Assembly: GCA_963830715.1 (NCBI GenBank) | Contig: CAWHNS010000021.1 | Span: 211,005-275,004 of the forward strand | Source of the DNA: an uncultured delta proteobacterium | GTDB taxonomy: Bacteria > Desulfobacterota > Binatia > Binatales > Binataceae | Reading direction: 5' to 3' | DNA length: 64,000 nucleotides | Part shown: piece after piece, positions 1 to 64,000 of the stretch | Layout: each line of letters opens with the position of its first letter | Position numbering within the stretch: position 1 is the first letter of the stretch | Position numbers and translations under genes: made by a program | The notes under the pieces: model-generated | The model's input: only the letters and a program-made list of their open reading frames with translations | Database searches by the model: none | What the model was told of the DNA's origin: nothing

Positions 1-2
1 CG

Positions 3-1403
3 CTCCTGCCCGGATGCGGCGGAGGCGGCGGAGGGGGGTTGCCGACTCCCGGCCCACCCGGGCCCTACATTGTTTCTATCACGATATGCGTCGGGGCGGC
101 CGCAGCTCCGACACCGACTCCGACACCAGTGACCCACCCGACTCCGACTCCGACTCCCTGCCCCGCCGCTACCAGCACCTCCGTGATGCAGGGCGCGATG
201 ATCGCCTTTCACGCGATGGCGACCACCAACACCGGATCGATGCCGGACATCACCACCGCCTCCGGGACGCTCTGGACATCGAGCCAGCCCGACATTCTCC
301 AAGTGACCCAACCGGGCGTGTTTTCCGGCGCATCCGAGGGATGCGCCTGCATCACCGCAAGCTCGGGAGGAATTTCGAGCAATCCGGTGGGAATCGCGGT
401 GCTCGGCGTCTCGACTCCTTCGTGCGCGCCTTGCAGTGCTTCCACCGATCGAAGCGCCGCGGTGCTCCAATGGACATTCGACGCGGGCGCTCCCATTCGC
501 GGGCCGATCGCGGTCGGTCCCGATGACAATCTCTACTTCGTCTCGGCCGACGGCTTCATGCACGCACTCGACGCGCGGGGCCGCGAGCGTTTCCGCCGGC
601 ATGCGGATTCGATCGCGTCCGCGACAGGCTTCGGCGGTGAGGTCTACGCGCAGGGAATTGACGGCGTTCTGCGTGCGATCGCGCCGGACGGCGCCGAGTT
701 GTGGAATCTCTCCGACGGCAGTGCCGCGGGCGCTCTCGCCGTAGCCGCGGACGGAACAATCTACGCCGGCGCGGATGGCGCCCTGCTCTCCATCAGCTCG
801 GACGGGCGCCGCAATTGGCGCGCCGCTATCGGCGAGGTCGCGGCGATAGCGCCGATTCCCGACGGCGGCGTGATCGCGGCCGTCGCGGGCGGGCGCCTCG
901 CCGCGTTCTCCTCGTCCGGTATCGAGCGATGGACGTTCATGCCGGACGGCGGCGCCTCCGGCCCGATCGCGATCGCCGATGGAATCGCTTACGCAGGTTC
1001 GGCAGGCGGCTACCTTCACGCTATCGCGCTCGAGTCCGGCGCGGAACTGTGGCGTATCGCGACGACCGGTACGAATGCACCGATTCGGTCAGGCCCTGCC
1101 GTCGGCGATGACGGCAATATCTACTTCGGGTCGGATCGATTCTACGCCGCCTCTCCCGATGGCGTTATCGTCGAGAAATATGACATTCCGGACGCCGGCG
1201 ACGCGGCGCCCCTCACGCTCGACGGCGGAGGAATATTGCTGCCGGGAGACGACGGTCTGATCGCGGCAGTTGACGCAGACGGGAGCTATCGATGGGGCGC
1301 GAGGCTGAACGGTCCAATAGAAGCGATCGCCACCGCCGCCGCGACAGGTCGGAACTTGATCTACATCGGCAACGCAAGCGGCCGTATCTACGCTATCAAG
1401 TAG
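3..1403 (+). CDS. PQQ-like beta-propeller repeat protein (5' partial, continues upstream of window)
   Basis: The frame is open from nt 3. It has a Pro/Thr linker (PTPTPTP), an Ig-like segment, then repeated DG.IYAG / DGNIYFGS blades typical of PQQ/BamB-type propellers. Confidence 0.6.
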   Translation, partial: LLPGCGGGGGGGLPTPGPPGPYIVSITICVGAAAAPTPTPTPVTHPTPTPTPCPAATSTSVMQGAMIAFHAMATTNTGSMPDITTASGTLWTSSQPDILQVTQPGVFSGASEGCACITASSGGISSNPVGIAVLGVSTPSCAPCSASTDRSAAVLQWTFDAGAPIRGPIAVGPDDNLYFVSADGFMHALDARGRERFRRHADSIASATGFGGEVYAQGIDGVLRAIAPDGAELWNLSDGSAAGALAVAADGTIYAGADGALLSISSDGRRNWRAAIGEVAAIAPIPDGGVIAAVAGGRLAAFSSSGIERWTFMPDGGASGPIAIADGIAYAGSAGGYLHAIALESGAELWRIATTGTNAPIRSGPAVGDDGNIYFGSDRFYAASPDGVIVEKYDIPDAGDAAPLTLDGGGILLPGDDGLIAAVDADGSYRWGARLNGPIEAIATAAATGRNLIYIGNASGRIYAIK

Positions 1404-1444
1404 CTCTCGCATTCTCCGTGGGGACGTAGAGAAAGGTCATGGGG

Positions 1445-1500
1445 CGGAAGAAGCGAGCCCCGAAGTGAAAAACGGAAGCGAAGCGAGCCCGAAGTGAAAA
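1445..1500 (+). repeat. Tandem ~28-bp direct duplication overlapping the start codon of the FtsX permease
   Basis: CGGAAG-AAGCGAGCCCCGAAGTGAAAAA (1445-1472) is followed by CGGAAGCGAAGCGAGCCC-GAAGTGAAAA (1473-1500). Aligned by hand. Confidence 0.7.
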
Positions 1501-2648
1501 CAATGCTGGCGCTTCTTCCGCTGGCCGCGCATAACCTGTTGCGCCGCAACCGCAGGCGCACGATTCTCACCCTTTCAACCGTCGCGGCCGCGACGCTGGT
1601 GTTCTGCGCGGTGATGGCCGTGCCTTACGTCACGTCGCGGATCGCCCATATCGCCGATGAGTCCCCGCGCCTGGTGGTTGTCAATCGCGCCTCACCCCGC
1701 TACGAACTTCCCGAGTCTTACTATGACAAGATCGTGAGCCTGCCCGACGTCGTTGCCGTCAACCGGATGCTCTGGTTGGGCGGCGTCTATGATGACCCCA
1801 AGGATCAGTTCCCCACGATGGCGATGGATGCGGACAACCTCGAGGTTGTGTGGCCCGAGTATCGGTTCCAGCCGGCAATGCTGGCCGAGTTCAGAAGGCT
1901 CAAGAACGCGGCGCTGGTCGGCGCCGCGACGATGCATCGCTTCGGATGGCGCGTCGGCCAGGATGTCGCGCTGAGGAGCCAAATCTATCCGGTGACGTTG
2001 ACCTTCCGAATCGCCGGCGCTTACGACCAGGGACCCGATTTGACCGCCTTCATGTTCCGTCGGGACTACCTTGACGCCGCCCTGCACAATGTCGGGAAAG
2101 TGGACTTTCTGTGGGTGCGATGCGCCAGCGTGGAGGCGACCACCCGCGTCGCGCAGGCGATTGACGAAATGTTCAGGAACTCGGGCGCGGAAACTCAGAC
2201 CAGCACCGAAAAGGCGTTCCTCACCGACCTCCTGGCCCGCTTCCAGCCGCTCACCCGGATCATCGAGGGAATCGGGATCATCTCGGTCGTCGCACTGGCG
2301 CTCGCCATCCTCAACGCCACCTCGATGAGCCTGCGCGAGCGGCGAAACGAGCTCGCCGTGCTGAGGAGCCTCGGCTTCGTCGGCGGCCAGATCCTCGTCT
2401 CGCTTGCGCTCGAAGGCGTGCTGGTCGCGGTCGGTGGCGGAATACTGGGCACGCTGCTGGCGCGCGCGGCGCTCGGATGGGCGCGCGGCTCGGTTCCGGC
2501 GCTCGGGCCGTTACTGTCCTTCGGGCTGCCGAACGGGGTGATGGCCGAGGGAATCGGGGCCGCGCTCGTGATCGGGCTGGTATCGGCAGTCGCGCCCGCA
2601 ATCGCGGCCCTGCGCTCGGGCGTGGCCGACACGCTGCGCCGCGTGTGA
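1494..2648 (+). CDS. ABC transporter permease, FtsX/MacB-like
   Basis: N-terminal LLRRNRRRTILTLSTV transmembrane helix, a large periplasmic domain, and a C-terminal 3-TM FtsX block (ERRNELAVLRSLGF). GTG start at 1494, or ATG at 1503. Confidence 0.8.
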   Translation: MKTMLALLPLAAHNLLRRNRRRTILTLSTVAAATLVFCAVMAVPYVTSRIAHIADESPRLVVVNRASPRYELPESYYDKIVSLPDVVAVNRMLWLGGVYDDPKDQFPTMAMDADNLEVVWPEYRFQPAMLAEFRRLKNAALVGAATMHRFGWRVGQDVALRSQIYPVTLTFRIAGAYDQGPDLTAFMFRRDYLDAALHNVGKVDFLWVRCASVEATTRVAQAIDEMFRNSGAETQTSTEKAFLTDLLARFQPLTRIIEGIGIISVVALALAILNATSMSLRERRNELAVLRSLGFVGGQILVSLALEGVLVAVGGGILGTLLARAALGWARGSVPALGPLLSFGLPNGVMAEGIGAALVIGLVSAVAPAIAALRSGVADTLRRV

Positions 2649-2673
2649 CCCGATAGTCCATCGCAAGTGACAA

Positions 2674-3114
2674 GTGAAATCCGCGCTGCCAATCGTGGTC
2701 GTCAGGGTCGTGACGCCGGCTCAATTGGCGGATGCGTACTCGATTCGGCGCCGCGTCTTCATCGAAGAACAGCAAGTGCCCGAGGAAATCGAGATGGACT
2801 CCGATGACGCGCGCGCATTCCATGCGCTCGCGCTCGCGGGTGGCGAAGCGATCGGATGCGGCAGGATGGTCGTGCATGGCGCGGAGACAAAGATCGGGCG
2901 GATGGCGGTGGTGCGCGACTGGCGAGAGAGGGGCGCAGGCCGCGCGATCCTGGAATTCCTGATCGAAGCCGCGCGCGCGAGCGGCTGCCGGAAGGCGGTG
3001 CTGCACGCGCAGCTCCACGCGGAAGTTTTCTACCTGAAGAACGGTTTCACTCCAGTCGGCGAAGTATTCGAGGAAGCGGGCATTCCACATCGCAGGATGG
3101 AGCGCGCCCTGTGA
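2674..3114 (+). CDS. GNAT family N-acetyltransferase
   Basis: RRRVFIEEQQVP and the acetyl-CoA motif RMAVVRDWRERGAGRAILE. 146 aa, GTG start. Confidence 0.85.
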   Translation: MKSALPIVVVRVVTPAQLADAYSIRRRVFIEEQQVPEEIEMDSDDARAFHALALAGGEAIGCGRMVVHGAETKIGRMAVVRDWRERGAGRAILEFLIEAARASGCRKAVLHAQLHAEVFYLKNGFTPVGEVFEEAGIPHRRMERAL

Positions 3115-3152
3115 CCGGAGTGTCTGCCGCTGCCTTCCCCCTGCTTGCGTAG

Positions 3153-3172
3153 GGGCGGGTCGCGACCCGCCC
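3153..3172. repeat. Perfect 20-nt palindrome (hairpin) 39 nt after the GNAT stop
   Basis: GGGCGGGTCG/CGACCCGCCC, every position checked for complementarity. No U-tract follows, so a terminator role is uncertain. Confidence 0.5.
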
Positions 3173-3200
3173 GTCTCGGGATGTTCGCCGGTTTCTGGTT

Positions 3201-3240
3201 CCCTCTCCCACGAGATGGGAGAGGGCGAGGGTGAGGGTCC
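3201..3240. repeat. REP-like hairpin element CCCTCTCCC-N7-GGGAGAGGG followed by CGAGGGTGAGGGTCC
   Basis: 9-bp perfect stem. The same CCCTCTCCC/GGGAGAGGG stem recurs at 27844-27865. The GGGTGAGGGTCC tail is repeated in inverted orientation at 3323-3334. Confidence 0.55.
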
Positions 3241-3688
3241 TACAGTTAATTGATGATGGACTACAACCTGTAGGCTACATCCTTGCGCGCAGAAGGCTGG
3301 CAGTGCGCAGAAGACCCTGTCTGGACCCTCACCCGCGCCGCGCGGAACGACACTGAGGTCGCAGCGCAATCTATCGCGCGTCTTGCCCTCTCCCGCATGG
3401 CGCGGACGAGGGACCTTAGGAGCTCCGCCAAGCATGGGAGCGCGTTTCTCTTTTGTGAGCGCGCGAGCGTAGAATCAGCGCTCACATGGCGCTGCTCAAC
3501 CGCTTCCGCTGGCGCTCACTCGAAGGCGAGTCTTCTGCACCCACTACCTGAAGACGCTCGACCGCGGCCGCAAGCGGTGGCGAGCGACCCACGATTGTGC
3601 ACGAAATGCGCGCGCGCGATGAGCGCGGAAAGGTTCTTATGAGCTCGGCGAAAAAGTGCCTCTGGCACAACACAGGGAGGAACGGGAA

Positions 3689-4186
3689 ATGCGTAGTGTA
3701 AAGTTTTTTGGTCTATTGGCGATGGCCGCGATGCTGGCCGCGACAGCCGCGATGGCGACGGGCGTCCTGCCGCCGGGAAACCGGAACCCTGCGCTGCTCA
3801 ACGGAACCTTTGGCTTCAGTTTCAATGGTGGTTACTTCAGCGACAGCACAGTCAGAGCCTCGGGCGCCGGCACGATCACGTTCGATGGTAGAGGCAACGT
3901 GGTCGGTGGCATCATCAAGTGCGATATCTACGGTGGCCAGTGGAACTCAGCCATTACCGGCGGCAGCTACTCCGTCAACCTCGACGGCAGCGGCTACGTC
4001 ACGATAGACACGGCACACAGCGGTCCCAACGACGCCAACGTCTGCAACGCATTCAACGCGGGGGTTGACCTGTTCATCAGCGTCGTTAGCGGCGGGACGA
4101 AGATACACTTCGCCACCGACGGCAGCAATAATTTCCACGGGACCGGGGAATTCGTCCCCTTCAACGGCGAAATGTACGCCCAGTAG
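3689..4186 (+). CDS. Secreted protein of unknown function, tandem paralog A
   Basis: ATG at 3689 with GGGAGG 9 nt upstream. Signal peptide MRSVKFFGLLAMAAMLAATAAMA, two Cys, 165 aa. 131/165 residues identical to the next gene (hand count). Confidence 0.7.
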   Translation: MRSVKFFGLLAMAAMLAATAAMATGVLPPGNRNPALLNGTFGFSFNGGYFSDSTVRASGAGTITFDGRGNVVGGIIKCDIYGGQWNSAITGGSYSVNLDGSGYVTIDTAHSGPNDANVCNAFNAGVDLFISVVSGGTKIHFATDGSNNFHGTGEFVPFNGEMYAQ

Positions 4187-4223
4187 AGCCTTCGGGGCAC
4201 AAGAACGAACGGAGGATGGAAAG

Positions 4224-4721
4224 ATGCGTAGAGTACAGTTAATTGGTCTATTGGCGATGGCCGCGATGGTGGCCGCGACGGTCGCGATGGCGGCGGGCAC
4301 CCTGCCGCCGGGAAACCGGAACCCGGCGCTGCTCAACGGAACCTTTGGCTTCAGTTTCAATGGTGGTTTCTACAACGACACCACAGCCAGAGCCTCGGGC
4401 GCCGGCACGATCACGTTCGATGGTAGAGGCAACGTGGTCGGTGGCATCATCCACTGCGATGAAAACACCGGCCAGCGGGACTCAGCTATTACCGGCGGCA
4501 GGTACTCCGTCAACCTCGACGGCAGCGGCTACGTCACGATAAACACGGCCCTCAGCGGTCCCAACGACGACTACGTCTGCAACACAGGCAACGCCGGGGT
4601 TGACCTGTTCATCAGCGTCGTTAGCGGCGGAGCGAAGATACGCTTCGCGACCGACGGCAGCGGCAATTTCTACGACACGGGGTATTTCGTCCCGTTCAAC
4701 GGCGAAATGGACGCCGAGTGA
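4224..4721 (+). CDS. Secreted protein of unknown function, tandem paralog B
   Basis: ATG at 4224 with GGAGGA RBS. Signal peptide MRRVQLIGLLAMAAMVAATVAMA, 165 aa, collinear with paralog A. Confidence 0.7.
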   Translation: MRRVQLIGLLAMAAMVAATVAMAAGTLPPGNRNPALLNGTFGFSFNGGFYNDTTARASGAGTITFDGRGNVVGGIIHCDENTGQRDSAITGGRYSVNLDGSGYVTINTALSGPNDDYVCNTGNAGVDLFISVVSGGAKIRFATDGSGNFYDTGYFVPFNGEMDAE

Positions 4722-4910
4722 CTCGTCTTTAGCCGGACCCCTCCAAACCACCCTCAGCGACACGCCGCTGAGGGCGGCTGCATCCTCCCGCGTCGCCCTC
4801 TGCCTGCCTCAGACATTATGTAAAGCCCGGGTCCTCTGTGGTGACTCGGAGGCCGCGGTCGGACCCCGCTCGGCGGGCGCCTCACGAGCCGGCCCTGCGA
4901 GGAGAACGCG

Positions 4911-5732
4911 CTACAGGCCCGCGACGAACTTCTCGATCGATCTCGCGAGCGCGTCGGGACGTTCCAGGGGCAGATGGTGATGCGCACCGGGAATCACTTC
5001 GAGGCGCGCGCGCGGATTCGATTCGACCGCGTGCTGCGCGCCCTCGGCAGTCATGATCCTGCTCATCTCGCCCCGGATCAGCAGCAGCGGGACGCGCGCG
5101 CCGCGAATCGCGCTCATCACCTCGATACCGTCGCTGCCGAAAAAGCTCTCACGATCGAACTTGAGCGTGTAGCGGCCGTGCTCGGTGCGCCCGAGGCTCT
5201 TCTCCGCAATCGCCGCCACGACCGCAGGCGCGATCGCCCCTTCCGACGGTATCAGGCGAAATCGCGCCTTTGCGGTGTCGAGGTCGGGGTAGGTGACGGT
5301 CGGCAGCGCTTTCAGCCGCCGCAGGTAACGATCACGGCCGCGGCTCGAAGTGACGGCCACATCGACAGCCACCGCTGCGACCGCGCCGCTGTGGTATCGC
5401 TCGAGGAACGCAAGCACCGATACTCCGCCCATGCTATGCCCGACAATCACCGCGCGCTTAAGTCCGCGCGCCGCGATGAAACGCGACAGGTCGTGCGCGT
5501 AGTCGGCGGGACTGTATGCCGCCGGGCGGACCCATTCGCTGTCGCCATGCCCGCGCTGGTCGATCGCGATCATGTGAAACCGCGACGGCATCAGCGCGGC
5601 GAGCGGCTCCCACCACCACGCATTCGCCGAATTGCCGTGAAGCAGGACGAGCGTATGCGCGCCGCCGGGATTCCATTCGAGATAGTGGAGCCGGGGCTGC
5701 CCTTCGAGAAAATGGCGCACCGGACCGCTCAC
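4911..5732 (-). CDS. Alpha/beta hydrolase
   Basis: HGNSANAWWW, DQRGHGDS and the nucleophile elbow GHSMGG. The start is most likely GTG at 5732, in a GTGA overlap with the upstream stop. The longer ORF-track N-terminus is Arg-rich junk. Confidence 0.8.
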   Translation of the reverse strand: MSGPVRHFLEGQPRLHYLEWNPGGAHTLVLLHGNSANAWWWEPLAALMPSRFHMIAIDQRGHGDSEWVRPAAYSPADYAHDLSRFIAARGLKRAVIVGHSMGGVSVLAFLERYHSGAVAAVAVDVAVTSSRGRDRYLRRLKALPTVTYPDLDTAKARFRLIPSEGAIAPAVVAAIAEKSLGRTEHGRYTLKFDRESFFGSDGIEVMSAIRGARVPLLLIRGEMSRIMTAEGAQHAVESNPRARLEVIPGAHHHLPLERPDALARSIEKFVAGL

Positions 5733-6514
5733 GGCAGATTCGAGACGAAATTCCGCAGTACCGCGATCAACGCGGCGGGATTGTCGAGCATCACGTGATG
5801 GTGCGAATTGGCGACTTCGACCAGGTGGCCGTCGGGCATGCTCTCTGCCATCCGGCGCGCGATGCCGAGGTCGAGCAGCGGACTCTCTCTGACCTTGACG
5901 ATCAGGGTCGGACATTTGATTTCCGGCAACAGTCCCCAGACGTCGAGCGGTTCGCGGATCATCGTGCGGCGATCGAGCTTGTGAGTCCACTTGCCGTCGC
6001 CGTCCCCACGGAATGTCAACTGCGCGACGTGCAGGAGCACTTCGGGCGCGGCTTTGGTCTCGCGCGGCAGCAGCCTGAAATTGCGCACCGCCTCCGCGAG
6101 CGAATCGTAGCGGCGCGCCGGGCGCTCGGCGACGCTGCGCAGGAAATCCACCGCTCGCTGCGGGTAATCAGGCGTGCTGTCAACCACGACCAGGCCGCGT
6201 ATCGAGGCGTGCTCGGCGGCGGCGTAGAGCATCGCGTTATGCCCGCCCATCGAGTGGCCCACGATCACCGGCGCTCCGTAGTCCCATCCTGAGATCACCG
6301 CCGCCAGGTCGGCCACGTAGTGCAGCGATCCATAGGCCCATTGCGCGGCCCATTGGCTGTCGCCGTGACCGCGCTGATCGAGCGCGAGCGGATGGTAGTC
6401 GGACGCCAGGGCCGGGGCGACAAAATCCCACCAATGGGCGTGCGCCGATCCGCCGTGCAGAAAGAGAATCGAGGGCTTACCGGCGCCGCCGTAGCCGTAT
6501 TCGAGGCAGTTCAA
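5729..6514 (-). CDS. Alpha/beta hydrolase
   Basis: LFLHGGSAHAHWWDF, DQRGHGDS and GHSMGG. Paralogous to the downstream gene. Confidence 0.8.
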   Translation of the reverse strand: MNCLEYGYGGAGKPSILFLHGGSAHAHWWDFVAPALASDYHPLALDQRGHGDSQWAAQWAYGSLHYVADLAAVISGWDYGAPVIVGHSMGGHNAMLYAAAEHASIRGLVVVDSTPDYPQRAVDFLRSVAERPARRYDSLAEAVRNFRLLPRETKAAPEVLLHVAQLTFRGDGDGKWTHKLDRRTMIREPLDVWGLLPEIKCPTLIVKVRESPLLDLGIARRMAESMPDGHLVEVANSHHHVMLDNPAALIAVLRNFVSNLP

Positions 6515-6651
6515 TTCCAGCCCCGCGGCCCTGAATCTCAGGCTTGTAGAACTCGTCTTCAGAATCGTGGCTCCGGCATCAAGCGCCGCACCACCGGCTT
6601 AGGAACGCCAGCTTTGAATATCGGACCTTTCGTGCCACGATCTATTGCGTT

Positions 6652-7245
6652 GTGAGAACCGGTTTGATTCGGAAACAACGGGGCTTGAAAGCGGCCGCGA
6701 TATTCCTGCTCGGACTTACGCTTGGTCTAGCGGGCCCGGCGCTGGTTCGCGCCCAGAGCTCCGATCGCGCCAAGGCGATGGCTTTGGTCGACGCCGCGAT
6801 CAAGATGACCAACGGTGACCAGGCAGTCAAGCTGCTCTGGCAGGCGACCGATATCGATCCGACCCTGAACGATTCCTACTTGTACCTGGGCCTCTACTAC
6901 AACTCGCGCGAAGATTTCGAAAAAGTAGTCGAAGTCTACAAGAAGCTGGTGAAGTACCAGCCCACCGGCGCGGTTGCGGTCAGCTCCTATCTGAATATCG
7001 GCGAGGCTTACCTGTCGTTCAAGCCGCCCAGATACGACGACGCCCTGCCCTATTACCGCAAGGCCTACGAGCTCGACTCCGGTTCATCTCTGGCCGCGCT
7101 TCGACTCGGCGAGATCCTGGCGAACCAGGGAAATCGCACCGACGCCGCACGCTACCTCAAGCAGGCCAGCGGCGACACCGGCAAGGACTCGGCGATCGCG
7201 TCGGAGGCGCGAAAGCTGCTGGATCAGATCGGCGGTCCTCTATAG
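6652..7245 (+). CDS. Secreted TPR-repeat protein
   Basis: Signal peptide ending VRAQS, followed by TPR-like helices (YLYLGLYYNSREDFEKVVEVYKKLV, GEAYLS, YRKAYEL). Confidence 0.75.
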   Translation: MRTGLIRKQRGLKAAAIFLLGLTLGLAGPALVRAQSSDRAKAMALVDAAIKMTNGDQAVKLLWQATDIDPTLNDSYLYLGLYYNSREDFEKVVEVYKKLVKYQPTGAVAVSSYLNIGEAYLSFKPPRYDDALPYYRKAYELDSGSSLAALRLGEILANQGNRTDAARYLKQASGDTGKDSAIASEARKLLDQIGGPL

Positions 7246-7284
7246 TCGAACGAAGTCGGGCACAGCCGGGCTGCGACTGTGGCG

Positions 7285-7650
7285 TCAAGGCTGCGGTTCC
7301 GGGGAGTGCCTGAACTGGCCGCGCCCCAATCTGAAGGATTTGTCGAACTTGGCCTGTTGCTCCGGCGTCAGTGCCGCGCGAATCCGCTCCGACGCCTGGC
7401 TGAGCAACTGGTCGTGTTGCTTCCGGAATTCGTGGCGCATCTGGTCCATCTTCGAGTGCGTGTCCTCGAGCACCTCTCCGATCTGATCATGCTGGGCCTG
7501 AGTCAGATTCAGCTCCCGATCCATCCGCAGCATGATCGTCCGCTCGGGTACATGCAGCAACCGGTAGCGATAGGCCAGCGTGCTGGCCGCAAATCCGATC
7601 AGCAGCCCGCCCAGCAAAGCGAGCCCGGTGAAGAGCGATCTAGCCGGCAA
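7285..7650 (-). CDS. Periplasmic Spy/CpxP-family (LTxxQ) protein
   Basis: N-terminal transmembrane/signal segment and two LTxxQ motifs (LTQAQ, LTPEQ). Lies immediately downstream of the anti-sigma gene. Confidence 0.6.
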   Translation of the reverse strand: MPARSLFTGLALLGGLLIGFAASTLAYRYRLLHVPERTIMLRMDRELNLTQAQHDQIGEVLEDTHSKMDQMRHEFRKQHDQLLSQASERIRAALTPEQQAKFDKSFRLGRGQFRHSPEPQP

Positions 7651-8062
7651 AGTCGTTCAGCGACGGCGGCAGCTCTTCCTGGCCCGCCAGCTCGCTGGCC
7701 GGCTCGGGATTGCTGATCGCGTCGTCGAGGGTCTGCCGGGGGGCGGCTGTCGCCAGATATGCGGCGAAACCCGCCGCGAAGACCATCGCGAGCATCGCGC
7801 AGACCGCTCTCAGCGTGGGCGGCGCATTGTCGCCGCCGCGGCGCATCGCGGAGACCGATCGCGACGCGTGCCGGTGCGACGGCGTTCCGCGGGCGGGAAT
7901 CGCATCGGAATAGAGCAGAGGACCGGTAAGGGCGAAGGTACGGAACGCGCGATCGCATCCCGCGCACTCCTTGAGATGCCCCAGCAGTTCCTCGCGCGCC
8001 TGGGGCTCCAGCGTTTTGCGCCAGAAGGCCGCAAATCCGTTCCTGGTCTCAAAGCAGTTCAT
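7640..8062 (-). CDS. Anti-sigma factor, zf-HC2 type
   Basis: H-x3-C-x2-C motif (GHLKECAGCD), a central TM helix, and an ATG at 8062 overlapping the end of the sigma gene. Confidence 0.75.
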   Translation of the reverse strand: MNCFETRNGFAAFWRKTLEPQAREELLGHLKECAGCDRAFRTFALTGPLLYSDAIPARGTPSHRHASRSVSAMRRGGDNAPPTLRAVCAMLAMVFAAGFAAYLATAAPRQTLDDAISNPEPASELAGQEELPPSLNDFAG

Positions 8063-8728
8063 TGATTCCTCGATAACCGCGCGCAGCCAGAATCCGGTCC
8101 GCCTGCTTCCGCATCGACTGGCGCGCGCGAAACGCGCGGATTTTCACCTTGGCCGCGCTCCATCCGGTGATTTTCGCGATCTCGGCGACGCTCATCTCCT
8201 CGCTCTCCCGGAGGATCAGAACCATGCGGTCTTCGGGTCTGAGCGTGGCGAGCAGTTGATGGGCCACGTCGTGCGCCTCGCGGCGGAGTCGGCGGCCTCT
8301 ACGATTTTCTCCGGAGTCGCCGTCGAAACCAGTTCGACCCAGTTGCCGACTGCGGGTGAACTGAAATCGGCGACCGATTCCTCGGGACGACGGCGCCGCT
8401 TGCGCAACTCGTCGTAGCAGACGTTGACCACGATCGCTCGCAGCCATCCTGCGAACGGCTCCTCGAGGCGGTAACCCGGAAGGCCGGTGAAGGCCTTGAT
8501 GAAACTCTCCTGCGAGAGGTCGCGCACGATCTCCGGGTCGGAGAAGAAACGCCGACACAGCCGCTCGACTCGCCGCCGATGGCGCGACGCGAGCTCGGCG
8601 AATGCCGCGTGGCGCCCGGCCAGCACCTCGACCACTAACTGCTCGTCGGTCTGTTCCGAACTCGGGCCGGGTTCGGTGGTCTCTGCCAACGCCGCTTCCA
8701 TTCCTGTCTCTGAATACGTCTCGGACAT
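8049..8728 (-). CDS. ECF (sigma-70 family) RNA polymerase sigma factor, apparent frameshift near 8272-8286
   Basis: Region 2 (RRFFSDPEIVRDLSQESFIKAF ... WLRAIVVNVCYDELRKRRR) is in one frame. Region 4 (LRPEDRMVLILRESEEMSVAEIAKITGWSAAKVKIRAFRARQ) is in another. The span is 680 nt (3n+2). Confidence 0.75.
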
Positions 8729-8798
8729 CGCCGGGTTACGCTCGGTCACATGATAGCCCAGTGGCCTCGTATGGCGCCAATTCAGGCGTCGCGCCCAG

Positions 8799-9419
8799 CT
8801 ACCCCGGCTGGGGCCGCGATAGCGACGCGCGTCGCAGGTCAGCCGGCGTATCGAGGTCGAGTACGATCCCCGGGTCGTCAACGTCCAGGTATTCAACTCG
8901 GGCCGGGTCGGCATTTACCACCGCGCGGGCCCCCTCGCTGAGGGACGTATCGAGTAGCTCCCTGAAAACCGGACGCGCGAAGATCACCGGATGGCCCCGG
9001 CGGCCGCGATAGCGCGCGATCGTTATCGACTTGCCCGACCGCTCGTGGAGGCTCACCAGGGCCGCGAAGGTATCGGACCGGACCGCAGGATGGTCCACCA
9101 GATGGACCAGCGCGCCGCGAGCGCCGGCGCTGACTCTCGTCAGGCCGACTTGTAGCGAGGATAGCTGGCCGCGGGCATAATCCGGGTTCTCTGCGACCGT
9201 AATTCTCGGGTCGTCCGGGATCGCAGGTCGCACCCGGGCGGCGTGCGCACCCAACACGATCACCAGTCGCGGCGCCGAGTGGAGCATCAATTGGCTCAGA
9301 TGTTCGACAAATGTGCGGCCGCCGATTTTCAGCAACGGCTTCGGATATCCCATCCGGCGGGACTCTCCGGCCGCGAGCAAAATCCCCTCGACCTGGTGGA
9401 TCGCCGATGATTCCGGCAT
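8799..9419 (-). CDS. MobA/MocA-like nucleotidyltransferase (molybdenum cofactor cytidylyl/guanylyl-transferase family)
   Basis: GILLAAGESRRMGYPKPLL N-terminal motif. Adjacent to XdhC. Confidence 0.7.
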   Translation of the reverse strand: MPESSAIHQVEGILLAAGESRRMGYPKPLLKIGGRTFVEHLSQLMLHSAPRLVIVLGAHAARVRPAIPDDPRITVAENPDYARGQLSSLQVGLTRVSAGARGALVHLVDHPAVRSDTFAALVSLHERSGKSITIARYRGRRGHPVIFARPVFRELLDTSLSEGARAVVNADPARVEYLDVDDPGIVLDLDTPADLRRASLSRPQPG

Positions 9420-9431
9420 GACGCGGAATGT

Positions 9432-10580
9432 CTAGGACGACGGCTTCAGGCGGCCGAGCTTCACTCCCAGCGAAAGCTGGTCGCGCACGCCGAGGCGGCG
9501 TTCGCGCACGATCTCGGCGATAATTGCGATCGCGATCTCCTCCGGGGTTTCCGCGCCGATATCGAGGCCGAGCGGCGTGTGAACGCGGTCCAGCAGTTCC
9601 GCAGGGATTCCCTCCTGCCCAAGCCGCTCGAGGGTCGCCCTGGCGCGGCGGCGCGATCCGATCATTCCGACAAAACCGCACGGTTGTTTGAGCGCTGCGC
9701 GCAGCGCGCCTTCGTCGAACGCGTGGCCGCGCGTCACCGCGACGAGGTAGCAATAGGAGTCGAGCTTGAGGCCGTCGATCGCCGATGCGAACGGCTTGAC
9801 GATGATCTCGTCGGCGGTCGGGAAGCGGTCGCGATTGGCGAACGAGGCGCGGTCGTCGATTACCGTCACCTTCAATCCGGCGAGCTTGCCGAGAATCGCC
9901 AGCGGCTGCGCGATATGCCCGGCGCCGGCGATGATGAGACGCATCGCGCCCGCAACCGGATCGAGGAACAGCCGCGGCGCCCCATTCGGCTCGAAGCGCT
10001 TGACTGGTTTGAGACCGCCTGCGCCGTCGAGCTCGAAAAGTCCGGGCGAGGCCTGGCGCGTGCGCTCCGCGAGCTGTTCGAGCGCCGGCGCCGGAATCGC
10101 GATCGGTAGCGCGGGCGCCTCGGCGCCGATCAGCGCCCTCTTAACCACCCCGGCCGGCGCGCCTAGATTTGCGCCGGCCTCCACCACCGTCAGGAGGGCA
10201 GCGGGAATATTGCGTCCCGCCGCCTCGGCCAGCCTGTGCGCCATCGCCAGGTCCTGCGCCGGCGACCACAGATCGATGAACACGTCCATGATTCCGCCGC
10301 ACGTGCCGACTTCGTTCTGATCGAAATCGCCGGTCAGATCGACTTCGGCAATGCGCGCGCCGACGCCTTCTTGAAGTAATACTTCAGCTTTGCGGAAGAC
10401 CTCCGCCTCGCCGCATCCGCCGCCGATAGTCCCGAATTGCCCGTCCTCCCGCACCAGCATCTTCGCGCCGATTTCGCGCGGGGTCGAACCGCGCACGCTG
10501 ATCACGGTCGCCAGGGCGAAGCGCTTGCCGCGCTCCAGCGTGCGAACCGCCTCGGACCAGATTTGTTCCGCTCCCGGCAT
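9432..10580 (-). CDS. XdhC/CoxI family accessory protein
   Basis: N-terminal XdhC_CoxI block (ATVISVRGSTPREIGAKMLV ... GTIGGGCGE) and a C-terminal Rossmann block (IIAGAGHIAQPLA ... VTRGHAFD). ATG at 10580 is preferred over TTG at 10607. Confidence 0.8.
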   Translation of the reverse strand: MPGAEQIWSEAVRTLERGKRFALATVISVRGSTPREIGAKMLVREDGQFGTIGGGCGEAEVFRKAEVLLQEGVGARIAEVDLTGDFDQNEVGTCGGIMDVFIDLWSPAQDLAMAHRLAEAAGRNIPAALLTVVEAGANLGAPAGVVKRALIGAEAPALPIAIPAPALEQLAERTRQASPGLFELDGAGGLKPVKRFEPNGAPRLFLDPVAGAMRLIIAGAGHIAQPLAILGKLAGLKVTVIDDRASFANRDRFPTADEIIVKPFASAIDGLKLDSYCYLVAVTRGHAFDEGALRAALKQPCGFVGMIGSRRRARATLERLGQEGIPAELLDRVHTPLGLDIGAETPEEIAIAIIAEIVRERRLGVRDQLSLGVKLGRLKPSS

Positions 10581-10628
10581 CGATACTTCCCGCCTTGAAA
10601 CTATCAAAAGCCGGGCGGGCGAAAAACG

Positions 10629-10934
10629 TCACATGCCGAGCGTGTCGAGCAATTGCCCGGCGTGCAGGAAATCGCTCCGGGCCTCGCCGTAGTCCCCCGT
10701 CCTGAGCGCCTGCTCGCCCTTGCCGTCGTACTCCTGCGCTTCTAGGTATAACTTGCGCTTGTCCGGATCGACCACGCCGGCATCGCGCGCGTGCGCGACT
10801 CTCAGGCCGATCGTGCGTTCGAGCCGGACCAGGGCGCCGGGCGGCGGGTTGTCATTTGAACCAGCCGGCGGCGCGATCGTGAACATCGCCGAAAGGATCA
10901 CGCCCGCGACCGCGGCAAGCCGATTCGTAGCCAC
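10629..10934 (-). CDS. Hypothetical small secreted protein
   Basis: Signal-like N-terminus (LAAVAGVILSAMFTIA), GTG start, GC3-rich codons. No recognisable domain. Confidence 0.4.
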   Translation of the reverse strand: MATNRLAAVAGVILSAMFTIAPPAGSNDNPPPGALVRLERTIGLRVAHARDAGVVDPDKRKLYLEAQEYDGKGEQALRTGDYGEARSDFLHAGQLLDTLGM

Positions 10935-10997
10935 GGTATCGATCTTGTTGCAAACCGCCCCGAGAAGCCAGCGCCGCGGGCGATCGCGCAGCCGGCG

Positions 10998-12179
<1,182 letters not shown>

Positions 12180-12431
12180 CTTGCTATGCCACCTTTAGCG
12201 GTCCGATTATCCGCGCCCCCCCGCCCCTGCCCCGCTCCTGGAGCCCCGGCGCGCTTCTACGCGTCTCGCAGCAAGACACAGGCCATTGCAGGGGCGAGAC
12301 GGCACGCGCGGTGTAGCGCAACCGAAGCCGGAATAGTCCAAACCGCCCCCTCCAGCTGCGACAATTGCCTGTCGCGGATTCCCGCCGGATGACACACTTT
12401 AGTAGCGAAATAATACATTCAGGCGGATAAC

Positions 12432-12887
12432 CTACTCCTCCTGCGCCTCCAGCAAATCGGCAAGCACCCGCGCGGCGTGATCGCGCGGGTCGACCTGATC
12501 GTAAACGCGCGCGATACGGCCGTCGGCGCCGATCAGGAAGCTGACCCGATCCGCCCGCGCGGCTTTCGGCCCCTCGCAGGCGCCGTACGCGAGCGCCACG
12601 GCGCGATCGGTATCGCTGAGCAGCCGAAAAGAAAAGTTGAATTTGCGCGCGAAGGCGGCGTTGGCCGCCGGCTGGTCAAAACTCACGCCGGCCACCACGA
12701 TGCCGGCGGCGTCGAAGTATTCCTGATGGTCGCGGAAGCCACGCCCCTCCAGCGAGCATCCCGGCGTATCCGCCTCGGGAAAAAACCACAGCAGCACGCT
12801 TTGCCCGCGCATCGCGGCGAGTGCGAAGCTGCCGCCGTCGTGAGCCGGCAGCACGAACTCCGGGGCCTTGTCACCCGCCTTCAGCAT
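12432..12887 (-). CDS. bcp: Peroxiredoxin, Bcp type
   Basis: FFPEADTPGCSLEG active-site motif. 151 aa. Confidence 0.85.
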   Translation of the reverse strand: MLKAGDKAPEFVLPAHDGGSFALAAMRGQSVLLWFFPEADTPGCSLEGRGFRDHQEYFDAAGIVVAGVSFDQPAANAAFARKFNFSFRLLSDTDRAVALAYGACEGPKAARADRVSFLIGADGRIARVYDQVDPRDHAARVLADLLEAQEE

Positions 12888-13021
12888 CTCCCTCCCGATC
12901 CCGCGGCCGGCCTGATATCGGCTTCCAGGCCGCAGGCGCGCAGCGCCAGTCCGGGCCGCGTCCGCCCGGAGCGGCGGCCGGCACTTGCTTCGATATACAC
13001 ATTGACATAAAAGATTACAAG

Positions 13022-14032
13022 ATGGCTATCAGCGCGACAGCTTGGGATTGGGCCGGCAGCGGGACTCCGGGCATGGCGGACCACGCAGAGCGCACGGACC
13101 GCGCGGCACCGGATAATCCCGATAGCGGCGGCGAAGCCGCCGCGCCTTGCGCCTCCATCCAGCCGCTTCACTCCAATGGCGCCGCCAAGCTGCAATCGGC
13201 GCCGTTGCCGGAACCCTCGTGCTCGTCGCTTGCAGCCGAGCCTGACAGCCCCGATGAAGCGATCATAGCGCGGCTGCTTGCCGGGCTGAACCTGCCGCCG
13301 AGGTCGATTCCGGGCGAGTTCGAGCATCCGCTCGCCGACCTGCGCACGGTAATCTCGACCGACTACCGCGAGGCGCCGGGCTTTCCATCGACCGAGCTGG
13401 CCCATGAGCTGCTGAGGGTGGTGGAGAACCTGATCAAGCCCTACGGCTACATCTGGCGATGCTGGCAGGATCGGCAGAACCTGCATCAGCTCAAGCGGGT
13501 TTTCAAATGGGGCGACGTGGTCGTGAACGCGCAACCCTACGTGCAGAACACCGGGCTTTCGCTGTGGGGATTCTCGTGCGAGACCAAGGTCGAGGACCGC
13601 AGCAAGTTCGTGATTTTTCTCAATACCGCACATGAGCCTGGCGCCGTCGCGGCCACCATCGGGCACGAGCTCGGCCACTACGTCTACAACAGCATCGGGG
13701 CCGGCGGGTGCGGCGGCGAGGCCGCGATGGGCAACATATTCGCGCAGCACCTGGCCCAGGAGCAGGAGCTGTTTTCCGACGCGGTCGTGGCGCTCTCGGC
13801 CTACAGCTATCCCGACGTAAGAGAGATTGTCGGGCGCAAAGGGGAAGCCTGCGGCCGCACCGACCCCGGCTTGATCGCGCAACTCCACGCCGCCGCCTCG
13901 GCAATCGATCCGCAGTACCGCATCGATCTGAGCCGCAGCGGGCTGACGGCTTCATGGCGCATCCGATACCTCACCCTGATGATCCACTTCTTCAAGTTGC
14001 GCTGCGCGCTGCTCAACGCCGCCGGCATCTGA
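13022..14032 (+). CDS. ImmA/IrrE-like (HExxH) putative metallopeptidase with a low-complexity N-terminal half
   Basis: HELGHYVYN zinc motif in a DUF955/M78-like context. ATG at 13022 is preferred because the ORF-track N-terminus is Arg/Pro junk overlapping bcp. Confidence 0.5.
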   Translation: MAISATAWDWAGSGTPGMADHAERTDRAAPDNPDSGGEAAAPCASIQPLHSNGAAKLQSAPLPEPSCSSLAAEPDSPDEAIIARLLAGLNLPPRSIPGEFEHPLADLRTVISTDYREAPGFPSTELAHELLRVVENLIKPYGYIWRCWQDRQNLHQLKRVFKWGDVVVNAQPYVQNTGLSLWGFSCETKVEDRSKFVIFLNTAHEPGAVAATIGHELGHYVYNSIGAGGCGGEAAMGNIFAQHLAQEQELFSDAVVALSAYSYPDVREIVGRKGEACGRTDPGLIAQLHAAASAIDPQYRIDLSRSGLTASWRIRYLTLMIHFFKLRCALLNAAGI

Positions 14033-14071
14033 CCCCGGCCGGCCCGGCGCCGGCTGCGACGGGACACTCCG

Positions 14072-15008
14072 CTACTGGCTGAGGGTGCGCAGGATCTGGA
14101 TGACCGCCGGGCCCACGATCACGATCATCATCGCGGGCAGCACGAACAGCACCAGCGGGAACAGGATCTTGACGGTGGTCTTCTGCGCCTGCTCCTCGGC
14201 CCGCAGCCAGCGGCCTGGCGCGCAGGGCTTCCGAACTGGCCCGCAGCGCCGGAGCGATTTGCGCTCCCATCTGCTCGCTCTGAATCAGCATCGCGGCCAG
14301 CGGTTTGATCTCCTCGACCGCGGTGCGATCGGCGAAGGCGCGCAACGCCACTCCCAGCGAGCTGCCCGCCGCCATCTCGCCGGAGACCTCCGCCAGTTCG
14401 CGGCCGATCACCGCGCCCTGGCGACCGACCTCGGTGCCGACCACCCTGATAGCCTCGTGCAGGCCGAGGCCCGCCTCGACGCACACCACCAGCAAATCCA
14501 TCACGTCGGACAGCTCGCGGGCCATGGCCCGCTGCCGCTTGCGCGCGCGGCTACCGACATAGTAGTCGGGAGCGATCGCGCCCGCGGCCCCACCTCCCGC
14601 GATCCACAGCAGGAATGATGTCGATGGCATGCTCAACAGCAACGCCGCGATTCCCCCGACCAGCGCGAGACCTGTCCCGCAGCCCAGCCGAAGCAACTGG
14701 AGGGTCCGGACCGCGCTGGATCGCCGATACCCGGCCTGCATCAGGGTACGGACCGTCTTTCCGACCCTGGGAGTCCCCAGCTTGGGGCTGGGAATCCGCT
14801 TGGTCGCCCACAGCAAAAGCCTACGGCCCATTCGATGCGATTCGCCGGGGCGAAGGTCGAACATTCTGCGCGAGACTCGCGCCTCGGTCGCCAGGTCGTC
14901 AATCCGCTCCTTGAGCGCGCGCTTGTTGGTGGAAACCGCGAGGTAGACGGCTAACGCTGCGGTCCCGACCAGAACGTAGATACTCACTACTATGAACAAC
15001 GATGGCAT
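14072..15008 (-). CDS. tadC: Tad pilus inner-membrane platform protein TadC (T2SS-F family), apparent frameshift near 14200-14222
   Basis: T2SSF core, with the canonical C-terminus [42 protein letters not shown] found by hand in a different frame from the ORF-track tail. The span is 937 nt (3n+1). Confidence 0.8.
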
Positions 15009-15009
15009 A

Positions 15010-15964
15010 TCAGTAGTCCACTCTGAGCAGGTGGCGGATAGTGAACAGCGCCATGATATCCAGGACCACGGCGCTCTCGAGCATTTTTTTTCCGAGCGGA
15101 TCGTGGATGAGATCGTGTGCGTAGCCCGGCTGCACGATGCTGAACGCGACCAGCACGAAGACCGGCAGCAGGCCGACGATTATTCCGCTCATGCGCGACT
15201 GCGCGGTGAGGCCTCTGATCTGGGACTGGATTCGCTGCCGGGCCCTCATGACTTCCGAGAGCTGGCTGACCAGCTGGGACAGGCTGCTTCCGACTTCGGC
15301 CTGGATCTTGATTGCGACCACCAGCAGCCTGAGATCCTCCTGCGGCACCCGCCTGATCATCTCCTCGAAAGCGAGCGCCAGCGGCAGGCCGAGACTGGTC
15401 TGCTCGAGCGCGGTCGCGAACTCGCCGGCAATCGGATCATCGAGTTCCTTGACGACGACCTGGAGGCCTCGTTGGAGCGAATGACCAGCCTCCAGCAAGG
15501 ATTTGATCAGGTCGAGCGCGTAGGGGCAGTTGAGCGGCGAATTTCCTGAGACGGCGCCGCCGCAGCAGGCGTATGTAAGGCACCGGCAATATGGCCGCGC
15601 CCAGGCCGCAGGCAAGCGCCAGCGGCCATGAGTCGAACAAGGTGTCCGCGACGACCTCCGCGATCCCGAACAGCATCACCATCACCAGCAGCATCTCCGA
15701 AACGCGAATGTAAACCCCGGCCTGCCACATGTTCTGCTCGAACCATCGCGTTAAGTCGATCTTTTCCAGTATGCTGCCTTCAAGGCTTGCCGCCTCGGCC
15801 TGGCGTTTGCGCGCCGAGGAATGGTGCTCCGGCTCGCCCGGCTTTGACTTCAGACGCTCCAGCGCTTTGTCAACCCGGCCGCCGCGCGAGACCCGCGCCG
15901 CGATTACCGCGGCGACTGCGATGAGCGCCAGCGACAGGAACTCCTTGACGGCGGTCGAGTCCAT
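15010..15964 (-). CDS. tadB: Tad pilus inner-membrane platform protein TadB (T2SS-F family), apparent frameshift at the G4 run 15523-15526
   Basis: The N-terminal part ends ...RKFAAQLP and the next frame continues [20 protein letters not shown]. Removing one C from CCCC (minus strand) restores QLPYALDL. The span is 955 nt (3n+1). Confidence 0.8.
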
Positions 15965-15967
15965 CGC

Positions 15968-17337
15968 TCAGGCCCCGCTCCGGTAAAGCCGCGGGTCGAT
16001 CCCATAACCCGCGGCTTCGATCCTGGCCGCGTATGCGGACCGAATTCCGGTCGAGCGAAAGTTGCCCAGGACCTTGCCGGTGGGGCTGGTGCTCGACCTG
16101 GACGAACTCGAACAGGTCCTGCATCATCACCACTTCGCCCTCCATCCCGGTGATCTCCGAGATCTTCGTCACCTTGCGCGAACCGTCGGACAAGCGGCTG
16201 AGATGCACGATGACGTTGACCGACGGACGAGATCTGCTGGCGCATCGCGCGCTGGGGAATCGCGTAACCGGACAGCAGCATCATCATTTCGAGCCGTGAC
16301 AGGCATTCCCGCGTGCTGTTGGCGTGGACTGTGCAAATCGAGCCGTCGTGACCGGTGGACATGGCCTGCAACATATCGATCACTTCGGCGCTGCGGACCT
16401 CGCCGACAATGATGCGGTCGGGGCGCATTCGCAGGCAGTTCCTCACCAGGTCGCGCTGGGTGACCTCGCCCTTGCCCTCCAGGTTGGGCGGCCGGGTCTC
16501 GAGCCGCACCACGTGGGGCTGCTGGAGCAGCAGCTCGGCCGAATCCTCGATAGTGACGATCCGCTCGTTCTCCGGAATGAAGCCCGAGAGGCAGTTGAGC
16601 AGGGTGGTCTTTCCGGAACCGGTGCCGCCGCAGACCATCACGTTGAGTCTCGACTTGGTGATCGCGGACAGGACTTCGGCCATCTGGGAAGTGAGCGTGT
16701 CTCTCGCGATCAAATCCTCGATTCGATAGCGATGGGTCCCGAAGCGGCGGATCGACAGCGACGGTCCGTCCAGCGCGAGCGGCGGTATTATCGCGTTGAC
16801 GCGCGACCCGTCCGGCAACCGCGCATCCACCATCGGCGAGGACTCATCGACCCGCCTTCCCACCCGCGACACGATGCGGTCGATGATCAGCATCAGGTGC
16901 TGGTCGTCCTGAAAGACGATCTCGGTCTTCTGCAGCCTGCCCTTTCGTTCCACGTAAACCTGGCCGGGGCCATTGACCAGGATGTCGGTGATGTCGTCGT
17001 CGCAGAGCAGCGGTTCGAGCGGGCCGAGACCCAGCAGTTCGTTCTTGATCTCGTCGATCAGGCGGGCGCGATCCGCGTCGGTCAGGAGCCTTTGCTCTTC
17101 TTTGAGGAGGTCCCCGATGGCGGCAGTGACCTTTGCCGACACGGCGGCCGAATCGACGCTCTGCAGCTGAGCCAGGTCGAGGACCTCGAACAGCTTGGAG
17201 TGCGCCTTGAGCTTGAGCTGGCGAAAGCCGTCGGCGGCGCCGTCCTTCGCCCTTCGCGACGGCGGTGCGGCGATATTTCCCGGAGCCGGCTGGGCGGAGC
17301 GCGGACGGTTGTTGGAAAGGCGATCGAGCAGCTTCAT
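15968..17337 (-). CDS. tadA: Tad pilus ATPase CpaF/TadA, two apparent frameshifts (about 16214-16228 and 16078-16095)
   Basis: Walker [13 protein letters not shown] and [12 protein letters not shown]. It continues in a second frame as [36 protein letters not shown], then in a third frame as [39 protein letters not shown]. The span is 1370 nt (3n+2). Confidence 0.9.
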
Positions 17338-17347
17338 CGATCAAATC

Positions 17348-18592
17348 TCAGTTGCGCGAGATCGCGCCGAGCAGGCGTTCCACGATTCCGCCCCTGCGCG
17401 CCGGAGCCTCTCCGGGGGCGGTTGCCAGCCTCGCGGCGAGCTCCTCGAAGCTGTGGACCAGCGGCGAGCGCGGCGCCACCTGCCACAGGTCGCGCGCGCC
17501 CCACTGAACGCGCTCGAGGTTCTTGTCGTCGCGCGGAATCTGCGCGTAGAGCGAGTGCAGCAGGGTCTGTGAAATCTGCTCGGCGCTGATCGGATGACTG
17601 GCGGTGAACGAGTTGAGGATGAATTCCGGCTCGACCTTGACTTTCAGCCGGCGGAACAAGTCGACAAAGCGCAACGCACAACGCATCGATCCGAGCGACT
17701 GGGTGAGCACGTAAAGCAGATTGTCCGAGCGCTCCCACGCCGCCAGCGAGACCTCGTTCATGCAGCGCCCGCAGTCAACGACCACGTAGTCGAACAGTTG
17801 GCGCATCAACTCCAGCACCGGCGCAAAGATCGCATCGGTGACCAGTTCGCTGTCCTCGATCCGCGTGGGCGCCGCAAGCAGGTAAATCCCCGAGGGATGC
17901 TTGCTGAGCGCGAGTTCGAGCTGGATCGAGTCGAGCTTCTTGGCCGGATCGGTCAGATCGGCGATGGTATGCTGCGGCTCGAGGTTGAGAAAAAGGCCGA
18001 GTCCCCCTTCTTGCAGATCCAGGTCAACCGCAGCCACCCGCTTGTCGAGCGAGTGGCGCAGCGCAAGCGCGAGATTGGCCGCAACCGTGCTGACCCCGAC
18101 GCCACCCACTGTGCTGGTGATCGAGCAGACCACGCCGCGGCCGCCGCGCTCACTGCGCCATCGGGTCTCGCTTACTTTGAGCAGGGCGCGAGTCGTCTCT
18201 GCCCCATTCAGGGGCAGAAACAGCACCTCGTCGGCCCCCGCTCGCAGCACCCGCCTCATAAGCCCTGGCGAGCGGTCCGGCAGCAGCGCGAACAATGCCG
18301 GCCTGGGAGAATGCGCCGCGCGGCTGCGCAGGCGAGCCAGCGGAGGTTCCTCGTCCGCATCGCCGAAGACCACCATCTCGACGTCCGCAGGCGGTCCGCC
18401 GTTGCTCTGATCGTTGAATCCCGGTTCGGCGTCGAGGATCTCCAGCGGCGGGTCCAGCAACGCGGCCAACGCGGCCTTGAGTTCGACGCGCCGATCGGCC
18501 TGAGCGACCACCAGCAGCGCGCGGAGCGGGTTGCGCTGTCCGATTTCCGTCCACGATGCTGGTTTTGTCACTGCTTCTATGGGAGCGGCCAT
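17348..18592 (-). CDS. tadZ: CpaE/TadZ-like pilus localisation protein (REC-like N-terminal domain plus MinD/ParA-like domain)
   Basis: ParA/MinD-fold core with a degenerate P-loop, STVGGVGVST, in which both lysines of KGGxGK[ST]T are replaced. ATG at 18592. Confidence 0.8.
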   Translation of the reverse strand: MAAPIEAVTKPASWTEIGQRNPLRALLVVAQADRRVELKAALAALLDPPLEILDAEPGFNDQSNGGPPADVEMVVFGDADEEPPLARLRSRAAHSPRPALFALLPDRSPGLMRRVLRAGADEVLFLPLNGAETTRALLKVSETRWRSERGGRGVVCSITSTVGGVGVSTVAANLALALRHSLDKRVAAVDLDLQEGGLGLFLNLEPQHTIADLTDPAKKLDSIQLELALSKHPSGIYLLAAPTRIEDSELVTDAIFAPVLELMRQLFDYVVVDCGRCMNEVSLAAWERSDNLLYVLTQSLGSMRCALRFVDLFRRLKVKVEPEFILNSFTASHPISAEQISQTLLHSLYAQIPRDDKNLERVQWGARDLWQVAPRSPLVHSFEELAARLATAPGEAPARRGGIVERLLGAISRN

Positions 18593-18696
18593 CAATGCCG
18601 GTCCGACTCTTGCGCATCAACTCGACCATTCCGGCGTGTTATGGAAAGTGTCCCGCCGGTCGCCTTTGGCATGCGCGCCGACAACCTGGGACCCCG

Positions 18697-20382
18697 CTAG
18701 AATCGCGGCCGACTCGCGTCGGGCGGATTCACCGGTGCGGTGCGCAGTTCTTCGCGCGTCATCGGGCCGCTGGCCGGATACTCCACCTGCCCGCCGTCAG
18801 GGATCGGGCTCACGATCTTCGGCGTCACGGTCATCACGAGTTCGGTCTTCTGGTCCTGGTAGGTGGTATGCCGGAAAAGACTCCCCGCGAACGGGATGTC
18901 GCCGAGATAGGGAACCTTGTCCACCGCGCTGCTGCGATCGCGGAGGATGAGTCCCGCGATGATCAGCGTCTGTTGGTCTTTCATTCGAACCACGGTCTCG
19001 GCGCGTTGCGTTATAAAGGCCGGAACCACAAAGCCGAGCAGTTGGACTCCCTCCGTGAAGTCCGGCTTGGAGACCTCGGGTTTCACCACCAGCTCGATCT
19101 CGTTTTTCCCGATCACGGTCGGCACGAATATCACCGAGGTCCCGAACTGCTTGAACACGATGCTGGTATTCAGGGCTTGCGCGATGATGATCGGGATTTC
19201 GCCGCCGGACAGGAACTTCGCTTCCTCTCCCGAACTGGCCACCAGTTGCGGCTGCGCGAGTACCCGGGCCAGCGAATTGCTCTCCAGGAAATTCAGGAAA
19301 GATTGGGTCTGGAAGCTGGAGCTGCCGGCCGCCAATCCGTAAACCAGGTTGCTGGAGAGCAGCAAGGGAATCAGGCTCCCGGCCTGCGGAAGGATGCCGC
19401 CGGTGGTGTTGGTGCCGCTTCCGTTGAGAACGCTGGTCGGGCTGTAAGGAGAAGCGACGGAGCCTGGCAGGCCCACCAGCGACACGCCATGATTGGCGAG
19501 GGTCGCGGACAGGTCGATGCCCTGCGCTTCCATCCGTGTGCGATCGAGCTCCGCCACCATCACATCCAGCATCACCTGCTGGCGTCCGCCTTGCTCGACC
19601 CGCACCTGGCAATCCTGGTAATCGCCCTGATCGTCCCACACTGCGAGCGTGGTGAAGCCGGGCTTGTGTCCAATCAACATCAGTTGATGGGGATCCATCA
19701 CCTGGACGTCGGCGATCTCGCTGTCCGCGATCGCGATCCGCTTGATCCGTCCTGGAAAATTGAAGACCCGCGAGGTCCCAAAGCTCAGCGATACGGTGTC
19801 CTCGGGCAGGTTGTCGGGACGATGGTGCGAAGGCTCCCCGTCGCGCGTTTCGATCGCAGGCGGATCGGTGGTGAATGTCTGTGCGGCCCCCTGGGCCGGA
19901 CTCACCGGCCCGCTGCCGCGATCGAACGGATCGCTCACGGCCGTCGGAGCGGCTCCGGGATTCAGCGGATGGTCCGGGTCGCTGAGCGCGCGAACGGTGA
20001 AAGTATAGGTCTCGGGATGCCCCTGCGAGATCACGCGGACCGATTGCACGCCCGGATCGGCGCCAAGCACCAGCACCGAGCCGTCCGCCTGTTGGTTCAC
20101 GATCAAGGCATGAGGATTCCTGACCGTGCGGACTTCGGGCAGGCTTGCGGAATCAGCCCCGGTGATCAGATATGTTTCGCCGCGGTTGATGACGATCGAT
20201 TTTTCGGTCGGGACTTCGCCTGCCTGTGCGCGCGCGCAAGCAATCCGGAAAATCACGAGCGCGATCAGCGCAAGTATCGCGGCGGCGTGGCCGCCTGACG
20301 CTTTGCCCCTCGGCGCGGCCCTGCGCGCGGCGCCCGCTTTCATGGAACGGCTTTCCTTTTCGATTTTCAAAGACCGCCTCAT
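18697..20382 (-). CDS. cpaC: Tad pilus secretin CpaC/RcpA
   Basis: Signal peptide, pilus-assembly N-domain and the secretin C-domain motif (VPYLGDIPFAGSLFRHT...ELVMTVTPKIV). The ATG is in an ATGA overlap with the cpaB stop. Confidence 0.85.
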   Translation of the reverse strand: MRRSLKIEKESRSMKAGAARRAAPRGKASGGHAAAILALIALVIFRIACARAQAGEVPTEKSIVINRGETYLITGADSASLPEVRTVRNPHALIVNQQADGSVLVLGADPGVQSVRVISQGHPETYTFTVRALSDPDHPLNPGAAPTAVSDPFDRGSGPVSPAQGAAQTFTTDPPAIETRDGEPSHHRPDNLPEDTVSLSFGTSRVFNFPGRIKRIAIADSEIADVQVMDPHQLMLIGHKPGFTTLAVWDDQGDYQDCQVRVEQGGRQQVMLDVMVAELDRTRMEAQGIDLSATLANHGVSLVGLPGSVASPYSPTSVLNGSGTNTTGGILPQAGSLIPLLLSSNLVYGLAAGSSSFQTQSFLNFLESNSLARVLAQPQLVASSGEEAKFLSGGEIPIIIAQALNTSIVFKQFGTSVIFVPTVIGKNEIELVVKPEVSKPDFTEGVQLLGFVVPAFITQRAETVVRMKDQQTLIIAGLILRDRSSAVDKVPYLGDIPFAGSLFRHTTYQDQKTELVMTVTPKIVSPIPDGGQVEYPASGPMTREELRTAPVNPPDASRPRF

Positions 20383-21269
20383 TGTGATGCGGGAGATGGC
20401 TCCCGGTCGCGCGACAAGCGCCTGGTGCTGGTTCCCTTGACGAACGTAACGATTTCGCGATGCGTTCCATCCCGCACGATCTCCACGTCCATCTGGGCAA
20501 ACGGCGCACCGTGGGCGCGAGCCAGCGGGGACTGGAGCTTCGCGACCGCCATCGGGGCCGTGCTGTCCGGGCGCATCAGGGCGTCGGTATCGACGCCGTT
20601 GGTCGGCACGATTTTGTCGTCCGTGTAGTTGCGCAGCGCCAGCCGCAGCACGCCCTCGTGACCGGCCAGGGCGAGACGCTCCGATTGTTGCGGCGTGACC
20701 AGCAGCGTCACGACCTTGACCAATTGCGGCTCGTCCTTGTCGCCCGCGATCTGCTGGGCAACGGCCAGCACTTCAAGGTTCTGCAACACGACCTTTGAGA
20801 AAGACTTCTGGTTCTGCTCCTGCACCGAGACCAGCACGTCGAGCCGCGCCTGGGGAAGGATAAAGCCGGCGACGTCGCTCACCTCGTCGACCGCCAGCGA
20901 CATCGCACGCATCCCGGCCGGAATCAGCAGCGGCAGAATCCCACCGACCTTTTGGCCCGAATACAGCTTGCTGGTGACGATTGGCTCGTTCTCGACGAAG
21001 CTGTCTTTCACGATGCTGCTCATGAGGCTGGTCTGATCGGTCACCGCGCCGGGCGGCAGGCTCTCGCGCGACCAGCGGGCAAACTTGACCGCGCCGGGTT
21101 CGATTTTCGTTCCGAGCGGCAGGTAACGGGCCGCGACCGCGATCTCCACCGTGCCGAGGGCCGCCTTCCGCAACTCCGCGCGCTGCTTCTCGAGTGCCGA
21201 GTACACCACCACGGCTGCGAGCGTCGCGGCCAGCGCCGCGACCATTCCGAAAACGAACTCGCGTCTCAT
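20379..21269 (-). CDS. cpaB: Flp pilus assembly protein CpaB/RcpC
   Basis: N-terminal TM helix, SAF-like domain (VEIAVAARYLPLGTKIEPGAVKFARW). GGGGAGGG RBS before the ATG. Confidence 0.85.
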   Translation of the reverse strand: MRREFVFGMVAALAATLAAVVVYSALEKQRAELRKAALGTVEIAVAARYLPLGTKIEPGAVKFARWSRESLPPGAVTDQTSLMSSIVKDSFVENEPIVTSKLYSGQKVGGILPLLIPAGMRAMSLAVDEVSDVAGFILPQARLDVLVSVQEQNQKSFSKVVLQNLEVLAVAQQIAGDKDEPQLVKVVTLLVTPQQSERLALAGHEGVLRLALRNYTDDKIVPTNGVDTDALMRPDSTAPMAVAKLQSPLARAHGAPFAQMDVEIVRDGTHREIVTFVKGTSTRRLSRDREPSPASQ

Positions 21270-21379
21270 CCAGCCCTCCCCTTCACCGCCGACTCGTCAC
21301 GGTCAATCTCTTTACCCGCATCGCCGCCGCTTCCCGCGCCGATGAAGATCTCTGCCTCGAAACTACCGCGCGGGGCTTC

Positions 21380-21553
21380 TTACAGGCTGCTTGTTACGTT
21401 GGCTACCGTGTTCACGACGCCGGCGCCCAGGCTGGTGTATGCGGTGTAGACCACAACCGCGATCGCCGCCATTATCAGTGCATACTCAGTCATGGTCTGT
21501 CCGGCGCGATCCCGGCTTTTCGACCATAGCTTCCGCAGAACTGTCATACTCAT
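21380..21553 (-). CDS. flp: Flp family type IVb/c pilin (flp-1), 57 aa, absent from the ORF track
   Basis: Hand translation: MSMTVLRKLWSKSRDRAG/QTMTEYALIMAAIAVVVYTAYTSLGAGVVNTVANVTSSL*. Shows the G/xxxxEY processing motif and a hydrophobic helix. GGAGA RBS. Confidence 0.85.
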   Translation of the reverse strand: MSMTVLRKLWSKSRDRAGQTMTEYALIMAAIAVVVYTAYTSLGAGVVNTVANVTSSL

Positions 21554-21605
21554 TGTCGGTCTCCAGGGATTCTTCCTTCAGCCAATTACCAGCGAGAGAG
21601 ACCCG

Positions 21606-21620
21606 GCAACTGGGCTGCCT
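21606..21620 (-). promoter_or_regulatory. Sigma-54 type -24/-12 promoter upstream of flp-1
   Basis: Minus strand aGGCAg-CCCAG-TTGCc, compared with the consensus TGGCAC-N5-TTGCW. The GG-N10-GC spacing is exact. The -12 element is 52 nt before the ATG. Confidence 0.6.
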
Positions 21621-21696
21621 CTCTCTCGCGCATTCCTCCGCCGCTTCGCGCGCGATGAGTGTCCAGCCCGGTCGCCGGCCATCCGGCTGGCCGCGA

Positions 21697-21864
21697 CTAC
21701 AAACTGGCCGTGACGTTGGCAACGGTGTTGGTAATCGCCCCGCCGAGGGACTTGTACGCCGTGTATACGACGACCGCGATTGCCGCCATAATGAGGGCAT
21801 ACTCAGTCATCGTCTGACCCTTGTGCTCGGTGATTCTGACAAACAATTTTGTGAACATATCCAT
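21697..21864 (-). CDS. flp: Flp family type IVb/c pilin (flp-2), 55 aa, absent from the ORF track
   Basis: Hand translation: MDMFTKLFVRITEHKG/QTMTEYALIMAAIAVVVYTAYKSLGGAITNTVANVTASL*. GAGGAG RBS. Confidence 0.85.
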   Translation of the reverse strand: MDMFTKLFVRITEHKGQTMTEYALIMAAIAVVVYTAYKSLGGAITNTVANVTASL

Positions 21865-21929
21865 TGCTCTTACTCCTCGACGCGCGGTTCACTCGTTCAA
21901 AACCTCATTACGCGCAGAACCAACAAGAG

Positions 21930-21945
21930 GCAGGTCTCGTGCCAG
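21930..21945 (-). promoter_or_regulatory. Sigma-54 type -24/-12 promoter upstream of flp-2
   Basis: Minus strand CTGGCAC-GAGAC-CTGCC (9/10 match to TGGCAC-N5-TTGC). The GG-N10-GC spacing is exact. It lies 65 nt before the ATG. Confidence 0.65.
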
Positions 21946-22105
21946 CCGCTCGTCATGCAAACGCGAGCTGTACTGCGCGCTGAGTGGATTAGTTAGTCAC
22001 GGATGCGGGACTCGTCCCGTCCCACAATGCAACATGACGCATCGGGCCGGGAGCGCACCTGCGGCTTGACGATCGAAGGAGAGGTCTGCGAAGCGCGAAG
22101 CGACT

Positions 22106-22579
22106 CTATTTCTGCGGGATCAAGTGAGCCGGTAGCGGGATCGCTCCGGAATAGCTGCGGCGCGGCTTGAATTCGGCAAGCCAGTCCCAGACATAGTGTT
22201 GGCGGTTCGGCGGGTTCACCCGCGCGAGCACGTTCGCAGCGCAGTTCCCGCATAGCACGATCGCCTGGCGGCCACCGGCCCTGTTGCGTGCCATCGCTAC
22301 CAGCACCTTCTCGCCGAACATCGCGACCGATGCGTTCAGCAGAGGCGCCAGACGCGCGCTCACCACCGCGACCAGGACCTTAGTCCCGTAGAACAGCCAG
22401 TTGCGGTCACCGTTTTCCGCCAGGTCGGACATGGGCGCGGCGAGCAGAAACGCCTCGCCGGCAGGATCGGGCAGGTCAAGGTCCTTCCCACACGCGCCGC
22501 ATCGCGGCAGCGTCAGTTCAAGACCTCGTCCGAGCAGAAAGCATTCCGGCGTCCGCTTGCCGAAGAACCGCGCCAGCAT
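22106..22579 (-). CDS. Unrecognised CxxC...CxxC (Zn-ribbon-like) protein, paralog 2 (~157 aa)
   Basis: Shares EC-FLL..R..E, CGACG, GEKVLV, CGNC, NVLARV and YVWDW with the neighbouring ORF. No TM or signal sequence. The start is uncertain (ATG 22579 or GTG 22615). Confidence 0.55.
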   Translation of the reverse strand: MLARFFGKRTPECFLLGRGLELTLPRCGACGKDLDLPDPAGEAFLLAAPMSDLAENGDRNWLFYGTKVLVAVVSARLAPLLNASVAMFGEKVLVAMARNRAGGRQAIVLCGNCAANVLARVNPPNRQHYVWDWLAEFKPRRSYSGAIPLPAHLIPQK

Positions 22580-22646
22580 CCCACCCGGCCGCCCTTGAGG
22601 AAAGCGACTCTTCACCCCCGGCTTGCGCCCCCTTTTTTGGGCGCGC

Positions 22647-22916
22647 TCAGCCGGGCCGGCCGTTCCTCAGCGGGATAGCCCAGTCCCATACGTAGCGCCG
22701 GCGAGTATCGTCCGACTCGACACGGCTTACGATATTATCTCCGCAGCCGCCACAGAAGAAATAGGTGCGCTGGCCATTGCCCAGCGTCAGCACCATGGCC
22801 TTCTCGCCGATTGGGTTGTTGGTGAAGCCGCGCCCGCATACCGCGCAGCATCCCTGACTTAGAACCTCGACCCGGTTGACTACCAAATACTCGCTGACTT
22901 CAGCGCTTGCGTCCAT
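22647..22916 (-). CDS. Unrecognised CxxC...CxxC (Zn-ribbon-like) protein, paralog 1 (89 aa)
   Basis: ATG at 22916 preceded by GGAGAGGA. Motifs EYLVV, CAVCG, GEKAMV, CGGCG, NIVSRV and YVWDW. Confidence 0.6.
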   Translation of the reverse strand: MDASAEVSEYLVVNRVEVLSQGCCAVCGRGFTNNPIGEKAMVLTLGNGQRTYFFCGGCGDNIVSRVESDDTRRRYVWDWAIPLRNGRPG

Positions 22917-23314
22917 TGGTGTCCTCTCCGTTGCAATTCTCCAAAACATCTCCAACCGGTTCCGCCCGCGCCACAACCGCTCTCGAGACGCGATGTTGCA
23001 GGTTCAGCCGCCTTCAAGCCTCATTGCGCGTGACCGCCGCTCGCTGGCGAGGAGCTCGGGAGTAAGCGGTCATTCGCGGCGGATCGCCACTCGCCGCAGG
23101 CTCGGCCAGCTTCTCCAGATTAACACGCGCCGAGGCTAGCAGACTTCGCCGCTCGGCGACAAACAGGAGCGAAATAGGAACGTCACGGCAAAGCCGGAGT
23201 CGCGGCGGCACGATGGAAATCGGCGCGAATGCCATAGGCGGGACGACCCGGCCTGGGGGCCGCGAAGCCGTGCGCGCCGGGCCGCGCGCAGCCCCGTCGC
23301 CCCCAAAGGGCGGC

Positions 23315-24460
23315 TCAACGCGCGCTGCGGTTGGAACGGACTTCGGCCAGACCGAAGCGGCTGATCATCCTATACACAGTGTAGCGCGAAACTCCTAAAA
23401 GTCGCGCCGCACGGATGCAGTTGCCCTCGGACCTGTCCAGCGCGCGCACCAGCGCTTCCTTCGCCGCCTCGTTGACAGCATGATCCAGCGATAGTGGCGC
23501 CGACTCTCCCTCATCTCCTGCCGGCCGCTGCGGCGCCCCCCCGCGGATAGCGGGGCCGCGCAGATCGCTTGCGCCGGGTGCTGCCTTGACGAGGTAGGCG
23601 GGCAAATTGCCGATGTCAATCCGGTCGCTGTCCGTGAGCAGCATCGCGCTTTCCACCACGTGCGAGAGCTCGCGCACGTTGCCCGGCCAGTCGTAGGCCG
23701 CAAGCGCCTTCATCGCCCCTCGCGAGACGTATTTCACCCGCTTGCTGAGCATCTGGTCGTAGTGCTCGACGTAGTGCGCGGCGAGCGCCTCCACGTCGCT
23801 GCCGCGTTCCCGCAGCGGCGGAATCAGCACCACGCTGGTATTGAGCCGGTAGTAGAGATCGTCGCGGAACTGGCCGGCCTTGACCATTGCGCGCAGATCG
23901 CAGTTGCTCGCCGCGATCAGCCGGATATCCACCAGATGGCTCTGCGAAGAGCCGACCGGCTGCACTTCGCGGGTCTCGACCACTCTGAGCAGCTTGGCCT
24001 GGAGCCGCAGCGGCAGTTCCCCGATCTCGTCGAGGAAAAGCGTGCCGCCGGCGGCGGAGCGGAAGTAGCCGAGCGAGGTCTCCCTCGCGTCGGTGAAGGC
24101 GCCGCGCACGTGGCCAAAGAGCTGGGACTCGGCCAGCGTATCCACCAGGTTCGAGCAGTTGAACGTGACAAACGGGCCTTTGGGCGCGGGCCCCAGCAGA
24201 TGGAGCGCGCGGGCCACCAACTCCTTGCCGGTGCCCGATTCGCCCTGGATGAGCACCGTCGACTTGTGCGGCCCGAGCCGCCCGACGGTCCTGAACAGAT
24301 CGCGCATCGCCTCGCACCGTCCGATCATGGCGCCCAGCCGGGCCGTTCCGGCGCCCAGTCCGGCAACCTCCAGCCATTCGCCACCGCCCTCGGCCTGTTC
24401 TTCCAGCGCGAACAGCGCGTCGTCAGCCGTCCGATCCAGGGAAATTTGCTCTAGGCCCAT
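23315..24460 (-). CDS. Sigma-54-dependent transcriptional activator (EBP2), AAA+ plus Fis-type HTH, no sensor domain
   Basis: GESGTGKE, GAFTDA, FLDEIGELP, WPGNVRE, HTH AARLLGVSRYTVYRMI. About 43 aa precede the AAA+ core. Very similar to EBP1 throughout the AAA+ domain. Confidence 0.9.
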   Translation of the reverse strand: MGLEQISLDRTADDALFALEEQAEGGGEWLEVAGLGAGTARLGAMIGRCEAMRDLFRTVGRLGPHKSTVLIQGESGTGKELVARALHLLGPAPKGPFVTFNCSNLVDTLAESQLFGHVRGAFTDARETSLGYFRSAAGGTLFLDEIGELPLRLQAKLLRVVETREVQPVGSSQSHLVDIRLIAASNCDLRAMVKAGQFRDDLYYRLNTSVVLIPPLRERGSDVEALAAHYVEHYDQMLSKRVKYVSRGAMKALAAYDWPGNVRELSHVVESAMLLTDSDRIDIGNLPAYLVKAAPGASDLRGPAIRGGAPQRPAGDEGESAPLSLDHAVNEAAKEALVRALDRSEGNCIRAARLLGVSRYTVYRMISRFGLAEVRSNRSAR

Positions 24461-24837
24461 CTTCCTACCCCTCCTCGCTTGCCAGCGTACATTTGGTTAT
24501 AAAACCTAATCTACAAGTTGTAGTGGTATGGTTATGGCGGGAAAGGCCGAGAATGTCAAGTGGGGGCGATTCAAGGCCGGCGCAGGGGTCTAAAGAACGG
24601 CGTATTGGGTCCGAATTCGCCTCAATTGGCGGCAATAGCAGGGCTTTTGAGCCGCCTTGATCCCGCCCGGCAGCGCCGCCCTGACCGGCCCGAACGGGCC
24701 CGCCTCAGCCCTACAAAATGTCGGCTGCCGGCGCTCCGCGGGCCGCCGCGCGCACCGCCGGGCTGCGCCTTGAGCGCGACCGTTACGGGGCCGATAATCG
24801 ATGCTTCGCAACACCGGACCGGGCAGGTGATCGAAAT

Positions 24838-25526
24838 ATGGCTTTAAGGCGCGCCGCGTTTCTGTTCGACGTCGACAATACGCTGCTCGACAACGACCGG
24901 GTCACCGCCGACCTCATGCGCCATCTGGCGATGGGGGTGGGGCTCGAAGGACAGCGCCGCTACAGCGAGCTGTTCGAGGACTTGCGCGCGGAACTCGGCT
25001 ACGCCGACTACCTCGGGGCGCTGCAACGCTACCGGGTCGAAAACCCTCACGACTTCGGCATCCTTTCGGTTTCCTCCTTCCTGGTGAACTACCCGTTCGC
25101 CAACCGGCTCTTCCCCGGCTCGCTCGACGCGGTCGAGTCCTGCCGCCCGCTGGGCGAAACGATAATCGTCTCGGACGGCGACGTGGTGTTTCAGCCGCTC
25201 AAGATCGAACGATCGGGCCTGATGGAGGCCTTCGAGCGCAAGGTGCTGATCTACATCCACAAGGAAAAGGAACTCGACGATCTCGCCGAGCGCCACCCCG
25301 CCGACCACTATGTCTTCATCGACGACAAGGTGCGGATTCTTGCGGCGGTCAAAAGAGTGTGGGGCCGCGCGTCACCACTGTCTTCCCGGTCCAGGGGCAC
25401 TATGCGCGCGATCAGAAGGAAATCGCGATGTACCAGCGGCCTGACGTCACGATTGAGCGGATCGGCGTGCTGGCGGATTTGGACCTTCCCAGCCTGATTC
25501 GAGCCGGGCCTGCCGGTAGCGATTGA
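24838..25526 (+). CDS. HAD-superfamily hydrolase, apparent frameshift near 25361-25372
   Basis: DVDNTLLDND motif I and SDGDVVFQ. The C-terminus VTTVFPVQGHYARDQKEIAMYQRPDVTIERIGVLADL... reads in the adjacent frame. The span is 689 nt (3n+2). Confidence 0.7.
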
Positions 25527-25626
25527 AGCCGGGTCGTCGCGGCGGCGGCACTGACCGGGCCTCGAAGCCCATTTCGGTACGATCTTCCATGGGCCGGCAA
25601 GGCGACCCGAAAGCGCATGGAATCCG

Positions 25627-25654
25627 TTGTCAAAGTACCCCAGGAGTGTACTAA
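25627..25654 (+). promoter_or_regulatory. Candidate sigma-70 promoter (TTGTCA-N16-TACTAA), copy 1
   Basis: TTGTCAAAGTACCCCAGGAGTGTACTAAGGT is nearly identical to the sequence at 26169-26196, which lies in front of the paralogous lipoprotein gene. Confidence 0.45.
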
Positions 25655-25705
25655 GGTACGTTCTCGCATGTTCCGGACCGGTGCGACTCGGAGGGAGAAC
25701 TTTCG

Positions 25706-26071
25706 ATGAAACGGCGTCGTCCTGGATTTTCTTCCGCCGCGGGTTTGAGCCTCGCGATGCTGGTGGTTGTCGCGGCTGTGTCTGGGTGCACCACCCAGCG
25801 CCGCGAAATCGGATGGTGCACGGTAGGCGGCGGCGTCGCCGGTGCCCTCGTCGGGGGAGCAATTGGCATCGGCATCGGGGGCCGCGAAGGAGTGGCTAAC
25901 GGGAACTCACATGACAATTCAACAACCACGGCAGTAATAGCGGACACCGCCGGAGTCGTGGGTGGTTTGGCTCTGGGGGCCGTCATCGGCCACTACGCAT
26001 GCGATCCGATTATCCATCCTCCGCCTCCGCCTCCCACCCCCGGGGCTTCATCGCCGATGGACAATCCCTAG
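25706..26071 (+). CDS. Lipoprotein with glycine-zipper segments, ending in a short poly-Pro tail
   Basis: Lipobox AVSGC, GGVAGALVGGAIGIGIGG and VVGGLALGAVIG. GGAGGGAG RBS. Confidence 0.65.
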   Translation: MKRRRPGFSSAAGLSLAMLVVVAAVSGCTTQRREIGWCTVGGGVAGALVGGAIGIGIGGREGVANGNSHDNSTTTAVIADTAGVVGGLALGAVIGHYACDPIIHPPPPPPTPGASSPMDNP

Positions 26072-26168
26072 CCGTGTGGGTGGGAATTCGCGAGGCCCGG
26101 GTTTCTTAACATCTTGTAGCGAAAGTCTTTTGTCGAAGTAGAAGGCGGAATTCGGCTGGTTCCGGGAG

Positions 26169-26196
26169 TTGTCAAATTACCCCCGGAATGTACTAA
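26169..26196 (+). promoter_or_regulatory. Candidate sigma-70 promoter (TTGTCA-N16-TACTAA), copy 2
   Basis: TTGTCAAATTACCCCCGGAATGTACTAAGGT. Same spacing and hexamers as copy 1. Confidence 0.45.
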
Positions 26197-26253
26197 GGTT
26201 CCTGCTCTCACCCTCGTTTGGATGGGGGCGAGCGATTCGGAGGAAGCACAGCA

Positions 26254-26931
26254 ATGACCAGGCGGCCAAAGTGGCTGGGTTCGGTATGCCTGACGGCCCT
26301 TCTATTGGCTTCGGGATGCGCCGCGCCTCCCAAGCGGATTCTGGCCGGCGCCGCAGTGGGCACAGTGGGCGGAGCGGCCATCGGCTGCGCTACCGCGGCC
26401 TTCATCGACGACGACGATCCGACCACCTACGCGATCGGATGCACCAGCGGCGCGGCCGCCGGGGCTCTGCTTGGTGCGTTGGCCGCGAATGCGACCTATC
26501 ACGCTCCGCCGCCGCCTCCTCCTCCCCCGCCGCCACCGCCACCACCGCCTCCGCCGACGGTCATCGTTGCCAAGCCCGCCCGCGAAAAAATCGTGCTGCG
26601 TGGAGTGCACTTCGATTTCGACAAGTCCATCATTCGCCCCGAAGATCAGCCGGTGCTTGACGAGGCCGCCGAAATCCTCAAGCGCCATCGGCAGATCACG
26701 ATCTACGTCGATGGATACTGCGACATACGCGGAAGCGAGGAGTACAACCTAAAGTTGTCTCAACGGCGCTCGGCGGCGGTGGTGGCTTATTTGGAGGACG
26801 CTGGCGTCTCGGCGGCGCGCATGATTCCGCGCGGCTTCGGCAAAACCAACTTCGTGGCCTCCAATGACACCGACGAGGGACGCGCGCAGAACCGCCGCGT
26901 CGAGTTGCTCCCGGTCGGAGCGGGACCGTGA
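26254..26931 (+). CDS. OmpA-family lipoprotein (glycine zipper, 17-residue poly-Pro linker, OmpA C-terminal domain)
   Basis: Lipobox LLASGC, a P17 run, and OmpA_C motifs (GVHFDFDKS, GYCDIRGSEEYNLKLSQRRSAAV, NRRVEL). ATG at 26254 with GGAGGAAG RBS. Confidence 0.85.
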   Translation: MTRRPKWLGSVCLTALLLASGCAAPPKRILAGAAVGTVGGAAIGCATAAFIDDDDPTTYAIGCTSGAAAGALLGALAANATYHAPPPPPPPPPPPPPPPPPTVIVAKPAREKIVLRGVHFDFDKSIIRPEDQPVLDEAAEILKRHRQITIYVDGYCDIRGSEEYNLKLSQRRSAAVVAYLEDAGVSAARMIPRGFGKTNFVASNDTDEGRAQNRRVELLPVGAGP

Positions 26932-26974
26932 GCCCGGCGCCGCAAAACATCGCCTTCGGGGGTTCGTGAGCCCG

Positions 26975-27817
26975 ATGCAACTCGCAAGAGCCGGCGCGAT
27001 CAAGCTTGAGTTCGAAGCCCGTGGAGCGGGTGAGGCGCTGGTCCTTATCCACGGCAGCGTCATTGCGGACTCGTACGTTCCGATAATGGGCGAGCCGCCG
27101 CTGTCGCATTTTCGGTTGATCAGGTACCGCCGCCGCGGCTATGGCGGCAGCACGCATTCCGCGCCGCCGGTCAGCATCCGCGATCAGGCCGCCGACTGCA
27201 TGGCCCTGATGCGTCACCTGGGTGTCGAGCGGGCACATGTGGCCGGTCATTCATATGGCGGCGCAATCGCCATTCAACTCGCGCTTGACTTCCCAAGGGC
27301 GGTGCACTCGCTGATGCTGCTGGAGCCGGCGCTGGTGTTCAAAGTGCCCGCCAGCGCGCGATTGTCGGAACAGATGCTGCCGATGAGAGTCAAGTATGAG
27401 TGCGGCGACAGGACCGGCGCACTCGAGCATTTCATGGAGGTCGTGGAAGGACCCGCGTGGCGCAACGCGGCTGACGCGGTTGCGGGCGCCTGGCAGATGG
27501 CGGTCGCGGACGCCGACAATTTTTTCCAGATCGAGGGCGCGGCGTTGCTCGAATGGAGCTTCGGTCCCGACGATGCCCGCCGGATCAAGCAGCCCATCCT
27601 GGCCGTAGTCGGGGCCGATACCGCAGCCGTGTTCCGTGAGACTCACGAACTCACGCTGTCATGGTTTCCGAAAGCCGAGCCGGTAGTGATTCCCGGCGCG
27701 ACGCATATGCTCCCTTTGGTACAACCTCGCGCGGTGGCGCTGGCGCTTTCCGACTTCATGGCCCGGCACCCGATCGCCGCCGAGCGGGTCAATCCGGTCG
27801 GGAACGATCTCGCCTAA
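26975..27817 (+). CDS. Alpha/beta hydrolase
   Basis: LVLIHGS and the GHSYGG nucleophile elbow. ATG at 26975. Confidence 0.8.
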   Translation: MQLARAGAIKLEFEARGAGEALVLIHGSVIADSYVPIMGEPPLSHFRLIRYRRRGYGGSTHSAPPVSIRDQAADCMALMRHLGVERAHVAGHSYGGAIAIQLALDFPRAVHSLMLLEPALVFKVPASARLSEQMLPMRVKYECGDRTGALEHFMEVVEGPAWRNAADAVAGAWQMAVADADNFFQIEGAALLEWSFGPDDARRIKQPILAVVGADTAAVFRETHELTLSWFPKAEPVVIPGATHMLPLVQPRAVALALSDFMARHPIAAERVNPVGNDLA

Positions 27818-27843
27818 CCTCACCCGCCGCATTCGCTCCGGCA

Positions 27844-27865
27844 CCCTCTCCCTTCAGGGAGAGGG
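27844..27865. repeat. REP-like hairpin CCCTCTCCC-TTCA-GGGAGAGGG, 27 nt after the hydrolase stop (possible terminator)
   Basis: 9-bp perfect stem, the same stem sequence as at 3201-3225. It is followed by the moderately T-rich GTTCTTGTTATC. Confidence 0.5.
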
Positions 27866-28134
27866 CCGGGGAGAGGTTCTTGTTATCGGGGACGCCACAA
27901 GTCTTCACCGCGTACATTCGGGGAAATCGCTCGCGCGCGGCTGGTGACCAAATGGCGTATTCGGGTCGGACGGAATGATCTCAGGAAGCATTAGGCGCAA
28001 TCGGCCCAGGCGCACATCCGCCCCCATGTAACGGGATATTGCATTTTGTCGCGTTGCGGCTAGATATAAGGGCAGGGCTGAGGGGGCGTACATCTTGGCG
28101 AGCCGGGCGCGTGCCTGGCAGCCTTGATGAGCTT

Positions 28135-28833
28135 TCAGCAGGAGGATTTCCGCGCGCCCCCCAGCCCAATTCTGTCGGCGTCGGCCTTTTGTCGATCGAC
28201 CGTTACTCTCTCAGTAGCAATCCCCTTCAGGAAGATCTCAAGGACCCCGTTGACGTACTCGCGCGGCGGCTGCACGCCCGAACCGAAGATCTGCTTCTGC
28301 AGGAAGTACACCGTGATGAAATCGACCATCAACCGCCCGAACGTGCGGGCGTCCAGATCGGCCCGGACTTCCCCGCTGCGCTTGAACGCTTCGATCCAGC
28401 GCGCGCTCTGCTCGTACAGGCGATCCAGCACCCTGGTGTAGACGAACTCGGCCTCACGCCCGGACAGCAGCGCCTGAATGTGGAGGAAGCGGACCAGCTC
28501 ACCGCTCGCGTCCATCAGGTCGAGCGCCCGCCCAACCACCATCGGGAGCGCCTCTGAGACGCGCAAATCCTGCGGCACGGACAGCCCGGCTTCGATGCCG
28601 GCAATCAACTGGTTCTCCGCCAGGATGCCGCTGAGGATCTCCTCCTTGGTCTTGAAATGATAATAGAGAAGGCCCTTGGTCGCTTCGAGTTCGAGCGCGA
28701 TATCATCCATCGTAGCGCCGTGATAGCCCTTTTCCGCGAAGACCTTGAGCCCCGCCCTCAGAATCTCCTCGCGTTTTCGCGCCTTGCGACGGGCCCTGAG
28801 CCCGATCGGCGCGATGCTGTGCCGAGCGCGCAT
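28135..28833 (-). CDS. TetR/AcrR family transcriptional regulator
   Basis: N-terminal HTH: ILRAGLKVFAEKGYHGATMDDIALELEATKGLLYYHFKTKEEI. Confidence 0.85.
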   Translation of the reverse strand: MRARHSIAPIGLRARRKARKREEILRAGLKVFAEKGYHGATMDDIALELEATKGLLYYHFKTKEEILSGILAENQLIAGIEAGLSVPQDLRVSEALPMVVGRALDLMDASGELVRFLHIQALLSGREAEFVYTRVLDRLYEQSARWIEAFKRSGEVRADLDARTFGRLMVDFITVYFLQKQIFGSGVQPPREYVNGVLEIFLKGIATERVTVDRQKADADRIGLGGARKSSC

Positions 28834-28956
28834 CCGACGTACCTATCAGTATGAATAATACTGTCGGGTAGCTATTACAAGGGGTTGTAATCCAGGGTTT
28901 ATCGAGAATTAACAAGCGGTTGACGGACCGCGGCCCTGGGAGTTCCCCGACCCGGC

Positions 28957-30240
28957 TCAATGCCCCGCGCGGGACATCGCCTCGGTGGTGAAGAAGTCGC
29001 GATGGACCGCGCCCATGTTGATGTACCAGCATTCGCGCTCCGGCGTCTCGTGCCCCGGCAGATAACACGTGGTAGCGATTCCCGTCTGCACGTCAACGCT
29101 GGAAGCGGCCACCACGAACTGGCGCTTGAACGGGTAGATGGCGACCCTGGCGTCGGGCACCGGCCGGTCCCGATCCGTCAGCCAGTAGATTTGCGTTTTC
29201 CAGAGCTGGCCGCGCCGATCGTAGCTGTCCACGTATGGATTGAACCACTCCTCGCCGTCGACATAGACGATGGTCTTCGATTGCAGCACGCCGGCGATCC
29301 GTTCCGCCCGCGGCGTGACCTCGACGATGTACATGTGCCGCATCTCCCAGTTTTCGGGGCACGAAGTCACGTGCCCGTCAGTCGGGCAGATCTGGGCCGG
29401 CGAATGGATCGCGTGGACGCTGGCCAGCATATCGCGAGTGCCGAGGAACTTGTAATTGTACTCCTCGGGCTTGGCTGCGAACCCTCCCGCGTGGTCGGAA
29501 TCCCAGGTGCTGAGACCGGGCGAGGAAGTCAGAATCACCTCGTTGAGGCGCCGAATACGCCGGGTCTGCGAGAGATATATCCACGCGTCGTCGGCGCGGT
29601 TGGCATCCCAATAACGATAGCGCAGGCCCCCGGTCCCCTTTTCCTCCGCCGGCGAGAGCAGAGGATAGCCGGCCGCATACCGCCAGACTCCGGTTCGCTT
29701 GAAATCCGGATCGATCGGCAGCGGCTCAACCTCGGTGCGGCCAAGGTTCGAATAGCCGGCCAGGTGTCCGATCTGCACGTAGAGCATATCGTTGCCGGGG
29801 CCCCGGGGATTGAACGTTGCGACCCGGCACTCGAAGAATCGCAGGTCGTAATCGTCGGTCGTGATCGGCCGGAAATTCGAATTCCACATGATCTTGGTCG
29901 CGACGTCGGGGTCATTGGGATCGAGCAGCGGAAACGGCTGCCCGGCGACGTAACCGACGAGACTCCGATGGTCGCGCGAAAGCCGCACCTGGGATGAATA
30001 CTTCTCGGTCGCCTCGAAGTATGGCGGCGGATAGTCGATTCGTTGCGGCGCGACCACATCGATCTCCATTCCCTTCGTGACCGCAACATATGTTCCCGGG
30101 CTCACCAGGTCTTTCACCTGCGCCGCATTGGCAGCGGTGATTTTGTCCCCGGGCTTCACACCCGCGCGGACGCTCGTCGGAACCATCAGGACTATCGCTG
30201 CCAACGCCGCACACACGAACCGGCCACAAGACCCAAGCAT
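28957..30240 (-). CDS. DUF1329-like (LolA-fold related) secreted protein
   Basis: Signal peptide and size about 427 aa. Motifs such as STWDSDHAGGFAAKPEEYNYKFLG resemble DUF1329 as I recall it. ATG at 30240 has a GAGGAGG RBS. Confidence 0.55.
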   Translation of the reverse strand: MLGSCGRFVCAALAAIVLMVPTSVRAGVKPGDKITAANAAQVKDLVSPGTYVAVTKGMEIDVVAPQRIDYPPPYFEATEKYSSQVRLSRDHRSLVGYVAGQPFPLLDPNDPDVATKIMWNSNFRPITTDDYDLRFFECRVATFNPRGPGNDMLYVQIGHLAGYSNLGRTEVEPLPIDPDFKRTGVWRYAAGYPLLSPAEEKGTGGLRYRYWDANRADDAWIYLSQTRRIRRLNEVILTSSPGLSTWDSDHAGGFAAKPEEYNYKFLGTRDMLASVHAIHSPAQICPTDGHVTSCPENWEMRHMYIVEVTPRAERIAGVLQSKTIVYVDGEEWFNPYVDSYDRRGQLWKTQIYWLTDRDRPVPDARVAIYPFKRQFVVAASSVDVQTGIATTCYLPGHETPERECWYINMGAVHRDFFTTEAMSRAGH

Positions 30241-30488
30241 CGAAGACCTCCTCATGCTAAAAGGCGCCCCATTTCCGGCCCGACCTTCGCCCGCTCTTCC
30301 TGGCGGAATCGAGGGAACCTAGCGTTTATAGCGTTTTGGGGCGCGATCGGCGAGCGGAAAAGCGTAGCGGCCGGCTTGGCATTGACCCGTCCACCCGGGC
30401 CCGATGCGGGCCATCCGGATATCGGCGCGAGCGCCGGGCCTCCGACGACTTCGTTACAGCACAGGCTTCCAACCTGCGAAGAGCCGGG

Positions 30489-30764
30489 TTAGAGGTCCGT
30501 GACCACCGTGCTGACCATCGGGCCGATCGGTCGGCTGACAGCGTGACATGCGACCAGGGCCGCGACCAGCGCGACCGCGAGAATCAGCGCGTGCTCGGTC
30601 CGGGAACTGTGGCCCCTACCGTAGCGGGACTTCGTCCCGGGCAGGGGGCGCGCGTCTACGCGGCCCGCGGCTTCCCGCGCCTTCCTGGCGATCGCGAGCT
30701 CGGAGCGGGTCGGGCCCGCGTCCGGACGCATCGTGGGTCTTCTGCTGATATACGAGGCCGCCAT
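30489..30764 (-). CDS. Hypothetical small protein with a C-terminal TM helix
   Basis: ATG start, GC3-rich codons, ALILAVALVAALVA helix. No RBS seen and no recognised homology. Confidence 0.3.
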   Translation of the reverse strand: MAASYISRRPTMRPDAGPTRSELAIARKAREAAGRVDARPLPGTKSRYGRGHSSRTEHALILAVALVAALVACHAVSRPIGPMVSTVVTDL

Positions 30765-30948
30765 CGCGATTAACCGCTAATCACCTGTCAAAACGATACT
30801 TCATGTATGGCGCAATCCAGTCAAGAATCGTTTTGGTTAACTAATATAACTGGCTGTAGGCCGGACGCAGCGGAGCGGCCGGGCGGAAACCCCCGCGCGG
30901 CTTGTGGGCGCATCCGGCTGGTTGCTATAAACCGGCGCGAGGGAGACT

Positions 30949-32111
30949 GTGACGGCCGGTCCAATCGATGGCGAGTGCGAGCCGCGCTTTGGCGCGGTCA
31001 AAGAGGCATTCGCTGATAACTTCGACGTCGGCGGCGAGGTCGGCGCCGCGGTGGCGGTCACCCTCGACGGACGCCCGCTGGTCGATCTGTGGGGCGGACA
31101 TGCGGATCGCGAGCGGACCCGCCGATGGGATCGCGACACGATCGTCAACGTTTACTCCACCACCAAGGGCTTGACCGCGATTTGCGCGCATCGGCTGGTC
31201 GATCAGGGCAAACTCGACCTCGACGCGCCGGTCGCGAAATACTGGCCCGAGTTCGCGCAAGCCGGAAAGCTGAACCTCCCGGTCCGATATCTGCTGAGCC
31301 ATCGCGCCGGCCTGCCGGCGGTAAGGGCGCCGCTCAGCCCGCAGGCGGTCTTCGATTGGAACACTATGACCCGCGCGCTGGCGGCCGAGACGCCATGGTG
31401 GGAGCCGGGCAAGCGTCACGGCTATCATGCGTTTACCTTCGGATGGCTGGTCGGTGAGGTCGTGCGGCGAATCGCGGGCAAGAGCCTGGGAACGTTCTTT
31501 CGCGAGGAAGTCGCCGCGCCGCTCGGACTCGATTGCCACATCGGTCTCGACGCGAAGCATGACGCGCGAGTCGCTGAGATAATCGGCGAACCACCGCCGC
31601 CCCCCGGCCAACCCGGTATCTTTGCCGAAATCGCGAAGAACCCCGAATCCGTGACCGCGAAGGCGATCGCCAACCCGCCAACCATGATGCTGCCTGAGAC
31701 CGCAAACTCCCGCGCGTGGCGCGCCGCCGAGATGCCCGCGGTGAACGGCCACACCACCGCGAGGGCGCTCGCCCGCCTCTACGGAGCGCTGTCGCGCGGC
31801 GGCGAGATCGATGGAATCGGGGTGCTCACTCCGGCTTCGATCGAGCGATGCTACACGGAGCAATCGAGCGGGAACGACGCGGTCCTACTGGTCTTCACGC
31901 GATGGTCGTTGGGCTTCGCGCTGTCGCAGCCCAAATCAGCCTTCGGACCCAATCCGCATTCGTTCGGCCATCCGGTGCCGGCGGATCGGTCGGCTATGCT
32001 GATCCGGACGCACGGATCGGCTTCGGCTACGTGATGAACCAGCGGCTCAGCAGCGTCCTGCTCGACGCGCGCGCGCTCAGGCTGATCGACGCAGTCTACG
32101 CCTCGCTGTAG
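30949..32111 (+). CDS. Serine hydrolase, class C beta-lactamase/EstB-like, apparent frameshift near 31968-31978
   Basis: SxxK motif YSTTKGLTA. The C-terminus GAGGSVGYADPDARIGFGYVMNQ... continues in the adjacent frame. The span is 1163 nt (3n+2). Confidence 0.8.
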
Positions 32112-32142
32112 AGTTTTATGAATTCGCGGCGGGTTCGAGCCC

Positions 32143-33792
32143 CTAGCTTCTCCCGATAATGGCGCGGGCCGAGATCTGATGAGTCGCCACGGGCGGCGAG
32201 CCGCCGATGTGGAACGATCGCGCCCGGTTTTCGATTTCCAGGTCCGACGCAACCGCGCGCTCGTGCTGGCGCATATGCTCCACCCACGACTCGATGACGA
32301 AGTACTCCAGAAAGCGTCCCGGCTGCGCCGCATCGAAGAACAGACCCCAGAAAATCGCGCCGTCGCGCAGCCTGATCGGGCGCAAATCGCGCATCGCGCT
32401 CTCGAACTCGGCTGCTGACTCGGGCTTGATCAGATATTCGACCGTGACCATTACGGGACCGCTGTCGAGATCGATGTCGGCGGCGAGCGCCGGCGCCGGC
32501 CAGTGCGGCGCGGGATTCAGATCGATCTCGCCGTCGTCGGCGACGCGGAACCAGATCATCGGCCCGAGGCCGATTACCATCGCCGCGGCGGCCAGCACCA
32601 GCGACGCCGGCACTCCTTGCCGCTCTGCCACGAGGCCCCACAGCGCGCTCCCTCCAGCCATCGCGCCCTGCACCACGATCTGGAAGCAGGCGAGCGCGCG
32701 TCCCTGTACCCATCCCGGAACGGACAACTGGGCCGCGACATTCAGCGCGGACATTGCGATCACCCATCCGACCCCGCCAATCACCATCAGCGCAGACGCG
32801 AGTGCGAAGTTCGCCGAGGCGGCGAGGCCGGCGAGCACCACGGCGAACGCCGCCGCCGCGATGCCGATGAGCGCGTTACGCGAGATTACCTGCTCCAGGC
32901 GGGTGAGCGCCGCTCCACCGGCGATCGCGCCGCCGCCGAATGCCGCGAGCAACAGTCCGTACCCGTCCGCATCCACCCGGAGCTGTTGGCGCGCCAGCAG
33001 CGGCAGGATTGCCCAGACCGCGCTTCCGCCGATTACGAATGCGCTCGTGCGCACCATCACGGCTCTCAAGGGCGGAGCGTATCGCACGTAGCGCAGTCCG
33101 CTGCGAATCGCCCCGAGCAGGCGCTCAGCGGGCAGAATTCCCGGCTCCGGTTGGCGCCTCCACAGGTACAGCACGGCCATCACACCGAGGAACGAGAGCG
33201 CATTGAGCATGAAGGTCGCGCCGGCGCCCGCCGAGGCGACAATGGCGCCGCCGAGCGCCGGACCGATCGCGCGCGCAGCGTTGAAGTTGATTCCGCCCAG
33301 CGCGACAGCCGGGGCCAATTCTTCGTGCGGAACCAGCTCGGGGATGATCGCCTGCCAGGCAGCGCATTCAGGGCGGAACCGATTCCGAGCGCGAAACTCA
33401 ACCCGAGCACCAGCCACGGCGTCATCATGTGCGCGATAGTAAGAGACCCCGAGCGCCGCCGCCGCGATCAGCATCCATCCCTGCGAGAAGAGCAGGAGCC
33501 TGCGCCGATCCACGATGTCCGCCAGCGCTCCGGCGGGCAGCGCCAGCAGCAGGATCGGGAGACTCGATGCGGTCTGAATCAGCGCAACCATCAGCGGCGA
33601 CGGCGAGAGCGAGGTCATCAACCACGCTGCGCCGACATTCTGCATCCAGGTGCCGATGTTCGAGACCAGGGAGGCAATCGAGAGCGCGAGGAAAAGACGA
33701 TGCGCCAGCACGCGCCAGACGGAGCCGGGCGCTTCGGGTCGCGGCCTGCGCGTCATCGGGCGCGGGCCGTGGTATGCGACAAATCCGCTCAA
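32143..33792 (-). CDS. MFS transporter (EntS/MFS_3-like) with a C-terminal alpha+beta-barrel (ABM-like) domain; contains an internal compensated frame error
   Basis: 12-TM MFS core. Residues read from 33445 down to 33358 are charged junk in the ORF-track frame but read SLTIAHMMTPWLVLGLSFALGIGSALNA in the adjacent frame, rejoining at AWQAIIPELV. Confidence 0.8.
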   Translation of the reverse strand: MSGFVAYHGPRPMTRRPRPEAPGSVWRVLAHRLFLALSIASLVSNIGTWMQNVGAAWLMTSLSPSPLMVALIQTASSLPILLLALPAGALADIVDRRRLLLFSQGWMLIAAAALGVSYYRAHDDAVAGARVEFRARNRFRPECAAWQAIIPELVPHEELAPAVALGGINFNAARAIGPALGGAIVASAGAGATFMLNALSFLGVMAVLYLWRRQPEPGILPAERLLGAIRSGLRYVRYAPPLRAVMVRTSAFVIGGSAVWAILPLLARQQLRVDADGYGLLLAAFGGGAIAGGAALTRLEQVISRNALIGIAAAAFAVVLAGLAASANFALASALMVIGGVGWVIAMSALNVAAQLSVPGWVQGRALACFQIVVQGAMAGGSALWGLVAERQGVPASLVLAAAAMVIGLGPMIWFRVADDGEIDLNPAPHWPAPALAADIDLDSGPVMVTVEYLIKPESAAEFESAMRDLRPIRLRDGAIFWGLFFDAAQPGRFLEYFVIESWVEHMRQHERAVASDLEIENRARSFHIGGSPPVATHQISARAIIGRS

Positions 33793-33932
33793 TGTGAACT
33801 TTGCCGGCCAAAGGCCGCCGCGCCGGGCCGTGATGCAATTGTGCCTAGCGCAGCGGCGTCAACCAAGCCTGATGATCCGCGCGCGCCCGCATCGCTTGAC
33901 ATGCGAGCGGCCATGCGGAACACAGGTGCATC

Positions 33933-35468
33933 GTGGATGCGATCGATTCAGCGAAGCCGCAGTCCCCGGCGCCCCGCGATTCGCGACCTCCGGAGAGGAA
34001 CGAGTCGCCGGACGCCTCCGGGGAGAGACCGCAGTTGTTGCGATGGTCCCGGACCGACTCGATCCTCATCGGCGGACTGCTGCTCGCAGCCGCGGCGACC
34101 CGCTTGCCCGGCCTCGGAAATCCCGCCGAGTTGGTCTATGACGAAAAGTTCCCCGTCACGACTGCCCGCTACCTTCTGCAACGAGTGCCTTATCGCAACA
34201 CCCATCTGCCGCTGGCCGGAGAGCTGATCGCGATCAGCATCCGGGTCTTCGGTGATCGGCCGTGGAGCTGGCGGCTTCCCGACGCGCTGACGGGCATCGC
34301 GCTCGTCGGCATCACGTACCTGCTGGGGCGGCGGCTCTTCAACTCGCGTCTGGCGAGCGCACTCGCGGCGATCCTGGTCACTTGCGACGGCTTGTTCCTG
34401 GTCGAATCGCGGCTCGCGATGTGGGAGATTTTCTTTCTCACCTTTGCCGCGTGCTCATACCTGATGCTGTTCCGGTTCGCGCAAACGGCCGATCCGGTCA
34501 CGCGCCGCAGGTCGCTCGTATGGCTCGGGGTTGCGATCGGCCTGTGCCTCGGATCGAAGCTCGGAATGCCGTTCGTTACTTACGCGCTGGTGGCGGGTTC
34601 GCTCGCGATTGTCATCCTGCGTCTCGAGGCCGGCCGGCATGTGATCGAAGGGGAGAGGATGCGGCTGGCGCGTCACCTGATGGGGTCCCTGGCTCTCGTC
34701 GGGGGGCTTGGCGCACTGGTTTATCTTGCGCTGTTCCTCCCCTACTATTGGTTCGGATGGTGGCGCGGGATCGAGGATCAGATCGCCTACTACCAGGCCG
34801 AGCTTCGATACCAGCAGAGTCTCACGCCGTGGCATTCGTATGCGTCGCCGTGGTGGAGTTGGCCGCTGTTGCTTCGGCCGATCCGACTCTGGAGGCAGCA
34901 GAACTACTTGCGGCTTCCGGGCGGAGAGGTCGCCTCGATCCGGTCGATCGGAAATCCGATCGTATGGTGGCTGGTGGTGATTGCGATTCCGCTGGCGGCG
35001 GCCAGAGCGATCATGCGCAAGGACGGCGCCTTCGCGTTCGTCGTTCTCGGATATGCGATCTACCTGGCGGTCTGGATCCCGGTCAGCCGTTACCAGTTCA
35101 TCTACTATTATTTGCCCTCGCTCTACCTCGGCATTCTCGCGCTCGCCGCGGTGCTCGCGGAATGCTGGCGCGGCGAGACGCGATTCGCGGAGCACGCGGC
35201 GCTTCTGACGGCCCTGCTGCCGGCCCTGATCCTCGGCCTGGGTGCGGGCCTCGGGACGCTGGGCGTCGGTGCAATGGCCACCGGTTATCTGATCTCCCTG
35301 CGCCGGGGCGAGCGATACGCAGGGCGCTTTGTCTGCGTGATGACCATGACCGCCGCGTTTGCCGCATTTGTCTATTTCCTTCCAATCCTGACCGCGACAC
35401 TAACGAGCTCCGGGGCCTTTCGGGCAAGGATGTGGCTGCGCGGCCCCGGCCTGGCCAACTGGATGTAG
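33933..35468 (+). CDS. GT39/PMT-family (ArnT-like, GT-C) lipid-carrier-dependent glycosyltransferase
   Basis: Polytopic protein with an early loop VYDEKFPVTTARYLL (the DE motif of PMT/GT-C). 511 aa. Confidence 0.75.
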   Translation: MDAIDSAKPQSPAPRDSRPPERNESPDASGERPQLLRWSRTDSILIGGLLLAAAATRLPGLGNPAELVYDEKFPVTTARYLLQRVPYRNTHLPLAGELIAISIRVFGDRPWSWRLPDALTGIALVGITYLLGRRLFNSRLASALAAILVTCDGLFLVESRLAMWEIFFLTFAACSYLMLFRFAQTADPVTRRRSLVWLGVAIGLCLGSKLGMPFVTYALVAGSLAIVILRLEAGRHVIEGERMRLARHLMGSLALVGGLGALVYLALFLPYYWFGWWRGIEDQIAYYQAELRYQQSLTPWHSYASPWWSWPLLLRPIRLWRQQNYLRLPGGEVASIRSIGNPIVWWLVVIAIPLAAARAIMRKDGAFAFVVLGYAIYLAVWIPVSRYQFIYYYLPSLYLGILALAAVLAECWRGETRFAEHAALLTALLPALILGLGAGLGTLGVGAMATGYLISLRRGERYAGRFVCVMTMTAAFAAFVYFLPILTATLTSSGAFRARMWLRGPGLANWM

Positions 35469-35487
35469 TCGGGAACCTGCAAAGGCA

Positions 35488-36262
35488 ATGAGCGCGAAAC
35501 GCCAGCGAGCAGCCGCGAAAGCCCCTGTGCTTGCGACTGTAATTGTCGTGCTGTCGATCGCTTTTGGGTCGTCCAACGGAGCGTCGGCTGCGGGCGACCA
35601 GAACTTGCTGCGCAACGCCCCGTTGACCGAGGGCGCCGGCGGCGTGCCGAGCGATTGGCGAGCCGCCAGCCACAATGAATCTGCGAATGACGGTTTCCTG
35701 TGGGTGCGTCAGCCGGGTTCCGACGCCGAGTTGCGGCTGATTAACGCCAGGCCCGACCTTTCCCACTGGGGTCAGACTGTCAGCCTGAGTCGTGGCTGGT
35801 ATCGCCTGACCGGCGCGATGCGCGCCGAAGGTCTCCAGCCCAACCGCGATTGGGCGCTGATCGGGATTCACCTTCAGAGGAACACCTATGGGTTATCATT
35901 CCCTGATCCCGCCGACTCGGCCGGCTGGAAAACGGGTACTTTGTATTTCAAGGTTGGCAAGCCTCAAACCATCGAGATCACCTGCGAACTTGAAGGGAGC
36001 GGCGATGTTTCGTTCCGGAACTCTGATGCTGATCGAAGTCTCGGCTGCGCCTCCCGCCTCCGCCCGGCAGATCGATCTTGACTCGATCCCGGGGCGCCCG
36101 CCCTTCGACATGTCGGTTCCGCCGGAGCCATTCGACCCGCCGACCGGCCATCCGTGGACGCTTCCGGCAACGATGACGCTGCTCGCGGCAATCGCGATCT
36201 CGGGCTGGCTGATGCTGGGGGCTGAGGAGTCCGGCGTCCGAAAGGACCGCCGGGATCGCTAG
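35488..36262 (+). CDS. Secreted jelly-roll/CBM-like protein with a C-terminal TM anchor, apparent frameshift near 35990-36010
   Basis: Signal peptide, then NLLRNAPLTEG..VPSDWRA. The C-terminal part MFRSGTLMLIEVSAAPP...TM continues in another frame. The span is 775 nt (3n+1). Confidence 0.45.
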
Positions 36263-36326
36263 ACGCGATGCTTTCCCTGCAAACCCAACCTGCACGCGAC
36301 TCCGGCCACTCTCATCTGGCGGAGAA

Positions 36327-37085
36327 ATGATGGACGCAAAAATCATTATCTTCTCACTCCCCAGAAGCGGCAGCACGACGCTCGCCAGCATCCTGGAGTG
36401 CGATCCCGGGATTCGTTTCGCCTACGAGCCGTTCAACCCGGGCCAGATGCGCCGCCGCAATTGCGCTGAAGGGCTCCGCGACGAAGCGTCGATCGGCGCG
36501 GCCCTGGATGGAATCTGGCGCACGTACGACGGAATAAAGCATGTATGGGATCACGGGATCGATCTTCCCGAGTGCCGCTTGGTCGACAGATATCTGCTCG
36601 TACAGCCCCGGACTAAGGTGATTTTCCTCAACCGGCGCAACATTCTGCGACGCCTGGTATCGGTCGCGATCAGCACGCAGACCGGATCGTGGTCATTCAC
36701 CACGGCCGCCCGGGAACGGCTGCGCACGGCTGCGCTGCAAGCGCTGGATGTCGGCGCGATTAACTTCGAGCTGCAAAAGGAGCGCGCCGCGATCGCAGAT
36801 TACCGCACTTTGCTGGCCGATTCGCGGCGCGAATTCATCGAGTGGTGGTACGAAGATCTCTTCGCGGACGGCAGGTCCCTGGACGAGCAGCTTCAGAAGC
36901 TGACGGAACTCTTTTCCTTCCTGGGGCTTGCGTCATTCGACGTCAGAACCTCACCGAACGTTCGATCGCTCCTGAACCCGCTCAATGGCCGCCTCAATTC
37001 GACCGAAACCTACGCGCGCATCCCGAACGCGTCGGAGGTCGAGCGGCAGCTCGGATCGGACGAGACCGGCTGGCTGTTTGCGTAA
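36327..37085 (+). CDS. Stf0-type sulfotransferase
   Basis: 5'-PSB loop FSLPRSGSTTLASIL and FLNRRNILRRLVSVAISTQTGSW, which matches the Stf0 family pattern as I recall it. GGAGAA RBS. Confidence 0.7.
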   Translation: MMDAKIIIFSLPRSGSTTLASILECDPGIRFAYEPFNPGQMRRRNCAEGLRDEASIGAALDGIWRTYDGIKHVWDHGIDLPECRLVDRYLLVQPRTKVIFLNRRNILRRLVSVAISTQTGSWSFTTAARERLRTAALQALDVGAINFELQKERAAIADYRTLLADSRREFIEWWYEDLFADGRSLDEQLQKLTELFSFLGLASFDVRTSPNVRSLLNPLNGRLNSTETYARIPNASEVERQLGSDETGWLFA

Positions 37086-37181
37086 ATTTCGCGGCGAACG
37101 CGATAATCGGGCAGGATTTGATACCCGGGCCGGCGCCTCGCCGGGTTCCATCGCGCCGCTCTCGGGCTTTCGGAGAATATC

Positions 37182-37261
37182 CCTGGAAAGCCGGCTTGAG
37201 GAACGCCGCCGGGAACGACCTGAGTAGCTGGCGCAGGAATCCGGTCGCATAGGCAATATGG
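37182..37261. repeat. 80-bp direct repeat, copy A (76/80 identical to 38371-38450)
   Basis: Hand alignment shows 4 mismatches. Copy A ends in the ATG of the 37258 gene. On the minus strand it encodes a relic ...SHIAYATGFLRQLLRSFPAAF, copied from the GT2 gene tail. Confidence 0.85.
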
Positions 37262-38416
37262 CTGCAAGGAAAAAGCTGCGCGTCCTCGCGGTGGTCTCGC
37301 GATTCAAGTGGCAGCATATCGACTACCTCGCCGCACTGGCCGATCGGTTCGATCTCGCGATCGCAAGTTCGGGCGAGGGACACAAGGGCGCGGTTGAGCA
37401 CGCGAGCCGGACCGGACTTCGAATTACTCCAATCGGGCGAATCGAGGAAGTCGGCGCACCCGAGCTCGGCGCACGGCTCGCGCGGGTCGTGGACCAATGG
37501 CGACCCGATGCGGTTCACTTGATGTACTACCTTCACGAGCCGCTGGTTCCGCTCGTCCGTAGGCTTGGCGGGGATCAGACCCTGGTGGTCTTCGAGTGCC
37601 GCGATCCGCTGACCACTCTTCGCCATGCCGGGCGGGGCTCGGAGGCCTGGCACTTGGAGCATCAGGCGCTGCTCGCAAGCGATGCGCAACTCTTCGTCTC
37701 ACGAGCAGTCCGGACCTACTACGAACAGCTTCACGATCTGCAATTGGAGCAGACCTCGATCATTGTGCCTCATTCGTTCGCGCAGCGGAACGCGGGACCT
37801 CCGCGCGAGAAGTTTTCGGCGCGCGATGGCAGGACCCATCTCGCTCTCGTCGGCACCGCCGACCCGGCGCCCGGCGCCAGCCGATGGTACGGTGATATCA
37901 TTCGCCGCCTGGTCGGCCTGGGCTTCGTGGTCCATTCGCACTTCCACGAAATCCATTCGCTCGAGGCCTACTGCGCGCTCGACCGGGAACTGCCCGACTA
38001 TCATCACCATCCCACGGTTTCCCACCGCCAAGGCACGGCGCTGTCCGACATCGTCTCACGCTACGACCTTATGGGCGTGTTTCATGAGTCTCGACGCCCC
38101 CCGCAACGAGGCCATGACGCTGGCAGTCTGCATGCCGACCAAGGCGGTATGCGGATGGCTGCACGGCGCGATTCCAGTGGTATGCTTTCCTCATTACCGC
38201 GGAATCTGCGAGTGGATCGACGAACTAGGAATCGGCTTCGTCGCCGAGGGCTGGGACGATCTCGCCGGACTGTTGCGCGATCCCGGAGCGATCGCCCGCG
38301 CCGGCGAGCGTTGTCTCGCCGTTCGCTATCGCTTCACTAACGAGTGGAATGCCGATCGAATCCGGGAATTCCTGGAACGCCGGCTTGCGGAACGCCGCCG
38401 GGAGCGACCTGAGTAG
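37258..38416 (+). CDS. Hypothetical protein (possibly GT-B-like), apparent frameshift near 38085-38103 (C6 run)
   Basis: The N-terminal frame reads to ...RYDLMGVFHE. The adjacent frame continues ...NEAMTLAVCMPTKAVCGWLHGAIPVVCFPHYRGICEWIDELGIGFV. The span is 1159 nt (3n+1). Confidence 0.45.
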
Positions 38417-39442
38417 CTGGCGCAGGAATCCGGTCGCATAGGCAATGTGGCAAGAGGGAAAGAGAACCAGCAATGTCGGAAGCGATCGGAGATCGCGCGC
38501 CTTCAAGGTTTCGATTGTGGAAAAGACCAGCGCGAGCGCCGCATACGCTCCGAGAGGCAGCAGGTAGATCGGCCTTCTGACTAATGGGATAGAGAGCAAA
38601 TAGAGAAGGAACATGACCGGAATCAGGTAAAAAGGCGAAATCGATCGGGGCACGGCCACGGTATTCTGCCAACGTCCCTGCCCATAACGAAACAACTGAT
38701 ACAGAAAACCGCTCAGATTCCTGCGGCGGCTGTGATAGACGACCAGATCCGGATCGTGGAACATCGTCTTGTGCCTGAGCGCGAGTTCCGCGAGCAGGAC
38801 ATTCTCCTCGTTGCTGATCATGTGCTCGCGAAACGGGGCGCCGAACCCGTCGAGGGCTTGCCTGCGCACTATCAGGTTGCAAAGAATCAATTCCCGGTCG
38901 TCCGAGGGGCGCAATCGGCCGCTGCGGCGAAACCGGTGGCGCACCGTTGCGGATCCGAAGGGAGAGGCGAGAACCTGGCCCACACACTTCTCGAATCTCC
39001 CGGAGTCTGCCGGAGTCAGATTGGGGCCGCCGAGGACGTCGAGCTCGGGCCGTTCCGCGAACCGCCGCATTGCCCGCGAAAAGAAATCCGGCGCGACCGT
39101 CACGTCGTCGTCGAGAAAGAAGATGACTTCGCCGCGCGCCTTATCGACCGCGGCGTTGCGGGCCGAGCCTGGCTGACGCTTGCCCAGCCGCATTGTGATC
39201 AGGCGCGGCTCGCGCCGAGCGAGCTGCTGGAGATACTCCTCGGTTCCGGCGTCGGTTCCGTTACAAACCACAATCACTTCCGCATTGCGGGGCAGGTCCG
39301 GAGTCAGCACGCTGTTGAGGCATTTGTCCAGCGCCGCGAGGCGCTTGTAGGTCGGGATTATGAGCGTCAGCGCCGGAGACTCGGCAACTTCGATCGGCTG
39401 GCGCGCGGTGTAATCGGATTCGAGAGTGCGCGTACGGCCCAT
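38225..39442 (-). CDS. Glycosyltransferase family 2 with a C-terminal membrane domain (3' end uncertain)
   Basis: LIIPTYKRLAAL, DDDV and C-terminal TM helices ending CHIAYATGFLRQLL. The ATG at 39442 is 3 nt after the upstream stop. The last ~60 codons overlap the convergent gene. Confidence 0.8.
   Translation of the reverse strand: MGRTRTLESDYTARQPIEVAESPALTLIIPTYKRLAALDKCLNSVLTPDLPRNAEVIVVCNGTDAGTEEYLQQLARREPRLITMRLGKRQPGSARNAAVDKARGEVIFFLDDDVTVAPDFFSRAMRRFAERPELDVLGGPNLTPADSGRFEKCVGQVLASPFGSATVRHRFRRSGRLRPSDDRELILCNLIVRRQALDGFGAPFREHMISNEENVLLAELALRHKTMFHDPDLVVYHSRRRNLSGFLYQLFRYGQGRWQNTVAVPRSISPFYLIPVMFLLYLLSIPLVRRPIYLLPLGAYAALALVFSTIETLKARDLRSLPTLLVLFPSCHIAYATGFLRQLLRSLPAAFRKPAFQEFPDSIGIPLVSEAIANGETTLAGAGDRSGIAQQSGEIVPALGDEADS
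38371..38450. repeat. 80-bp direct repeat, copy B
   Basis: See copy A. It covers the last codons and stop of the 37258 gene on the plus strand and the tail of the GT2 gene on the minus strand. Confidence 0.85.
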
Positions 39443-39444
39443 GC

Positions 39445-40540
39445 TCAATCCAGCCCCGGCGTCTTGGCGCGAAAGCCCGTATAGCGCTCGCGCTCGACAT
39501 CGGCCAACAGCGCCCGATAACGATCGAGTTGGCGGCGCAACGAAAAGTGGCGCGAGGTTCGCCGCGCGCCCTCCGACAAACGCGCGACCAGCTCCGGTCT
39601 GCGCTGCAGCTCGTTGAGATGCTCGCCAACTTCATCGACCGAACCCGCAAGCAGACCGTTGACCCCATGAGACACGATCTCGGGGATGCCTCCGCGAGCC
39701 TCGGCCACGATCGGCAGACCCGCGGCCAGAGCTTCGATGAGCGCGAGAGGATTGCATTCGTTGGCCGTCGATGTGACATGGCAAAACACGTCGAACCTCG
39801 CGAGCATCGCGGACACGTCCGGCCGCGGTACGAAACCGGTAAGCGAGAATGTCTGCTCGAGGTTCCGCTCGCGCACGTCCGCGTCGAGTACGGGCAAGAG
39901 ATTGCCGCCGCCGGCAATTATGAATCGCGCCCTCGGCACCTCGAATCGCGCGGCGGTTCGCACCCAGTCGACCGGGATTTTGCCTTCGCGCAAGCTGCTC
40001 ACGCGCCCGATCACCAATTCGCCATCGAACCTTTCGCGCACCCGCTCTGCACGAAACCGATCGCGGTCAACTCCGTTGGGAATCACCCGCACGCGATCGG
40101 GGGCAATGTGCTCAACTTGCTTCAACTGGCTTCGCGCGACCGGAACGTAACGATCGTATCCGGGCAGCGCCGGGAAATTCGAATTGTGAAGCACGCACAC
40201 GAAGCAGGGCCGCCGGCTGAGCGGCGCGCGGTTCAACTCCTGAAGCCATTCCCGCCACGGGTCGTGTCCCCACCAATGAAACAGGACGACTTCCGGCTCG
40301 AAATCCCCTAATGCCTCGCGCCGCCGCTTCTCGTCGCGAAGGCTTTGGTACGGCACATCGGCGCAGGCGATCCCAGCCCGTTCGAGAATTTCGAGAAAAG
40401 GCGCGTGAGCCTCGATGTGGTTCGATCGGCTGAAGTGAAGCACCCGATGCTCGTGCTCGCGGAGGCCAAGCACGAGACTCCATCAAGACGGTCTCTGCGC
40501 CGTCGGACTCGAGAGATTCGATAACTGAGAGAATCTTCAA
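39445..40540 (-). CDS. Glycosyltransferase family 4 (GT-B), apparent frameshift near 40470-40482
   Basis: The N-terminus MKILSVIESLESDGAETVLME is in one frame and the rest (LVLGLREHEHRVLHF ... EALAAGLPIVAEARGGIPEIV) is in another. The span is 1096 nt (3n+1). Confidence 0.8.
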
Positions 40541-41715
40541 GCCGGGCCTTCCAGCATCGGCTGTGCTTCCTTCGATTCCGCCAGCGATTCCAGAATGACC
40601 GTCTCGTAAGACCTGATCATTTCGTTGATGTCATGGCGGCGGGCGACCTCGCGGCTGCGCCGGCCCAAATCGATGCGAATATCCGGGCGAAGGACCAGTT
40701 CCGCAAGGGCGCGGCAGGTCTGTTCGGGGTTGAGAACGCCAACCAGGTAGCCATTACCGTCGATAGTCTCCGCGATCGCGCCGACGTGAGTGGCCACAAT
40801 CGGCAGGCCCATCGCCATCGCCTCGAGGAGCGCAAACGGGCTGCCCTCGGACAGCGACGTAAGCGCATAGACATCGAGGGCCCGCATTATCTCGGGCACA
40901 TCCAAGCGCGCACCGAGAAAGCGCACGCGCTCGGCGATGCCGAGATCGCGCGCCTGTGCGCCCAGGTCCGATCCGGCGCCTCGATCCGGTCCGGCGATGA
41001 TGGCCCTTATTTTCGGAGTCCGAACGCGATTGCCCGACATCCCCTCGATTCGCTCAATCAATTGGCTCACTGCCTGCAACAAGTGTCCGAGGTTCTTTTC
41101 GCCCGCCAGGCGGGCGACGGTTCCAACGACGAAGTCGTTTTCGCCGAGATCGAGAGCCTCGCGGCATCGGGCGCGATCGTACGGTTCGGGATCGAAACGG
41201 GTCAGATCGATACCGTTGGGAATCACAACCAGTTGGCCGGGGCTGCATCGAAGAAGCCCGCGCTGCGCGAGAACCATATCGCGGATGCTCTTCGACTCGC
41301 AAATGACTCGCTGACACGGCGACTTGTCGCGAACCCGGCTGACCAGGGCGGGGCCGTCAAGCCGTTCGACGATAGCCTTGATCTGGGCCTGCTGTGCCGC
41401 CGTGACGCCCTCGGGCCACGCATACACGATGCATGCGTCGATCGCATCCGCACGCAACCGATCGGTCAATTGCCGATGCCATTGCCGGCGGGCCTCGGCG
41501 TCCTCGTCTGTCCACCGGGGATCTGCTCCGGGTTTGTGATGTCCCAGCGCGAAGGGGATTCCAAGCGACTCGGTTTCCGGGAGCAGAGCCCCGGGACGGA
41601 AGGCATACAGGAAAGGCGAAAATCGCGCGCGGTCGAGACGCCGGATAAGTTCAAGCAAGCCGAGCTCCTGGCCGCCAATTTCAAGACTGTCGCAGATGAA
41701 AGCGATCCGAATCAT
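40537..41715 (-). CDS. Glycosyltransferase family 4 (GT-B)
   Basis: MIRIAFICDSLEIGGQE and the EGSPFALLEAMAMGLPIVATHVGAI motif. The ATG is in an ATGA overlap with the upstream stop. Confidence 0.85.
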   Translation of the reverse strand: MIRIAFICDSLEIGGQELGLLELIRRLDRARFSPFLYAFRPGALLPETESLGIPFALGHHKPGADPRWTDEDAEARRQWHRQLTDRLRADAIDACIVYAWPEGVTAAQQAQIKAIVERLDGPALVSRVRDKSPCQRVICESKSIRDMVLAQRGLLRCSPGQLVVIPNGIDLTRFDPEPYDRARCREALDLGENDFVVGTVARLAGEKNLGHLLQAVSQLIERIEGMSGNRVRTPKIRAIIAGPDRGAGSDLGAQARDLGIAERVRFLGARLDVPEIMRALDVYALTSLSEGSPFALLEAMAMGLPIVATHVGAIAETIDGNGYLVGVLNPEQTCRALAELVLRPDIRIDLGRRSREVARRHDINEMIRSYETVILESLAESKEAQPMLEGPA

Positions 41716-42491
41716 CGAGCTCGCGCGCTCCTCTCCGGCCGCGCGCCGCCGACCGACCTCTCGTACTGCGCAATGACTTCGGGCATCGGGCCGATGCACC
41801 GAATGCTGCCCCGGTCGAGCCAGATGCCACGATCGCACAAGCGGCGGAGGTTCTCAGTCCCGTGGCTGACAATCACCATCGTTGCGCCGGAAGCGCGAAA
41901 CCGGCTTAGGGTCTGCTCGCATCGCTCGCGAAAAGCCAGATCGCCGGCGGCCAGGGCCTCGTCAAGCAGCAGCAACTCGAATTCCGTGTGCGAGGCGACC
42001 GAGAAGCCCAGACGCGCGATCATTCCGCTGGAATAGGTCCAGAGCTGGCGGTCGATCACGTCCTCCAGCCCGGCAAATTCTATGATCTCGGGTAATATGG
42101 TCCGCATCCGGCGATTACTCATTCCGAGGATGCTTCCTTGCAGCAAGGCGTTTTCGCGGCCCGTCAGGAAGGGATGAAAGCCTGACCCCAGCGCGAGCTG
42201 CGTGGCTACCCGTGCGCGCACCTCAACTCTCCCCGCCGACGGCAGAGTAATCCGGCCGAGAATCTTGAGTAACGTGCTCTTGCCGGCGCCGTTCGAGCCA
42301 ACTATCCCCAGTGATTCCCCCCGCCTCACACGAAACGACAGGTCCCTTAGAGCATGGATGTCGCGAGGTTTCGTAAGGGTTCCGGTCACCCATTGGTACA
42401 GCGTCTCGAGCAGGGCTTGTTTGTCCGGCCGCAGACGGTAGATTTTCGACACCCCCTCGACGATCACCACGTCTGTTTCGCGGCTATCCAA
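41712..42491 (-). CDS. ABC transporter ATP-binding protein, polysaccharide-export type (Wzt/TagH/KpsT-like), no C-terminal glycan-binding domain
   Basis: Walker A GSNGAGKST, signature YSSGMIARLGF, Walker B LLLLDEALAAGD. 259 aa. Confidence 0.85.
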   Translation of the reverse strand: MDSRETDVVIVEGVSKIYRLRPDKQALLETLYQWVTGTLTKPRDIHALRDLSFRVRRGESLGIVGSNGAGKSTLLKILGRITLPSAGRVEVRARVATQLALGSGFHPFLTGRENALLQGSILGMSNRRMRTILPEIIEFAGLEDVIDRQLWTYSSGMIARLGFSVASHTEFELLLLDEALAAGDLAFRERCEQTLSRFRASGATMVIVSHGTENLRRLCDRGIWLDRGSIRCIGPMPEVIAQYERSVGGARPERSARAR

Positions 42492-43275
42492 GCGCGCTAT
42501 TCCTCCCCTCCTTCGTCCTCGTCTTCAATGCCTCACGCAGCGCCACGCCGGACGTGGCGCGCACTTCATCTTCCTCGCTTCGACGCTCGTCCGGCGCGAG
42601 GCTGGTGGTGATTCTATTCGCCGAATGATAGCGAATCTTGTACAGGAATTCGCTGACGTTCTGGAATTCGAACCGGCAGGCCATTCGCAGAGCAAGGTCA
42701 TAGTCCTCCGCGAACCGGATATGCTCGCGGAAACCACCGGTCGCCAGGAAGTCATCGCGCTTCCAGCAAAGCAGGGGGTTTGCGATGTATCTCTCGGCCA
42801 GCAAGGCGGGATCGAACGGGATGCTCCGATGACGGCTTTGCGTAATACCGCCGGTCTCATCGACAACTATCCGCGACGAATAGAAGTAGGACACCTCTGG
42901 ATAATGCCCGATATACCCATTCATTACCTCGAGCGCGTCGGGCACGAGCAAATCATCGGAATCGAGCCGGCACAGGTATTTTCCGCGAGCGAGCCGGGCC
43001 GCGACGTTGAGCGCCGCGCCCTGCCCCCGATGAGGCAGATGCAGCGCGCGGACTCGCGGATCGCGGGCGTAGCCGCCGACTAGCTCAAGGACTTCCGGTG
43101 CGCTGCTGCCGTCATCTGCTATAATCAGTTCGAAGTCCGGCGTGGTCTGGTTGAGGATGCTTTCGATTGCCTCGCGCAGGCCCAGCACCCGATCGTACAC
43201 CGGCATCATGACGGTGAACTTCAACTTCGACTTCAATGCCGCCGAGCCGTTCCTTTGATCCGGCGCAATACTCAC
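42484..43275 (-). CDS. Glycosyltransferase family 2
   Basis: VMMPVYDRVLGLREAIESILNQTTPDFELIIADDGSS and LDSDD. GTGA overlap with the upstream stop. Confidence 0.85.
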   Translation of the reverse strand: MSIAPDQRNGSAALKSKLKFTVMMPVYDRVLGLREAIESILNQTTPDFELIIADDGSSAPEVLELVGGYARDPRVRALHLPHRGQGAALNVAARLARGKYLCRLDSDDLLVPDALEVMNGYIGHYPEVSYFYSSRIVVDETGGITQSRHRSIPFDPALLAERYIANPLLCWKRDDFLATGGFREHIRFAEDYDLALRMACRFEFQNVSEFLYKIRYHSANRITTSLAPDERRSEEDEVRATSGVALREALKTRTKEGRNSALG

Positions 43276-44361
43276 GATGCCCTCGAGACCTGCGACGCGC
43301 GCGCCTGCGAAAATACGGGATCATAAATCGCCGCGCGAGCGTCCCAGGAGTGGTTGGCAGTCATGTACTCGACGACTCCTTCAATCCCTGGCGGCGAGAA
43401 GGCGATCTCGGCCGCCGAGTCCGCCATGGCTGCGACGTCGTCATAGGGGACGATCGCGCCGAGTCTCGTGAGCTCGATCAGCCACGCATTGGGCACCGGG
43501 CTCTCGCATATCACCGGAAGGCCGGTCCGCAGATAGTAGTAGATTTTGCTGCTCTCGTTGTCCTGAACCGGGCCCTGCGCGAGCACCAGCCCGACCTGCG
43601 CGTATCGTTGCCAATCCCAGAAAGCGGCGCCCTCGATGCGGCCGACATGCGTGACAAGGCCGGGGTCGAGGCGGTCGGTCGCGCCGGGGCCAATCGCGAC
43701 CAGTGTTATGCCGTGACGCTTGAGAAGCGCCCCGACCCGGTTGAGCCGGTCCTGCCAGATTCCATTGACCTCGGGCTGATGGCCCGTATAGAGGTTGCCG
43801 GCGAAAATCGCGATGGGTCCCTTGATGCCGAGCGCTCGGTACGGATTGGGACCGGCGCCGGGGATGTCGGCATCCACGCCGGTCGGGACTTGCAAGAGCT
43901 GCGCCCGAGATCCGTGCTCGCGCCACCAAAGCGCTGCGCTCCGGTTGGACAATACGGTCACCGCACGAGCCCGGCGTGCGATTTCAATCTGGGTATTGAA
44001 CAGCCGTTCTCTCATCGCGCCGAAGAAATGCACGCCCGGTGTCTGCTCGTGGCCAACGACCGACCCGAGCTTGCTGACTATGAAAGGATGGTCGCCGCCA
44101 CCGGCGGCGACTAGTGTCTCAAATCCGCGGTGAAAAAAGGTCTTCACGACGTCGTAGTCTTCCCAGCGCACGAGACGAACCGAAACCTCGCGCAGTCGCG
44201 GCGCCACATGGCGTGGCGCGCCAGATCGGTCAAGGGCTATGTTCGACCTGATAACCTCGTCTCGCCAGCGCCTCCGACATGCGAATGAAGCGGATGCCGT
44301 CCATCGCCGCCATGTGCGGAAGCGCCGTGCGGTACACGCAGGCGACGCGGATCGGACGCAC
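43272..44361 (-). CDS. Putative GT-B-type glycosyltransferase, apparent frameshift near 44238-44250
   Basis: Hand-read N-terminus VRPIRVACVYRTALPHMAAMDGIRFIRMSEALARRGYQVE, from GTG 44361 with an AAGGGG RBS, lies in a frame different from the ORF-track body. The C-terminal ESSKIYYYLRTGLPVI resembles the GT1/GT4 E-x7-E region. Confidence 0.5.
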
Positions 44362-44395
44362 ACGATCCCCTTCTGCACGAATCGCCGCGACCGCG

Positions 44396-45169
44396 TCAGA
44401 TATAGTCATCGAAGTAGGGCTCCAGACGTCGAAATACGATAATTCCGGCGGCTAGCATCAGCGCCGATGCAACGATGGTGATTGATACTAAAGATCGCGA
44501 CGGAAGCATGCCTTGCGTCAAAGTGTCACGGTAAATCTCTATGATCCCCGCCATCGGGTTCAAGAGATACCAGCCGAGCCATTTGCGGGGGACATATGAT
44601 AGCGGATAGACGCTGGGCGTCAGGTAGAAGAGCGCCTGGATCGCGGGGGCAAGAATGTATTCGATGTCCCGGTAGAACACGTTCAAGCTCGCAGTGAGAA
44701 GCGACGCGCCAGCGAGGAACGCGAGTTGGAGACAAACCACGAGCGGAAGAAAAAGCATGAACAGGGTAAAAGAGGATGCTGACGCGGCCATGAAAACAAA
44801 CAGCACCGTTAGCGAAATCAGAAAGTGAATCAGGCTTGCGCCGATTGCGGAGAACGGCAGGTAAGCCCGCTGGATGCGGACCCGCTTTACCAGGCCCGCG
44901 GATCGCGAGAGCGACGATGTCGCGTTCGTGAGCGCCATCTGAAAAAAAGTCCATGGAAGCAGGGCTGACAGCACGAACACCGGATAGTTACTGACCTGGA
45001 GATGAACGAACCGGCTGAAGGCAATGAAAATCACCATCATCAGCAGAGGATTGAGCACGAACCATAGAACGCCGAGGATGGTGGTCTTGTAGCGAGCGGT
45101 CAGCTCCGCCCAGATCAGATTGCGCAACAGGTCGTAATGCTCCAGGTACTCGCCGATCGCGTTGCCCAT
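44396..45169 (-). CDS. ABC-2 type polysaccharide-export permease (Wzm/KpsM/TagG-like)
   Basis: LIWAELTARYKTTILGVLWFVLNPLLMM and 6 TM helices. ATG at 45169; the longer ORF-track N-terminus overlaps the upstream gene. Confidence 0.85.
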   Translation of the reverse strand: MGNAIGEYLEHYDLLRNLIWAELTARYKTTILGVLWFVLNPLLMMVIFIAFSRFVHLQVSNYPVFVLSALLPWTFFQMALTNATSSLSRSAGLVKRVRIQRAYLPFSAIGASLIHFLISLTVLFVFMAASASSFTLFMLFLPLVVCLQLAFLAGASLLTASLNVFYRDIEYILAPAIQALFYLTPSVYPLSYVPRKWLGWYLLNPMAGIIEIYRDTLTQGMLPSRSLVSITIVASALMLAAGIIVFRRLEPYFDDYI

Positions 45170-45174
45170 CTCGG

Positions 45175-46726
45175 TTACCTCGCCGAATCCAGCGCGTGCA
45201 GGGCCATCGTGGCAAGGCCGTCCAGCCAGTCGGACAGCGACTGAAGGCACGCGCTCCACACCGGGTCGCGAGTGGAGGGCAGCGAGGTAAACGGGAGCCC
45301 CGCCAATCGCCGCCGCAGCGCGCGCAGATCCTCCCAATGCGGAAAGCCGTTTGAGCTGCAAGCCATGACAGCCTCCTCAGTCGATGTCGCGATCCCCATA
45401 TGCGCCAACAGCAGCCACAGCGCCGGGATCCGGCCGACTATCAGGTCCGCCAGGCGCGGGGGTTGGTCGTGATGCAGCGCCGACCAGATTCGATTGCGCA
45501 GATCGGCGACCGCGGCAGCAGCGCTTCGCACCACCGCCCGGTTCACGGGCGGAGCGCAATCGTGCCGCAAGTCCTCTCCCCATAGCACGACTCCGTGGCG
45601 CTCGATGAAATAGCATTCCTCAACCGGCCGCAGTGAGTGATACCAGCGGGACCGCGCGCGCCACACGGAAAGCGTCGATATTTTCGGATGGCGAAGGCGG
45701 AAATACCCGAAAGGCATGTCCTGCGAACGTATTCCGGCGGCGAGGAACTCGCGCACGGCCCGGCATACCTTCAAGTGTTCGGCGATACTCAGATCGTCAC
45801 GCACGATGAAGTGGATTCGGTACTCGTAGCTGCACCCGGGAATTGCCCCCAGAATCGCGCTCCGGATCGATCCGCTCAGCGACGCACAGAAACCCGCGAT
45901 TGCGGAGCGGCACCGGCCGACCGCCGCTTCGAGCGTGTCCGGCGTGACGCTCCGGGGCACCAGCGTCAGGATCGGCTCCGGCGTCGATCGGGGTCTCGCC
46001 GCAAGACTGTTCGCACAGCGCCGAGACCTCGGCCATGGCGAGCGCATGCGCGCGGGACAGATCGGCGAAACTGACTCGCTGCACCCGCCCCCGGAGAGCG
46101 GGATCGCGCGCGGCCTCGAGGACTGAGGCCGGGAAGTCCAAAGAAGCCATGCTGCGTGTCGTCAGACGCTCTTCCGCAGCTTCGTGAATCTCCACCGACT
46201 TTTTGTAGATCAACCGGCTGCCGTGCAGATTGAGGCGCCCCGTGAACAGTTCCCGGGAGATCAGCTCGTAGCCGTGCATGGCCCTCCAGAGGTAGGCGTT
46301 GCGATCCTCCGGCGCCTCGCCGGCGGGCTGTCCTTCACCCAGCACGCGCGACCATTGTTCTCGGCCGCGCGGCTGCAAGGCGAGCCGCCGGTTGATCTCC
46401 AGCTCCTCCGCCGTGCCCAGATGCAAACCGAAGACCTTGAGCCAAAGTCTGTTCCGGAGGAGCACGTCCGAGAGCCGCTCGGAGAGCGCGAAATAGGCCG
46501 GGGCCGAAAGCGGCGCCACCTGCGCGCGGAGGTCGAGATCGCTGCTCCCGAAACAATGGCCCGGACGCGTCATGCGAAGATCGACCGCGTCAATCTCGCC
46601 ATTGCTCCGCAAGCGGGCCACCAGCAATCGCAACGCGCCCCCATACGCCGCGCGGTATAGTTCGCGGAACCCGGGATAAGGCGCCGTGCGCATCACGGCG
46701 TCCTGAATCAGGGTATCGAGCTTCAC
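45175..46726 (-). CDS. Hypothetical ~517-aa protein, possible nucleotidyltransferase fold, apparent frameshift near 45975-45990
   Basis: Two overlapping ORFs join as ...SCGETPIDA / EPILTLVPRSVTPDTLEAAV. An SDLDL motif is reminiscent of the Pol-beta NTase DxD. The GTG at 46726 is in a GTGA overlap with the upstream stop. Confidence 0.4.
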
Positions 46727-47766
46727 ACCACCGACAGGATCGCTCGCGCCGCCGCGTCGAGATCGCGTCCGAGCATGAGACGATAACACTTCGCCTGCGT
46801 CAGCAGCCTGACGCCCGCGGCCATTCGCGAGCCTGCGATCGCGCTCTTGCGGAACAGATCCGCCGCACCTCCCCTCAGAAAGAACTCGACTACCTGAGGC
46901 AATCCCAGGCCGAAGACCAGATTCGCCGTGAGCGCGGGCAACATTCGCGCGCGAAGTATCGGCTCGATCCAGGAATCGGCGCCGTTGCGCCGCAAGCCAA
47001 CGATCAGTGCCTGGGGCCGCGCCTCGAAGGCCACCCGGTCCCGGAAGTGGTCGAGATCGACCAGCGTCTTGGGTTCCCGGTTGCGCCGCCGCGTCGTTCG
47101 CAGATGACTCGGGTCGATTCCGGCAACGCGGTCGCCTCGGATTCCCATCCGGGTGGGGAACGCGCGCAGCTTGCCGCGCTCGAGCAGCGGCGTGTCGTCG
47201 GAAAGGATCATGACCTCGCGATGCTTGAGCAGTTCGAGGGCGAGCGTGGTCTTGCCTCCCGCTTCCGGAAGCAGCACGAGCGCGGCCCGATCGGCAACCG
47301 CGATACCGAGAGCATGCACGCGATGAATTCCGCGCCGGTCGTGAATTTCACCGATTCGCGAAAGCGCGGTCAGATACGTGAGCTCGTAGAGGAAGTCCTC
47401 GCTAAGCGCCCAGATTTCGCCGCGCTCGCGGCTGAAGTCGTAAATCGCCAGCGCCTGCCGATGGTAGTCGTTATAGCGAACCGGTCCATCGTCGTAGCTC
47501 AGCGCGTTGGGCGTTACCATCGCGGCAGTCCGTTCCGGAATTCGCTCCCACGGAGGATTGCCGAGCTGCGCGCGCAATTCGATCGTCGGCGCGGCTGGAG
47601 CGCCGGCGAAGTAGTCGAAATCGCGGCCCAGATAATCCAGCACCATCGGCGCCGAGCTCGAAACCACAAGCCCGACCCCGTACACATTGAAAGAGATGCT
47701 ATCGTGGCGGGCCGGATGCAGATCCCCCGTCTCAAGCGCAACTTCGGCCGTCACAGCTCTAGCCAT
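46723..47766 (-). CDS. HPr-kinase-related (HprK C-terminal-domain-like) P-loop protein
   Basis: VHALGIAVADRAALVLLPEAGGKTTLALELLKHREVMILSDDTPLL resembles the HprK-like serine kinase core (H-A-x..G.sG.GKST..L...G...l.sDD). Confidence 0.5.
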   Translation of the reverse strand: MARAVTAEVALETGDLHPARHDSISFNVYGVGLVVSSSAPMVLDYLGRDFDYFAGAPAAPTIELRAQLGNPPWERIPERTAAMVTPNALSYDDGPVRYNDYHRQALAIYDFSRERGEIWALSEDFLYELTYLTALSRIGEIHDRRGIHRVHALGIAVADRAALVLLPEAGGKTTLALELLKHREVMILSDDTPLLERGKLRAFPTRMGIRGDRVAGIDPSHLRTTRRRNREPKTLVDLDHFRDRVAFEARPQALIVGLRRNGADSWIEPILRARMLPALTANLVFGLGLPQVVEFFLRGGAADLFRKSAIAGSRMAAGVRLLTQAKCYRLMLGRDLDAAARAILSVV

Positions 47767-47923
47767 AGCGTCGCGCTTCGATGTTTATGGATTTGGCAGC
47801 TCATTCGTCAAGCGATTTTAAGTGTTGTGCTGATCGGGCGCCACTGGATTGCAGGCCGGGCTGGATCGCCTGTGGATGACCCGGACTGAGCCAGCGATCG
47901 CAGAGCGGCCGGCCGATCTCTGG

Positions 47924-48937
47924 TCAGGACCGGGAGGCGCTCCGGTCTCTCACCAGCCGCTCATAGAAATCCCGAACCGACAGAGCCCACCGACTGTAAG
48001 TGTATCGCTGCTGCACGATCCGGCGTCCGATCTCACCGCGGCGGCGCCTCTCCTCCGGATGCGCGAGGTAGTGCGCGATCAGGCGCTCCGTTTCCGCGCC
48101 GCCCGAGGTGATCGCGATCGCGTCGCCAAACTCCTCGGCCAGCCCCGCCGCGTCGTCGCAGATCAGCAACGATCCGCACGCCAATGCTTCGAAGACGCGA
48201 TTGTTCCACATGCCCCATCGGCGCTGCGAATCCTCGTGGTAGTTGAGCACGATGGCAGCCGAGCTGTAGAGCCTCTGGATTTCGCCGAGCGGCAGCGGGC
48301 CGCGCCAGAACCGATGCCAATCGTTGGACTCGGGATTGTCGGCATAGACTCGCGCCCAGTAGTCGCGGTCCCAGTACGAGCCCCAGAGCGCAAAGTCGAA
48401 TTTCTTGGCGGGATCGAGATAGCGGCGCGTGGTCTCGGGCCGCTTGTTGCCTCGCCCGCCGCTCCCAAGAAAGACCACGTCCGCGCGGTATCGCACGTCC
48501 GGCTCCACGCGGCCCGCGCCATCATCCACCGCCAGCGGGATATACGATGCGGGCCGCGCCTGCGCCAGGATTCGCGCCGCCGGCCGGCTGTTGGTGATAT
48601 ATCCGTTGACCGGAATCTTGGCGAACTGGTCGAGAAGATCGCCGTGATTGTAGACCCTCAGGAGCGTGATTCCATCGACCAGACTGGCGATATCGTCAAC
48701 CCGCCATGGAGGCTCCGGACCGGTGTAGTACGATATCAACAAATCCACTTTCATTGCCGCGATCTTTTCGAGATCGTCGCGATCGAACGTGAAGACCCGC
48801 GCACCGGGAAAGACCTTCGGCAGATATCTGGCTGCGTTGTGCGCGCTGACAGCCTCGCCCCAGACCGCCTTTTCCCTGAGGCCCGGGCTCAGGATCACGA
48901 TCCGGAAGGAGTCCTGATCTCGCCATTCAGTTCCCAT
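47924..48937 (-). CDS. CgeB-family / Glyco_trans_1_2-like glycosyltransferase
   Basis: C-terminal NNRVFEALACGSLLICDD...GEIGRRIVQQRYTYSRW. Confidence 0.6.
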   Translation of the reverse strand: MGTEWRDQDSFRIVILSPGLREKAVWGEAVSAHNAARYLPKVFPGARVFTFDRDDLEKIAAMKVDLLISYYTGPEPPWRVDDIASLVDGITLLRVYNHGDLLDQFAKIPVNGYITNSRPAARILAQARPASYIPLAVDDGAGRVEPDVRYRADVVFLGSGGRGNKRPETTRRYLDPAKKFDFALWGSYWDRDYWARVYADNPESNDWHRFWRGPLPLGEIQRLYSSAAIVLNYHEDSQRRWGMWNNRVFEALACGSLLICDDAAGLAEEFGDAIAITSGGAETERLIAHYLAHPEERRRRGEIGRRIVQQRYTYSRWALSVRDFYERLVRDRSASRS

Positions 48938-50365
48938 TTATCGCGGCAGTCCCTCTCGCCGCACAGACGGCGCCGGAGTGATGCGAATCTGGTCGAGGTC
49001 GAACCATCCGCGATGAGGAGGTCTCAGAAAGTGAGGGCCCAGCCGCAAACTGGCGGTTGCGGCCAATTGCTCGCAGGCGCCGCTCTCAAGGACCAACGTC
49101 CGCGGCCTGCGGCCCTGGAGGTCGATCGCATAGTAGTCAGTGGCCCAGTGATCGAGCGGCGTGTCGCGCGCCCATCCAAGATCGGAGCGCGAGATGCAGC
49201 CAGCTTTCGATTCCTCAACCGCTGACGCCAGTCTTCCGGTCAAATGCACCCAGACCACGCTCTGGATCGAAAGGACGGCCAAAGAAACGACGCCGACGGC
49301 GAGCACTGCGGGAGTTCTCTCGCGCCAAAGGAGATCGCTGAAAGAATTCGGTCTCAGCCAAAGCACTTCGGCGGCGGCCGCGCTCATGAACAGCAGCGTT
49401 ATGGGAGCGACCCAGAATCGATAGTCGAGCGCATGCGCCCAGCGATGGGCCACCAGCGCCCAGGGAACCAGGCGAAGGCCGCCGGCGACGATCGCGCCCA
49501 CTGCCAGGTATCCGGCGCGCGAGATACCGGTCAGGTCGCGGTGAGTGCGCGCGGATCTCAACAGGGCGGCGGCGCCAACCAGCTCAAAGCCCAGGGCGAC
49601 CAGCGGCCATCCGAGTACTGCCTTGCGGAACGACCGGCCCATCACGGCGAACGTCAACAAGTCTCTCTCATATGGGTAAAGCGGATGCAGCACCTTCGCG
49701 ATCGCGACGATTCCCACGCCGAGCGCGATGGCCAGCCCCATTTTGTTGAGACGCTCCGCCACGAGACTACGCACGACCCCGACCAGAGCCGCAAACCCGA
49801 GCAGCAAAACAGCAATCGGATGAGTCCCGTATTCGGCAAGGCAAAGCGGCGCGACCAGCAACAATAGGATCGGCCGCGGGTCGGTCAGCGTGGTGAGAAG
49901 GATCGGCCATGCCAGTGTCGCGGCCATCAGGGACTCGCCACAGAAACCAAACTGCAGCGGCATCATCGCCAGCCACGACAGCGCCGGCCATACGAACAGC
50001 GAGGGACGCTTTTCGCGGCTGATCAGCCACGACGCGGCCAGCCCGATCGCCGGCACGGACACGTAGCAGGCGCTGTAGATCAGGCGGAGCAGCACGAAGT
50101 TGTCGGTGAAGTGACTCGCCATCAACGCCGGGAGCTGTAGAGGGTAGTTGATCAGGCGCCTCTCGGAGCTCGCGGGCGATCGCTTGTCGAGCAGATGAAA
50201 CAAATCGGAAGAACCGTCCCAGATCAGAGGCCCGCCGGCAATCGCCGCGATCGCCAGGGCGAGCATAACCAGCAGGAAGAAGACCCATATTGGCGGGACG
50301 GATCCAAGCGATCGCGACGGCTTCGCCTCCTGCCTTTCGACTGATAGCGTTACACGCGATGACAC
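48938..50365 (-). CDS. Polytopic membrane protein (about 10 TM plus a C-terminal soluble domain), possible glycan polymerase/GT-C
   Basis: Hydrophobicity pattern only. It is the first gene of the long, tightly packed minus-strand operon. The start codon is uncertain. Confidence 0.5.
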   Translation of the reverse strand: MSSRVTLSVERQEAKPSRSLGSVPPIWVFFLLVMLALAIAAIAGGPLIWDGSSDLFHLLDKRSPASSERRLINYPLQLPALMASHFTDNFVLLRLIYSACYVSVPAIGLAASWLISREKRPSLFVWPALSWLAMMPLQFGFCGESLMAATLAWPILLTTLTDPRPILLLLVAPLCLAEYGTHPIAVLLLGFAALVGVVRSLVAERLNKMGLAIALGVGIVAIAKVLHPLYPYERDLLTFAVMGRSFRKAVLGWPLVALGFELVGAAALLRSARTHRDLTGISRAGYLAVGAIVAGGLRLVPWALVAHRWAHALDYRFWVAPITLLFMSAAAAEVLWLRPNSFSDLLWRERTPAVLAVGVVSLAVLSIQSVVWVHLTGRLASAVEESKAGCISRSDLGWARDTPLDHWATDYYAIDLQGRRPRTLVLESGACEQLAATASLRLGPHFLRPPHRGWFDLDQIRITPAPSVRREGLPR

Positions 50366-51412
50366 GTACCAAGGACATAAATCTCCTCCTGAGAGACTTC
50401 AAGCCCGTCGCGATGATGAAAGCGGCGGCGCACGAGGTGCTCCGGGCGCGTTTCCCGGTCATCGACGTCCATCAGCATACCAACGACGCGATGGGTCTTT
50501 TCGGCAAGCCGATACCTCCTCAGGACCTCATCGCAAGCATGGACGCGTGCAACGTCCACAAGATTGTGGTGCTCACCGGCATGTGGGGCGGCGAGTCTCC
50601 AGCGAACCATCGACGAGTCCGCGGAGCTCTTCCCCGACCGCATGACGGTTTTCACGCAGATCGACTGGAGCAGGATTGCCCATCGCGACTTCGCGCAATT
50701 GTCAGTTGGGCAGATCCGCGACGCGGTCGCTCGCGGCGCACGCGGGCTGAAAATCCTGAAGGAACTGGGACTCGAGGTTCGTGACTCCTCCGGGAAGCTG
50801 ATCGCGGTCAACGATTCACGGCTCGATCCGATCTGCGAGGAATGCGCGGCTATCGGCATTCCGGTCGCGATCCACACTGCCGATCCCGAGGCGTTCTTCC
50901 ATCCGGTTGACCCGACCAACGAGCGCTACGAGGAACTGACCCACAGGCCCGAATGGAGCTTCTGCAGACCGGGATTTCCGGGCAAGGCTTCATTGCTCGA
51001 GGCACAGACGCGGCTCATCGCGCGGCATCCGAATACCACGTTCATTTCCCTTCATGTAATGAGTAGCGCGGAAGACCTCGATTACGCGTCCGAGGCGCTC
51101 GATCGCTATCCAAACGTCTTCGTGGACTTTGGCGCGCGCCAGGGCGAATTGGGCCGCCAGCCGCGCCGTGCGGGACGATTCTTCGCGCAGTATCAGGATC
51201 GAATCCTGTTCGGCACCGATCATCCGGTGGGCGAAGATATGTATCGCAACTATTTCCGATGGCTCGAAACCGACGATGAATACTTCGACTATTGGCGCTA
51301 CCCATGGCAGGGCCGCTGGAAAATATACGGCTTGGCGCTGTCCGATCGCATCCTGGAGAAGGTATACCGTCTCAACGCGGACAGGATATTCAGTGAGTTC
51401 CGGGGCTTGTAG
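50359..51412 (+). CDS. Amidohydrolase-2 family (TIM-barrel metal-dependent hydrolase), apparent frameshift near 50590-50600
   Basis: The FPVIDVHQH metal motif frame ends ...LTGMWGGE. The adjacent frame continues LQRTIDESAELFPDRMTVFTQIDW ... PVAIHTADP. The span is 1054 nt (3n+1). Confidence 0.75.
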
Positions 51413-51484
51413 TCTCGCTGGAAAAGGTCGGCGAGCTGAAGCCCCAATCTTGACTCCTTGACGTTGGGATATCAGGCTGACGCA

Positions 51485-51733
51485 ATGAAAACGAAAGTTG
51501 GAACGTCGCTCGATAGCGAGCTTCTTCGCCACGCTCGATCGGCAGCCGCCCAAGACGGAAAGCGATTGAACCAAATCATCGAAGAGGCGCTCTCGGCTCA
51601 TCTGACGCGGAAGTCGGCGAGGCAGACTCCGAACGCCGTCGCGCGAACTGCAGCCTGCCTGAAGCTATCGAAACGCAGAGTTGATCGAATCCTTTGGGAA
51701 GAGCCTGGAATCCTCGACCACTCACTTACATGA
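51485..51733 (+). CDS. Ribbon-helix-helix (CopG/VapB-like) antitoxin-like protein, apparently orphan
   Basis: MKTKVGTSLDSELLRHARSAAAQDGKRLNQIIEEALSAHL is a typical RHH pattern. No intact toxin ORF follows. Confidence 0.45.
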   Translation: MKTKVGTSLDSELLRHARSAAAQDGKRLNQIIEEALSAHLTRKSARQTPNAVARTAACLKLSKRRVDRILWEEPGILDHSLT

Positions 51734-52306
51734 TCCTTTGCGCAACGGACAGGAAAGAGAATCGCTTCGCGTAGATTCTTCGCCTTCGGCAGCGGTCGGC
51801 TCAGAATGACGCACGTTGTGCCGAGCACAATACCGACTCCGTGAGTCAGTTCTTCTGACCCCCGGATGCTGTGCCCTTGCCGAATTCCCGCGCGCAATCG
51901 GCGGCATCGAAAACGAGCCGCCACGGCGCAACCTTGCCGGTTCTCTACAGTCCGCTGCGGCGCCATTTCTCCGGAATGGTATGGAGTTGCGCATCCGTGA
52001 AACGGATGAACTGACGCCCACCTGGCAGCGCGTTGCTTCGAGGCCACCGTGCCCGTCTTGAACGAGTGCCCAGTGGTTCGACTCAGCAGCGAGCGATAGC
52101 CATCTGCGCAGTCTCCTGAGCTGCGCCTCGCTCAAGACCCGCTCGGTCACCACGATGCAATCAATGTCGCTTCGCTTCGGGTTGAACGCCGCCTGCGTCA
52201 GTGAGCCGTACAGATAGATGCCGATCAAGTTCTTGCCGAGAACGACCGGAAGTTGAGTTGCGAGAGCATCGAGCAGAGCGAAAACCTGAGACGGAATACG
52301 GACCAT
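51722..52306 (-). pseudogene. Nucleotidyltransferase-domain (ANT/AadA-like) gene remnant
   Basis: The N-terminus LIGIYLYGSLTQAAFNPKRSDIDCIVV is intact for about 85 aa. After that the frame degenerates. A fragment TGTVASKQRAARWA, resembling the C-terminal DUF4111 region, appears in another frame. Confidence 0.45.
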
Positions 52307-52395
52307 AATTCACAAAGTAGAATTTCCAGGTTGGTTCCGACCCATATGCCCGGGCTTTCGATTGATCCTCAACGTGTCGCCGGATAAGTACAACA

Positions 52396-53736
52396 GTGAA
52401 CGCAGTGACACGCATCCGGTCGCAGCGCGGTTCACGATGTCGTTTCAAATGGCAAGACCGAGGATCTCGCCACCAGGAGATCGGGAGCATTGTCGCCGAA
52501 GGCGAACCCGGCGAACGATGCTTCACCTCTCGTGCTTATGACAAACGCACGCTTAACATACTCTACGTCGGAACACTTCCGCCGCACCCTGGAGGTAGCG
52601 CTATTGTGGGCAGCTACCTGCTACCGGGATTGGTAGCGTTGGGTCACAGGGTCCGCGCCTTAGCGCCCATCACCCAAGATGCATTGCGGCTCGGCGATAC
52701 GTTTGCCCTGAGGCATCCAGAGATCGCAGTTGCCAGATACCTTGTCCCATTTTTCTCCAACGCCAGCGAAGCAGGGTCCGCTGATAGGGACTATCGCCTT
52801 GCCGAGGACGGAGCGATTAGAGAGGCACTCCCTCAACTCGTATCGTGTGAGCGGCCTGACGTTCTGATCCATGGGCGCGAAGCGATCGCCCTGCAAATCG
52901 CGGGCTCCGATAACGATTCGCTTATACCTTCAGTGCTGATTGTCCATGGAGGGGCCACCTTCGAGAGACTCGCAACAGACTCTTCTCAGGCAAGAGACTT
53001 GCTCGAGCAATTCAGGAAAATGAACCTGATTGTCGCGGTCGCACGACACCTGTCTCAAACCCTCAGCAGAGTGGGCCTGCGCAACGTCAAGTTCATTCCG
53101 AACATGGTCGATCTCGATCAATTCTCCCCGGCGCCGAAGGACCCGGTTCTGTTGCGGGAGCTGAATATCGCGAGCGACAGGATCGTGGTGCTGCACGTCT
53201 CAAAACTGGCCCGGATCAAAAGACCCCTGGACCTTGTTGCCTCTGCTGAAATTGCCGTCCGGAAGGAATCCAGGCTGATATATTTGGTGGTGGGAGACGG
53301 TCCATACCGGGCGACGATGGTTGAGACTTGTAAGCGCAAAGGACTCTCTGAGAACTTCAGGTTCATCAATTGGATGGATCATGATCGGCTCGCTCGCTAT
53401 ATGAACCTGGCCGAAATAGTGGCCATGCCTTCCGAGTCTGAGGGGCAATCGCTGGTGTGCCTGGAAGCTCAAGCGTGCGGACGTTTCCTGCTGGCCAGTG
53501 ATATCCCTGGCGCTCGGGAAATCATCGCGGACGGCGAAACAGGCCTGCTGTTCAAAAAAGGAGATGTCAACGACCTCGCCACAAAGGTGCTTTGGGCAGC
53601 AGCCAATCCCGAGGCACGCGCCGCGATCGGGCGGAAGGCGCGGGAAGCGGTCCGTGCCCACGCACACACCTCCAGCGTGCGAGAGTATTCGTCGGCTTTC
53701 ACAGTTGTCGCGGGCGATGGAGCGCAAGCGACCTAG
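52396..53736 (+). CDS. Glycosyltransferase family 4 (true start probably near 52540-52550)
   Basis: NILYVGTLPPHPGGSAIV and the PSESEGQSLVCLEAQACGRFLLASDIPGAREII motif. An out-of-frame ATG at 52538 suggests another indel or a non-canonical start. Confidence 0.8.
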   Translation: MNAVTRIRSQRGSRCRFKWQDRGSRHQEIGSIVAEGEPGERCFTSRAYDKRTLNILYVGTLPPHPGGSAIVGSYLLPGLVALGHRVRALAPITQDALRLGDTFALRHPEIAVARYLVPFFSNASEAGSADRDYRLAEDGAIREALPQLVSCERPDVLIHGREAIALQIAGSDNDSLIPSVLIVHGGATFERLATDSSQARDLLEQFRKMNLIVAVARHLSQTLSRVGLRNVKFIPNMVDLDQFSPAPKDPVLLRELNIASDRIVVLHVSKLARIKRPLDLVASAEIAVRKESRLIYLVVGDGPYRATMVETCKRKGLSENFRFINWMDHDRLARYMNLAEIVAMPSESEGQSLVCLEAQACGRFLLASDIPGAREIIADGETGLLFKKGDVNDLATKVLWAAANPEARAAIGRKAREAVRAHAHTSSVREYSSAFTVVAGDGAQAT

Positions 53737-53761
53737 TTTTCGTAAGTAAAGTTGATTTCCT

Positions 53762-53839
53762 TGGCGTCCCCGACGGGATTTGAACCCGTGTTACCGACGT
53801 GAAAGGCCGGTGTCCTAGGCCGAGCTAGACGACGGGGAC
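53762..53839 (-). tRNA. tRNA-Glu (anticodon UUC), CCA encoded
   Basis: Minus strand: GTCCCCGTCGTCTAGCTCGGCCTAGGACACCGGCCTTTCACGTCGGTAACACGGGTTCAAATCCCGTCGGGGACGCCA. The 7-bp acceptor stem was checked. The anticodon loop is CTTTCAC. Near-identical in layout to E. coli tRNA-Glu. Confidence 0.92.
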
Positions 53840-53924
53840 GATGCCTGCGAGCAGCGTGCGCTGTGGCGTTATCCCGCGCAAGTTATCAGAGCCGAAAGAG
53901 TCGCGGCAAGGCGCGGCCTGAGGG

Positions 53925-54767
53925 CTATCCGCTGAATTGGAGTTGGCCGATGATTTGGGAGACCGAGCCTTTGCCGCATTGCGAGAGTATCGCGTCGAGT
54001 TCGCGATCGATTCGGCCGAGCGCGCCTGCTCCTTCCTTCACGACCGCCGAGCCGACCTGCACCGCGGTTGCTCCCGCGAGGTGCGCGACGTATGCGTCGC
54101 GGCCCGTGCTCACGCCTCCCACTGCGACGACCTGAAGCAACCGGTCGCTCTCGCGGTAGAACGCGTGCGCCTGCGACAGCGCACGCGACACGCCGCCGGC
54201 TGTCCCGGAGGCGATATCGATCTCGAGATCCTGGGGCAGATCGTTGTGACATACCGCGATCGCGATCCGCAGCGACTTCATCAGATCGGCGATCGCCCGC
54301 GGCTCCACCGCCAGTTTCGACGGCATCTTCACGGCGATCGCGGCGACGGTCTCGCCGCGCACGCGCCCGAGGATCGCGCTAAGCCGCTCAATGGAGTTGA
54401 ACGGCGCGATCGACTTGAGAACATAATCGTCGGCGAGGTTCAGCTCGATGATTTGGAGGCCCGCACGATCGAGCGCGACGGCCACGGCGACTATCTCGTC
54501 CGCGCTCGCGCCGGCCACGCTCCCGACGATTACCTTCCCGCGCGGTATGAGCTCGCGAGCTATCGCGGCAAAGTGTTCGACTCCGCGATTCCTGAGACTC
54601 TCGGGAGCCTCCAGGCCGGCGAGGTTGCACGACTTGAGGACCAGCGCGCCGTTGTGGACCGCGCAGAGTTCGTAAATCTCGCCGCGCTCCGCCGATCGCG
54701 CGCCCGAGGCGTTGGCGATTGACGAACCGATCGAGACACCACCAAGACGAATCGCGGTCCGTTCCAT
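53925..54767 (-). CDS. Dihydroorotate dehydrogenase-family (class 1-like) flavoprotein
   Basis: TIM-barrel DHOD/DHPD pattern: LVLKSCNLAG, IELNL, VVAVGGVSTGRDAYVAHLAGATAVQVGSAV. Confidence 0.65.
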   Translation of the reverse strand: MERTAIRLGGVSIGSSIANASGARSAERGEIYELCAVHNGALVLKSCNLAGLEAPESLRNRGVEHFAAIARELIPRGKVIVGSVAGASADEIVAVAVALDRAGLQIIELNLADDYVLKSIAPFNSIERLSAILGRVRGETVAAIAVKMPSKLAVEPRAIADLMKSLRIAIAVCHNDLPQDLEIDIASGTAGGVSRALSQAHAFYRESDRLLQVVAVGGVSTGRDAYVAHLAGATAVQVGSAVVKEGAGALGRIDRELDAILSQCGKGSVSQIIGQLQFSG

Positions 54768-54799
54768 GCGATTACTTCCTAGTCTAATGTGTCCATCAA

Positions 54800-55783
54800 A
54801 TGGAAGGACCGATACTGATCGCGGGGGCCGGCGGACTCGGGTCGGTGTTCGGGGCGATGCTCCGCGCGGCAGGGCATCGGGTCGCGATGCTCGGCCGGCG
54901 GGAGCATCTGGATGCGATCGCGGAGCGCGGCCTCGAATTGAGCGGCCTCCTTGGCCGGCGCGTCGTTCGCGGCTTCACGCTCGCCGACGATCCGGCACGT
55001 CTTGACGGACGTTTTCCGTTGATCCTTTTCACTGTGAAGAGTTACGACACGGAAGCAATGGCGCTCGCGATCGAGCCTCTGCTCGAGGACGGCGGTCTGC
55101 TGGTCTCGATGCAAAACGGACTCGGCAATATCGAGACTCTGGTTGGTCGCTTCGGCGCGAACCGGGTGCTCGGCGCCCGCGTGATCTTCGGCGCGGAGAT
55201 TGCGCATCCCGGGGCGGTGCGGGTCACGGTCTTTGCCGAGCCGGTCGCGATCGGTCCTGCGCCGGCGATTCACGGCAATTCCGCGCGGGGGATGGAGCGC
55301 CGGGCGAGCCAAATCGCGCAGCTGATCGCCGCGGCTGGAATACCCTGCCAGTCGTGCGCGGACATTATGCCGGTGCTGTGGACCAAGGTGCTCTACAATG
55401 CGGCGCTTAATCCGCTCGGCGCGCTGCTGAAGCTCCATTACGGCGCGCTCGCGGGCGATCCCGATCTGCGCCGCATAATGGATCAAACGATTGAGGAGGC
55501 GTTCGCGGTCGCGCGGCGGCTCGGCGTGGCGCTCCCGTTCGGCGACGCGGCTGAATATCGCGCGCTGTTCTACGGCCGGCTCGTGCCGTTAACATACGAC
55601 CATCGCCCCTCGATGCTGAAGGACCTGGAGTGTCGCGGGCGAACTGAAATCGACGCCCTCAACGGCAGGATCGTCGAGCTGGCGGACGCCATGGGGCTTC
55701 GCGCCGACATCAATCGCACGCTCGCCAGCCTGATAAGCGCCAGCGCGCGGCTCCGGCTTCAACGGATGAAGGAGAGCAGTTGA
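54800..55783 (+). CDS. panE: 2-dehydropantoate 2-reductase (ApbA/PanE family)
   Basis: ILIAGAGGLGSVFGAML Rossmann motif, VKSYDTE, MQNGLGN, SMLKDLECRGRTEIDALNG. Confidence 0.8.
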   Translation: MEGPILIAGAGGLGSVFGAMLRAAGHRVAMLGRREHLDAIAERGLELSGLLGRRVVRGFTLADDPARLDGRFPLILFTVKSYDTEAMALAIEPLLEDGGLLVSMQNGLGNIETLVGRFGANRVLGARVIFGAEIAHPGAVRVTVFAEPVAIGPAPAIHGNSARGMERRASQIAQLIAAAGIPCQSCADIMPVLWTKVLYNAALNPLGALLKLHYGALAGDPDLRRIMDQTIEEAFAVARRLGVALPFGDAAEYRALFYGRLVPLTYDHRPSMLKDLECRGRTEIDALNGRIVELADAMGLRADINRTLASLISASARLRLQRMKESS

Positions 55784-56250
55784 AAACGATCAACATCAGC
55801 CGCGCCGCGATGGACGCGATGGTCGCGCAGGCGGAGCGGGAGTTTCCCCGCGAATGCTGCGGCTTCGTGATCGGCGACAGCGCGACCGACGAAGTGCGGC
55901 CAATCACCAATATCCAGGACCGGATGCACGCCGAGAGTCCGCAGGAGCATCCCCGCGACGCGCGCACCGCCTTCGCGCTCGAACCCAAAGAGCATCTGGC
56001 GGTGCTCAATGAGATTGACCGCCGCAAGCTGACTCTGAAAGTCATCTACCATTCCCATCCGGATCACGACGCGTACTTCTCCGCGACCGATCGCGCGCAG
56101 GCGTGCTCGTTCGATCCCGACGAGCCCACCTATCCCCACGCCGGCTACGTTGTGATCTCGGTGATGGCGGGCAAGTTCGCGCGCGCGGCGGCTTTCGTGT
56201 GGAATGAGGCGGCCAAGGAATTCGTGGAGACTGCGCTGGACATTACATGA
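55780..56250 (+). CDS. JAMM/MPN+ (Mov34, M67-like) metalloprotease, stand-alone
   Basis: E-x-CG (ECCGF) and HSHPDHDAYFSATD, the JAMM motif. TTG start in a TTGA overlap with the panE stop, with GGAGAG RBS. Confidence 0.8.
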   Translation: MKTINISRAAMDAMVAQAEREFPRECCGFVIGDSATDEVRPITNIQDRMHAESPQEHPRDARTAFALEPKEHLAVLNEIDRRKLTLKVIYHSHPDHDAYFSATDRAQACSFDPDEPTYPHAGYVVISVMAGKFARAAAFVWNEAAKEFVETALDIT

Positions 56251-56253
56251 CGC

Positions 56254-58278
56254 TCACGATGGTTCGAGTGAGCGCTGGAACTGGCGAAGGTCGGCCGGAC
56301 GTCCCGCGACGACGATCGTGTCGCCGGACTTGAGATAACGGTTGGGATCGACCACCACGAAGCCGGCCTCCGGATCGGCGCCGTCCTGGATCGCCAGCAC
56401 CGTGACGCCGAACTTTGCCCGCGGGTCGAGTGCGCGCAGCGTCTTCCCGGCGGCCGCCTCAGGGACCTTCACTCGCGTCACGCGATAGCCGGTCGCCCAG
56501 AAGATGTTGTTGTCCGGGGTCGCGAGCGCCGACAGCGAAACCGCGACCCGGTTGGCTGCCTGTGAAACGTTGCGGCGCGAGACCAATCCCAGGAATTGCC
56601 CGCCGCCGGGTCTCTCGACTACCGGCAGCTCGTCGAGATCTTCGGCTTCCATGATTTGAATCGTCTGGTCGAGACTCGATGCGGGCGTTACCACCGGCGG
56701 ATTCTGCCGGCTCAGGTCGTAGGCGTTGACGATTGGTCCGAGTTCGCTGCCGCTGGCCAAAAGCGTGAGCAGCTCGCGAGTGACGATCAGCCCGGACAGC
56801 TCGCCGTCAGCACCGATTACCGGAAGGATGCTCTGGGAGGTTTCGCCAGCCACACGCAGAACGTCCGACAACGATGCGCTCTCCGGCACGACAGTCACGT
56901 CCTTGACCATCACCGAGCTCACCGGGATTTGCGTGAGCGCCAGGCGATCCTTGCTGAATTGCAGCGTCTTGCCCTCGCGCGCGAGCCGGTAGGTATCGAT
57001 CGATTCGCGCTCGATCGCGCGCGCGACCACCAGCGCGGCGATCGCGCTGATCATCGCGGGCAGCGTCACGGCGTAATCGCGGGTCATCTCAGTCAGCAGA
57101 AAAATGGCGGTCAGGGGAGCGTGGGTGGTTCCCGCCAGGAATGCGCCGAGACCGACCAGCGCGTACGAACCACGCGGCCCCGTCAATCCCGGCAGGATGC
57201 GGCTGGAGATCACGCGAAAGCCCCCGCCGGTCATCGCGCCGATGAAGAAGATCGGGCCGAATACGCCGCCCGGCGCGCCGCATCCAAGCGAGATGCTGCT
57301 GGCGGCGATCTTCGCCACCGCCAGCGTGCCCATGTGGATGGGCGCCAAACGGCCGGCCAGGGCCGCATCGATAACCGGGTATCCGTCGGAGAGATTGTCG
57401 GGCAACACCATCGCGATCGCGCCGACCAATCCGAGCCCGATCGCGAGTCGGACCCACGCCGGCGCCTCCAGGCGGCGGAACGCGCGGGCCGTCGCGTGAA
57501 ACACGCGGATGTAACCCGCCGCGATCAGTCCAATCACGACTCCCATCAAGGCGTAGGTCAGCATCTCCCAGTAGCTGAGCAGCACGAATGGCTGAACATG
57601 GAAGACCACGGAGTCGCCGGCGATTGCCCGCGAGGTCACCACGCTGCTGACGGTCGCAAGAATGATCAGGCTCAGGTTGGCAAGTTCGGTATTTCCCAGC
57701 AATACGATTTCCTGCGCGAACACCAGGCCGCCGATCGGCGCGTTGAAGGTGGTCGCGATTCCTGCGCCCGCTCCCGCCGCGACCAGCACGCGGCTGCGAT
57801 CTGCGGTCAGGCGGGCAACCTGGGCGATCGCCGCGCCGATTGCGCCCCCGATTTGCGCGATCGGCCCCTCGCGCCCCACCGACGCGCCCGAACCCAGCGA
57901 CAAAGCGGCGCCGGCGGCTTTGACGAATATCCATCGGCGCTTGATACGCCCGCCGCCAAGGTTGACCATCTCCAGGAAATTCGGGAAGCCGTAGCCGAGA
58001 ACGTCGCCCGGAAAGAAGCGATCGAGCAGCATGATCGCGCCGCCCCCGCTCAAGAGGACCAATGGGATCAGCGCCCGGAACGCACCGCCGCGCGCAATTC
58101 CGAGCAGCCGCCATTCCACGCCGCGGAACAGCGACGAGCACAGGTCGATCAGCACGCGAAAGCCGAGGTTGCCCAGCGCGCCCAGTATCCCGACTATGAC
58201 CGCGAGCGCGATCAGCTCGACATATTCGAGCTGATCGGTTCGCAACAGCGAGAACGCCCGGGTGCCAAGCGACGACAT
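56254..58278 (-). CDS. ClC-family chloride channel/antiporter with 2 CBS domains and a C-terminal TrkA-C domain
   Basis: GSGASVGREGP, GAPGGVFGP, a CBS pair and a TrkA_C-like tail (VLAIQDG...GDTIVVAG). 674 aa. Confidence 0.9.
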   Translation of the reverse strand: MSSLGTRAFSLLRTDQLEYVELIALAVIVGILGALGNLGFRVLIDLCSSLFRGVEWRLLGIARGGAFRALIPLVLLSGGGAIMLLDRFFPGDVLGYGFPNFLEMVNLGGGRIKRRWIFVKAAGAALSLGSGASVGREGPIAQIGGAIGAAIAQVARLTADRSRVLVAAGAGAGIATTFNAPIGGLVFAQEIVLLGNTELANLSLIILATVSSVVTSRAIAGDSVVFHVQPFVLLSYWEMLTYALMGVVIGLIAAGYIRVFHATARAFRRLEAPAWVRLAIGLGLVGAIAMVLPDNLSDGYPVIDAALAGRLAPIHMGTLAVAKIAASSISLGCGAPGGVFGPIFFIGAMTGGGFRVISSRILPGLTGPRGSYALVGLGAFLAGTTHAPLTAIFLLTEMTRDYAVTLPAMISAIAALVVARAIERESIDTYRLAREGKTLQFSKDRLALTQIPVSSVMVKDVTVVPESASLSDVLRVAGETSQSILPVIGADGELSGLIVTRELLTLLASGSELGPIVNAYDLSRQNPPVVTPASSLDQTIQIMEAEDLDELPVVERPGGGQFLGLVSRRNVSQAANRVAVSLSALATPDNNIFWATGYRVTRVKVPEAAAGKTLRALDPRAKFGVTVLAIQDGADPEAGFVVVDPNRYLKSGDTIVVAGRPADLRQFQRSLEPS

Positions 58279-58318
58279 TCTGTATGGCCGGCTCGCGGTC
58301 AGTCTCGATCCGGAGTCA

Positions 58319-59191
58319 TCACAACGCGAGAAATTCGTGGGTCGCTCTGAGAAATTCCTCGAGCTGATCGTGATGCACCCAATGGCCGGCCTGCCTTATC
58401 GTCACCGATTTGGCGCTGCGGAAAGCGTTTATCCGCCCATCGCGATCCCAATCCTTGGCCCACGACTCGTCGCCGCGCACCAACAGGCACGGACAGGCGA
58501 TCCGTCCCCAGATCTCGGTCGCTTCCTTCATGTTGAAAAGGTACGGCGAGGTGGCGCGCGTGTAGTTGTCGAACTTCCACGAGTAGGTGCCGTTCTCATT
58601 GCGGCGCACGCCATGAATCGTAAGATGGCGCGCCTGATCGACGCTCAGATGGGGATTGGCCTGCCGCATCCGCGCGAGCGCCTCCTCGATACTCGCGTAC
58701 TCACGCACTTTGCGCCGCGCGAGGTCCTGCATCTGCCCGACCCAGCCCTGCATCCGGCGGTGCGCCGGGGTCTCCTTGATCATCTCGGGCGGCGGACCAA
58801 GCCCTTCGACTGAAATCGCCTTCTGCACCCGATCCGGAAATACGCCGGTGTATTGCAGAACGATCCCGCCGCCGAGCGAATGGCCGATCAGAGTCGCGGG
58901 CTGGCGGCCAACCGCGTCCATGAGCTGGGTGAGGTCGAGGACATAGTCGATCATCGAGTAGCTGCCGCCCACGGCCCAATCCGAATCGCCGTGGCCGCGC
59001 AGGTCAGGCGCGATCACGTGAAAGTGGCGTCGCAGGTCGAGCGCCACCCAGTCCCAATTGCGGCAATGGTCGCGCCCGCCGTGCACCAGGACCGCCAGCG
59101 GCCTGTCCGGATTGCCCCAGTCCACGTAATGGAGCTTGAGGCGCTGCGAGTAGAAATAATGCGAAGTCGGTCCGATGATGTTGTCGCTCAT
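58319..59191 (-). CDS. Alpha/beta hydrolase
   Basis: VLVHGGRDHCRNWDW, DLRGHGDS, GHSLGG. Confidence 0.8.
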   Translation of the reverse strand: MSDNIIGPTSHYFYSQRLKLHYVDWGNPDRPLAVLVHGGRDHCRNWDWVALDLRRHFHVIAPDLRGHGDSDWAVGGSYSMIDYVLDLTQLMDAVGRQPATLIGHSLGGGIVLQYTGVFPDRVQKAISVEGLGPPPEMIKETPAHRRMQGWVGQMQDLARRKVREYASIEEALARMRQANPHLSVDQARHLTIHGVRRNENGTYSWKFDNYTRATSPYLFNMKEATEIWGRIACPCLLVRGDESWAKDWDRDGRINAFRSAKSVTIRQAGHWVHHDQLEEFLRATHEFLAL

Positions 59192-59368
59192 TCGATGGCC
59201 TGCTCTGGGCTCAAGTTGTGATCGTCAGAGACCCAACTTAGACCATCGGGCATCGGATAGGCGATAGCGCGCGACTCGGAAACGCGGTCAAATCGCTCCG
59301 CCCAGATTCCTCGCGCAACGCTCGGAATGACACCAGGGGCTGAAGCGCACGCGCCGAAAACCCGGACC

Positions 59369-60694
59369 CTACAGGTTCGGCCGGATGTCGTCGAGGGCGG
59401 CGCGCACGGTTTTCACGATGAACTCGACTTCGCTGTCACCGATCACGAACGGCGGCGTGATCATGATCGCGTCGCCGCCGCGATCGCCCGCCATTCCGGT
59501 AGCCGGATAGCAGAACATACCGCGCCGGACCGCCGCCCCCAACACGCGGTTCGTCACGCGCGCATCGGCGGGCCAGGGATCGCGCGAAACGGGATCCTTC
59601 ACCAGCTCGATTCCCCAGAACAGGCCCGTGCCGCGGATGTCGCCGACCATCGGATGCCCCGAGAGCTCTTCCTTCAACTGGCTGCCGAGCCGCGCGCCGA
59701 TCTCGGCAGCGTGCTCGACCAGCTTCTCGCGTTCCATGATCGCGAGCACCCGATCGGCGATCGCGCATCCGAGCGGATGCGCGCTGTAGGTGTAGAACAT
59801 AAAGTCGCCGTTGGCCCGCTCGCATTCCTCTACCAGGCGCTCGTCGACCGCAATCATGCCCATCGGCATATAGCCGCCGGTCAGGCCCTTGCCTCCGACC
59901 AGGATGTCCGGTTTCACCGACCAATGATCGACCGCGAAGCGCTTGCCGGTGCGGCCGAAGCCGGTCATCACTTCATCCGCGATCAGCAGGATGTCGTGGC
60001 GGGCGCAGATTTCGGCGATACGCGGCCAGTACTCCTTGACCGGCGGGATGACGCCGCCGCTCGCGCCGACCATCGGCTCGGCGATGAAGCCCGCAATCGT
60101 GTCGGCTCCGCAGCGCCGGATTTCGTCTTCCAGAACGGTCGCGCAGTCGAGATCGCATCCGGGATAAGTCCTGCCCCACGGGCATCGGTAGCAGTACGAG
60201 GGCGGGATTTTTGGCCAGTCGATCAGCACGTGCTCGAAGCCGGCGCGCCGTCCGCGGTTCCCGCTCACCGACAGCGCCGCGAGCGTATTGCCGTGATACG
60301 AGAGCCATCGCGAGATAAATCTCTTCTTCCCGGGACGGCCCTTGAGCGAATGGTAGAACACCGCGAACTTGAGCGCGGCCTCGACTGACTCCGAGCCGCC
60401 GCTGGTGAAGAAGAAGCGGTTCAGCCCCGGCGGGGTCCATCGCGCCAGCCTCTCTACGAGACGCTCCCGCGCGGGCGACACCCACAGCGGCACTATATAG
60501 TTGAGCTGGCGAACCTGCTCGGCGGCGAGCTCGGCGAGCTCCGCGCGCCCCTGCCCGATATTGACCACCACCGCGCCGCTGGCGGCGTCGAGAATCTTCC
60601 TGCCGTCGTCAGTGAACAGGTACGCGCCCTCAGCGCGCTCCACCTTGAGGGGACGATGCAGCCCCCGCATGAACAGAGCTTCTTGATCGCTCAT
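59369..60694 (-). CDS. Class III (omega) aminotransferase, PLP-dependent
   Basis: FFTSGGSESVEAALK, LLIADEVMTGFGRTGKRFA (PLP lysine region). ATG at 60694. Confidence 0.85.
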   Translation of the reverse strand: MSDQEALFMRGLHRPLKVERAEGAYLFTDDGRKILDAASGAVVVNIGQGRAELAELAAEQVRQLNYIVPLWVSPARERLVERLARWTPPGLNRFFFTSGGSESVEAALKFAVFYHSLKGRPGKKRFISRWLSYHGNTLAALSVSGNRGRRAGFEHVLIDWPKIPPSYCYRCPWGRTYPGCDLDCATVLEDEIRRCGADTIAGFIAEPMVGASGGVIPPVKEYWPRIAEICARHDILLIADEVMTGFGRTGKRFAVDHWSVKPDILVGGKGLTGGYMPMGMIAVDERLVEECERANGDFMFYTYSAHPLGCAIADRVLAIMEREKLVEHAAEIGARLGSQLKEELSGHPMVGDIRGTGLFWGIELVKDPVSRDPWPADARVTNRVLGAAVRRGMFCYPATGMAGDRGGDAIMITPPFVIGDSEVEFIVKTVRAALDDIRPNL

Positions 60695-60728
60695 GGCGCA
60701 ATGCCGGCGACGGCCGCGCACGGACCGT

Positions 60729-61935
60729 CTATCTGATGGCGCCCTCCCCTCTCCACCGATCGACATCGCCCGCGTTGTAGCCGAGCTCGCGGAGCACTTC
60801 GTCGGTATGCTGCCCCAGCTCCGGCGCGAGGGAGCGAATCGAGCCGGGGGTTTCGGAAAGCTTCACCGATACGCCCACCTGTTTTACTTTCCGCCCGCCG
60901 GGAGACTCGAGCTCGACGATCATCCGGCGGGCCCTCACCTGCGGATCGTCGCCGACCTCGTCCAGCGTCAGCATCTTGCCCACGCAGATGTCGGTCTTCG
61001 AGAGCAGGTCGAACCATTCGTCGCGGGTCCTGGTTTTGAACGTCTGCTCGAAGAAAGCCTGAATTTCGCCCCGCTTCTCCGGGTTGAATTCGTGCGGGAT
61101 GAAGTCCTCGCGGCCCAGCGCCCGGCAGAGATTGGCGAAGAACCACGGCTCGAGCGATCCAATCGTTATGTACTTGTTGTCACTGGTCAAATACGCGTTG
61201 TAATTCGGGATGCCGCCGTCGAGCATGGTCTCGCCGTGCTTCGGCAACTGCCCCGATGCGAAAAAGGTCGAGAAGCTCTGCGCCAGCAGCAGGATCGCGC
61301 CGTCCAGCATCGAGATGTCCACGTATTGGCCGCGTCCGCTCTGCTGCCGCGCGGCGAGCGCCGCCAGAATTCCGATCGCACCGTGCATCCCGCCGCCCGC
61401 ATAGTCGGCCAGGATGTTGAGCGGGATCGTAGGGGGCTGGTCCTTGCGGCCCAGGATCGAGAGCGCGCCGGCGGTCGCGATGTAATTCAGATCGTGGCCG
61501 ACCAGATTGCGATAGGGGCCGTCCTGCCCGTAGCCGGTGATCGCACAATAGATCAGCCGCGGATTGCGGGTCGCGAGCGTCTCGTAATCGAGCCCGAGGC
61601 GCTGGGCGACGCCGGGGCGGAATTCCTCGACGATCACGTCGGCGCGCTGCGCCAGCCGGATGTAGATCTGCTTGCCCGGGCTGCTCTTCAGATTGAGCCC
61701 GATCGATTTCTTGTTGCGGTTGAGCGCGTTGAACGGCGAGCCGCCAAAGCCGGTCGCCGGCATCTGCGCCGGCGCGCCGCCCGCCTGCTGCGCGCGCCGG
61801 CCGCTCGGCGGTCCGGTCCTCGATCTTGAGCACTTCCGCGCCGAGGTCGCCGAGGATCATCGTGCAGAACGGGCCGGGCGCGAGCCTGGTCAGATCGAGT
61901 ACCTTGATACCGCTGAGCGGCGCCGGAGCGGGCAT
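60729..61935 (-). CDS. Family III CoA-transferase (CaiB/BaiF), apparent frameshift near 61791-61810
   Basis: The N-terminus [40 protein letters not shown] (AAGGAGA RBS) is in one frame. The rest, from ...[20 protein letters not shown], is in another. The span is 1207 nt (3n+1). Confidence 0.8.
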
Positions 61936-62060
61936 TGCTTTTCTCCTTGAGCGTTGCAACCGGCACGCGCGGCCGGTAACGCTATCGCTGACCGCAGATT
62001 CTTAATCGTTTGGCGACTGCAAGCAAACGGCTCAGCATCTTGCCGCGCGCGGGGTCTCTA

Positions 62061-63938
62061 TCATAGCTTCGTGAAACCATCCGCGCTCCACTGTTCCGAA
62101 CCAACTCCGTTATGGACGAAGAACAGCCCGTACGGATCGTATTTTCTCTTGATTTCAGCGAGGCGAGGGTAGTTGCTCCCCCAGTACGACTGCTGCCATC
62201 CGTTTTCGAAATAGCTGCTCTCACTCACGTACGAGCCCGGGTTCGGCACGAGTGCACGAAGCTGACTCATGCATCGATCAATCCGAGCCGAAGCTTGCCG
62301 GCCTGCCACCACCGATGGCTCATGCCCCGGAATCCCGGGATACGCGGGTTGCTGGCCGTCGGCCGCGATCGCCAGAGCAAAGGCGGTCAGCACCGCTGGA
62401 TTCATTGCGGTGTCCTTCGCCCCGGCGATCGCCTCGGGCGGCGCTCCGGCGAGTCCCTTATTGAAGTGCAGTTCGACACTTGAATACCGAGAGCTTGCAA
62501 ACAACGCGTCCGCGAGTCGCTCCTGCGCGCCATTTTCGAGCAGCGACGCGGGCAGCCACAGCGACTCGAAGCCCCAAATGAACCATCCGACCTGCCCCCC
62601 ATCGCCCTTCCACCACGCGTTATCAGGCCCCGCGCCAGGCCGACGGTCGAACTCGAGAACAGGCTGCCGAATCAAGTGTACGAGGCCATAGTCAAGCAAC
62701 CCGATTAGGGGATTGCCATTTGAGTCAGGAAAAACAATTTCAGGCCAATGCTCCTTCCACCATTGCACGTCCCACCAGCTCCGCGCCGACACGCTTCCGA
62801 TAACAACCCGCCCTTCTATTGAACATGCGTGGGGCGAATGCGCCACCCAATCCAGAAACGGCTGCCAGACCTTCTTCGCCTGCTCAGTGTCCAATCCGCA
62901 AGAGCTCATGCTGATGACGAGTGAGTTGTCGGGGTTCACGTGGGCCTGCTCTCCCCAATAGTCGTTGAAGAGCTGCTCCCGGTAGAAGTTCACGAACTCG
63001 CGGATAAGGCGCCGATAGGCATCGTCCGACGCCGCCTTGATCGTGAAGTTGGCGACGCCGAAGAACTCGGGAAGATCGTGGACCCGCAGTGTGAGCTTAC
63101 TCACCACGCCGTAACTGCCGCCTCCGCCGCCTTTCAGCGCCCAGAACAGATCGGGGTTAGTGCACGCGTTCGCGAGGCGAATCTGGCCGTCAGCAGTGAC
63201 TACTTCGGCTTCCAGCAAGCTTCCTGCTGCCAGACCGTAGTGCTTCGAGTAACTTCCAAAGCCACCGCTCTGAATCAGACCCGCCACGCCTACTGTCGTG
63301 CATCCGCCACCCTGAACGTATTTTCCACCCTTGGTCGTAACCGCGTCGTACGCCTGCATCCAGATCGTTCCGGCGCCGAGCGTCACAGCCGGTTGCGGTT
63401 GTACCGAATGCTCGCAACCCTGCGGAACGAATGCGGTATGCATCGTGATATCGTTTATGTACCGCGTCCAAATCAGAAGCGAATCAGCCGCATTGGACGT
63501 GCCCTGGTAGCTGTGACCGCCACCCCTGACCACCAAGCGCAAGTCGTTCTCGCGGGCAAAATTCACGGCCTCAGCAATGTCATGGGCATTTCTTGCCGCG
63601 ACCGCGTAAACGCTTGGTTTGGTAGCCCACGCGTTGACCCATCCCAGGGTCTGCGTGAGACCTGGCTGATCGCCGATGTAATATGGATTTTTCAGGTTCT
63701 CCGAGACAAGCTTGGCTGCGGAGCCCGACGGATCAGTTTTGAGTAGCGAAAGGGGAAAGTCTACAGGAGTCAAATTCCCGCCGACTGCATCATTGAGCCG
63801 CTTCCACGCCAACTCCGGCGGCCATGTGCCATCGGAAGGACGGCGCCGGCGGAAATTCGTACCAGCCGACAGACGGCGCGGCAAAATCGGAAGGAGCGCC
63901 GCCGATCCGACTGCCTTCAAGAATGCTCTTCTGTTCAT
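62061..63938 (-). CDS. FAD-binding (FAD_binding_4 / BBE-like) oxidoreductase with a Tat signal
   Basis: MNRRAFLKAVGSAALLP twin-arginine leader, VVRGGGHSYQG FAD motif, and the C-terminal BBE-like KRKYDPYGLFFVHNGV. Confidence 0.8.
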   Translation of the reverse strand: MNRRAFLKAVGSAALLPILPRRLSAGTNFRRRRPSDGTWPPELAWKRLNDAVGGNLTPVDFPLSLLKTDPSGSAAKLVSENLKNPYYIGDQPGLTQTLGWVNAWATKPSVYAVAARNAHDIAEAVNFARENDLRLVVRGGGHSYQGTSNAADSLLIWTRYINDITMHTAFVPQGCEHSVQPQPAVTLGAGTIWMQAYDAVTTKGGKYVQGGGCTTVGVAGLIQSGGFGSYSKHYGLAAGSLLEAEVVTADGQIRLANACTNPDLFWALKGGGGGSYGVVSKLTLRVHDLPEFFGVANFTIKAASDDAYRRLIREFVNFYREQLFNDYWGEQAHVNPDNSLVISMSSCGLDTEQAKKVWQPFLDWVAHSPHACSIEGRVVIGSVSARSWWDVQWWKEHWPEIVFPDSNGNPLIGLLDYGLVHLIRQPVLEFDRRPGAGPDNAWWKGDGGQVGWFIWGFESLWLPASLLENGAQERLADALFASSRYSSVELHFNKGLAGAPPEAIAGAKDTAMNPAVLTAFALAIAADGQQPAYPGIPGHEPSVVAGRQASARIDRCMSQLRALVPNPGSYVSESSYFENGWQQSYWGSNYPRLAEIKRKYDPYGLFFVHNGVGSEQWSADGFTKL

Positions 63939-64000
63939 TAGCCCTTTTTCAGAAAGCGCTATCGAACCTGTTCAATAGTTGAGTCCCGCCGCTTGCGGTG

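Follow-up and report, generated by a model that had tools for sequence, protein, structure and literature searches.

The window, that is the whole stretch of 64,000 nucleotides that was analysed, carries two small genes on its minus strand, P1 (22647-22949) and P2 (22106-22579), the open reading frames lying where a preliminary description of this DNA had placed them and on the same strand. P1 encodes a small Cys4 protein, an assignment that draws on the ORF, homologues, conserved cysteines, dN/dS, a conserved MFW(R/K) start and an AlphaFold model, and P2 encodes a 157-aa paralogue of P1, as judged by ORF, BLASTP, homologues, dN/dS and profile comparison. All the motifs listed earlier were recovered, EYLVVNRVEVL, CAVCG, GEKAMV, CGGCG, NIVSRV and YVWDW in P1 and ECFLLGRGLEL, CGACG, GEKVLV, CGNC, NVLARV and YVWDW in P2. 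P2 consists of an N-terminal CxxC, an extra segment devoid of cysteines and, towards the C-terminus, a half that is homologous to P1 and carries GEK...CxxC...YVWDW. The extra segment, said before to be about 60 aa long, measures about 48 aa, and its sequence resembles an incomplete copy of the N-terminal half in which the cysteines are missing. The start of P1 also had to be revised. It had been set at ATG 22916, which gives a short form of 89 aa (22647-22916, minus strand) preceded by the Shine-Dalgarno sequence GGAGAGGA at 22922-22929. An in-frame (ATG/GTG/TTG)-TTY-TGG-(AGA/CGN/AAR) string is kept in 31 of 52 non-redundant P1-type genes, and this conserved MFW(R/K) start makes the upstream ATG 22949 the more likely one; translation of P1 probably begins there, 11 codons 5' of ATG 22916, yielding a long form of 100 aa (MFWRIATERTP-MDAS...).

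Comparison with orthologues gave dN/dS values of 0.07-0.24 for P1 and 0.2-0.56 for P2, and the GC3 of the two ORFs is 0.73 and 0.78, respectively, in a window of 64% GC. By these sequence measures both are real genes under purifying selection, P1 strongly so; public records already list their products of 89 and 157 aa, as unnamed proteins. The two genes are probably co-transcribed, and the pair has its own conserved upstream blocks. A scan of the P1-P2 region for sigma-70 promoters and terminators returned no promoter and terminators at chance level only, and Rfam detected no RNA family between 21000 and 24700. BLASTP aligned P1 with P2 across their C-terminal halves with E=1e-9, and hhalign of the two family profiles gave a probability of 97.4% (E=1e-11, 53 columns), indicating that the C-terminal halves are paralogous and ruling out chance likeness at the sequence level. 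The N-terminal halves, each with a hairpin and a CxxC, are visibly alike, a likeness without statistical support.

The cysteines C35, C38, C66 and C69 (numbered on the long form of P1) are invariant in alignment A6, as are C66 and C69 in alignment A5, and the four are invariant or nearly so throughout the P1 family. In the P2 family the second CxxC is invariant and the first is found in all full-length members. Both proteins are predicted from this pattern to bind zinc. An AlphaFold model of P1 with a pLDDT of 77 places the first CxxC after a hairpin (residues 20-31) and the second across the end of a strand (61-66) and the start of a helix (67-74). The zinc ribbon proposed earlier thus holds as regards the four conserved cysteines in two CxxC pairs, but the fold is modelled as treble-clef-like and not as a classical ribbon. 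Foldseek searches with this model against PDB and BFVD found no structural neighbour; a first AlphaFold run on a shallow mixed alignment had reached a pLDDT of 64, and its Foldseek matches were meaningless. Neither protein has a clearly evident TM segment or signal peptide, much as had been stated, but residues 68-86 of P2 form a moderately hydrophobic stretch (Kyte-Doolittle mean 1.79 over a 19-residue window) with conserved Arg and Asp/Asn. Judged by the Kyte-Doolittle scale, this stretch is probably not a TM helix.

An exhaustive HMM search of 1.84 billion proteins retrieved 74 clusters of the P family, and its genome loci (42/42) all came from Binataceae-type MAGs, a single genome often having several. 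P1 and P2 gave no match in Pfam and NCBIfam scans at E up to 10, PADLOC reported nothing significant for P1, P2 or the tested fusion proteins, Pfam and NCBIfam scans of the fusion proteins yielded nothing over threshold, and sequence-profile searches of PDB with both family alignments had no significant match; together with the Foldseek result, this indicates that no described family includes them, and agrees with the earlier remark that they could not be assigned to one. No relatives were found in 2.9 million viral contigs, and the literature on Binatota pili and on sigma-54/EBP control of tad loci does not describe these proteins. An extra C-terminal strand and three conserved motifs (LxVNR, GEK, YxWDWxxPLR) are specific to the P1/P2 family, which by these searches is undescribed and so far seen in uncultured Binataceae-type genomes only. 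Generic zinc-ribbon and treble-clef domains (archaeal DUF1610, ZZ, RING) share with P1 and P2 the two CxxC pairs and a small beta-rich scaffold; they are the weak best matches in Foldseek and PDB, all of them non-significant (E of at least 0.1, TM < 0.35). Some family members carry the generic label 'RNA-binding Zn-ribbon' or DUF1610 ('RNA-binding Zn-ribbon protein involved in translation') assigned by JGI pipelines. Identity with DUF1610 or an archaeal zinc-ribbon ribosomal protein was considered and rejected: there was no Pfam match over threshold, the PDB chain 6skf_Az scored E=2.2, and by structure Foldseek gave E values of 0.48-1.5 with TMq of about 0.3.

The context reported earlier, with an enhancer-binding protein (EBP) gene upstream of the pair and two flp genes downstream, was confirmed, and cpaB, cpaC, cpaE, cpaF, tadB and tadC come next. 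EBP1 (23315-24460, minus strand) lies directly upstream of P1-P2, also in orthologues, and was assigned by Pfam as a sigma-54 activator. Its AAA+ domain (aa 45-209) is followed by an AAA lid and HTH_8, and in the roughly 44 aa ahead of the AAA+ start at aa 45 Pfam detected no other domain, which bears out the claim that this EBP has no sensor domain. A second sensor-less sigma-54 activator, EBP2 (10998-12179, minus strand), 57% identical to EBP1, sits at the far end of the tad cluster; a receiver or other sensor domain was found by Pfam in neither. A GAFTDA loop variant present in both EBPs was dropped as a lead, since it is common in unrelated EBPs (14/59). Also on the minus strand are the Flp/Fap pilin genes (Pfam PF04964) flp1 (21697-21864) and flp2 (21380-21553) and the Tad pilus core (14013-21269), in which Pfam identified cpaB/rcpC (20379-21269), the secretin gene cpaC (18697-20382), cpaE/tadZ (17348-18595), the ATPase gene cpaF (15904-17337), tadB (15010-15615), which is probably frameshifted, and tadC (14013-15008).

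A sigma-54-type -24/-12 site, TGGCACGAGACCTGCC (21929-21944, minus strand), is positioned 65 nt 5' of flp1 and 162 nt 3' of the P2 stop codon, and recurs as TGGCACGGGACCTGCC at the same place upstream of flp in a related locus, L012. With its -24 GG and -12 GC at canonical spacing and its conservation in the relative, it is predicted to give flp1 a sigma-54-dependent promoter. Two such flp promoters had been proposed; the flp1 site is conserved in L012, and the other, AGGCAGCCCAGTTGCC (21605-21620, minus strand), 52 nt 5' of flp2, is present but weaker. The stretch from the EBP gene to P1 was found to have no -24/-12 site, either here or in the orthologues, so P1-P2 are not simply EBP targets, and that reading was discarded.

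The order EBP>P1>P2 was found in the window and in 14 of 14 orthologous loci, representing about 8 distinct genomes, and is conserved only in this closest orthologue clade. It is retained in differing outer contexts, next to ftsZ at one locus (L018) and among integrase, transposase and restriction-modification genes at two others (L006 and L008). The genomes of these orthologues are fairly closely related (EBP identity 77-80%), and conservation of the trio may in part be plain synteny. The placement of the pair between an EBP gene and flp is true here but specific to this genome, in which P2 adjoins flp because of a local 5.6-kb inversion relative to the L012 arrangement. L012 is the only relative with the tad core nearby, and most orthologous loci are free of tad genes in the flanks retrieved, which extend up to 10 kb. 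A search of metagenome contigs with EBP1 returned almost only generic EBPs of about 40% identity, along with one closer match at a contig edge.

Each of the three subfamilies nearest to P1 (60-72% identity) adjoins a different signalling gene, and several of them co-occur in one genome. The neighbour of subfamily I is the sensor-less EBP, with the flp-cpa core alongside in the window and L012 only. Subfamily II comprises paralogous P1-P2 pairs directly upstream of a hybrid histidine kinase (L017, L019, L137-139) and adjoins tadG-tadE-tadE (L019, L026, L137-139), and the third, in the form of a solo paralogue, has as its neighbour a Ser/Thr kinase with a double zinc ribbon (DZR) and Sel1 repeats (L015, L018, L140). 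More distant members are found among metabolic genes. Solo P1-like genes in such surroundings, lacking an EBP within 10 kb, make up about half of the family; their neighbours include genes for amine oxidase, luciferase-like monooxygenase, aconitase, MFS and DUF1329 proteins and, at other loci, GST, ADH and PhyH. Co-occurrence with tad and EBP genes in relatives, a point raised in the preliminary description, extends to an EBP in the closest clade and to Tad genes in two subfamilies; at most other loci Tad genes were not found. Scanning with our own weighted consensus, we found 15 sigma-54-like sites directed away from P genes at 47 loci, downstream in 8/47 and divergent upstream in 7/47, against a background of 2.3% of random 720-nt windows. 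Of the genes just 3' of a P gene, 4 of 20 had a sigma-54-like site compared with 3 of 338 other genes, an enrichment that amounts to about five independent lineages, orthologous loci not being independent. In several lineages a P gene is located just upstream of a sigma-54-like promoter with no EBP gene nearby.

We favour, at a probability of roughly 0.4, the reading that P1 and P2 are cytoplasmic Cys4 partners of signalling proteins, here of a sensor-less EBP that would drive the sigma-54 flp promoters. They would be small cytoplasmic paralogues whose core is a Cys4 (CxxC...CxxC) metal site together with a conserved Y-x-W-D-W strand at the C-terminus, and would serve as protein-binding adaptors or modulators of signal-transduction proteins governing sigma-54-dependent genes. 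The pair would act in trans on EBP1, possibly also on EBP2, and would thereby gate transcription of the Tad pilus cluster from its sigma-54-type flp promoters, in analogy to the control of PspF by PspA and of HrpS by HrpV/HrpG. This scheme supposes that EBP1 is the flp activator, that P1 pairs with P2 and that the pair contacts the EBP, and the sign of regulation is likewise supposed. Modulation of the EBPs had been suggested before; it is backed by the EBP>P1>P2 synteny, the signalling neighbours and the sigma-54 enrichment, but about half of the family is found without an EBP nearby.

Control in trans by small partner proteins is established for sensor-less bacterial enhancer-binding proteins in the PspA-PspF and HrpV/HrpG-HrpS systems. 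The locus resembles both in that a sigma-54 activator without an N-terminal regulatory domain is encoded beside small non-enzymatic proteins, and resembles Hrp further in having two small proteins, as with HrpV/HrpG, and two related sensor-less EBPs (EBP1 and EBP2), as with HrpR/HrpS. It differs in that P1 and P2 have no sequence or fold relation to PspA, HrpV or HrpG, with no match to these families in Pfam and NCBIfam at E up to 10, and in that they are Cys4 proteins and mutual paralogues whose family also occurs without a nearby EBP. The EBP partners PspA and HrpV are not known to be zinc proteins. Flp-type pilin genes and tad-like genes of Desulfovibrio vulgaris are under sigma-54-dependent control of the DVU2114 type; DVU2114, encoded beside tad-like genes, is described as a two-component response regulator (PMC3333781). 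That system is similar in having a sigma-54-type promoter ahead of Flp pilin genes and an EBP encoded nearby; unlike it, EBP1 and EBP2 have no receiver domain, and no small-protein pair is reported for DVU2114.

There is a real, if minor, chance that P1 and P2 are small zinc-binding proteins particular to this lineage and unrelated in function to EBPs, sigma-54 or Tad pili, with possible roles in nucleic-acid binding, as a redox or metal switch or as a chaperone-like factor, and that their neighbours reflect inherited synteny and the local inversion. The multi-copy nature of the family, its very diverse metabolic contexts, the derived adjacency to flp, the scarcity of tad genes at orthologous loci and the JGI label on some members all fit such a view. 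It would not account for the recurrence of signalling neighbours in the three closest subfamilies or for the enrichment of flanking sigma-54-like promoters over local background, and the archaeal zinc-ribbon ribosomal protein behind the label has no significant similarity. That P1-like proteins work locally as DNA-binding transcription factors or co-factors, binding close to sigma-54 promoters (at upstream activating sequences, for instance) and not to EBPs, appears improbable. P genes do lie 5' of sigma-54-like promoters in several lineages without a nearby EBP gene, and P2 is basic (predicted pI 9.5), but P1 is near neutral (pI 7.6), neither Pfam nor Foldseek found a known DNA-binding fold, and no repeated operator-like motif common to the loci was identified. 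HTH_17 genes come after P1 in one subfamily, and in one family member the P1-like part is joined to a PadR-type winged-helix fragment, but this is a lone metagenomic protein.

A role in pilus assembly rather than transcription, as Tad accessory or pilin-handling factors, had been offered as the alternative. The Tad neighbours in two subfamilies, and an flp gene 4 kb from a P1 array at L046, agree with it. A comparable protein is ZitP of Caulobacter crescentus, whose task is to direct CpaM and the biogenesis of the Tad/Cpa pilus. It sits in the membrane and combines an MJ0042-type zinc finger with a DUF3426 domain; the likeness is one of general architecture, that of a small CxxC...CxxC zinc-finger protein tied functionally to a Tad-type pilus. 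P1 and P2 differ from it in matching no Pfam zinc-ribbon model over threshold and in having no clear TM segment or signal peptide. We regard the assembly role as distinctly improbable: no match to Tad family models (Pfam, NCBIfam) or to a ZitP-type zinc finger was obtained, most family members are distant from any Tad gene, and P1-P2 lie outside the flp-tadC transcription units, with flp's own promoter intervening. A selfish or defence two-gene module (for example toxin-antitoxin) spreading to many genomic sites might explain a small cassette with several copies per genome in variable contexts, at times near integrase, transposase or restriction-modification genes, but is very far from likely, the partners being paralogues of each other, solo copies being common, PADLOC hits (0) and relatives in the viral contigs being absent, and P1 being under strong purifying selection in stable synteny.

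Returning to P1 and P2 as Cys4 partners of signalling proteins, a wider version, which we hold to be rather doubtful, would make the P family a set of diversifying trans-acting connectors in Binataceae, in which each paralogue couples a specific signalling protein (sensor-less EBP, hybrid histidine kinase or Ser/Thr kinase) to specific sigma-54-dependent promoters, here for Tad pilus expression, and in which P proteins would be the missing input for EBPs without a sensor domain. Even if the regulatory reading is wrong, the analysis yields an undescribed family whose predicted fold is without structural neighbours, a corrected likely start for P1, and an inversion as the source of the position that prompted the hypothesis. 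The route of input to sensor-less enhancer-binding proteins is known for few systems (Psp, Hrp). If the regulatory reading is true, an expanding, lineage-specific family of small zinc proteins would represent a third, unrelated solution for EBP input, and would offer a handle on the regulation of adhesive pili and other surface proteins in an abundant uncultured soil phylum.

Exploring the 22106-22976 interval, for which the preliminary description had listed two same-strand ORFs with a shared set of motifs, we found both ORFs and every one of those motifs. P1 (22647-22916, minus strand) encodes 89 aa and is preceded by the Shine-Dalgarno (SD) sequence GGAGAGGA, and P2 (22106-22579, minus strand) encodes 157 aa. 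Homology between these small four-Cys proteins covers their C-terminal halves, GEK...CxxC...YVWDW (BLASTP E=1e-9), and profile-profile comparison of the P1 and P2 families gave 97.4% probability (E=1e-11); the N-terminal halves bear a visible likeness (hydrophobic hairpin and CxxC) without statistical support. Given that two separate regions of P2 both align with the N-terminal half of P1 (MAFFT, HMMER), the alignments suggest that the additional ~48 aa of P2 are a Cys-less partial repeat of this half. GC3 is of coding type in both ORFs, and dN/dS against seven orthologues (0.07-0.24 for P1, 0.2-0.56 for P2) shows purifying selection; public gene calls already contain their products, without names. 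Immediately 5' of the annotated P1 start and in its frame lies a block, ATG-TTY-TGG-AGA-AT, that is invariant among orthologues; this upstream start region (22917-22949, minus strand) is also found 5' of P1-type genes in the loci L001-L051. The pattern [ATG/GTG/TTG]-TTY-TGG-(AGA/CGN/AGG/AAR), 11-16 codons before the second Met, is present in 31 of the 52 non-redundant genes of P1 type. Since the first codon varies among three start codons only, the Phe changes are synonymous and Arg and Lys are swapped, these patterns indicate translation from the upstream codon, which would yield a protein beginning MFW(R/K)..., of 100 aa in the window. The second Met has its own strong SD and is the start chosen in public gene calls; it is possible that both starts are used.

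Neither P1 nor P2 had a match in Pfam, NCBIfam or PADLOC, and profiles of the two families found no significant match among PDB sequences. An AlphaFold model of P1 built on a 46-sequence alignment was usable (mean pLDDT 77; 74-93 across residues 20-97). In the model, a beta-hairpin is followed by the first CxxC, the last strand of a second hairpin enters the second CxxC where a helix starts, a predicted arrangement of treble-clef-like geometry, and YxWDW lies on the final strand. Foldseek searches of PDB and BFVD with this model returned no significant neighbour (best E 0.14-0.25, TM <0.4), the weak matches being to ZZ, RING and small archaeal zinc-ribbon proteins. This is a narrow family: of 1.84 billion cluster representatives searched exhaustively with an HMM, 74 matched at E up to 1e-3, and all 42 of the 42 loci drawn from GTDB contigs (one genome per species) came from MAGs named 'Candidatus Binataceae', 'uncultured delta proteobacterium' or 'Deltaproteobacteria bacterium', often with two to four loci per genome; a scan of viral contigs found none. 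Neither sequence nor predicted fold places P1 and P2 in any Tad family, in the 'DUF1610' zinc-ribbon group, a name put by JGI on a few family members, or in PspA-PspF or HrpV/HrpG-HrpS, the closest functional analogues of the proposed control. The family itself is thus far undescribed. Elsewhere in it, the P domain is fused to a partial PadR winged helix (P0048), placed C-terminal to an alpha/beta hydrolase (P0059) or preceded by an N-terminal double zinc ribbon (P0067, P0075, P0086, P0107, P0120), and long P2-like proteins (P0056/P0069/P0072-74/P0081/P0090) share a conserved C-terminal region, 'RVRAYFFARD...C..REM.IRALR', that has no match in Pfam.

The minus strand of the window carries, in order, EBP1, P1, P2, flp1, flp2 and the tad genes. 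EBP1 (23315-24460) is a sigma-54 activator (enhancer-binding protein, EBP) with Sigma54_activat from aa 45, AAA lid and HTH_8 and without a sensor domain; flp1 (21697-21864) and flp2 (21380-21553) precede a tad core of cpaB/rcpC, secretin cpaC, cpaE/tadZ, cpaF, tadB and tadC on the same strand. Past an AhpC gene, the opposite end of the tad cluster is flanked by a second sensor-less activator, EBP2 (10998-12179, minus), which shares 57% identity with EBP1; this related pair recalls HrpR/HrpS. In both, and in all orthologues in L001-L018, the sigma-54-contact loop reads GAFTDA instead of the canonical GAFTGA, a common variant that is also present in 14 of 59 unrelated EBPs from metagenomes. tadB appears split into two overlapping minus-strand ORFs (15437-15964 and 15010-15615) that differ in frame, with the T2SSF domain solely in the second, probably by a frameshift, whether from genuine pseudogenisation or from an indel in the assembly. 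Between tadC and AhpC, on the plus strand opposite to the tad genes, an ORF (12821-14032) with an HELGH motif has a weak Peptidase_M78/IrrE-like match under the Pfam cut-off (E=0.0017), and an OmpA-family protein (26218-26931, plus) carries a glycine-zipper region and 17 consecutive prolines. The 400-bp EBP1-P1 spacer holds blocks conserved among orthologues, one of which (TTGTCG-N17/18-TAGCCT, 23130-23165, minus) resembles a weak sigma-70 -35/-10 pair and was not called by a stricter promoter scan.

Comparing loci of relatives, we found tandem P1>P2 pairs at about half, solo P1-like genes at the remainder and occasional arrays (L046, L030). The order EBP>P1>P2 was confined to the closest orthologue clade, subfamily I (P1 at least 65% identical; L001-3, L006-14 and L018 together with the window, from some eight distinct genomes), whose outer context differs: integrase/transposase in L006, type I restriction-modification in L008, ftsZ in L018. 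The tad core adjoins P genes in the window only; in L012 it lies 6 kb off and divergent. Relative to L012 (2961-10779), window positions 22160-27738, containing P2, P1, EBP1 and genes for a HAD hydrolase, an OmpA-like protein and an alpha/beta hydrolase, are inverted between collinear flanks (blastn), with one breakpoint located 3' of the P2 stop codon and 5' of the flp1 promoter. Given this inversion and the usual order in relatives, EBP>P1>P2 convergent with (HAD), TetR and DUF1329 genes, the placement of P2 next to flp is derived. In subfamily II (L017, L019, L026, L137-139; about 60% identical), a hybrid histidine kinase gene lies directly 3' of P1>P2, and a gene for an ASH/DUF1573 surface protein lies 5', together with a tadG-tadE-tadE pseudopilin cluster (L137 3429-5708; L019 6433-6891; L026 8024-9731). 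Since tblastn found no TadE-like gene in the 64-kb window, the Tad system of this lineage appears to be split across at least two loci. A solo paralogue (L015, L140; 72% identical) is divergent from a gene for a kinase with DZR, Ser/Thr kinase domain and Sel1 repeats, and such a gene also lies near the trio in L018. A single genome can carry paralogues linked to the EBP, to the kinase and to the Ser/Thr kinase. Neighbours of distant subfamilies encode DUF1329, an MFS transporter, amine oxidase with HTH_17, a luciferase-like monooxygenase, aconitase, GST and ADH/PhyH.

A -24/-12 element of good match, TGGCACGAGACCTGCC, lies 65 nt 5' of flp1 and, with other upstream blocks, is conserved in L012; a weaker one lies 52 nt 5' of flp2. 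A precedent exists in Desulfovibrio vulgaris, where Flp-type pilin genes are under sigma-54-dependent control by a nearby activator, DVU2114 (PMC3333781). Neither the window nor the orthologous loci had a -24/-12 site 5' of P1, ruling out the P1-P2 pair as the target of the EBP. Scanning all loci with our own weighted consensus (threshold at least 19), we found outward sigma-54-like sites on the same strand 3' of P genes in 8/47 loci and divergent 5' of them in 7/47, each against 2.3% of random 720-nt windows; such a site preceded 4/20 genes immediately 3' of a P gene versus 3/338 other genes of the same loci. Outward sites were positionally conserved within about five lineages: at flp in the window, between P1 and HTH_17/amine oxidase (TGGCATGCTTATCGCT), between P2 and an MFS gene (AGGCACGGCGGTTGCT), 95 nt 5' of a secreted beta-helix/ASH protein gene (CGGCACGAAACTCGCT) and in L036. 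With an ad hoc matrix and orthologous loci that are not independent, the enrichment is suggestive, not conclusive. L020 has well-placed sigma-54-like promoters (9492-9507 and 7177-7192, minus; the same sites in L021-L025) before genes for a secreted beta-helix/ASH-domain protein of 691 aa and a secreted-looking protein of 147 aa, both divergent from a P1-P2-DUF1329 unit.

The proposal that P1 and P2 act in trans as small partners controlling a sensor-less EBP upstream of flp stands in part. It gains from the conserved EBP>P1>P2 trio, the lack of any sigma-54 promoter before P1, the signalling neighbours recurring in three sister subfamilies and the sigma-54 promoter enrichment; it is weakened because an inversion created the adjacency to flp and because many family members have no EBP or Tad neighbour at all. 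Weighing this comparative evidence, we tentatively favour P1 and P2 as signalling partners or EBP modulators, at a probability of about 0.4. An unrelated small zinc protein with inherited neighbours, a reading to which the members lacking EBP and Tad neighbours lean and the recurring signalling genes do not, is somewhat less likely. A local DNA-binding factor acting at sigma-54 promoters would sit with the promoter enrichment, itself only suggestive, and is improbable. More doubtful still is a Tad assembly accessory, a reading favoured by the tad core adjoining P genes in the window but at odds with the pair lying outside every Tad family; a toxin-antitoxin-like module we consider very unlikely. 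As the organisms are uncultured, tests must be heterologous. If P1 and P2 are indeed signalling partners or EBP modulators, they would represent a variation on an already known type of control.
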